Shown here: positions 1 through 33,549 of the stretch, in pieces
Numbering within the stretch: position 1 is the first letter of the stretch
How the letters are laid out: the number at the start of each line of letters is the position of its first letter
Source of the DNA: a virus
Taxonomy: Duplodnaviria > Caudoviricetes
Reading direction: 5' to 3' (one strand)
IMG/VR virus record: IMGVR_UViG_3300020192_000047
Location: 1-33,549 of that record
Length of the DNA stretch: 33,549 nt
Notes under the pieces: generated by a model
Told to the model about the DNA's origin: nothing
Databases searched by the model: none
The model's input: the letters and a program-made list of their open reading frames with translations, nothing else
Position numbers and translations under genes: made by a program

Positions 1-190
1 GCCGTCAACAACTCGAGCACCGGTGCCCTGTCATGCCGAGTCCAGCCACCAGGTATGCGCTCCGTACACATGCGCCGAATTGAGCCTGGCGGCCGTGAAT
101 TTTTTGACCCCCGGCATGTCCGTTTTTTCTCGAGCGAGCGCGGCGGCTTTGGCCATCCCCCCGCGTGCCTCTTTCCAAACCAGGAAAAAA

Positions 191-991
191 ATGCGAAATA
201 CGAGCATGCGCGGCAGACCCCCAAAGGGTGCTATCCCTGTTGACTGGTCCAACATCCGGATTCTTTGGGAAGCCGGCTCCTCGATTGGGGAAATATCGGC
301 GCGGCATCCTATTACCTCGCGCGCGATTCTTTATCGTGCGGAGAAGGGGGGATGGGATCGGGTGGCGCGGACGCAGGCGCTCGTGGAGAGGCATCAGGCA
401 CCCGGGAAGTTCTTCAAGGTCCCGGAGGGCACTCCTCCTCGGCGGCCGGAATCTGAGCGCACTTGGCAGGAAAAGAGCACCCCGCAGGCTTGGGTGGAGG
501 CGTTGGATAGGGTGACGCGGCCGGAGTGGGGAGACATGTTTCCGAAGGTGGAGCTGGCGAATGTGCTGAACAATCTGACGAAGTGCATGCCGCTGGGATT
601 GGCGTGCGATCTGGCGGGGATCACGGAGCGGGCGAGTCAGGCGTATCGGCAGCGGGAGCCGAGGCTGGACCAGATGTTCTTGCAGGCCAGGGCGATGGCG
701 GCCGAGTCGATGATCGACAAGATCAGCGCCGACAAGGATTGGAAGTCGGCGGCGTGGTTGCTCGAGCGCGGGATTGCGCGGGCGGAGTTCAAGCCGGACG
801 AGGTGACGGGCAAGGAGAAGCTGGTGATCGAGATCAATGTTTCACGCGACCAGGCGATTGCCTCGAGCGCCGGGGTGATCGATCTGACGCCGGACGCGGG
901 GGTGGAGTACGTCGGCGGAAAATGGATAGCTTCAGGCAGCGAAGCGGTCCTGCTTCCCAAGGCCGAGGATCTCCCCAAGGGTTTGACGTAA
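191..991 (+). CDS. terS: Terminase small subunit (HTH module plus second TerS-like module)
   Basis: Lies directly upstream of terL with a TAATG overlap at 989-993. N-terminal DWSNIRILWEAGSSIGEISARHPITSRAILYRAEKGGWDR is a TerS-type HTH; LACDLAGIT...DWKSAAWLLER is another TerS-like signature. Start moved from 23 to ATG 191 (AGGA upstream); ATG 206 is also possible. Confidence 0.7.
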   Translation: MRNTSMRGRPPKGAIPVDWSNIRILWEAGSSIGEISARHPITSRAILYRAEKGGWDRVARTQALVERHQAPGKFFKVPEGTPPRRPESERTWQEKSTPQAWVEALDRVTRPEWGDMFPKVELANVLNNLTKCMPLGLACDLAGITERASQAYRQREPRLDQMFLQARAMAAESMIDKISADKDWKSAAWLLERGIARAEFKPDEVTGKEKLVIEINVSRDQAIASSAGVIDLTPDAGVEYVGGKWIASGSEAVLLPKAEDLPKGLT

Positions 992-2478
992 TGGCGACGT
1001 GGAAGCTCGATTACACGCCGTCCGAGAAACAGCGGGTTTTCCATGCCGTCAAGACGAGGCAAATCCTCTATGGCGGGGCGGCCGGCGGTGGGAAATCGCA
1101 TGCGCTGCGCATGGACGGCATCCTCACTTGCCTGCAAAATCCGGGATGCCAGGGATATCTGTTCCGGCGAACCTACCCGGAGCTCAAGGACAACCACCTG
1201 ATCCCCATCCAGCAAATGCAGATCCCGCCCGAGGTCGCGGCCTGGCGGGAGACCGATCGCAAGCTTCTGTTCCACAACGGCAGCTTCATGCAGTTTTGCT
1301 TCGCCGAAGACCTCAACGACATCTTCAAATACCAGGGCAGCGAAATGCACTGGCTCGGGATCGACGAGGGCGCCCTGTTCCTCGAGGACCAGCTCAAATT
1401 CCTGCGCACACGAGTCCGCTTGGGTGGGTTCGCGCCGGCTCAGGCCGATGTTCTCCCGAGGATCGCGATCGGCAGCAATCCCGGAGGCCCCGGACATAAT
1501 TTCCTCCGGCGGGTGTTCATAGATCAGGCGCCCCCGATGCACGTCTTCCATGATCAGACCACCAAGACCAAGCTCAATCCCGGCTGGACAAGCGTCTATA
1601 TCCCGGCCCGCATGGACGACAACCCGCATTTGGACACCCAGTCCTATGAAGGCTCGTTCACGGCGCTGTCCCTCGAGCGCGCCAGGGCCCTGCGCGACGG
1701 AGATTGGGATGTGATCTCCGGCGCCGCGTTCTCGATGCTGGACAGGACCAAGCACATGCTCCGGCCGTTCCGGCCCCCGCGGCACTGGACCCACGTCATG
1801 GCGATGGATTGGGGAACCGCAAAGCCGTTCTCGGTCGGCTGGTATGCGGTGAGCGAGGGTGCGCTCCTCAAGGAGTCGGGGCGCTGGCCTGAGGTCTATC
1901 TCGCCCCCGGGGCCATCGTGCGGTTTGCGGAATGGTATGGCTGGAATGGGGAGGCCGACGCCGGCTGCCGCATGAGCGCCGCGCAAGTCGCCAAGGGCAT
2001 CCTGGACCTGGAAGCGGAAATGGAGTTGCCGCCGATCGATGTGCGGGTTTCAGATCCGCAAATGTGGGCAAGCCAGGACGGGCCCTCTCCCCAACAGAAT
2101 ATGCGCGTCGCCACGCAAGGGCGCATCGTGCTTCGCCAGGGACGTCGCGATCGCAAGGCGAATTATACCACGATGGTCTCGCGCCTGGTCGGCGAGCAGG
2201 ACCGCTCTGCTTGGCGTCCGGGCTTCTACGTGACCGAGAACTGCCGGCATTTCTGGCGCACGGTGCCGAGCCTGATCCTCGACGATGTCGAGCCCGACAA
2301 GGGCCCCGCGACTCGGCATCAGGAGGACCATTGTTACGACGAAGTTGCCTTTGCCCTGGGAACATGGAGTAAGGTGACGACACAGGCGGATCGTGAACTC
2401 GAGGAGGTTCTCGAAATGGGTAGGGAAATGACAGGAGGCCTGTCGAGCGATCCCTACTCGGTGAGACGCAGACGATAG
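991..2478 (+). CDS. terL: Terminase large subunit
   Basis: Walker A YGGAAGGGKS, Walker B LGIDE, SNPGGPGH coupling motif, RNase H-like nuclease residues (MDWG, VSDP, EDHCYD). The true start is ATG 991 (MATWKLDY), inside the 526..2478 ORF. Confidence 0.95.
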   Translation: MATWKLDYTPSEKQRVFHAVKTRQILYGGAAGGGKSHALRMDGILTCLQNPGCQGYLFRRTYPELKDNHLIPIQQMQIPPEVAAWRETDRKLLFHNGSFMQFCFAEDLNDIFKYQGSEMHWLGIDEGALFLEDQLKFLRTRVRLGGFAPAQADVLPRIAIGSNPGGPGHNFLRRVFIDQAPPMHVFHDQTTKTKLNPGWTSVYIPARMDDNPHLDTQSYEGSFTALSLERARALRDGDWDVISGAAFSMLDRTKHMLRPFRPPRHWTHVMAMDWGTAKPFSVGWYAVSEGALLKESGRWPEVYLAPGAIVRFAEWYGWNGEADAGCRMSAAQVAKGILDLEAEMELPPIDVRVSDPQMWASQDGPSPQQNMRVATQGRIVLRQGRRDRKANYTTMVSRLVGEQDRSAWRPGFYVTENCRHFWRTVPSLILDDVEPDKGPATRHQEDHCYDEVAFALGTWSKVTTQADRELEEVLEMGREMTGGLSSDPYSVRRRR

Positions 2479-2510
2479 GGGGGAATCAGCATGAATCACG
2501 CCAGGGAGCC

Positions 2511-3299
2511 ATGACCCTGATCTTCTGGTATCCGGATAGCGCGCCCCATGACCTTGGGGAGAATCTCGCGCGTGCGTTCGGCGACGCCAAGCCGCTCTCA
2601 GAACTCGCCAAGGGGGCTTTGGGTGATGTCAATCTCTGCTACGGCATCCTGCGCGGCGGGGAGGAGTTGCATCGCCTGTGCCGGCTCATGAACAAGGATT
2701 TCATCCACGTCGATCACGGGTTTTGGGGGCGCACAGGCAACCTCAACTCCGTCAAGGAGGGGTATTTTCGGTTTTCGCTGAACTCGCAGGTCCAGCGGCA
2801 AGTCCGCGCCCCGACTCCGAAGGACTTCGTTCGCGCCGAACTCCTGGTGGCGAGAGGGTTGTTCAATTTGCAAGCCAGGCGGGGATGGCGAGAAACAGAC
2901 ACCATACTTTACCAGCCTCCCAGTTCCTACATGGCGGCCTATTACGGCTTGCCGGGGGATTTCGACGCCAAGCAGATCGCGAAGCTCAATGCGGACTTTC
3001 CCAATGCCCCCGTCCGCCAAATCCTGAAGGGCGAGAGAGGCGTCGGCTCCGAGGTCGGGATGTTCGTCAGCTTCAACTCGGCCGCCGGGCTTCATGCCCT
3101 GGAGCTCGGGCTCGAGGTGCGCAATACCTGGGTGGATTCCCTGTGGTCCAACGGGATGGCGGCTCTCCCCGATGAAGATTGGAAACACTCCCGCTCAGTC
3201 CTATTCTGCTATCTCGCCGGCAGAACATTCGATTTCATCGAACTGCGCACCGGCCTGGCCTATGAGCACATGCTCGACAATCAAACCATCCCGAGGTGA
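2511..3299 (+). CDS. Putative GT-B glycosyltransferase (KpsS/KpsC capsule-synthesis-like)
   Basis: GGGAG RBS. FVSFNSAAGLHALELGLEV resembles the VTxNSxxGxEAxxxGxxV motif of KpsS-like proteins; HVDHGFW and YFRFSLN motifs also present. Confidence 0.55.
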   Translation: MTLIFWYPDSAPHDLGENLARAFGDAKPLSELAKGALGDVNLCYGILRGGEELHRLCRLMNKDFIHVDHGFWGRTGNLNSVKEGYFRFSLNSQVQRQVRAPTPKDFVRAELLVARGLFNLQARRGWRETDTILYQPPSSYMAAYYGLPGDFDAKQIAKLNADFPNAPVRQILKGERGVGSEVGMFVSFNSAAGLHALELGLEVRNTWVDSLWSNGMAALPDEDWKHSRSVLFCYLAGRTFDFIELRTGLAYEHMLDNQTIPR

Positions 3300-3302
3300 A
3301 AA

Positions 3303-3407
3303 ATGGACAAGATCAGAGGCCTGCTCTCCCGCATCCCCACGCTCGCCTATGTCGCCATCGTAGGCGTCTTCCTCGGCATGGTGGTCATTCGATTACTTGT
3401 CCGCTGA
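3303..3407 (+). CDS. 34-aa single-pass membrane peptide
   Basis: GAGGTG RBS then MDKIRGLLSRIPTLAYVAIVGVFLGMVVIRLLVR*. One hydrophobic helix; fills the intergenic gap. Not in the ORF track (too short). Confidence 0.6.
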   Translation: MDKIRGLLSRIPTLAYVAIVGVFLGMVVIRLLVR

Positions 3408-3453
3408 ATGAAACGCATGGTCAAAATCATAACCAAGAAAATAAGTAGGTCTC

Positions 3454-3792
3454 ATGATCAAGGCGAAATCGGCTAAGGCCAAGGGCCGCAAGCTCGAGCA
3501 ATGGGTCACGGCCGAATTGCAAAACATCGGTCTCGCCGCTCGCCGCCAGCCGGGCTCAGGCGCGTTCGAGGCCTTCCCTCATGATGTCAGCATGACCCTG
3601 CCGGATGGTTCACACGCCATCGTCGAATGCAAACAGAGGAAAAAGGACGCATGGGCTACAGGCGAGCGCTGGCTCGGACGCGCCGACATGCTGGTCGTGA
3701 GGGTCGACCCACCGCCGGGAAAGCCTATAATCGAGCCGCGCGTGTACATGCGCTTCGGCGTTCTCAAGCGACTCATTGGCCAGAAAGGATAA
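3454..3792 (+). CDS. Holliday junction resolvase, Hjc-like PD-(D/E)xK nuclease
   Basis: KAKGRKLEQWV...RRQPGSGA...HDV...IVECK matches the Hjc-type motif set. Confidence 0.8.
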   Translation: MIKAKSAKAKGRKLEQWVTAELQNIGLAARRQPGSGAFEAFPHDVSMTLPDGSHAIVECKQRKKDAWATGERWLGRADMLVVRVDPPPGKPIIEPRVYMRFGVLKRLIGQKG

Positions 3793-3796
3793 TCCC

Positions 3797-4177
3797 GTGG
3801 ACATTTTCGACCCGCTCGTCAACGATCCAACCCCCGGCTTGCGCATCCACAACCCGGGCAACGTCAAGCACCCCAAGAAGGGCATCCTGCGCGGCGGCTC
3901 CTCAAGGCAGCCCCACCGCAACCTGCACTGCTTCACGGACTCGGTGTACGGCATCCGCGCGCTGGCTAACCGAGAGATCCAAGGCGCGGTCCCTGGCGTC
4001 ACCACGCTCGGCGACCTGTTCCCCACCCCTGTGATCAACCTCGCCGGCCTCGATCGCACGACGGTCTTCGTCCGGGAAACCCATCTTGAGAAACTGGTTG
4101 CGGCCTCCATCGAGCGCCGCTGCGGATGGCAGCCCTATACCCAGGAGACCATCGCCACCGGCTGTCGAATGGCCTGA
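3797..4177 (+). CDS. Degenerate lysozyme-like virion protein (RNNNPGNI family, PM2 P5-like)
   Basis: PGLRIHNPGNV...FTDSVYGIRAL...TTLGDL...GWQPYTQETIATG. AAGGA RBS before GTG 3797. Several family motifs appear to be missing. Confidence 0.55.
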   Translation: MDIFDPLVNDPTPGLRIHNPGNVKHPKKGILRGGSSRQPHRNLHCFTDSVYGIRALANREIQGAVPGVTTLGDLFPTPVINLAGLDRTTVFVRETHLEKLVAASIERRCGWQPYTQETIATGCRMA

Positions 4178-4206
4178 TCACAATTCTGCATCCGGTGAGG
4201 TGTTTC

Positions 4207-4914
4207 ATGAAAATATCGATCGCAGTGCCTCAGAGTGCGATATCGAACATCAAGACAAAGGCAATGCGCATCGCGGTGGTGATACCGTCCCGGGGACGCC
4301 CCAATCAGCTTGGCCGCGCCATCGACAGCATCGGTGACGCGGCCCAGGTTTATGTCGGACTCGAGAGAGGAGATCCCCAGCCCCATCCCGTGGCGCCCGT
4401 CCTGCTGTTCCCCGACGACACCCCCACAACGTTCAAGTGGAACGCGCTGGCGGACTACGCGGTCTCGCACGGCGCCGACATCGTGATCCTCGGCGCCGAT
4501 GACATCCTGTTCGAGACGCGAGGCTGGGACGAAATGCTGCGTGAGCGCTTCGTGCGCTTTTCGGATCGCATCCTGGCGGTCGGATTCAACGACGGACGCT
4601 CGCACGGCGCGGTGCCGCATTATGCGGTGAGCAAGGAATGGATCGCGGCCCTGGGCTATTTCTGCCCGCCGATCTTCCATCACTGGTGCGTCGACACATG
4701 GACCGAGTCGGTAGGTCATCGCATCGGCCGCTTCCAGTACGCCCACGACATCATGGTGCGCCACGATACCGTCAAGCTCACCGGTGTGATCGACGAGACG
4801 CACGCGCGCATCCGTCGCGGTGTCTGGCACGAGCGGGACAAGTCGCTGTTTGGGATGTCCGAACACTATCGCGAGGCCGACGCTGCGATCCTGCGCCGGT
4901 TGACCCGAGCATGA
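4207..4914 (+). CDS. Glycosyltransferase family 2 (GT-A fold)
   Basis: VVIPSRGRP first strand, KWNALA, GADD (DxD-like), FHHWCVDTW, VRH. Start is ATG 4207 (GAGGTG RBS) or ATG 4264. Confidence 0.8.
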   Translation: MKISIAVPQSAISNIKTKAMRIAVVIPSRGRPNQLGRAIDSIGDAAQVYVGLERGDPQPHPVAPVLLFPDDTPTTFKWNALADYAVSHGADIVILGADDILFETRGWDEMLRERFVRFSDRILAVGFNDGRSHGAVPHYAVSKEWIAALGYFCPPIFHHWCVDTWTESVGHRIGRFQYAHDIMVRHDTVKLTGVIDETHARIRRGVWHERDKSLFGMSEHYREADAAILRRLTRA

Positions 4915-5912
4915 GAGTTCTCATCACCGGCATCGCCGGCTTCCTCGGCAGCCACCTCGCCGACGCCCTGATCGCGGCAGGGCACACGGTCTCCGGCATC
5001 GACGATCTGAGCGGCGGGGCCATGCGCAACGTGCCGGGGAAAGCGGGCATGACAAAGGCCGATTGTTGCAATCATGATCTGATGCACAGCGTGTTTGACA
5101 TCATGCGTCCCGAGATCGTTTACCACCTCGCCTGCCATCCCCACGAGGGCCTCAGCGTGTTCTCGCCGGCCTTGGTCGCCGGCAGCGTCTTCCAGGGCAG
5201 CGTCGCCGTGTTTTCCGCAGCCGCCCAGCACAAGGTCAAGCGCGTGATCTTCGCAAGCTCCATGGCGCGCTATGGGGAGCAGTGGGGAGCGCCTTATGAC
5301 GAAGACATGACCCCGGCTCCGCTTGACCCCTATGGCGTCGCGAAGCTTGCCGCCGAGGACACTCTGCGGATTCTCGCACGCGCGCACAGCTTCGAGCACG
5401 TCATCGCCGTGCCGCACAACATCATCGGCGTGCGCCAGAAATACACGGACCCCTACCGTAACGTCGCGAGCATCATGCTCAATCGCATCCTCTCCGGGAA
5501 AGAGGTGATCATCTACGGCGACGGCAATCAGGTCAGGCGGTTCTCCCCTATCGAGGATTGCATCGGCTCATTGGTCAGGATGCTCGACTGGAACGTCGAC
5601 GGGGAGATCATCAATATCGGCCCCGATGGCGACGGCATCGCGATCAACGAGCTCGCGCGGCTGTGTCACGCGGCGGCGCATCTTGCATGGCGCAAGCCGA
5701 CCTATTATCCGGCGAGACCACTCGAAATGAAGATCGCGACTTGCAGCTCGAACAAGGCGCGCCTGATGCTGAGCTTCTCCCCAAAAGGCAATCTCGAGAA
5801 ATGCCTGAGAGACATGGCGAACAGCATCATCGCGTCGCCGTTCGACTATTCGCTTCCCCTCGAAATCATCAACGACAAAACCCCGGAGACGTGGCGTGAA
5901 CGAAAGATTTGA
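4911..5912 (+). CDS. NAD-dependent NDP-sugar epimerase/dehydratase (extended SDR, GalE-like)
   Basis: MRVLITGIAGFLGSHL (GxxGxxG), ASSMARYG, YGVAK (YxxxK), HNIIG, IYGDGNQVRRF. ATGA overlap with the upstream gene. Confidence 0.93.
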   Translation: MRVLITGIAGFLGSHLADALIAAGHTVSGIDDLSGGAMRNVPGKAGMTKADCCNHDLMHSVFDIMRPEIVYHLACHPHEGLSVFSPALVAGSVFQGSVAVFSAAAQHKVKRVIFASSMARYGEQWGAPYDEDMTPAPLDPYGVAKLAAEDTLRILARAHSFEHVIAVPHNIIGVRQKYTDPYRNVASIMLNRILSGKEVIIYGDGNQVRRFSPIEDCIGSLVRMLDWNVDGEIINIGPDGDGIAINELARLCHAAAHLAWRKPTYYPARPLEMKIATCSSNKARLMLSFSPKGNLEKCLRDMANSIIASPFDYSLPLEIINDKTPETWRERKI

Positions 5913-6483
5913 ACAGCTTTGGGAAGCCTCCTGCAAGAGACTGCCGACCGTCGTGCAGGAGAAACGCGAATTGTTCGCGCTGTTCTCTCTCATGAGAGAA
6001 ATCGGCTGCGAGAGCTATCTCGAGATCGGCACGTCCAACGGCGGCAGCCTGTGGGTCCTGGCCGCCGCGGTCGACGGCACGCTCACCGTCGTCGATATCT
6101 GCGAGGCCAAGAGCAAGGCGCTGTTCGATGAAGCGGTGGCCCACACCCAGGCCCATGCGATCTGCGGCGACAGCACCGATCCCGCGACCGTGGAGAGGGC
6201 GCGCGGCGAATACGATGTCGTCATGATCGATGGCGGGCACAGCTACGAAGTTGTCTCGGCCGACATGAAGAACTACGGCCCCATGGCCAGGAAGATGATC
6301 GTGTTGCACGACATCAACCATCGCGATGTCCAGAAGCTTTGGGGAGAGATCGCGGCGTCGATCCCATTGCGCTGCCTGATGATCAGCACCCCGCAATCCA
6401 CCATGGGGTTCGGCGTGATCTTCAAGGAACCATCGGGCTGGCTCGCCAATGGCGAGCACAAGCAAACCCTGGTGACGCGGTGA
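5896..6483 (+). CDS. Class I SAM-dependent methyltransferase (Methyltransf_24-like, sugar O-methyltransferase type)
   Basis: YLEIGTSNGGS motif I, GDST, IDGGHSYEVVSAD, VLHDI. Confidence 0.88.
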   Translation: MNERFEQLWEASCKRLPTVVQEKRELFALFSLMREIGCESYLEIGTSNGGSLWVLAAAVDGTLTVVDICEAKSKALFDEAVAHTQAHAICGDSTDPATVERARGEYDVVMIDGGHSYEVVSADMKNYGPMARKMIVLHDINHRDVQKLWGEIAASIPLRCLMISTPQSTMGFGVIFKEPSGWLANGEHKQTLVTR

Positions 6484-7157
6484 CCCAGCACACACTGGCC
6501 TGCATGGCCGCCACGGCCCTGCTACGCAAACAGCCGGCAGAGAGCATGTGGGACATCGGCAACCAGCGTTTCACCGCCACCGGCTGGCGGGCCATCAAGA
6601 GCACCGGCGACTTCTATCGCTCCTTCGGCTGCAACTATCGGGCGATAGATGTTAACTCGAACATGGAGGCCGACATCGCGGACCTCAATCATCCGCTCGA
6701 GGGTCCAAGATTCCCCCCGCGCGATCTGGTGGTCAACAACGGCACCAGCGAACACATCTTCAACCAGGCGCAGTTGTTCAGGACCATCCACGAGCTCTCG
6801 AAAAACTGCATGCTGCACATCCTGCCCTTCACGCCGTGGATCAATCATGGCTTCTTCAACTACAACCCGATCCTGTTCCGCGATCTCGCGGCGGCGAATC
6901 ACTACGCGTTCGAGTTCTTCTGGATCGGTGGCCGCGATGGTCGCTACGTGGAGATAGCGCCCGGCTCCCTCCACGCGTTTGATGGCAAGCAGGCCGCGTC
7001 GCTATTGAAGGAGGTACGCAATCAGATCGGCGAACAGGAGGCGTTCCTGGTCGTTGCGCTGCGCAAGACCGAGGACACGCCGTTTCGCGCGCCCATTCAG
7101 GGGCGCTATCTGGCGGACATCGAGTCCACGGGGATGCGCATCGCCTATGAAACTTGA
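6480..7157 (+). CDS. Class I SAM-dependent methyltransferase-like protein
   Basis: DIGNQ, YRAIDV, ADLNHP, DLVVNNGTSEHIFNQ, HGFFNYNP. GTGA overlap places the start at 6480. Confidence 0.75.
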   Translation: MTQHTLACMAATALLRKQPAESMWDIGNQRFTATGWRAIKSTGDFYRSFGCNYRAIDVNSNMEADIADLNHPLEGPRFPPRDLVVNNGTSEHIFNQAQLFRTIHELSKNCMLHILPFTPWINHGFFNYNPILFRDLAAANHYAFEFFWIGGRDGRYVEIAPGSLHAFDGKQAASLLKEVRNQIGEQEAFLVVALRKTEDTPFRAPIQGRYLADIESTGMRIAYET

Positions 7158-7863
7158 AATCGTCGCCCTATCCACCTCGCCGTTTCCGTTCGCGATCCTG
7201 CGCCACGAGATCGGCATCCCGCGCCCTGATTGGCGCGACATCGCCGGCGACGAGACCCGTCCCAATGTGCGCGTGGACATGAGCGTCAACACCATCCTCA
7301 CGACCTTCCGCGCCCCGGCATGGAAGGTCTTGGCCGCGGCCTGCACCTCGCAGAGTTACTGGTCCGATTTCTATCTCCGAAGCTTCCGTGACGCGATCCT
7401 CGCCAGCTATCCCGACATCGAGAGCCGAGTGGGGAAGCCCATCGACGAGTGGACCGCCGGCCGGCGCTACATGAGCAGCGGGGCCGACGTGCTTCTCGAT
7501 TTCCAAATCGGCATCAATACTCCGGCAACCATGCCTGGGAAGGTCAGCATCCCCCATATCGACAACCCGCGCGAGCTGATCGCCATGCTGCTCTACCAGA
7601 AGGACCCGGGCGACGAGCAGGGCGGTGATCTGCGGATTCTGTCCGCCGAGAACCCGAAATTCGTACGGACCACCGATCTCGCGCCGGACATTCCCTATCG
7701 CCATATCCTCACCGTGCCCTATGGCGTCGACACCGGCATCGCGTTCCTGCAAACCCCGCATTCCCTGCACGACGTCACGCCGCGCCTGCCCGGCCCCTTC
7801 CCGCGGCTGCTTATCAACCTGATCGTCGAAATGAAATTCCCCCTGTTCGAGGTCCCAAGATGA
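7147..7863 (+). CDS. 2OG-Fe(II) oxygenase superfamily protein
   Basis: PHID (HxD), LLY...GGDL, SLHDV (distal His), PRLLIN (2OG-binding Arg). Start at ATG 7147 (MKLEIV). Confidence 0.85.
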   Translation: MKLEIVALSTSPFPFAILRHEIGIPRPDWRDIAGDETRPNVRVDMSVNTILTTFRAPAWKVLAAACTSQSYWSDFYLRSFRDAILASYPDIESRVGKPIDEWTAGRRYMSSGADVLLDFQIGINTPATMPGKVSIPHIDNPRELIAMLLYQKDPGDEQGGDLRILSAENPKFVRTTDLAPDIPYRHILTVPYGVDTGIAFLQTPHSLHDVTPRLPGPFPRLLINLIVEMKFPLFEVPR

Positions 7864-8600
7864 GCGACGTCATGGAAATCTTCATCGGCTACGACGAGCG
7901 CGAGCGCGACGCCTACGATGTCTGTGCGTTCTCCTTGCAGCGCAAATCCTCGATCCCGCTTCACATCCAACCCCTAAAGCACAAGGATCTGCGTGCGCGA
8001 GGATTGTTCGATCGACCTTGGATCATCGACACCGTGAACGGCAGGTTCCGCGATCTGCGCGACGGCCGCCCCTTCGCCACCGAGTTCGCGTTCACCCGGT
8101 TCCTCGTCCCGCTGTTGATGAACTTCAAAGGCTGGGCGGTGTTCATGGATTGCGACATCCTGGCGCTCGCCGACATCGGGCAAATGAAACTCGAGTTCAA
8201 CCCCGCCAGGGCGGTCATGGTCGTGAAGCAGAACCATATCCCGCAGAACGAAACCAAGATGGACGATCAGCCGCAGATCGCGTATCCGCGCAAGAACTGG
8301 TCATCGGTCATCGCGTTCAACTGCGGCCACGCCTCGAACAGGGCGTTGACGGCAAATCTGATCAACCATTCCCCGGGGCGCGACCTGCATCAATTCTCGT
8401 GGCTCGATGACAACGAGATCGGTGAATTGTCGCCGGGCTGGAACTTCCTCGTTGGGCACACAAAGCACGCCATCAAGCCGAAGCTCATGCACTATACGGA
8501 CGGCGGGCCGTGGTTTGAGCACATGAAGAACGTCCCGTTTTCGGGGCTGTGGAACAACGAATACGATCACATGATGAAGGTCAGAGGCGCCTATGAATGA
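7860..8600 (+). CDS. GT8-like glycosyltransferase (plant CDI-like / phage family)
   Basis: IFIGYDERE, TEFAFTRFLVP, FMDCD (DxD), YPRKNWSS, WNFLVG, HYTDGGPW. Confidence 0.9.
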   Translation: MSDVMEIFIGYDERERDAYDVCAFSLQRKSSIPLHIQPLKHKDLRARGLFDRPWIIDTVNGRFRDLRDGRPFATEFAFTRFLVPLLMNFKGWAVFMDCDILALADIGQMKLEFNPARAVMVVKQNHIPQNETKMDDQPQIAYPRKNWSSVIAFNCGHASNRALTANLINHSPGRDLHQFSWLDDNEIGELSPGWNFLVGHTKHAIKPKLMHYTDGGPWFEHMKNVPFSGLWNNEYDHMMKVRGAYE

Positions 8601-10611
8601 TTCCATGAATTGGGGAGCCGCTCTCGGAATCCCCAACAAGACCAGAAATGTCATGGTCGTGACCTCGTGGTCCCCGGCGGGCGCCGCGCTCTATGGCGAC
8701 GACTGGTCCGCCTCCGCCGCGCGGTTCTGGCCGCCGAGCATGCGGCCGGTCGTCATCACCGATGCGGAACTCGAAAAAGATCCCGAGTTCGTCGCGTTCA
8801 TGGCTCGCCACGCGCACCGGAGGATGAATCCTCATGACCATGATTATGATTTTCGTATGGATCTGGTTCGTTTCGCTCACAAGGTCTTCGCGCTGAAGGT
8901 CGCGATCGATTCGGTAGATACGGACTGGCTGATCTGGCTCGATGGCGACGTCACCACGCGCGACCGTATCACGGAGGAGTTTCTCGACTCGATCCTGTTG
9001 GAGGATCATGACGGCGTCCTGCTTTCCCGCTCCGGCACCGCGTCGGCTCCGGAATGCGGCTTCATGGCGTTCAATCTCAGGCGTGGCGGCATCGAGTTCC
9101 TGCAAGGCTTCATCAAGCTCTACACGAGCGACGCGGTGCTCCAAATGGCCGAGCACCACGACAGCCATGTTTTCATGGCGGCGGTGCTCGCGCACATGGA
9201 GGCCAAGGGCTCGAAATGGCTCGATCTGGCGCCCAGGGGCGGCGGCAAGCACGGCCTCGACGCGTTCGAGGTGAGCCCGCTGCATTCGTTCTTCACGCAT
9301 CGCAAAGGTAACCGGAAGTTCACCGAGCTGCCGCCGTGCTCGAATGAGCGCATCCTGGGCATGCTGGCGGCCGGCAGGGGGGTGACCCGCATCCAGGCGA
9401 AGCCCTGTCTGTGGCCCAGGACAGCCCCGGAGGCCGGGTCCGTCGTCATCATCGAATGCGGCATGCACGGCATCGATAACATCAGACAGACCGTTCTCAA
9501 ATACGCGAACACGCTGCAAATCTATGACGGCTACTACACCGCCGATGCCCATGGGTCTCACATCGACGACACGCTTCATGGCGTCAACTCGGTGGTCAAT
9601 GACCTCATCGTGTTCGACTCGATCGAAACGGCGGTCAAGGGATTCATCCATATCGCGGTTCCCGCGGGTTTCCCCAACATCCCCGTATCGATTCCGATCT
9701 TCACCCACCGCATGCTGGCGCCGATCAACAAGAGCGATGTCACCAAGCTTTCCAAGGATGCCTACAAGACGAATTTTCTGCTGCAAACGCAGAACTGCGT
9801 CAGCAACGAGGAGATCCACGCGAACATCACGGCCAACATGCTGCTGATGCCGAAATGGATCACCAACACCTATCCCCACCGCAACCGCGCCATCGTGGTC
9901 TCCGGCGGACCCAGCATTCACTTCCCCGAGACCATGGCGGAGATCCGCAGAGAGATCGCGGCCGGCGCCTATGTGCTGTGCGTCAAGCACGCGCATCAAC
10001 ACCTGATCGCCAGCGGAATCATCCCCTGGGGATGCGTGCTGCTCGATCCTCGCGAGCACGAGGGCACCTCAACTCATGGCCATTCCCGTCGTGACCTCAT
10101 CCCCAAGGCTCATCCCGGCGTGCGCTATTTCGTGGCGTCGATGGTCCACCCCAGCGTCACGAAGAAGCTGCTGGACAGCGGCGGCAAAATCATCGGCTGG
10201 CATGCCGCCGTAGGCGCGGACGAGAAGAAAATCCTGCCCCCGGAGCACGCCGCGATGCTGATGGGAGGCGGCACCTCGTCGGCGGGGAGGACCGTTTTGC
10301 TCGCCTGGCAATTCCTCGGCTTCGGGTCGATCGGGTTGTACGGCTTCGATTCCTGCCACCTCGATCACAGCAGTGTCGATCGCAACGCCCGCCACCAGGA
10401 CGGGACGCCGAAATATGTGATGATGGATATGGCGGTTCAGGGCGCCCACAAGGAGTTCCTGACTGACCGGGATATTCTCTCCCAGGCGCAGGACTTCACC
10501 CGCTTCATGAAGGAAGCGCCATGGATTCCCTGGGACTCGCATGGCGAGGGCATGGTGGCCTTCCTGTGGGAGAACACCAAGGGCAAACTCCCCAAGATCG
10601 ACTCATACTAG
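8593..10611 (+). CDS. Multidomain protein: GT-A glycosyltransferase + degenerate methyltransferase-like segment + Maf/DUF115 (MptE-like) domain
   Basis: N-terminal RFAHKVFAL, WLDGD, ECGF, HDSHVF, HRKGNRK. C-terminal AIVVSGGPS, LLDPRE, ASMVHP, GGGTSSAGR, LGFGSIGLYGFDS. Confidence 0.8.
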   Translation: MNDSMNWGAALGIPNKTRNVMVVTSWSPAGAALYGDDWSASAARFWPPSMRPVVITDAELEKDPEFVAFMARHAHRRMNPHDHDYDFRMDLVRFAHKVFALKVAIDSVDTDWLIWLDGDVTTRDRITEEFLDSILLEDHDGVLLSRSGTASAPECGFMAFNLRRGGIEFLQGFIKLYTSDAVLQMAEHHDSHVFMAAVLAHMEAKGSKWLDLAPRGGGKHGLDAFEVSPLHSFFTHRKGNRKFTELPPCSNERILGMLAAGRGVTRIQAKPCLWPRTAPEAGSVVIIECGMHGIDNIRQTVLKYANTLQIYDGYYTADAHGSHIDDTLHGVNSVVNDLIVFDSIETAVKGFIHIAVPAGFPNIPVSIPIFTHRMLAPINKSDVTKLSKDAYKTNFLLQTQNCVSNEEIHANITANMLLMPKWITNTYPHRNRAIVVSGGPSIHFPETMAEIRREIAAGAYVLCVKHAHQHLIASGIIPWGCVLLDPREHEGTSTHGHSRRDLIPKAHPGVRYFVASMVHPSVTKKLLDSGGKIIGWHAAVGADEKKILPPEHAAMLMGGGTSSAGRTVLLAWQFLGFGSIGLYGFDSCHLDHSSVDRNARHQDGTPKYVMMDMAVQGAHKEFLTDRDILSQAQDFTRFMKEAPWIPWDSHGEGMVAFLWENTKGKLPKIDSY

Positions 10612-10619
10612 CCGGGCGG

Positions 10620-10648
10620 TTCACGCGGGGCCCGGAAGGCTGTAGGCT
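10620..10648 (+). promoter_or_regulatory. Candidate sigma70-like promoter upstream of portal
   Basis: TTCACG-17 bp-TAGGCT in the only gap before the portal; overlaps a CCGGGC/GCCCGG inverted repeat (10612-10635). Confidence 0.35.
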
Positions 10649-10683
10649 CCGGCAGGGACTCAACTCAGGATTCGGAGTGAAGA

Positions 10684-12855
10684 ATGGTTGATTCCAGTAA
10701 CTTTCGCGGCGACTCCTCAAAGATCAAGAAGCCCCGCAAGGCGCCGAAACAACTGAGCGGCATGCTCGTCAACATCGCCGACTCCCTCCCCGAGGCCGAT
10801 CTGGCGGCGATCGCGGAAATCTGCGTCGAGGATTTCGAGGCCGACCGCTCGAGCCGCGCCGAGTGGGACTCGATGCACGCCGATTGGGTGGCGGTCTACA
10901 ATCAGTGCGACGCCCCGATCAATCCGCCTTGGCAGAACTCGTCGGACGAGTCGATCGGGCTCCTGACCGAAAGCTGCAACTCATTCCAGGCCCGCGCCTA
11001 TAAGGCGTTCTTCCCCAGCCGCAACCCGATCACGGCGCTCGCGGTCGGCAAGCAGAGCCCCACGATGAGCGAGCGGGCCAAGCGCGTCGGGAAATATCTG
11101 CAATGGAGCCTGTTCACGCGCGACCAGACCTACAAGGAGGAGAAGTCGGCGATGCTCCTCCGGGTCGCCATCCACGGCTCGGATTTCTCCAAGACCTATT
11201 TCGACCCGGTCATGAACAAGATCGTGGTCCGCCCGGTGCGCGCGCAGGACCTCTATGTGCCCTACAGCGCCGGCCCGGTGAACATCGAGGACGTGCCGAG
11301 AAAGACCGAGCTGATCCACCTTGGTCTCAACGAGGGCCGCTGGCGGGCGAAGGCGGGATACTTCTCCGTCGTGCCGGTCCCGATGGCGCAGGGCATCAAT
11401 GCCCAACCTCAGCAACAGCAGGCCGACAGCGACGGCGGCGTCAAGCCGGGCTCGCTCTCGGACTCCGAGGACTACAGCGAGATCGTCGAGCAGCATCGCG
11501 ATCTCGACCTGGACGGCGACGGCATCGCCGCGCCCTACAAGGTGTGGGTCGACGTGACCGCGCGCGTCACGCTGCGCATCGAGGTCCGCTACGACGTCGA
11601 TGATCTGGGCCGCCCCACGAATGGCAAACTGCCGATAGAGGAATACACGCATTATCGATTCCTGGTGAACCCGGACGGCTTCTACGGCTACGGCCTGGGC
11701 TTCCTGATCGGCAAGACCAACATCGCCATGAACAAGATGTTGCGTCAGTACATCGACGCCACGACGCTCGCCATCCACGGCAACATGAGCGGTTTCATCA
11801 GCGACGAGCTCAACGTCTCCAAGGGGCCGGTGAAGCTCGAGCTGGGATCGTTCAAGACCGTCTCGGCCTCGGCGGAGCAGATCCAAAAAGGCATCAAGAC
11901 AATGGACTTCAAGCCTCCCAGCGATGGCTTGATGAAGGCGATGGGGCAGCTTGAAAACCGCGCCCAGCGCATCGGCGCCGCGACGGACGCGCTCTCCGGG
12001 GACATCCAGAAGGTCATGCAACCGACCACGATCATGACCATGGTGGAGCAGGGCTTGATGCTGTTCACCTCGGTCCAGGAGTTCCTTCTCAACTCGTGGA
12101 GCAAGGAGCTCAACAAGGTCTACCGGCTCAACAGCCTGTATTTCCGGGGCGAGGAATGGTTCGTCGCGATCTCGCCGGCCGGCGCCGAGGAGGCCTTCGT
12201 CAAGGAGGAGGATTTCCGCGACGACATGATGATCATGCCGGTGGCCGACCCGCGCATGTCCAGCCAGCAGACCCGCATCCAGCGCGCCCAATTCCTCTAT
12301 GACTTCGCGCTGAAAAACCCGCTGATCGCATCGCGGCCCGAAGTTCTCCTCAAGGTCACGCGCCGGCTGCTCGAGGAGATGGATTTCGACTCGATCGACG
12401 AGCTCCTCCCCAAGGACGTCAAGGAGCTTCCCCCGTCGCAGCCCGACCCCAAGGTGCAGGCGATCCAGGCCAAGGCGCAGGCGGAACAGGCGAAGATGGC
12501 CGGCCAGCAGCAGAACGAGCAGCAGAAGATCGGCCTGCTCGCCCAGAAGACCAAGGTGGAGAGCGACGCCATCGTGCAGAAATCCCAGGTCGATGCCCAG
12601 GTCGCCATGACGAAAATGGGCATCAACGAGGAAATGGCCCGGCAAAACGCCGGCCTCAAGAGCGCGAAGATGTCGAGCGACATCGAGATGTCCCGCGCCA
12701 AGACCGCACACGAGCGGGACGCGCGGACCTCGGAACTCGCCGGCAACCACGCCTTGAGCAAGGCGGAGTCGCGCGCCGCGATCAGGCTGGACCGTGAGAA
12801 GGCCCGCGCCGATGTCTTCACCAAGGCCATGAGCGGCGGAGCGCCGAAGAAATGA
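10684..12855 (+). CDS. Portal protein with long C-terminal coiled-coil (P22-like barrel)
   Basis: 723 aa, GGAG RBS. DRSSRAEW, PPWQNSS, GSDFSKTYFDP, GFYGYGLG, PVADP motifs are typical of podoviral portals; Q/A/K-rich helical tail. Confidence 0.88.
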   Translation: MVDSSNFRGDSSKIKKPRKAPKQLSGMLVNIADSLPEADLAAIAEICVEDFEADRSSRAEWDSMHADWVAVYNQCDAPINPPWQNSSDESIGLLTESCNSFQARAYKAFFPSRNPITALAVGKQSPTMSERAKRVGKYLQWSLFTRDQTYKEEKSAMLLRVAIHGSDFSKTYFDPVMNKIVVRPVRAQDLYVPYSAGPVNIEDVPRKTELIHLGLNEGRWRAKAGYFSVVPVPMAQGINAQPQQQQADSDGGVKPGSLSDSEDYSEIVEQHRDLDLDGDGIAAPYKVWVDVTARVTLRIEVRYDVDDLGRPTNGKLPIEEYTHYRFLVNPDGFYGYGLGFLIGKTNIAMNKMLRQYIDATTLAIHGNMSGFISDELNVSKGPVKLELGSFKTVSASAEQIQKGIKTMDFKPPSDGLMKAMGQLENRAQRIGAATDALSGDIQKVMQPTTIMTMVEQGLMLFTSVQEFLLNSWSKELNKVYRLNSLYFRGEEWFVAISPAGAEEAFVKEEDFRDDMMIMPVADPRMSSQQTRIQRAQFLYDFALKNPLIASRPEVLLKVTRRLLEEMDFDSIDELLPKDVKELPPSQPDPKVQAIQAKAQAEQAKMAGQQQNEQQKIGLLAQKTKVESDAIVQKSQVDAQVAMTKMGINEEMARQNAGLKSAKMSSDIEMSRAKTAHERDARTSELAGNHALSKAESRAAIRLDREKARADVFTKAMSGGAPKK

Positions 12856-13052
12856 CGCCCCTGTGGAAGGATATGGACGCCGACGAGATCGAAATTTGGC
12901 GACGTCATCCGGCCACAAAATGGCTGCTCAAGACCGTCGCGGATGCCGAGACGGTGGGGGCCTATCGCGCGGCGACGGACATGCTTAGTCTTGGGCGCGC
13001 CCAGGGCATGGAAGCCGCGTTCGTGCTGATCCGCCGCCACATCGAGAAGTGA
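12852..13052 (+). CDS. Small hypothetical protein following portal
   Basis: ATGA overlap with the portal stop; WRRHPATKWLL...LGRAQGM helical protein in the usual post-portal position. Confidence 0.7.
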   Translation: MTPLWKDMDADEIEIWRRHPATKWLLKTVADAETVGAYRAATDMLSLGRAQGMEAAFVLIRRHIEK

Positions 13053-14185
13053 CCTTCATGAAGCGTCGCCGCCGCAGTCGTCCCCAACAATTCGAAGCCG
13101 CGTTGGGCCGCATGATTCCGCGTGACCAAGAGAGCGAAGGCCTCGCTGCCGAGGGACGCTTTGGGGATACAGAACTGGCGCATGTCTCCCCGCGCGAGGC
13201 GGCCATTCTCAAGGCGCTCGGCGGCTCCGGCACCCGTAATCCGCGCTCCGGCTTGCGTGAGTATTTCGGCGCTGATGACGGTGCCCACAGCGGTGGTGAT
13301 TTCTCCAGTGAGACCGGGGGTATCGGCATGGGGAGAGATGACGCGAGCGCCGTCAGCGGCGGTGATTTCTCCAGTGAGCCCGGGATCGGACAATCCCCCG
13401 TGGGGACTCCTACGCCAGGCGAAGGCGATTTCTCCAGTGAGCCGGGACTCGGAACTTCTCCGGGGCTCGGCAGGGGGCCAACTTCTCCGGTGGAAGACGG
13501 CTTCGGCGCGCAGCTCGCCGGCATGCTCGGACTCCCCACCAGCTTCTCTGGCCTGGCGGGCAAATTCGACCCGCGCACCCAGGAAGGCATGTTCAACGCG
13601 CTGACGGGGCAGGTCCCGGGCCTCGGCATGGCGAGCCGGGGCATGCTCGAGGGCACCCGGGCGCTCGGCGGCGCGATCAACTCCGGGCTCCAGTCGATGG
13701 GGATCTACGGCTCCGCTCCGGCGGAAGCGATGGATTTCGGCAATGCCGCCCGCTTCGGCGGCGACCAGTTCGCGGGTATCGACATGGGGAGAGAGGACGC
13801 GGGCTATGACCGAGATCGCGTCGGCCGCGCGATCGGAGCGACGCCGGTCTCCAACCCCGGTCCCAAATACGGCCGCAGCGATGCCGGCGGCGTGCCGGAG
13901 GAAATCTCGTCCTTCCTCGGACCCGGCATGAGCGACCTCCAGTCCCGCGCGCTGATCTCGACCTACGGCACGCAAGGGGTGAACTCCGGGTTTCGATCCG
14001 ACCCGGTGAAACGGTACTATGCTCGCCTCCTCAACAATGGGATCATTGATGACGACGGGAAGCCCCAGGCGCAGCCCTATACACTGCCGATCGAGCATCA
14101 GTATTGGCAGAGCGTCCTAGGCAAGCCCGCTTCCGACCCATCGAAGTTCGATGACATCTACGGCTCGATTTCACGCTACCTTTGA
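13049..14185 (+). CDS. Gly-rich putative internal/structural virion protein with GDFSSE repeats
   Basis: GRFGDTELAHVSPREAAILKALGGSGTRNPRSGLREYF is a motif I recall from podophage virion proteins. Low-complexity G/P/S middle. Start could be 13049, 13058 or 13112. Confidence 0.7.
   Translation: MTFMKRRRRSRPQQFEAALGRMIPRDQESEGLAAEGRFGDTELAHVSPREAAILKALGGSGTRNPRSGLREYFGADDGAHSGGDFSSETGGIGMGRDDASAVSGGDFSSEPGIGQSPVGTPTPGEGDFSSEPGLGTSPGLGRGPTSPVEDGFGAQLAGMLGLPTSFSGLAGKFDPRTQEGMFNALTGQVPGLGMASRGMLEGTRALGGAINSGLQSMGIYGSAPAEAMDFGNAARFGGDQFAGIDMGREDAGYDRDRVGRAIGATPVSNPGPKYGRSDAGGVPEEISSFLGPGMSDLQSRALISTYGTQGVNSGFRSDPVKRYYARLLNNGIIDDDGKPQAQPYTLPIEHQYWQSVLGKPASDPSKFDDIYGSISRYL
13288..13441 (+). repeat. 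Three imperfect direct repeats (core GATTTCTCCAGTGAG)
   Basis: Copies within 13288-13312, 13354-13378 and 13427-13441, each encoding GDFSSE in frame. Confidence 0.9.
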
Positions 14186-14194
14186 GAGGTTCAC

Positions 14195-14422
14195 ATGCGC
14201 ATTCTCCTGGCTCTGCTTCTCCTGTCTTCGCCTGCCTTCGCGGCTGCCACAGCTCCCTCGCCCCCGGACCCGCCGACTCCGCACACCGCAGACAGCGTGG
14301 GCGCCACGGCGACCGTCGCGTCGGCCCGCGCCCCCGGCGGCTACAACAACTATTGCCAGACCTGGCGCGACACGCGAGCCAAGGATCGCGCGCTGTTTCG
14401 CGCGTGTCTGGCGAACGAGTGA
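14195..14422 (+). CDS. Small secreted Pro-rich protein
   Basis: GAGG RBS; signal peptide MRILLALLLLSSPAFAA; PSPPDPPTP linker; two Cys near the C-terminus. Confidence 0.7.
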   Translation: MRILLALLLLSSPAFAAATAPSPPDPPTPHTADSVGATATVASARAPGGYNNYCQTWRDTRAKDRALFRACLANE

Positions 14423-14426
14423 CGCC

Positions 14427-14606
14427 ATGAACGCCCTCGTGAACGCCGCCCCCATGGCTGTCCGCCGCACGTTCAATGTCGAAAACCTGATCAAGTATGA
14501 CCTTGGCAACGGCGCGTTTCTCTACACCAACACCAGCGCCCTGGTCGTGCGCATAATGTGGGATAGCGGAGACGGCATCATCCGCAGCGTCAACTTGGTC
14601 ACTTAG
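14427..14606 (+). CDS. Hypothetical protein (59 aa)
   Basis: MNALVNAAPMAVRRTFNVENLIKYDLGNG...; fills the gap with phage-like codon usage. Confidence 0.55.
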   Translation: MNALVNAAPMAVRRTFNVENLIKYDLGNGAFLYTNTSALVVRIMWDSGDGIIRSVNLVT

Positions 14607-14651
14607 CGAGATCCGTCCGAGCGCCTCACTCGGATGGCCAGGAGGAGCAGA

Positions 14652-14930
14652 ATGCGTTTGATCCCCCTCGTCGCGTTCTGCTCCTCCGTTCTCTTCTTGA
14701 CGGCTGCGTCTGCCCAGCAAATCCCGTGTGGCCCATACATGGATCTCCTACGTTGGCTCGAGGAGAAATACGGCGAGAAGCCGATCGCCACGGCGATGAC
14801 CAATGGCGGCGCGAGACTTGAAATCGTGGTTTCCTCCTCCGGCTCCTGGTCGATCCTCTCCATTCGATCCGATGGCCTCGCGTGTCTTGTCGCCAACGGC
14901 TCCCGCTGGACGGCCCCTCCGGGGGCCTGA
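14652..14930 (+). CDS. Small secreted protein of a family recalled from Alphaproteobacteria
   Basis: GGAGGAG RBS; signal peptide; CGPYMDLLRWLEEKYGE...GSWSIL...DGLACLVANG pattern. Confidence 0.75.
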   Translation: MRLIPLVAFCSSVLFLTAASAQQIPCGPYMDLLRWLEEKYGEKPIATAMTNGGARLEIVVSSSGSWSILSIRSDGLACLVANGSRWTAPPGA

Positions 14931-14939
14931 CCCTCCCCC

Positions 14940-14980
14940 CTTCCGCCGCTTCTGAAAACCAATAGGCTTCCCTTAGGGAA
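14940..14980 (+). promoter_or_regulatory. Candidate promoter/operator upstream of groES and the capsid genes
   Basis: TAGGCT at 14963-14968 (same hexamer as before the portal), followed by the near-perfect palindrome TTCCCT-T-AGGGAA (14968-14980). Confidence 0.3.
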
Positions 14981-14999
14981 TCACTCCCCAGAGGAAGTC

Positions 15000-15323
15000 A
15001 TGGCCAAGAGGCTCACTCCGCTTTTTGCGCGGATCACAGTGCAGGTTGACACCGCACAGCAGACCATCACCCAAAAGTACGCGGCCTTGCGGAAAGTTGG
15101 GTTTTCAGTTCCAGCGATCGTCGAACAGAAGCAGATCCCGGATGAGGGGACCATCGTCGGCGTCGGCGCGGACTGCGCCATCGTCAAGCTCGGCGACCGG
15201 GTGCTGTTCGGCAAATGGGCAGCGAAGGAGATCGGTTTTGCGCCTGGCCACTTCGTTATGATGGAGGAGGACGTCATCGGCCTGATCACCGGCTCTGACG
15301 ATGCCGCCGAAAAGGTGGCGTGA
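15000..15323 (+). CDS. groES: GroES/Cpn10-like co-chaperonin
   Basis: LTPLFARITV...EGTIVGVG...VKLGDRVLFGKWAAKEI...MMEEDVIG; GAGGA RBS. Confidence 0.88.
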   Translation: MAKRLTPLFARITVQVDTAQQTITQKYAALRKVGFSVPAIVEQKQIPDEGTIVGVGADCAIVKLGDRVLFGKWAAKEIGFAPGHFVMMEEDVIGLITGSDDAAEKVA

Positions 15324-16252
15324 TGGCTACCGAGAGAATGACGAATCGCGTCGAGATCGATGACGACGATGTTCCCCCGGCCCCAGCGCCCATCGCGACC
15401 AAAGAGCCGTCTAAGGAGCCCGTCAAGACCAAGGAGCCTGATGGCGCCGACTTCGTCGAGATCGAAGACCCGCAAATCCTCGCCAGGTTCAAGCGTCTGT
15501 ACCGCCACACCAAGGAGGCCAATGAGCGCTCCGAAAAGGTGGAACGGCAGCTCGGGATGCTCGGGGACCAGAACCGGAGGCTCGCCGAGGCGATCGGCAA
15601 ACTGACATCGGCACACCAGGACAAGACGACCCGGGACGAGTTGGCCGCCTTGCGAGAGGAAGCCAATACGGCGCTCGCAACCGGCGACACCAAGGCGTTC
15701 ACCGAGGTCAACGAGCGCCTCAACGAGATCAAGATCGAGGCCAAGAAGGCCGATGCGGAGGCCAAGGTCGAGCCGGTGCCGGAGTCCCTGGTCACGGACA
15801 CGGAGTTGCGAATCCTCGCCCGCTGGCAGCATGAACTCGACGATGACGACAAGCCGGTGCGGCCATGGGCGCATCGGGATCATGCCGAGTTCGCGGCCAC
15901 CCAGGAGTTGATCCGCAAGATTTCAGCGCGCCAGGACATGGAGGGCGCGACGGTGCGCGAGATTCTCGCCGAGGTCGACAAGCGCATGAAGCGCATCGCC
16001 AAGGAGGATGCCTCCGACGACGGAGACGAGACTCCCGTGCGTCGCGCGTTCTCCTCTCCCCAAGGCAGGCCATCGCCGCGCGCGGCCGGACCCCAGGCTC
16101 TCACCGCCCAGGAGAAGGAGATCGCCGAGCGGATGTTCACCGGTGTCGGGCGCTATTCGGTCTCGAAAACTGCCAAGGACGCGCATGCGGAATACCTGAA
16201 GCAGAAGACTGCCCTCGGTGTCGCGGGTAGGGGCATTGCGGTGGAGGACTGA
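15323..16252 (+). CDS. Capsid scaffolding protein (putative)
   Basis: Acidic N-terminus, long coiled-coil, C-terminal LTAQEKEIAERM...EYLKQK helix pair; lies upstream of the capsid genes. Confidence 0.7.
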   Translation: MATERMTNRVEIDDDDVPPAPAPIATKEPSKEPVKTKEPDGADFVEIEDPQILARFKRLYRHTKEANERSEKVERQLGMLGDQNRRLAEAIGKLTSAHQDKTTRDELAALREEANTALATGDTKAFTEVNERLNEIKIEAKKADAEAKVEPVPESLVTDTELRILARWQHELDDDDKPVRPWAHRDHAEFAATQELIRKISARQDMEGATVREILAEVDKRMKRIAKEDASDDGDETPVRRAFSSPQGRPSPRAAGPQALTAQEKEIAERMFTGVGRYSVSKTAKDAHAEYLKQKTALGVAGRGIAVED

Positions 16253-16253
16253 A

Positions 16254-16691
16254 ATGATAGCATCGGATTTGGACGCCGGAGAGCAGCCGACCGAGAAGAA
16301 GGCGAAGAAAGTCGCAAAGGGCACCCGGAGTTGGAAGCCCGCCGCACCCCTCGCCATCAAGAGCAGAGATCCGAATTATCGGATCAAGTGGGTCCACACG
16401 GACGCCGCGAACGTGCTCCGCAAGAAGGCAGAGGGATGGGCGATGGCGGATACTGGCGATGCCAGACACGCTCGCCCCGGCTCTGTCGAGAGTGGCGCTG
16501 GAGACGGCGGCTCGATCACGGAATTTAGGGACATGGTGCTCATGAAGATGCCGGAGAGCATGGCGCGTGAGCGGGATGCCTATTACCAGAACCGCGCCAA
16601 CGAGCAGCTCATGGGCGTCAAGGATCGGGACAAGAAGAAGATTCGGGCCGCCACCGGAGTCCTGGTGGATGGCGAAATCACCATTGAATAA
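16254..16691 (+). CDS. Conserved head-region protein
   Basis: GGAGGA RBS before ATG 16254. WKPAAPL...YRIKWV...EGW...DMVLMKMPE...RDAYY pattern is typical of the gene between scaffold and capsid. Confidence 0.7.
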   Translation: MIASDLDAGEQPTEKKAKKVAKGTRSWKPAAPLAIKSRDPNYRIKWVHTDAANVLRKKAEGWAMADTGDARHARPGSVESGAGDGGSITEFRDMVLMKMPESMARERDAYYQNRANEQLMGVKDRDKKKIRAATGVLVDGEITIE

Positions 16692-16703
16692 GGGAGCGCT
16701 CCA

Positions 16704-17291
16704 ATGACGGACGCACCATTCGGCTTCCAAGCCATTCGCAATCTTCACGGAGGTCAGCCCCGCGCCCGCGTCTATCGCGTCACGGCGACCGGCAACCAGA
16801 CTGGAATCGCGGTCGGCGATCCCGTCGAACTCAACGGCGCCGGCCTCGGCATCGCCAGGCTCAGCGCGGGGTCGATCGCCACCCGTCGATGCCTTGGAGT
16901 TATCTCCGAGCTTTACAACGACTCCGGGCGACCCCTTACCTTCACGCAGCCGACAAACGGGCCATTCCTGCCCGCAGCGGTGGCGGGATGGGCGACGGTC
17001 TACGACAGCCAGGCTACTACATTTATCGTCCAGTGCGACGCTTCGGCGGCTGAGACGATGGTGGGCAAGTACGTCTCCCTCACCGGCAACGCCATCAACA
17101 CGGCGGCCGGAACATCCCAGATGATGGTCAAGGTGGCTTCCGCCGACACCAGCATCAAGGCGTTCCAGGTCATCGGTATCTCCCCGACTGAGCGTCAGGG
17201 TCTCGGCTCGTATGCCCTGGCCTCGGCGTGGGGCAACGCGGGTATCGATGTCGAAGTGCGCATTGCGCTTCACGCCTTTACCAGCTCGTAA
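16704..17291 (+). CDS. Minor capsid / cement protein
   Basis: DAPFGF N-terminus, IAVGDPV, beta-rich; immediately upstream of the major capsid gene; GGGAG RBS. Confidence 0.7.
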   Translation: MTDAPFGFQAIRNLHGGQPRARVYRVTATGNQTGIAVGDPVELNGAGLGIARLSAGSIATRRCLGVISELYNDSGRPLTFTQPTNGPFLPAAVAGWATVYDSQATTFIVQCDASAAETMVGKYVSLTGNAINTAAGTSQMMVKVASADTSIKAFQVIGISPTERQGLGSYALASAWGNAGIDVEVRIALHAFTSS

Positions 17292-17306
17292 GGGAGGAAT
17301 TTCCCC

Positions 17307-18197
17307 ATGACCACAGGACAAGGCAACCTCCCGGAACTCCTCTGGCCCGGCATCAGCACGATCTGGGCGAACACCTATAAGCGCTATCCTCCGTTGTGGA
17401 AGCGCTTGATGATCCTGCGCAAGGCCACCAAGGCCTTCGAAAAAGAGCAGGGCGTCACCGGCTTCGGCGCTGCCGGCGAGAAGGACCACGCGGACTCGGT
17501 CGCGTTTGTGGACATCCTTCAGGGCTTTCAGCGCGAATACATCATGTTGACCTACGCGCTCGGCACGACCATCACGCGAGAGCTGATGGAAGACGAGCAG
17601 TACAACGTGATCAACAACGTCCCGGCCATGCTCGCGGAGTCGATGCGGCAGGCCGAGGAAATCGTCTCCGCTGCGGTGTTCAACCTCGGCTTCTCGACGA
17701 TGCTCACGGCCGACGGAATCGCGTTCTTCGCGTCAAACCACCCGAATGTTCGCGGTGGAACGCAGCGCAACATCCCGTCGGTCGCGGCCGACCTCACACA
17801 GGCCAGCCTCGAGCAGGCTTATATCGACATCATGGACTGGCAGGACGACTCGCTTCTCAAGATCAACTTGATGCCTGAGAAGCTCGCGGTCGCGCCCACC
17901 AATCGCTTCATTGCCGAGAAGATCCTCGGCACGAAGTTCGCTGTCGGTTCCGCCGACAACGACATAAACCCGATGGCTGGAGCAGTGGAACTGATCGTCA
18001 ACCCGTTCTTCACGGACCCTGACGCCTGGTTCCTCCTGACCAACGCCAAGGCGGGCGCGACGTTCTACCGTCGTCGCAATGCCGAGATCACGCGCGACAA
18101 CGAGTTCGACACCGAGATCTTGAAGACCAAGACCACGGGTCGGTTCGGCGTCGGCGTGACTGATTGGAGATATTCTTATGCGTCGGCCGGAGCCTGA
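17307..18197 (+). CDS. Major capsid protein (HK97 fold, Mu gpT-like family)
   Basis: Strong GGGAGG RBS. LLWPG, KAFEKE...GFG, ITRELMEDEQY, DGIAFFASNHP, GSADNDINP, FTDPDAWFL, DWRYSY. Confidence 0.9.
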   Translation: MTTGQGNLPELLWPGISTIWANTYKRYPPLWKRLMILRKATKAFEKEQGVTGFGAAGEKDHADSVAFVDILQGFQREYIMLTYALGTTITRELMEDEQYNVINNVPAMLAESMRQAEEIVSAAVFNLGFSTMLTADGIAFFASNHPNVRGGTQRNIPSVAADLTQASLEQAYIDIMDWQDDSLLKINLMPEKLAVAPTNRFIAEKILGTKFAVGSADNDINPMAGAVELIVNPFFTDPDAWFLLTNAKAGATFYRRRNAEITRDNEFDTEILKTKTTGRFGVGVTDWRYSYASAGA

Positions 18198-18202
18198 CCC
18201 CA

Positions 18203-18268
18203 CTTTGTTATGGGTTATAACAAAGCGGCGATAGCGGTAAGAGGGGCTCCCATCAAACGGAGCCCCTC
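18203..18268 (+). promoter_or_regulatory. Two adjacent hairpins after the capsid gene (terminator and/or promoter with RBS-sequestering stem)
   Basis: CTTTGTTAT/ATAACAAAG (18203-18225) overlaps TATAAC. Perfect 10-bp stem GAGGGGCTCC/GGAGCCCCTC (18241-18268) ends directly at ATG 18269. Confidence 0.6.
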
Positions 18269-18516
18269 ATGCTTTGCAAAGTCGAAAACTGCACGGCATC
18301 ACCATGTCGCCATGCACGATCGCCAGAAGGGCCTTTGCGCGAGGCCCCGAGGAGACGATCATTCGCGGCAAAAAGATCGCCCTTGTTGTCGACCATTGCC
18401 ATGAGACCGGGAAGGTTCGGGGCCTTCTCTGCCGTCCTTGGGGAGTAGGGGCCTTGCGGCACAGCGAGGCGCTGCTAGCCTCAGCCATCGCATTCCTAGG
18501 TCCGGATAGGGACTGA
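18269..18516 (+). pseudogene. Decayed endonuclease VII-family (HNH-type) free-standing endonuclease
   Basis: Motif pieces lie in different frames: MLCKVENC; KLHGIT; AMHDRQKGLCA; LVVDHCHETGKVRGLLCRP...LLASAIAFL. The CN after GLLCxx is lost. Confidence 0.8.
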
Positions 18517-18591
18517 ATGGCTGGGAAGGCTCCGCGATGCAGTTCGCAACGCGGTTGAAGGTCCCAGCCCCACTCTTTTGAAGGAACTCCA

Positions 18592-20040
18592 ATGCCCGTC
18601 CCATACAAGACGCAATTCCAAGGCCCGATCATGTCGGGCATCGATACCGGAGTCCCCACCACGCGTACGGTCGCGGGCTTGCGCTTCACGACGCTGACCA
18701 CGGTTCAGAGCGCCCCGGTCACGGGCCTGCTATGCGCCACTCTCCCAGGCGACGCGGTGTTGCAGGAAATCAACATCATGTCCCGCACCGCTCTCGCCGG
18801 TGAGGCCATTTGCAGGTTCGCGACGACGGCGGACGGCACCAATAACCTCGGCCAGGTTACGGTTTCCGCGCGAGGGAAATATGCGGTCGCGATGACAACC
18901 GCGATGGTGGCGCTGCCGTTGGGGAGGACCTCCCCAAGCGCAGGCACCACGAATGTCTTTTTCTCGACCGGGGCAACCTCCGGTTCGCTGGCACCCCTGG
19001 GTCCGGGCGCCGTCATCGAGGTCATCTATACGCGTCTTGATCTTTCCCGCGACCCGACCCAGGGCAACTTCGGCTACAAGGAGCAGGCCACGCATTTCAT
19101 CGGCCCGATTGCGTCCGGCATCGATCGCGGCACCGGGATTCTGTCGAGCACCATCGGCTACGCGCATCAGACTCAGCGCGCCATCCCCACGGCCGCGCCC
19201 GTGACCGCGCAACAGGTCGCGACCATCCCGATCGGCGGCCACATCACCAGCATTTCGATCGCGATCTCTGCTGCCCTCGGAGCGGAGGCGCTGGTCCGCT
19301 TCAGCACGCTCAACGACGGCGGCGACAATCTCGGCTCGGTCACGGTGTCCGGGACGGGGCGTTACTCCGCGCTGCTCGCGACGGCGATGCACACCCTCCC
19401 GTTTGCGCGCAACAACACCGGCTCGGCCGCCGCGGTCTACATGAGCATCCTCACGACCTCCGGCACGATCACGGCGCTGTCGACCACCATGGCGGTCGAG
19501 ACCAATTACACGCACTACGATGACCGCGCGGGCTTCCTTGGGCCGGTCGGGCAGAAGGCGACCACATTCAGGAATGCGCTCGGTAGCGGGATCAGGCGCG
19601 GGACATCCGAACCGCCCAAGGCGGCGGGTTGGGCGCGCTTCTCGCAAATGACCACGGTCTCCCCGAACACCGGCGGCGTCGTTTCGTCTCAGTTGATCGG
19701 CGTTCTGCCGGTGGGCGCGGCACTATTCGATATCGTTCTTTGCCTGCGCACGTCATTGGCCGGCGAAATGCGATCTCGCGCCGGCACCCCCAAGACCGGG
19801 CTGCCGGATTTCGCGTCCGATAATCTCGGGACGGCGTCGTGCTCGGCGGCCGGCCGGTATTCGCTCATCACCACCACAGCCAACTTCACCATTCCCGGCG
19901 GCGTCGTGCAGGGCTCGGATCTGCCGGTCTACGTCTCGCAGCACTCGCTGTCGGGTTCGATCTCGATCATGTCCACGCAATCGGTCTACGAGCTTGTCTA
20001 TGCCCGCATGGACCCTGCAATCTGGACAGGGAAGGAGTAA
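18592..20040 (+). CDS. Thr/Ser-rich virion decoration-like protein made of three tandem ~155-aa repeats
   Basis: AAGGA RBS. Repeated TxFxGPIxSGI, LPxGAxI, DNLGxVTVS..GRYS, VYxS..SGSI and ExxY motifs; located just after the capsid gene. Confidence 0.75.
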   Translation: MPVPYKTQFQGPIMSGIDTGVPTTRTVAGLRFTTLTTVQSAPVTGLLCATLPGDAVLQEINIMSRTALAGEAICRFATTADGTNNLGQVTVSARGKYAVAMTTAMVALPLGRTSPSAGTTNVFFSTGATSGSLAPLGPGAVIEVIYTRLDLSRDPTQGNFGYKEQATHFIGPIASGIDRGTGILSSTIGYAHQTQRAIPTAAPVTAQQVATIPIGGHITSISIAISAALGAEALVRFSTLNDGGDNLGSVTVSGTGRYSALLATAMHTLPFARNNTGSAAAVYMSILTTSGTITALSTTMAVETNYTHYDDRAGFLGPVGQKATTFRNALGSGIRRGTSEPPKAAGWARFSQMTTVSPNTGGVVSSQLIGVLPVGAALFDIVLCLRTSLAGEMRSRAGTPKTGLPDFASDNLGTASCSAAGRYSLITTTANFTIPGGVVQGSDLPVYVSQHSLSGSISIMSTQSVYELVYARMDPAIWTGKE

Positions 20041-20045
20041 CGGCG

Positions 20046-20390
20046 ATGCGCACCAAGCTCTTCGAGCATCAGGGCGCCGCCGGCGCCGGCACCGCATCGG
20101 CGACCTTCTATTGGCCGATCGACACCCACATCTACCCAAACTTCTCGGTCGCGTTCAACAAGACGGCCGGCGCCGGGCAGGCCACGGCGGTATCGGCGTC
20201 CTTCACGCAATACCCGGTGCTCTCGCGCAACGTGGCGTGCGCGACATGGACCAAGATTACCTCGGGCGCGATCAGTACCTTCAATGTGAACGTGCAGGAC
20301 GCCGTGTCGTGCTTCCGCTTCACGGTCCACACCTCGGGCGCCGGGACGTTTGCGTTCGCCGCCAATCAGGCCGGGTCGGAATACCGGTGA
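20046..20390 (+). CDS. Small beta-rich structural protein
   Basis: AAGGAG RBS then MRTKLFEHQGAAGAG...; Thr/Ala-rich, predicted all-beta; in the structural block. Confidence 0.65.
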   Translation: MRTKLFEHQGAAGAGTASATFYWPIDTHIYPNFSVAFNKTAGAGQATAVSASFTQYPVLSRNVACATWTKITSGAISTFNVNVQDAVSCFRFTVHTSGAGTFAFAANQAGSEYR

Positions 20391-20396
20391 TATCAG

Positions 20397-20774
20397 GTGG
20401 CCCGGTGGACAGAACGCAATCGCTGGCGGAAAGGACGCTGGCTCGTCCAGGATGACGAGTCCGGGTTCGTCCATTACTCCGATCAGGTGGTCCGACGTTG
20501 GGACGGGCTCTATGTGCGCAAGGATCAGAACGAGCCGATCGATCCGCAGTGGTTCATCACTGCCAAATCCGATCCCTCTCCTGTTCCGTTCGTGCGCCCG
20601 GAGACGCCTGCCGCCAAGTCATGCGTCACTGGCTCCCCCTACGATGCGGCCGGCAACCTCCGCCCGACCTTCCCCGGGTACGCCCTTTTCGTCGGCGCCA
20701 GCATCGGCACCATGGAAATCGCGTGCTCCTTCGTCGTCTTCCCTGACGGCGGCCCCTTCCCACCAAGCGGGTGA
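20397..20774 (+). CDS. Conserved neck-region hypothetical protein
   Basis: WLVQDDESGF...RWDGLYV...EPIDPQ...PVPFVRPE resembles a small protein common in this phage type. Confidence 0.65.
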   Translation: MARWTERNRWRKGRWLVQDDESGFVHYSDQVVRRWDGLYVRKDQNEPIDPQWFITAKSDPSPVPFVRPETPAAKSCVTGSPYDAAGNLRPTFPGYALFVGASIGTMEIACSFVVFPDGGPFPPSG

Positions 20775-20777
20775 TTC

Positions 20778-21470
20778 ATGGCCTCACAAGACAAAGCCAC
20801 CCTCAAGAGCGCGTTCGAGACCGGAGACGGCCCGACCGGCACCGACTTCGCAAACCTGATCGACTCGCAGCTCAACCTCGCGGAGACGACGGCGCAGACG
20901 ATCTCCGGCGCGGTCACGTTCGCCGGCGGCGTGACGTTCTCGGCGGTCTCGGCGGCAACGGTGGGCGGCGCCACGGGCACGTTCTCCATCCTCAACGCGA
21001 CGGCGGCCACGATCGTCACCCTCACGGCGACCGACTTGTTTGGCCTCGCGCGCGCGGAATGCTTCGCCGTCTCGAATGGGGTCGTCGCGGTCACCGCGCT
21101 CAACAGCTATGTCCAGGCCCAGGTCGGCACCTCGTCCGACGTCGCGCTCTCGCAGTTCACGCATAACGGTTCCGGCCGGCTGACCTATACCGGGCTCACG
21201 AACAAGGTCATTCAGGTGGAGGTCGATTTCACGATCACGCCGGTCACGGTCACGCAGATCGTCGAGGTCAGGCTCGGCAAGGATGGAGCATCGCTCGCTA
21301 AGAGCGGAATCCAGCTTCGCATGAGCACCAACTCGGCGGAGTTCGCGGGCCATATAGGGGCGATGGTGATGATGACGGCCAATTCGTACATTGAGCCCAT
21401 GATCTCCCCAACGCTCAATATCTCGAACGTTACCTTCACCAAGATGACCATGCGGGCGCGGGAGGTCTGA
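20778..21470 (+). CDS. Short fibre/spike protein (N-terminal anchor + C-terminal beta-sandwich)
   Basis: KATLKSAFETGDGPTGTDFANLIDS anchor motif, Thr/Ala-rich shaft, C1q/BclA-like beta-rich C-terminus. Confidence 0.7.
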   Translation: MASQDKATLKSAFETGDGPTGTDFANLIDSQLNLAETTAQTISGAVTFAGGVTFSAVSAATVGGATGTFSILNATAATIVTLTATDLFGLARAECFAVSNGVVAVTALNSYVQAQVGTSSDVALSQFTHNGSGRLTYTGLTNKVIQVEVDFTITPVTVTQIVEVRLGKDGASLAKSGIQLRMSTNSAEFAGHIGAMVMMTANSYIEPMISPTLNISNVTFTKMTMRAREV

Positions 21471-22187
21471 ATGCCGCTCTCCCCCTACATGACGGTTCTC
21501 GAAGTCGTAAACGAAGTGTTGGACTCGATGAAAGTCCGGCGTGTCACCGTGACGACGGCCAACCTGCTCACTAAGACGATGATCAACCAGCTCAACAGCG
21601 TGATCGAGGATCTCCTCGACATGGGGACGTGGAACGAGCTCACCGCATCGGCGGCCTTCACGCTGGTTTCCGGCGAGGCCGTCTATTCCGTGGCGACCAC
21701 CGCGAACGTGACCGCCAAGTGGTATATGCACTCGATCCAGGAGGTTTCCCTTTCGGGACGCGTGGCGCCGCTGGAGCCGATCGCCGACAAGGCCGAGTTT
21801 CGGATGCTGAGTCGCAATGGCTCATTTGGCACGCCGTCGCGCTACTGCATCGAGGGCATCGACAGCCTCAATAACCCGCGCGTCGGCATCTTCCCGCGCC
21901 CGAGCTCGAGGACGGCCGGGACGATCGCGCACGTCAAATTCCAGGCGCTCCCGCCACGGCTCGAGGCCAGCACCGACGACGGCGTGGTCGTGCCGTTCCC
22001 CGGCCGCGTGCTGGTCGCCGGCCTGCTCGCCGCGACCATCCTGGACGAAGCCGGCGGCGCCCCAACCGAGCAATACAAAATGCAAATGGGCCGCTACATG
22101 AAGCTGGCCAACTCGTCGTTGGGGAGGCAGTCGGCCAAGACCGGGGAGTTCACCCGGTTCCAGCCCGGCATGACGAGCCGTAGCTGA
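21471..22187 (+). CDS. Head-tail adaptor (tail tubular protein A-like)
   Basis: MTVLEVVNEVL, TLVSGEAVYS, GTPSRY, IFPRP motifs; lies just before the nozzle gene; GGAGG RBS. Confidence 0.75.
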   Translation: MPLSPYMTVLEVVNEVLDSMKVRRVTVTTANLLTKTMINQLNSVIEDLLDMGTWNELTASAAFTLVSGEAVYSVATTANVTAKWYMHSIQEVSLSGRVAPLEPIADKAEFRMLSRNGSFGTPSRYCIEGIDSLNNPRVGIFPRPSSRTAGTIAHVKFQALPPRLEASTDDGVVVPFPGRVLVAGLLAATILDEAGGAPTEQYKMQMGRYMKLANSSLGRQSAKTGEFTRFQPGMTSRS

Positions 22188-22241
22188 TATGGGCGAGCTA
22201 CAGATCCTTGCCACATCAGACAAACACCGGAGCATTTAGCA

Positions 22242-24323
22242 ATGTGTTCGGAGCGCATTTATGAAGTGGCCAAGCGCGGGCTCGCAACCAACTTCACCGA
22301 GACGGAGATCCCGCTCGACTACGCGACGCGGTTTCGGAACAGGTTTATTAACGCCGCCGGCGGCGCCGAGAAGCGCCAGGGAACCGCTGCGCTCACGGCG
22401 CGGCTCCCCGACGCCGGCATTGTCACCGGCATTCATGAATACGTGGAGAAGGATGGCGTTGCGACGCTGTTCGCATCCTCCGATGGCAAGGTCTACCGCA
22501 ACGATGGCGCGTCCTGGACGCTGATCTACACATTCACGACCGCCGCGCCCGTGCGCGCCGTGCAGTTCTCCGAAAAGCTGACGTTCTGGAATGGGCATGA
22601 TCGCCAAGTCTACATCAACGCCGCGAGCGCCGTTCCCCAAACGCTGAAGGCGTTGATGGAGCAGGGCTACACCACGGCCGGCACATCCGCCCAGGCGCTC
22701 ACGGATGCGGACATCACGAATTGGGCGAGCCAGACCTTCGCGACGATCGGCGACGTGGTGTTCAACGTCAAACACAACACCTATGGCATCATCACCGCCG
22801 TCACGTCCGTCCGCGTCACCCATACGCCGATGTCCGCGCTCGCGCTGGGCTTCGGCAACACCGTGTCTCCGGTTTCCGGGGTCGGCATCGGCGGGGAGCC
22901 GACGACCGGCGAAACCTACGAAATGTACGACTCGATCGAGCTCAACATCGTCGATGACGGCGGCATCCCCGACAACGTGGCCACGATCGTTTCGACGACC
23001 ACGGGCGCGGCCAACACCTACATCGCGGTCTCCGCCGATCGCGTCCCCAACTGGCTCAACACCGAGGCCCGCGTCGGCGACATCGTGCAGAACACCACCA
23101 AGAATTGTGGGATGTTCATCACCTCAATCCTCTCCTCGGGGATCTTCGTGCAGCCGCGCGTGGCGACGACATCGGCGGGCGATTCCCTGATCTTCCTCAA
23201 GAGCGCCATGCCGATCGCGGACTGGATTCATGTCCATTACGGCCGGGCATGGATGATCGACTCGCGCAATCCCCGCAGCATCATCGCCTCCGGCGCCAAC
23301 GACATCCAGGACTTCACCGTCGATTCGACATCCCTCGATAGCGTGACCGTGGCGATCGGGGCGCAGCAGCCGGGCGCCGATCCGGCGAAATCGCTGGCGA
23401 CGTTCCAGACCTATCTGATCGTCGGCACCGAGAAAAACGTCTTCGCGTTCTCCGGCGTCACGCCGAGCGCGTTGACCCCCGCCGGCCTGTTCCCGCAGGG
23501 GATCGTGTCGCCCGATGCGTTCGTCAACACCGGCAACGATCTCGCGTTCGTGTCCCCGGACGGGCTTCTCAGCATGAGCCTGCTCGTGAACACCTCGAAC
23601 TTGCAGCGCAGCAATCTGTCGGAGCAGCTCAAGAACACGCTGCGCACGATCATCAAGGAAGTGGCGAGCTCGACCCTCGACAACCGGTTGATCCAGGTCG
23701 TCAACTATCAACGGCGGAGCTGGATTCTCGTCAAGATCGCGTCCGTAATCTACGTCTACAACTACGCGAACTTCGTACTCGAGGACGGGCGTGTCGCGGC
23801 GGGGGCGAGCTGGTCCGACTTCGACGGCGGCATCGGCGCCTATCGCTCGATGTTCGTGCGCCACAATGCCGATATCGTGTTCGGGGGCAGCAACGGGAAG
23901 ATCCTGACATTCGACCAAGGGATCTACTCCGACGACGGCGAGCCCTACGAGACCGAATACCAGCCGGGCTGGCTGACGCTCGAGGAGCCCAAGAAAAGCA
24001 CCCGCGTCAAGACCGGCAGCTACATCCTCCCCAACTACGAGGTCGGTGGGAAAACGGTCTACACGATCGAAGCGGTCGGCGATTTCGAGCAGCTCTCGGT
24101 GGACTCCGTGACCGTCACGGCGGCCGACGACATCGGTGGCCGCCCCATTGGGACATTCATCATCGGAACCGATACCATCGGCAAGGGCCGGACTGTCGGC
24201 CAGAAGACTCCCCTGCGGTGGCGGGGCCAGAATTTTCGGGTGTCATTCCGCACCAAGGACGCGGTTGGTCCAGACGTTCTCGCCGGATTCACGATCTACG
24301 GCCAAGTACACGGGAGAAGCTGA
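22242..24323 (+). CDS. Tail nozzle / tubular protein B (P22 gp10 / T7 gp12-like)
   Basis: 693 aa beta-propeller-like sequence (GGAEKRQG, HYGRAW, NDLAFVSPDGL, NLSEQL); located between the adaptor and the ejection genes. Confidence 0.8.
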   Translation: MCSERIYEVAKRGLATNFTETEIPLDYATRFRNRFINAAGGAEKRQGTAALTARLPDAGIVTGIHEYVEKDGVATLFASSDGKVYRNDGASWTLIYTFTTAAPVRAVQFSEKLTFWNGHDRQVYINAASAVPQTLKALMEQGYTTAGTSAQALTDADITNWASQTFATIGDVVFNVKHNTYGIITAVTSVRVTHTPMSALALGFGNTVSPVSGVGIGGEPTTGETYEMYDSIELNIVDDGGIPDNVATIVSTTTGAANTYIAVSADRVPNWLNTEARVGDIVQNTTKNCGMFITSILSSGIFVQPRVATTSAGDSLIFLKSAMPIADWIHVHYGRAWMIDSRNPRSIIASGANDIQDFTVDSTSLDSVTVAIGAQQPGADPAKSLATFQTYLIVGTEKNVFAFSGVTPSALTPAGLFPQGIVSPDAFVNTGNDLAFVSPDGLLSMSLLVNTSNLQRSNLSEQLKNTLRTIIKEVASSTLDNRLIQVVNYQRRSWILVKIASVIYVYNYANFVLEDGRVAAGASWSDFDGGIGAYRSMFVRHNADIVFGGSNGKILTFDQGIYSDDGEPYETEYQPGWLTLEEPKKSTRVKTGSYILPNYEVGGKTVYTIEAVGDFEQLSVDSVTVTAADDIGGRPIGTFIIGTDTIGKGRTVGQKTPLRWRGQNFRVSFRTKDAVGPDVLAGFTIYGQVHGRS

Positions 24324-24324
24324 C

Positions 24325-24993
24325 ATGGGCATGTTCGATTTCGCGGGCGACCTTCTCGGGATCGGGCAAGCCGTGTCCGGGATCGCCGGGATGTTCGGGC
24401 GCCGGAAGGAAAATCAGGGCGAGGAGGCCTCCAGCGAGGCGCTTACCCGATCGATGGCCCTGTCCGCGGCGCTGTCCGACCCCAACAACGCGCAACGCAT
24501 GGGTATCGCCAACACCAAGCTGCAACAGCAGCGCGACGCCCGGCTGCGGGGCATCCAGGATTTCATCCAGGCCGAGACACGCGCCGCGCGCCGCAATCCG
24601 AACGGGCCGACGTTCATCGCCCGCAATCCCCGCCGCGACGAGGCGGTGGCCCGCGCGTTCATGACCGCCGGGCAAAACGAGTGGGCCGACGCCGACGACG
24701 CGGCGAAGGCGGATCTCGCCACTGCGCTCTCCGGCCAGCTTCAATCCGGCGGATTCGCGCAGCGCCAGATCCCGTTCCAGTGGGAAGGCCAGCAGCGCCG
24801 CGACAGTGTGCTCCCCGGGGTGTTCGGCGCCGGCCGCGATCTCGCCGGAGCCTTGGGGAGGAGTTGGGGAGGCATGTCGTCCCCGGTCTCGGCGGACATC
24901 AACAATTATCGTGGCGGTTACGGTGGCGATTACGGCCCGCGCGGGGGTGACGCCTGGGGCGACGGCGGGCAGAGCATGCTGGAGTGGCGGTGA
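24325..24993 (+). CDS. DNA ejection / pilot protein 1 (putative)
   Basis: Amphipathic Gly/Ala-rich N-terminus (LLGIGQAVSGIAGMFG), Gln/Ala-rich helices; first of three genes of increasing size after the nozzle. Confidence 0.65.
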   Translation: MGMFDFAGDLLGIGQAVSGIAGMFGRRKENQGEEASSEALTRSMALSAALSDPNNAQRMGIANTKLQQQRDARLRGIQDFIQAETRAARRNPNGPTFIARNPRRDEAVARAFMTAGQNEWADADDAAKADLATALSGQLQSGGFAQRQIPFQWEGQQRRDSVLPGVFGAGRDLAGALGRSWGGMSSPVSADINNYRGGYGGDYGPRGGDAWGDGGQSMLEWR

Positions 24994-26522
24994 TGGACGA
25001 CATCATCGACGAGGGCGACGAGACCCTCGACGGCGAGGGCGGGGCCAATCCCGTAACCCCGACGCTGCCGGTAGATCGCTCCGGCGGGCTCGACATTGCG
25101 ACCCTTTTGCAGGGCATGAACACGGGCGCCCAGGGCCGCGCGACCCCGAGCTATGCCGGCGAAATGGCGAACTCGCGTAACCGGATTTCGAGGATTCTCG
25201 AGCGCAGCCTGCGCAACATGGAGAGCGACAAGGGCTATGGCCGCATCGGCGCGGCGCTCAGCCAGGATATTTCCAGCGGTGGGAAAGTGCCCTACGCGGT
25301 GGCGTCCGAGCAGCTCAAGGGCCGTGAAGTCGGGCAAGCCGTCAACTTGAGCAATGCCATCACCGGCCTGTCCCGGATGGGTGGGGGCGCCGACATGCGC
25401 CAAATGGCGAACATGCTCCAGCGCCGTACCGAGCAGGCCTCGCGTCAGGGCAACCATAAGGCGCAGCGCATCGAGGCCATGGTGAAGGCCGCGAGCAACG
25501 GCTTCGATGATTCCGCGATGGCGCAAGCGAGCATGTATGCCTTCCTCGCCAAGAAACAGAAAGACAACCCCAATCTCGACGTGAACGAGCTGCCGTCTCT
25601 GATGTCGGAAGCGATCATGGACGCGCGTCGCCAGGGCTTGGGGAGAAGGGTCGCCGGGCGCGGCCGGGGCGCGGGCGGTAGCACCCTGGCCGGCGGTTCC
25701 GAACTCCCCATGGGAGACGACGGGACTCCTGATTACGAGCAACGGATCGCCAAGCCCAAGACCGCATGGGACCGCGCCTACAACTCCCAGACGCCCGAGA
25801 GCCGCAAGCTGATGCACGACACGCAGACCGCCAAGCTCACCGGCAAGGGCAAGGGCGGCGGGCTGACCGTCACGACCAATCCCGATGGCACGACCACGGT
25901 GGAGGTTGGCACCGGGAACGCCACCACGGACGCCAAAAACATCGACAAGTTCGAGCAATCCGACATCGAAGCGCGCTCCGTCGTCCGCACGATGGACAGG
26001 ATCCGCGGCGACCTCGACAAATACGGCGCGAATACCGTGGGCTGGCTTGGCCAGGCGGGTGGATTCCTGTCCGATATCCGAGCCCAGGTCACGGCACTTC
26101 TCAAGGACACGGACGAAACCGGCGCCCCGCGCGCATCGGCCGCCCTGCGCAACAAGTTCGGGGACATCGAGGCCTGGGATGCGCTGCTGCCGACGTTTGT
26201 CAAAACGGGCCCCAATGCGCAGGTCATGCAGGCCAGATTCATCACGCTGGCCTATGCGCTAGCGTCGGCGCGCGAGCCGGGTGGACGCTTGACCGAGCAG
26301 GATGTCGCACGCGCGATGAAAAGCCTGGGCGCGACCGGCGGCAACCCGGTGTCGATCAGGATGGTGCTCGACGACTCGGAAGCCGAAATGACCGAGCGCA
26401 TGCGCGATCGTCAGGTCCGATCCACCAAATATTCGAAATCCGCGCCATGGAACCCGCGCTCCGCTCGGCCCAACGCTCAGAAGGTTGAGCCCAAGGATGA
26501 CCCGCTCGGAATCTTCCAGTGA
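24993..26522 (+). CDS. DNA ejection protein 2 (putative)
   Basis: Helical ~510 aa; GGLTVTTNPDGTTTV, EPGGRLTEQDV and terminal DDPLGI motifs; GGAG RBS before ATG 24993. Confidence 0.65.
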   Translation: MDDIIDEGDETLDGEGGANPVTPTLPVDRSGGLDIATLLQGMNTGAQGRATPSYAGEMANSRNRISRILERSLRNMESDKGYGRIGAALSQDISSGGKVPYAVASEQLKGREVGQAVNLSNAITGLSRMGGGADMRQMANMLQRRTEQASRQGNHKAQRIEAMVKAASNGFDDSAMAQASMYAFLAKKQKDNPNLDVNELPSLMSEAIMDARRQGLGRRVAGRGRGAGGSTLAGGSELPMGDDGTPDYEQRIAKPKTAWDRAYNSQTPESRKLMHDTQTAKLTGKGKGGGLTVTTNPDGTTTVEVGTGNATTDAKNIDKFEQSDIEARSVVRTMDRIRGDLDKYGANTVGWLGQAGGFLSDIRAQVTALLKDTDETGAPRASAALRNKFGDIEAWDALLPTFVKTGPNAQVMQARFITLAYALASAREPGGRLTEQDVARAMKSLGATGGNPVSIRMVLDDSEAEMTERMRDRQVRSTKYSKSAPWNPRSARPNAQKVEPKDDPLGIFQ

Positions 26523-29416
26523 GCGAGGTCCTGGCCAGGTATCGGGAGCAGTTCCCGGCGTATCAGAACGTCGATGACGCGACGCTCGCCACCGGCATGT
26601 TCACGAAGTTCTACGCCGACAAGATGTCGCGCGAGGAGTTCGACGCCAAGATCGGACTGAAGGCGTCGAGCGTCCGAGACCCCCGCATTGGGCGGCCCCC
26701 GCCGGCCATCGAGCTGATCGGCGATGAGCGCATGCTCGAAGGCACTGGCTTGCCGCCCGGGACCTCCATAATCAATGCCCCTCCCCAAGATCCCGGAGTG
26801 CTGGCCGAAAGCGGCCGCTCGGGGCAGCGCATCGTCACGCGCGGCGGACGTCAGTACATGACCCCCGACAGGGCCATGGTGAATGTGGTCCAGCCGCCGG
26901 ACCCCAATCTCGGCGGCATCGGCGGGGATGTCTATTCTGCGCCCGACCAGGGGCAAATCGAGGCCGACCAGCTTAGCGCCGAGGGCGCGGTGAAGGGCGA
27001 AGCGCCGTCGCAGATCAGGTCGAACGCCGGGTATGCGCCCGACCCCGAGCGCGGCTATCAGCGGGCATTCGGCCCGAATGTCGACGTCCGGAATATCGAG
27101 AGCGCCGGGCCCCTCAAGGGCGAGACGGTGTTTCGCCGCAACAACCCGACGCCAGGCGAAGATCCTCCCGCATGGATGACGGTTCGCAACAAGGGCGGCG
27201 GGGTATCCATGGGCGATCTGCGCTCGCTGGAGGGCGAGGCGCTTCCCATCGCGGGGTCAATGGGCGGTGGCGTGCTCGGCGGCATGGTCACCGGCCTCAA
27301 TACGGCCGGCGCACTCGGCGGCACGTTCGCGGGCTCTTTTGTGGGCGAAATGCTTCGCCTCAACGAGGGCAAAAATCGCGGCATGCTCCCGAAGGATTTC
27401 ACCGCCATGGATTACATATGGTTGGCGGCCAAGCGGGGCGGGGTGGAGTCCTTGGGCGCGGCGGGTGGGATGGCTGCCTATCGCCTCTACAAAGCGTTCC
27501 GTGGCCGTGGAATGCCGGACCTCAACATGACTCCCGAGCAATTCAAGGAGGCCTTCGCGAAGCGGGCGGCGGGTCTCGACTCCGAAGCCCAACCGCTGTT
27601 GAAGGTGGGCGATGTCGTCGGCGAAACCCCGGCTGGAGCGGAAGTCGCGGCGCTCGAGCAGAAGATTTCCTCTGCGCCGGGCGACGCGGGAAGGCTGTTC
27701 CGCGAGCGGGCGCAGGCCAAAGAAGTCTATGGGGAAAGCGAGCTCAGGGGGCTGACCCGCGGCGACGGCCGCCCTGTGCTGGGCGACCAGGCGATGGGCG
27801 GGGCTGTGCGCGCCGCAGCGCCGGACACCTCCAAGCGGCTCGCCGGACTCGGCCCGACTCTGCACCCCGATCTTCCGCAGGCCGGCGAGGCCGTGCGTGG
27901 AGGGCTCAAGCGCGCGCAAGACGCCGCCGAGGCCCAGGCGCAGGTGATCTACGCCGAGGTGGATTCCAAGCTCGCCGGAAAGACGGTCATCCCCCTTCAC
28001 ACCGACATCGCGGCGCAGGCCTATCGCGATGTGCTCAAGGGCGACGTCTTCAAAGACCTCACCGAGGAAGACGCCAAGCTCATCAAGGGTTGGTTCGGCG
28101 AGGCCTATGAAAAGATCCCCGGCGGCGACAAGGGCGACATGCGGCTTCGTCCGCTGACCTATGACCAGCTCGATCGCGGCCTCAAGTCCCTGCGCCGCGC
28201 GATCGGGAAATCCTACCGCGGCGAGTGGAACGGCGATCTCGAAATGCTCTCCAAGCTCGAAACAAACCTGGTTGACGACCGCGCCAGGTTGATCGCCAAG
28301 CTGCCGGACGGGCCCCAAGTCGCGGCCAAGCTCGACCAGGCCGAGGGGCTCTGGAAGGATCTCAAGGGGCAATTCCGGCGCACCAAGATCAACGATTGGC
28401 TCAAGCTCAACGCCAGCGGCGGCAAGGCCGTTGGGGACGAGGCGGCCGGCTCGCGGATCTTCTCGGACCCCGAAACCGCGCGCGTGGTCGGAAGCATTCT
28501 GAAGGGCCCCGAGCACGAGAAGGAGCGCGAGGCCGTTCGCGCCATGATGCGCTGGGAAATCTCGCGCACCGCCAAGGGCGGGGGCGGCGATGTCGCGGCC
28601 GATGCGCTCAAGCGCGCGGTGAGCGACAACGAGCCGACGCTGCGGAACTTCTTCAGCCCCGAAGAAATCCGTTCGATGCTATCGCCGGCCGCCCTGATGA
28701 AAACCCGCAAGGCGATGGGCCTCAAGCCCGGCATGGATGAATCGAAGTGGTTCGATGGCTTTTTCAAGGACGCCAATCCGCGCAACGCCCAGACCACCAT
28801 GGATCGCCTTCGCCGCGCCTCCCCCGAGACCGCCAAGGACGTGCAGGCGATGGCGCGGCAGCGCATTTATCAGTCGCTCTCCGTGGAGGGCGAGCAGGCG
28901 ACCGGCCGCGCCGTCGACCCGAAGAAGTTCGAGAAGTTCCTCGACGAGCCCGGCCGCGCGGATTGGCTCGCCCATGTCCTGGACCCGGGATTCGGCACGC
29001 GGCTGAGGAAGCTTGCGGAGGCCATGCAGACGCTCAACCCGCCGTCTCAGAAGATCACCGGCGCTGGGGAAATGGCCCCCACGGTGGTCGGCCAACTGAA
29101 GACCGGCAGCCGGATCTTCCTGGGCGCTCTGACGCGGGAATCCCGCATCTACAACTACGCGGTCAACAATCTGAGTGAGCACATGCGGGAGAAGACGGCC
29201 CGGGCTCTATTGGACCCCGATGAGTTCGCCCGGCTCCTGACCGCGGCGAAGCGCACGAATGCCGGCCGGGCGACAGGCGTCGTCCTGGGGCAGTATTTGC
29301 TCCGGCAAGACCGCACTGAAGTCCCCGAGACCCCGTCGTCCTGGGGCAAGACGACTCGCGGCGCGATCGGCAGTATGTTCGGCATGCAAGACATCCCCAA
29401 CGGAGGACGCCAATGA
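26519..29416 (+). CDS. Large DNA ejection / internal virion protein 3 (putative)
   Basis: 965 aa. YREQFPAYQNVDDATLA...FYAD N-terminal motif; Gly-rich hydrophobic segment (PIAGSMGGGVLGG...); C-terminal ARALLDPDEFARLL. Confidence 0.7.
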   Translation: MSEVLARYREQFPAYQNVDDATLATGMFTKFYADKMSREEFDAKIGLKASSVRDPRIGRPPPAIELIGDERMLEGTGLPPGTSIINAPPQDPGVLAESGRSGQRIVTRGGRQYMTPDRAMVNVVQPPDPNLGGIGGDVYSAPDQGQIEADQLSAEGAVKGEAPSQIRSNAGYAPDPERGYQRAFGPNVDVRNIESAGPLKGETVFRRNNPTPGEDPPAWMTVRNKGGGVSMGDLRSLEGEALPIAGSMGGGVLGGMVTGLNTAGALGGTFAGSFVGEMLRLNEGKNRGMLPKDFTAMDYIWLAAKRGGVESLGAAGGMAAYRLYKAFRGRGMPDLNMTPEQFKEAFAKRAAGLDSEAQPLLKVGDVVGETPAGAEVAALEQKISSAPGDAGRLFRERAQAKEVYGESELRGLTRGDGRPVLGDQAMGGAVRAAAPDTSKRLAGLGPTLHPDLPQAGEAVRGGLKRAQDAAEAQAQVIYAEVDSKLAGKTVIPLHTDIAAQAYRDVLKGDVFKDLTEEDAKLIKGWFGEAYEKIPGGDKGDMRLRPLTYDQLDRGLKSLRRAIGKSYRGEWNGDLEMLSKLETNLVDDRARLIAKLPDGPQVAAKLDQAEGLWKDLKGQFRRTKINDWLKLNASGGKAVGDEAAGSRIFSDPETARVVGSILKGPEHEKEREAVRAMMRWEISRTAKGGGGDVAADALKRAVSDNEPTLRNFFSPEEIRSMLSPAALMKTRKAMGLKPGMDESKWFDGFFKDANPRNAQTTMDRLRRASPETAKDVQAMARQRIYQSLSVEGEQATGRAVDPKKFEKFLDEPGRADWLAHVLDPGFGTRLRKLAEAMQTLNPPSQKITGAGEMAPTVVGQLKTGSRIFLGALTRESRIYNYAVNNLSEHMREKTARALLDPDEFARLLTAAKRTNAGRATGVVLGQYLLRQDRTEVPETPSSWGKTTRGAIGSMFGMQDIPNGGRQ

Positions 29417-29517
29417 AGAAACCGAAGCCCAAGCCCCAGGTGACGCCCCTCAAGGGGTTTGCCCTGTCCCTCGCCCTCAAGACGAAGCCGAAGCCCTCCA
29501 AGGGAGGCCGCAAATGA
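29413..29517 (+). CDS. 34-aa Lys/Pro-rich basic peptide
   Basis: GGAGG RBS and ATGA overlaps on both sides; MKKPKPKPQVTPLKGFALSLALKTKPKPSKGGRK*. Not in the ORF track. Confidence 0.65.
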   Translation: MKKPKPKPQVTPLKGFALSLALKTKPKPSKGGRK

Positions 29518-29693
29518 AGATGAATTACGACGACGGCCCTGCCAGCGCCGACATCATCGTCAAGATCCCGAAGGGCGACACGCCGAGCGTGAAGTTCGAT
29601 TTCCAGGATCATCAGCCGATCCCGCGCGTGAAGATCCCGGCGCAGCCGTTCAATCCCGCCAAGCGCAACAAGCAGTACACGCCGAAGAAGTGA
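29514..29693 (+). CDS. 59-aa hypothetical protein with basic C-terminus
   Basis: GGAGG RBS and ATGA overlap; MKMNYDDGPASADIIVKIPKG...KRNKQYTPKK*. Confidence 0.65.
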   Translation: MKMNYDDGPASADIIVKIPKGDTPSVKFDFQDHQPIPRVKIPAQPFNPAKRNKQYTPKK

Positions 29694-29694
29694 C

Positions 29695-31023
29695 ATGGCG
29701 TCGCCGCCAACCGATGGCCGCCCGTTCGAGGGCTCGGATTTCGAGCCGTCGCCGAAGGGGCTGGAATACTACATGGGGCCGCACGCCTACCGGGCGATGC
29801 GTGGGCTCGGAGACATGGCTGCTTGGGCTCTTGAAAACGTGGTCCCCGGCACCTCGGATGCGGCCTCACTGAGGGACTCGATCCAAAGCTCTCGCGGCAT
29901 CGGTCCGGCTCTCGCTGGAGGGCGCTGGGGAGATGCGGGGCTCAGGACCGGCGAGACCATGGCGAACGCGCTGGGCGTGCTCCCAGGGCTCCCTGCGCTG
30001 GGTGGCATCATCGCTGGTCGCAAGGCGCTCTCGGGCGTCGATCCCGCCTCCTTCGCCCGCGCCGAGGAGATGTTGGGGAACTCCCTGGCCGACCCCGCCG
30101 GCAGGATCCCAGCCAGCGTGCGCGAGCAAATTTTCAAGGAGACCGGCGCCTATCGCGGGCCGGAAGGCGCCTGGCGCAAGGAGATCGTCGACGATCCCGC
30201 GAAGGTCAGGCTGCGCGAGCCGCCCGAGGGATCCCCGGGGCCGATCGGGATCTCCCGACTCCTTGAGCACCCGGAGCTCTACGCCGCCTATCCGCAGCTG
30301 AAGCATGCTGAGGTCAAGTCAATCCCCGGCAGAGGCGGCGCGTGGGAAGAGCGCGCCAACACCATGCATCTCGGCAGCGATCTCGACCCCAAGAGCCGCC
30401 TGTCTGTGATGCTCCACGAGATCCAGCATGGCGTGCAGGGCTACGAGAACTTCTCGCGCGGCGGCAATCCCGCAACGATGGCCCGCGTCCCCGGCGGCAT
30501 GCGGCACGTCGACATGAGCTCAAACGAAATCCCCACCTTCGAGCAGTTCAAGCGGATCCTGTCGGGCGCGGCCAAGCGCGGCGCCGGCGACGATGCGGCG
30601 ATTCGCCTGAAATACGAGGAATATGTCGATCAGATGCGCCGTGCCGGGCATGGCGGGCGAGACCTGAAGGCGGAGCCCTATACCCGCGGCGAGCTTCTTG
30701 AGGGCTACTTCCGGCTCTATGGGGAGGCCGAGGCTCGCCTGGCGGAGACCGATTTCGCCACGCGCCTCAGCGGCAAGCTGCCGATGGGCGCGCCCTACAA
30801 CAGATTCGATCGCCCGGAGCATCTCCTGACGGCTTGGGGAGGGGGATCGGGATCTCACTCCTCCGCAAGCCTCGCCAGATCCCTCCCCAAGGCTCCCCAA
30901 CGCAAGGATTGGGAGAAGATCGCTCTCGATCGCCTACTCAGGGACATCCGTGACCCGCGCGGACTCGATCACATTGCGCTGAACTCCCCCGCGAAACCCT
31001 CACTCACGAGACCTTCGCCATGA
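29695..31023 (+). CDS. Polyvalent-protein-type virion protein: LPD23-like domain + zincin-like metallopeptidase
   Basis: IFKETGAYRGPEGAWRKEIVDD (LPD23-like), HPELYAAYPQL, LHEIQHGVQ (HExxH), FSRGGNP, YFRLYGEAEAR. Confidence 0.8.
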   Translation: MASPPTDGRPFEGSDFEPSPKGLEYYMGPHAYRAMRGLGDMAAWALENVVPGTSDAASLRDSIQSSRGIGPALAGGRWGDAGLRTGETMANALGVLPGLPALGGIIAGRKALSGVDPASFARAEEMLGNSLADPAGRIPASVREQIFKETGAYRGPEGAWRKEIVDDPAKVRLREPPEGSPGPIGISRLLEHPELYAAYPQLKHAEVKSIPGRGGAWEERANTMHLGSDLDPKSRLSVMLHEIQHGVQGYENFSRGGNPATMARVPGGMRHVDMSSNEIPTFEQFKRILSGAAKRGAGDDAAIRLKYEEYVDQMRRAGHGGRDLKAEPYTRGELLEGYFRLYGEAEARLAETDFATRLSGKLPMGAPYNRFDRPEHLLTAWGGGSGSHSSASLARSLPKAPQRKDWEKIALDRLLRDIRDPRGLDHIALNSPAKPSLTRPSP

Positions 31024-31922
31024 CAGCCCTGACCAAAGCCGCCCTCAAGGCCTTGTGGATCGCCAAGTTCCAACCGACCTCGGCGAACTTCGCGGACATG
31101 TTCGACTCGTGGACGAATTACTCCGCAAGCCTCTCGGCGCTCGGAACCGCATGGGATGCCGGCGGGACCGGCCTGGTCGAGTCCACCGGCGCCGGCGCCG
31201 TGAGGTTTGCCCAGGTCGCCACCTTCGCGAAGGTCTTCCTGTCCGGGGCATCCACCACGGCGGCGGCGGTCTCAAAGCTCGGGGCGGGGACGTTCGGCGC
31301 CGTCATGTTCACGGCGGCCACAACGGCCGTGGCGACTGCCGCGCTGGGCGCCGGCGCGGTGGGGCTCCAGATTTTCGCGGCCGCGACCACGGCTCAGGTC
31401 GAGTCCCTGATCCCGTCGGCGGTCAGCACTCCTGCCGGCGTGATTTCGATGTTTGCCGGCTCGGCGGCGCCCTCGGGCTATCTGCTGTGCGACGGCACCG
31501 CGAGCGGCAACCGCACCACCCATGCCGCGCTGTTCGCCGTCATCGGCACGCTCTACGGGGCGGGCGACGCATCCACGACCTTCAATGTTCCGGATCTTCG
31601 TGGCCGCGTTGGCGTCGGTCTCGACGATATGGGCGGCGCGGCTGCCAGCCGGGTGACGAATGCGGTGTCCGGCATCGTGGGCACGACGCTCGGGGCCGCG
31701 GGCGGGTCCCAGAGTCACACCTTGCTCACTACGGAAATCCCGGCGCACGCTCATGCGGTCTACAACTGGGTCACCGGCGGCGGCCTCGCCTTGGTAGGCG
31801 CCGCACGAGAACCCGATCGGACCGCCGCGTCGTTAACCGAAGATAGCGCAAACACCGGCGGCGGCGGGGCGCACAGGAATATGCAGCCCAGCATGATGCT
31901 CAATTATATCATCAAGACATGA
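31020..31922 (+). CDS. Tail fibre with phage tail collar domain
   Basis: PAGVISMFAGSAAPSGYLLCDG...LFAVIGTLYGAGD..TTFNVPDLRGR collar motif; HAH; HRNMQPSMMLNYIIK C-terminus. Confidence 0.9.
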   Translation: MTALTKAALKALWIAKFQPTSANFADMFDSWTNYSASLSALGTAWDAGGTGLVESTGAGAVRFAQVATFAKVFLSGASTTAAAVSKLGAGTFGAVMFTAATTAVATAALGAGAVGLQIFAAATTAQVESLIPSAVSTPAGVISMFAGSAAPSGYLLCDGTASGNRTTHAALFAVIGTLYGAGDASTTFNVPDLRGRVGVGLDDMGGAAASRVTNAVSGIVGTTLGAAGGSQSHTLLTTEIPAHAHAVYNWVTGGGLALVGAAREPDRTAASLTEDSANTGGGGAHRNMQPSMMLNYIIKT

Positions 31923-31981
31923 CAGGGACCGGGGACTAGATCCCGGGTGTGAGACTCATGAGCAAAACGGAGCTTGTTACT

Positions 31982-32245
31982 ATGAACAACACGCAAGACG
32001 GTCGCCCCCACGAGATCCGGGGCTACGATCCCGAGGCGCGCGACTTCGCCAGCAAGACCGACACCCGGCTGTCCAGTCATGAGCTCATCTGCGCCGAGCG
32101 CTACACCGCGCTGAACATCGGCCACGCCAATCTCGGGGGCAAGATCAACAGAATCGAATACATGCTGTATTTTCTGATCGGACTGCTCCTCGTCGGGGAC
32201 GGCACGGTCCTCGAATTGATCAAGCGATTTGCCAACGTGAAATAA
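31982..32245 (+). CDS. Lysis-cassette membrane protein (coiled-coil + C-terminal TM; XhlA/antiholin-like)
   Basis: SHELICAERY...KINRIEYMLYFLIGLLLVG; upstream of the holin. Start is 31982 (GGAG RBS) or 31958. Confidence 0.6.
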   Translation: MNNTQDGRPHEIRGYDPEARDFASKTDTRLSSHELICAERYTALNIGHANLGGKINRIEYMLYFLIGLLLVGDGTVLELIKRFANVK

Positions 32246-32246
32246 C

Positions 32247-32639
32247 ATGCTCGCCCTTCTCCTCCCCGTCATCGGCCCGCTGCTCGACACCATCCTCAAG
32301 CGCGTGCTGCCCGATCCCGAAGCCCGGCAGAAGGCCATCATCGAGCTCTACGCCGCGCTGCAAACCAGCGACCTCGCGCAGATCGAGGTCAACAAGGCGG
32401 AGGCCGCATCGAGCTCGGTGTTCGTCGCCGGCTGGCGGCCGATGATCGGCTGGGTGTGCGCGATCGCGCTTCTGTATCAATATCTGCTGACGCCGATTGC
32501 GGTTTGGTTCGGCTTCATAATCGGGCATCCGATTCCCCAGCCGCCAAACCTAGACGGCAATCTGTACGAACTCATGTTTGGGATGCTCGGCATGAGTGCC
32601 TTGCGCAGCTTCGACAAGCTCAAGGGGACGGCGCGGTAG
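32247..32639 (+). CDS. Holin, 3TM gene-transfer-agent release family
   Basis: IEVNKAEA...FVAGWRPMIGWVC, hydrophobic helices, GMLGMSALRSFDKLKG. Confidence 0.9.
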   Translation: MLALLLPVIGPLLDTILKRVLPDPEARQKAIIELYAALQTSDLAQIEVNKAEAASSSVFVAGWRPMIGWVCAIALLYQYLLTPIAVWFGFIIGHPIPQPPNLDGNLYELMFGMLGMSALRSFDKLKGTAR

Positions 32640-32829
32640 TCTCCCCAGCGCTTTCGTAAAACCTGGAAAGCATGGCGGCGATTTCCCGGGGGGTCTCCTT
32701 CACGTCTTGGCGCTCATCCTCCCCATCCGTGCAGACAATCGCTCCGCGGTCCACGCCTGGGCCCACCAAAACAATGTGATCGATCATGATGAAAAACCGG
32801 GAGCCGTCTAGGGTGGTGAGCCAGATCAT
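32620..32829 (-). CDS. Small FlbD-like protein
   Basis: MIWLTTLDGSRFFIMIDHI...VKETPREI resembles FlbD-family beta proteins; GGGAG RBS; overlaps the upstream stop. Confidence 0.55.
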   Translation of the reverse strand: MIWLTTLDGSRFFIMIDHIVLVGPGVDRGAIVCTDGEDERQDVKETPREIAAMLSRFYESAGETTAPSP

Positions 32830-33116
32830 TGGGACTCCCTTTCGGGAAACTGCATCATGAAGCAGCCTTCCAGGCTTTTGGCCGCGATGGCCATGAATAT
32901 GATTTCCAGCCATGACCGTGCGACGGCATGGTCTCCTGGGTGACGCCCCTCGCTCGACAGGAGGAACAGATCGCCGCAGATGATCGCTTTCAGGGAAGTC
33001 TCCGGCAGGGATCTCAGATACGCCGACAGGGCCGCGCGAGCCCGTGGCCTGAGTTTCCCCGAGCCGGCAGCCTCGATGGCGATCCGCTCGGCGATCTCCT
33101 TGGGGACGAGGCTCAT
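32826..33116 (-). CDS. Hypothetical protein
   Basis: MSLVPKEIAERIAIEAAGSG...; ATGA-coupled to its neighbours on both sides. Confidence 0.55.
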   Translation of the reverse strand: MSLVPKEIAERIAIEAAGSGKLRPRARAALSAYLRSLPETSLKAIICGDLFLLSSEGRHPGDHAVARSWLEIIFMAIAAKSLEGCFMMQFPERESQ

Positions 33117-33256
33117 CGGAAGCACTCGGAACGCACGCCGAAGCCGAGCGCCGAGTATGCCGACGCCAGTTCCCAGCATTCCCGGCAACTGAACACCCGG
33201 AACTCCGGAAAACTCGCGGTGCCGTTCAACATCAACATCAAGATGCATATACGCAT
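33113..33256 (-). CDS. 47-aa Cys-containing hypothetical peptide
   Basis: GGAGG RBS; MRICILMLMLNGTASFPEFRVFSCRECWELASAYSALGFGVRSECFR*; its stop overlaps the next ATG. Confidence 0.5.
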   Translation of the reverse strand: MRICILMLMLNGTASFPEFRVFSCRECWELASAYSALGFGVRSECFR

Positions 33257-33278
33257 ACGTGCCTCCATGACGCCATTT

Positions 33279-33497
33279 CTAGTCTCCCATGAAATCGACT
33301 GTCGCCTGCACGGTCCGGAGTATTCCGGGATTTTTGGTCATCATGCCGATCAACTCGAATTGAAGCCGCGCGAAACGCAGCTTGGCCTCGAGCTCGCCGA
33401 TCCGTCTCTCCTCTGGCGATCGCATGTCGCGCTTGGGGAGATCGCCCGCGACCTTCCAGTCGTCCGGCCTGGTGGGGAAGTCATTGGGGTCGGTCAT
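33279..33497 (-). CDS. Hypothetical protein with short coiled-coil
   Basis: 72 aa; ERRIGELEAKL heptads; ATGA overlap with an upstream partial ORF. Confidence 0.55.
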   Translation of the reverse strand: MTDPNDFPTRPDDWKVAGDLPKRDMRSPEERRIGELEAKLRFARLQFELIGMMTKNPGILRTVQATVDFMGD

Positions 33498-33549
33498 CGT
33501 GTCAGCTCAATGCGCTCGCAATGGGCGCGCAGAAACGCGTGGTAGGTCT
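33494..33549 (-). CDS. 3' end of a gene truncated by the window edge
   Basis: ...TYHAFLRAHCERIELTR*, with its TGA overlapping the ATG at 33497. Confidence 0.35.
   Translation of the reverse strand, partial: TYHAFLRAHCERIELTR

Follow-up and report, generated by a model that had tools for sequence, protein, structure and literature searches.

What do glycan-building enzymes make, and on which acceptor, when they are encoded between the large terminase and portal genes of a tailed phage? The question is raised by the window analysed here, a 33,549-nucleotide stretch from an uncultured freshwater phage, in which the glycan enzymes occupy the terL-portal interval, all co-oriented on the + strand (Table 1). 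A preliminary description, made from the sequence alone, had read eight ORFs in this interval as one cassette. All eight are real genes at the described location, and the last seven are indeed chained by overlapping stop and start codons, with overlaps of 4, 17, 4, 11, 4 and 8 nt; the 17-nt and second 4-nt overlaps require GTG as start codon at 5896 and 6480, over which a codon-score caller favoured later starts at 5953 and 6504. As described, no TM helix is apparent in the eight enzymes (maximum 19-residue hydropathy 0.77-1.67, versus 1.79 for the holin). The single block does not stand, since three missed non-glycan genes interrupt the set between ORF1 and the GT2 gene. The family calls are firm for the epimerase and the first methyltransferase (MT1). 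That for GT2 depends on a PHROG profile, that for the oxygenase on PF13640 and Atlas neighbours, that for the second methyltransferase (MT2) on a homologue and that for the GT8-like enzyme on its DxD motif and a homologue.

Table 1. Genes of the terminase-portal region, in window coordinates, with the evidence for each assignment.
Feature	Position	Strand	Evidence
Small terminase	191..991	+	PHROG terS E 2e-4; start uncertain; stop overlaps terL start
terL (large terminase), upstream boundary	991..2478	+	PHROG phrog_979 E 7e-34
ORF1, core GT-B enzyme of KpsC/WbbB/KrkA (β-Kdo transferase) fold	2511..3299	+	AF2 and fold search
34-aa hydrophobic ORF	3303..3407	+	translation; no Pfam match
Holliday-junction-resolvase-like nuclease, not a glycan gene	3454..3792	+	phrog_244 E 5e-7
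NPGN-motif protein (lysozyme-like lead)	3797..4177	+	phrog_873 E 3e-4
GT2-type (GT-A) glycosyltransferase	4264..4914 (alternative start 4207)	+	phrog_14945 E 2e-20
NDP-sugar epimerase/dehydratase, extended SDR	4911..5912	+	PF01370 E 1e-46; GxxGxxG and YxxxK present
MT1, SAM methyltransferase (Methyltransf_24 / rhamnosyl-O-methyltransferase-like)	5896..6483	+	PF13578 E 6e-13; PF04989 E 8e-6
MT2, SAM-methyltransferase-like	6480..7157	+	35%-identical homologue L284 matches Methyltransf_23
2OG-Fe(II) oxygenase, prolyl-4-hydroxylase-like (HxD at 137)	7147..7863	+	PF13640 E 0.036; Atlas neighbours
Core GT8/GT24-like GT-A glycosyltransferase (DxD at 97-99)	7860..8600	+	phrog_28018 E 6e-58
Core three-part fusion, GT-A / methyltransferase remnant / Maf-like	8593..10611	+	PF01973, VIA, profiles
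Portal (SU10-like), downstream boundary	10684..12855	+	PHROG portal E 6e-15; SU10_portal 4e-7

Among 26 terL-selected contigs (the phage itself and 25 close relatives, three of them truncated), ORF1 and the GT8-like gene are present in 26/26 loci, the GT-A domain of the fusion in 25/26 and its Maf domain in 23/26, the gaps being due to contig truncation. The synteny looked for between terL and portal thus exists for this core; it fails for GT2, the epimerase, MT1, MT2 and the oxygenase, which are absent from 25/25 relatives. These five genes are swappable extras, for which Methyltransf_23 and FkbM enzymes substitute in the relatives, and the eight genes do not constitute one fixed pathway. The resolvase-like gene also lies inside the interval in 26/26 loci, and the NPGN-motif gene in 1/26 (the phage itself). 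A GT2 homologue (L103) matches PF00535. Accessory families recur in more distant phages: GT2 is found in the distant podoviruses L280 and L284, and MT2, which has 2444 relatives at E<=0.001, is 35% identical to the N-halves of proteins from L282 and L284 (L284 versus PF13489, E 9e-6), the two distant phages in which it is fused with the oxygenase. Every match of the epimerase to NCBIfam equivalogs falls under the cut-off, so no product is assigned.

The core fusion had been described as GT-Maf/DUF115. Both domains are present, but a third was overlooked: between the GT-A domain (residues ~18-240, DxD 117-119) and the Maf-like domain (residues ~393-670, with D485, S562 and D586) lies a remnant of the C-half of Methyltransf_24 (residues ~290-390), in which no SAM motif I could be aligned. 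In a VIA search with a low-confidence model (pLDDT 58), the fusion matched the PBCV-1 capsid glycosyltransferase (Z 12.4), Maf (PDB 5MU5, Z 11.9, rmsd 5.0, 204 aligned) and MptE (Z 10.8). The PBCV-1 enzyme (PDB 2P72/2P6W), the top match of the N-domain, performs virus-encoded capsid glycosylation according to its PDB entry title; it comes from a eukaryotic virus, is ~10% identical to the fusion and is nearly equalled by GT6 enzymes (Z 11.0). The match carries no target specificity, as some DNA-modifying phage GTs also have this enzyme as their best match.

Which enzyme the C-terminal domain represents bears on whether the genes act together at all. PF01973, which the fusion passes with 40.6 bits (cut-off 34.6), spans both Maf and MptE; the two fold scores are close, and an MptE-like Arg is conserved. 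The domain could accordingly be an MptE-type pyrophosphokinase or a small-molecule enzyme, with the interval a tolerated insertion site for genes of no common pathway; a resolvase, a Mom-like gene (L004) and HTH-like genes occupy it as well. This is improbable. The profile match to 5mu5 is better and longer (E 9e-10, 156 positions) than that to MptE (E 8e-6, 88 positions), Ser/Thr residues line up with the Asp positions of the TDGD motif in MptE, and four GT families co-travel, with repeated fusions (GT-A+Maf, MTase+Maf, GT8+ORF1-like, MT2+oxygenase). Furthermore, D485 and D586, invariant in 23 sequences, align with E324 and D415, the reported catalytic residues of Maf, an enzyme also reported to be able to transfer Kdo to protein Ser/Thr (bioRxiv 2020.06.03.131540); S562 aligns with Maf T392, the conserved-Ser position by spacing. 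By alignment, the domain is nearer to the Maf flagellin O-glycosyltransferase than to MptE, with the Maf catalytic acids kept. It resembles Magnetospirillum Maf (PF01973/DUF115) in central fold, profile and catalytic equivalents, yet only chain residues 252-505 of 632 in 5MU5 are aligned: the multi-domain architecture around the Maf center is unmatched in the phage protein, whose Maf-like domain is instead joined to a GT-A domain and the methyltransferase remnant and adjoins head genes.

ORF1 yielded a confident AF2 model (pLDDT 92), and among the 48,161 chains covered by VIA its top four matches all belong to the KpsC/WbbB/KrkA group (Z 10.0, 9.8, 9.3 and 7.8; next 6.7), including KpsC (Z 10.0, rmsd 4.3, 220 aligned), WbbB (Z 9.3) and KrkA (Z 7.8); Foldseek gave E 1e-6 to the same fold. 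ORF1 shares with these retaining β-Kdo transferases (KpsC, GT107; WbbB, GT99; KrkA, GT140) a modified GT-B fold, a conserved Gln and an SxNS...AL stretch in the C-terminal domain. Unlike them, it has QPPS in place of QxxxD and lacks (K/R)xHP, the nucleophile and CMP-binding motifs that mark retaining β-Kdo transferases (PMC12887879). Neither motif occurs in the 27 aligned ORF1 homologues, and the pair is found in 0/17 distant podovirus homologues. The earlier label ‘KpsS-like’ therefore fits the fold and not the motifs; ORF1 is, judging from its sequence, non-canonical among Kdo-transferase-fold enzymes, and a double-displacement mechanism cannot be assumed for it.

The fold also brings in the host envelope as a possible acceptor. 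The enzymes might act late through host export, extending or capping LPS or capsule precursors or glycosylating flagellin or pilin, a change that would mask receptors against superinfection or stop progeny adsorbing to lysed-cell debris. The preliminary description had argued against a host target from the lack of a membrane or flippase partner. This argument is weak, as KpsC and WbbB are themselves capsule and O-antigen enzymes; because soluble enzymes build these polymers too, the envelope has to be kept in consideration. KpsC, WbbB and KrkA all serve capsule or O-antigen, and the full QxxxD...(K/R)xHP pair is present in the homologues of L037 and L146 and in 33/231 paralogues (GT8-selected, mostly from myovirus-type loci). 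Host flagellin is the natural Maf target; a scan of 37 window proteins detected no flagellin.

The GT8-like enzyme points partly in the same direction. D97 and D99 are invariant in the alignment; the window protein has no Pfam match of its own, a 38%-identity homologue passes the PF01501 cut-off and another is annotated GT24. Bacterial chromosomes commonly carry the family (~1400 stretches), those of alphaproteobacteria in abundance, and an estimated ~5900 stretches carry the marker in IMG/VR. In alphaproteobacteria, a gene of one TPR-protein cluster lies <=250 bp from the GT8-like gene in 35/80 loci; TPRs are present in 17/18 scanned members. These neighbors resemble the protein glycosyltransferase FlmG in architecture, which does not imply orthology, and their GT9-like signal is weak (Pfam 3/29, NCBIfam 3/15). 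In phage S-SCSM2R, KdsB and KdsA are encoded near the GT8-like gene, and the pelagimyophage and cyanophage papers, in the portions available, prefer a host-surface role, stated there as interpretation.

Against the envelope stand the linkage of the cassette to head or tail genes across several unrelated morphotypes and, by inference, expression shortly before lysis, which would leave little time for surface remodelling. Moreover, PF00589 (tyrosine integrase) and PF07508 (serine recombinase) were each found in 0/5 genomes, three of which are <90% complete by CheckV, with positive controls matched, so lysogenic conversion is unlikely. Serotype-conversion cassettes of temperate phages combine an integrase with membrane GtrA/GtrB/Gtr enzymes; this Gtr-type candidate was rejected, the five genomes lacking both recombinase families and the 37 window proteins giving no Gtr-family match in Pfam and PHROG profile searches. 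Overall, envelope modification is unlikely, though less so than the other alternatives.

The genomic surroundings of the families extend the link to virion genes. In a distant set of 26 Maf-selected loci (32-47% identity), GT-A is present in 23, GT8-like in 22, ORF1-like in 17 and all four families in 13, with terL upstream and portal downstream in 12/26. In the siphovirus L037, the Maf-like gene precedes the scaffold gene, while the coat gene is directly followed by genes of the GT-A, MTase, Capsule_synth-like and GT8-like types; in the podovirus MW202512 a GT8 gene lies between capsid and tail genes; and gp126-131 of the cultured phage CcrColossus comprise the same families between tail and lysis genes. 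Large myovirus-type contigs differ: the ORF1/GT8/GT-A trio occurs in 57/77 loci, mostly without the Maf domain (1/77), and its neighbors are of replication type and include RfaE- and Kds-type enzymes; clusters of this kind have been interpreted by their authors as modifying host LPS. In a podovirus that shares the head module without the cassette, terL directly adjoins portal, which indicates that the cassette is an addition at this junction.

Phage DNA is a further candidate acceptor: the cassette might glycosylate and methylate it at packaging, like 5mC-oxygenase/GT clusters, and the 2OG oxygenase would then supply a hydroxyl handle. The terminase adjoins the cassette, the cassette includes an oxygenase, GT-plus-epimerase pairs and GT8-like secondary GTs are known from DNA hypermodification clusters, and a Mom-like gene shares the interval in L004. 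Such clusters, however, have a thymidylate-synthase homologue or a C5-methyltransferase as conserved partner (Pyle et al.; PMC13326640). In the same five genomes, ThyA-type PF00303 was found in 0/5 (controls 10/14), C5-methyltransferase PF00145 in 1/5 and in 0/2 of the near-complete ones, and TGT in 0/5; Tet_JBP PF12851 was also at 0/5, with the control likewise giving no match. The oxygenase is prolyl-hydroxylase-like and groups with PF13640 (21/30 Atlas neighbours), is fused to MT2 in relatives, and is missing from 25/25 close relatives that carry the GT core. Finally, CMP-ulosonates are the donors for enzymes of the Maf and Kdo-transferase folds, and no report of such donors for DNA was found in the portions of literature available. 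DNA modification is thus very improbable.

The best reading, with a probability of roughly 0.6, is that virion proteins are O-glycosylated late in the cytoplasm, with an acidic sugar as primer. What remains of the earlier proposal of virion glycosylation is the likely target and not the eight-enzyme pathway; Maf catalytic acids, a fixed core in the clade's late head operon, recurrence of the same families in structural modules of unrelated phages and the lack of a DNA handle in the genomes searched all support it. In this scheme, the Maf-like domain would take Kdo or a nonulosonate, both acidic sugars, from a CMP-sugar made by the host and attach it to Ser/Thr of a structural protein, in the way Maf acts on flagellin. 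Extension or branching of the chain would fall to the GT-A domain of the fusion, the GT8-like enzyme and ORF1 with its Kdo-transferase fold, and tailoring to a swappable set, here GT2 and the epimerase (an extra sugar), MT1 and the MT2/oxygenase pair. The resulting glycan, on capsid or tail, would be methylated, would vary between strains and would probably be acidic. Conjecturally, it could make particles adhere less to debris and to the matrix of mats or biofilms, or protect from proteases or grazers. Composition, an uninformative proxy here, gives no sign of it: Ser+Thr content is no higher than in a cassette-free control for the MCP (0.125 vs 0.149), the decoration protein (0.169 vs 0.188) and the fibre proteins.

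Among known systems, the closest likeness, by gene content and position, is to mycobacteriophages. Cluster O phages are reported to carry three GT genes and an O-methyltransferase among head genes (PMC4351075, PMC11600133), a precedent that the phrase ‘more elaborate than a simple GT pair’ in the preliminary description understates. Corndog gp35-38, between portal and protease, reportedly modify capsid and tail tube (PMC11600133 citing Freeman et al. 2023), and these enzymes were reportedly not found in twice-banded virions (PMC4351075, PMC11600133). As here, a methyltransferase and several GTs lie inside the head-gene operon; unlike here, the phage is a mycobacterial siphovirus with its genes between portal and protease, whereas the present one is a podovirus with a probably Gram-negative host and with Maf-like and Kdo-transferase-fold enzymes, an epimerase and an oxygenase. 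The cassette thus likely extends the known head-region type, that of Corndog and Che8, with different predicted enzymes. Pelagimyophage, S-SCSM2R and moraphage GT clusters have been described, in the parts of the sources available, as having ‘cell-wall/LPS’, host-surface or DNA functions (PMC7029224, PMC12801897, PMC12619734). The GT8-like gene has homologues in S-SCSM2R (ORF261) and in Mosig (Mosig_00188), which also encodes a GT-A and two ORF1-like genes; these clusters mostly lack the Maf domain and lie outside the terL-portal interval.

More tentatively, with the odds somewhat against it, the families may form an old modular machine, shared by podo-, sipho- and jumbo phages that infect Gram-negative bacteria of aquatic habitats and combining Maf-type ulosonate priming on virion Ser/Thr with capsule-type and GT-A extension into a capsule-like, serotype-variable acidic coat, with ORF1 a new Kdo-transferase-fold family without the Asp nucleophile. 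CcrColossus gp126-131 offer a cultured test case; the main text of the 2012 genome paper contains neither ‘glycosyl’ nor ‘sialyl’. In the portions of published reports found, virion glycosylation of tailed phages is confined to mycobacteriophages. If the reading is true, glycan-coated virions reach phages of Gram-negative bacteria, through a different chemistry of flagellin-type priming and capsule-type extension; swappable tailoring genes would yield phage ‘serotypes’, and the host-LPS interpretation of the SAR11 and cyanobacterial phage clusters would reopen.

All eight glycan-enzyme genes proposed in the preliminary description are present in the same orientation in the interval between terL and the portal gene (see table). 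The last seven are chained by overlaps of 4, 17, 4, 11, 4 and 8 nt, two of which hinge on GTG starts, and hydropathy gave no convincing TM segment in any of the eight enzymes, as that description had claimed. The cassette is not uninterrupted as described, however, as three previously unnoticed genes lie between ORF1 and the glycosyltransferase gene GT2. The eight genes resemble the structural genes in composition (GC 0.58-0.65, GC3 0.76-0.83). We refer to ORF1, the GT8-like gene and the fusion as the core, and to GT2, the epimerase, two SAM methyltransferases (MT1, MT2) and the 2OG-Fe(II) oxygenase (grouping with PF13640) as accessory genes.

Features of the window and of related contigs, with coordinates
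Feature	Coordinates	Remarks
terL	991-2478	
ORF1	2511-3299	
34-aa hydrophobic ORF	3303-3407	between ORF1 and GT2
Holliday-junction-resolvase-like nuclease	3454-3792	just 3' of ORF1
NPGN-motif protein	3797-4177	weak phrog_873 match; found in this phage only
GT8-like	7860-8600	
Fusion	8593-10611	GT-A, central and Maf-like domains
Portal	10684-12855	
GroES-like co-chaperonin	15000-15323	directly 5' of scaffold; kept in relatives and in the cassette-free podovirus
Endonuclease VII-like ORF	18274-18516	between capsid gene and next structural gene
482-aa protein	18592-20040	after capsid gene; three ~160-aa internal repeats, 22% Ser+Thr
Mom-family gene	L004:7364-7840	PF25680, E 0.0013; within the interval, one sub-lineage
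Extended terL	L010:4032-6362	~280 aa longer than usual
Cluster of L146 (MW202713)	2165-6581	just before terL: TibC-like (annotated), GT-A, methyltransferase, canonical-motif Kdo-transferase-like ORF, DegT aminotransferase

The window, 33.5 kb long, is part of a tailed-phage genome; IMG/VR contains an identical contig of 45.7 kb (L002/G001), and relatives measure 44-46 kb, one of them with direct terminal repeats. The gene order (terS, terL, interval, SU10-like portal, GroES-like, scaffold, capsid, adaptor, nozzle, ejection-type proteins, fibre, holin) points to a podovirus. ERF, YqaJ and AAA genes occupy the early region, and neither a tyrosine integrase nor a serine recombinase was detected in five genomes in which the controls were recovered, three of them <90% complete by CheckV. 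No endolysin could be recognised next to the window's holin gene, a place held by GH108 in two relatives. We infer an alphaproteobacterial host from the GTA-type holin and from the taxonomy of the GT8-like homologues. The sequence is present in 18 listed runs, 13 of which contain at least half its words; these are microbial-mat and freshwater metagenomes, one possibly the source of the sequence and many perhaps from one campaign, with no RNA run among them. Contigs from four DNA runs span the interval piecewise and include no well-supported joint that skips the cassette. Scans of positions 1-13100 for promoters (4 sites vs 2.8±1.7 in shuffles) and terminators (13 vs 9.2±3.2) were uninformative.

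Comparison of related loci separates the core from the accessory genes. With terL as the query, chosen to avoid selecting for the cassette, 36 loci were recovered, 26 close (70-100% identity, this phage included, representing 14 ORF1 types at 95% identity) and 10 distant (23-36%), the latter containing none of the cassette families. ORF1, the resolvase-like gene and the GT8-like gene each occur in 26/26 close loci, the GT-A domain in 25 and the Maf-like domain in 23, being missing where contigs end early. The resolvase-like gene adjoins ORF1 downstream in every close locus, which makes a DNA-processing gene a fixed component of the interval. The preliminary description had raised the matter of whether the same cassette lies between terL and portal in related phages: the core does so in the close loci (three contigs end early), but the five accessory genes are confined to this phage among them, the relatives carrying instead one or two Methyltransf_23-type genes, often with FkbM. 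A Maf-selected search returned 26 distant loci (32-47%) with GT-A in 23, GT8-like in 22, ORF1-like in 17 and all four families in 13; terL lies upstream and portal downstream in 12. The GT2-epimerase-MT1 block recurs in contig L280, and MT2 is fused to the oxygenase in L282 and L284. In one podovirus that shares this head module (42% capsid identity), terL directly adjoins portal. Together, the two distributions and this control indicate that the core has long been fixed at the terL-portal junction, and that the other genes form a swappable pool of putative tailoring functions.

A second variable island, between portal and the homologue of the gene at 13049, holds up to ~6 kb of small and fibre-like genes in L005, L009, L018, L022 and L024, and is nearly empty in this phage. 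The additional ~280 aa in terL of contigs L010 and L162 are probably inteins.

The ORF1 model is confident (pLDDT 92), and its best fold matches among 48,161 chains are KpsC (Z 10.0 and 9.8), WbbB (9.3) and KrkA (7.8), the next scoring 6.7; Foldseek agrees (E 1e-6). According to an excerpt of PMC12887879, the defining features of such enzymes are a QxxxD nucleophile and a (K/R)xHP motif. ORF1 itself reads QPPS and lacks HP, and the motif pair is found in 0/27 aligned homologues and 0/17 distant podovirus homologues; it is kept in the homologues of L037 and L146 and in 33/231 paralogues of GT8-selected loci. Its absence from ORF1 marks the predicted protein as Kdo-transferase-like, outside the family proper. 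Four proteins of Tetraselmis virus 1, an algal giant virus, share the ORF1 fold (BFVD, E 7e-10 to 3e-7). PDB sequence searches with ORF1, GT8-like, whole-fusion and MT2 queries yielded chance matches only.

The fusion is modelled with low confidence (pLDDT 58); within this model, the N-domain matches GT-A enzymes (PBCV-1 capsid GT, Z 12.4; GT6, 11.0) and the C-domain matches Maf (Z 11.9) and MptE (10.8). A 23-sequence profile favours Maf (E 9e-10, 156 positions) over MptE (8e-6, 88 positions). In this profile, Maf E324 and D415 align with the invariant D485 and D586 of the fusion, and Maf T392 aligns with S562, where MptE has TDGD. Excerpted text of bioRxiv 2020.06.03.131540 reports that the aligned Maf positions are needed for activity and that Maf is able to transfer Kdo onto Ser/Thr of proteins. 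The alignment of the middle domain covers no more than the C-half of Methyltransf_24, so this domain is probably a methyltransferase remnant; in most of 47 homologues, a Methyltransf_24 domain is fused to the Maf-like domain. The latter gave no tblastn match in 50,697 GenBank phage records.

We propose, with a probability of roughly 0.6, that the Maf-like domain would start the chain by transferring Kdo or a nonulosonate, drawn from the host's pool, to a virion protein, that the three further GT domains would extend it, and that the accessory enzymes would supply a further sugar, methyl groups and a hydroxylation. The 482-aa protein is a candidate decoration protein and acceptor; other candidate acceptors are the capsid protein (at 17307), decoration-like proteins (at 16704, 20046 and 20778) and the fibre (at 31020). 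The Ser+Thr content of the structural proteins, considered as a mark of an acceptor, does not differ from that in the cassette-free control and lends the proposal no support; nor does the capsid protein have a conserved Ser/Thr tail. DNA as the modified substrate is improbable: ThyA-type genes occur in 0/5 genomes, a C5-methyltransferase in 1/5 and TGT in 0/5 (PF01702 being a tRNA-type TGT model that may miss DpdA), and relatives do without the oxygenase. Tet_JBP was found in 0/5 genomes with a silent control. GTs without such partners are less likely to target DNA according to Pyle et al. (excerpt), who also report the PBCV-1 capsid GT as top match for some DNA GTs; that match is therefore not evidence of target.

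Related clusters occur in other viruses. In siphovirus L037, the coat gene is surrounded by genes of Maf-like, GT-A, methyltransferase, Capsule_synth-like and GT8-like type, and podoviruses MW202512 and MW202713 carry family members among capsid genes or just 5' of terL. In cultured CcrColossus, gp126-131 sit between tail and lysis genes: gp126 (Maf-like, below the Pfam cut-off), gp127 and gp128 (ORF1-like), gp129 (GT8-like), gp130 (methyltransferase) and gp131 (GT9). As tblastn gave no match, gp126 is tied to Maf only via the sub-cut-off PF01973 match (E 1.5e-7). A search for GT8-like homologues gave no match in phiCbK. Among 77 mostly large-myovirus-type loci, 57 contain the ORF1/GT8/GT-A trio and one a Maf domain, with neighbours including gp32, RecA, RfaE-type and sometimes KdsA genes; the Mosig cluster is situated among replication genes. 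These contexts argue against a purely structural link. The main rival to virion glycosylation, modification of the host envelope, is a distinctly less probable but serious alternative: the fold relatives of ORF1 are capsule and O-antigen enzymes, and the excerpted papers that describe such clusters prefer it, with no test reported (PMC7029224, PMC12801897). Enzyme solubility had been held to speak against an envelope target; given these fold relatives, that argument does not remove the rival.

The bacterial GT8-like family comprises ~1400 stretches; judged by the titles of its best 80, it is mostly alphaproteobacterial. In 35 of these best 80 loci (L180-L259), Pelagibacteraceae included, the GT8-like gene lies within 250 bp of a TPR-protein-cluster gene; TPRs were found in 17/18 scanned cluster members, and the C-termini are weakly GT9-like. 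The pair resembles the FlmG arrangement (PMC7591256, excerpt) in layout, and scans gave no assignment of the TPR neighbours to FlmG. The two genes may represent an undescribed cytoplasmic protein-glycosylation pair.

Cluster O mycobacteriophages such as Corndog encode an O-methyltransferase and three GTs between portal and protease (PMC4351075, excerpt); these enzymes reportedly modify the capsid and the tail tube (excerpts of PMC11600133 and PMC11256854, citing Freeman et al. 2023). No report that phages glycosylate their virions with Maf-like or Kdo-transferase-fold enzymes was found in a search that covered few subscription papers. The enzyme set is real and conserved; its combination is apparently undescribed so far and most likely glycosylates the virion. 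What would distinguish this system is its flagellin/capsule-type chemistry, with Corndog as precedent and CcrColossus as a cultured test case.
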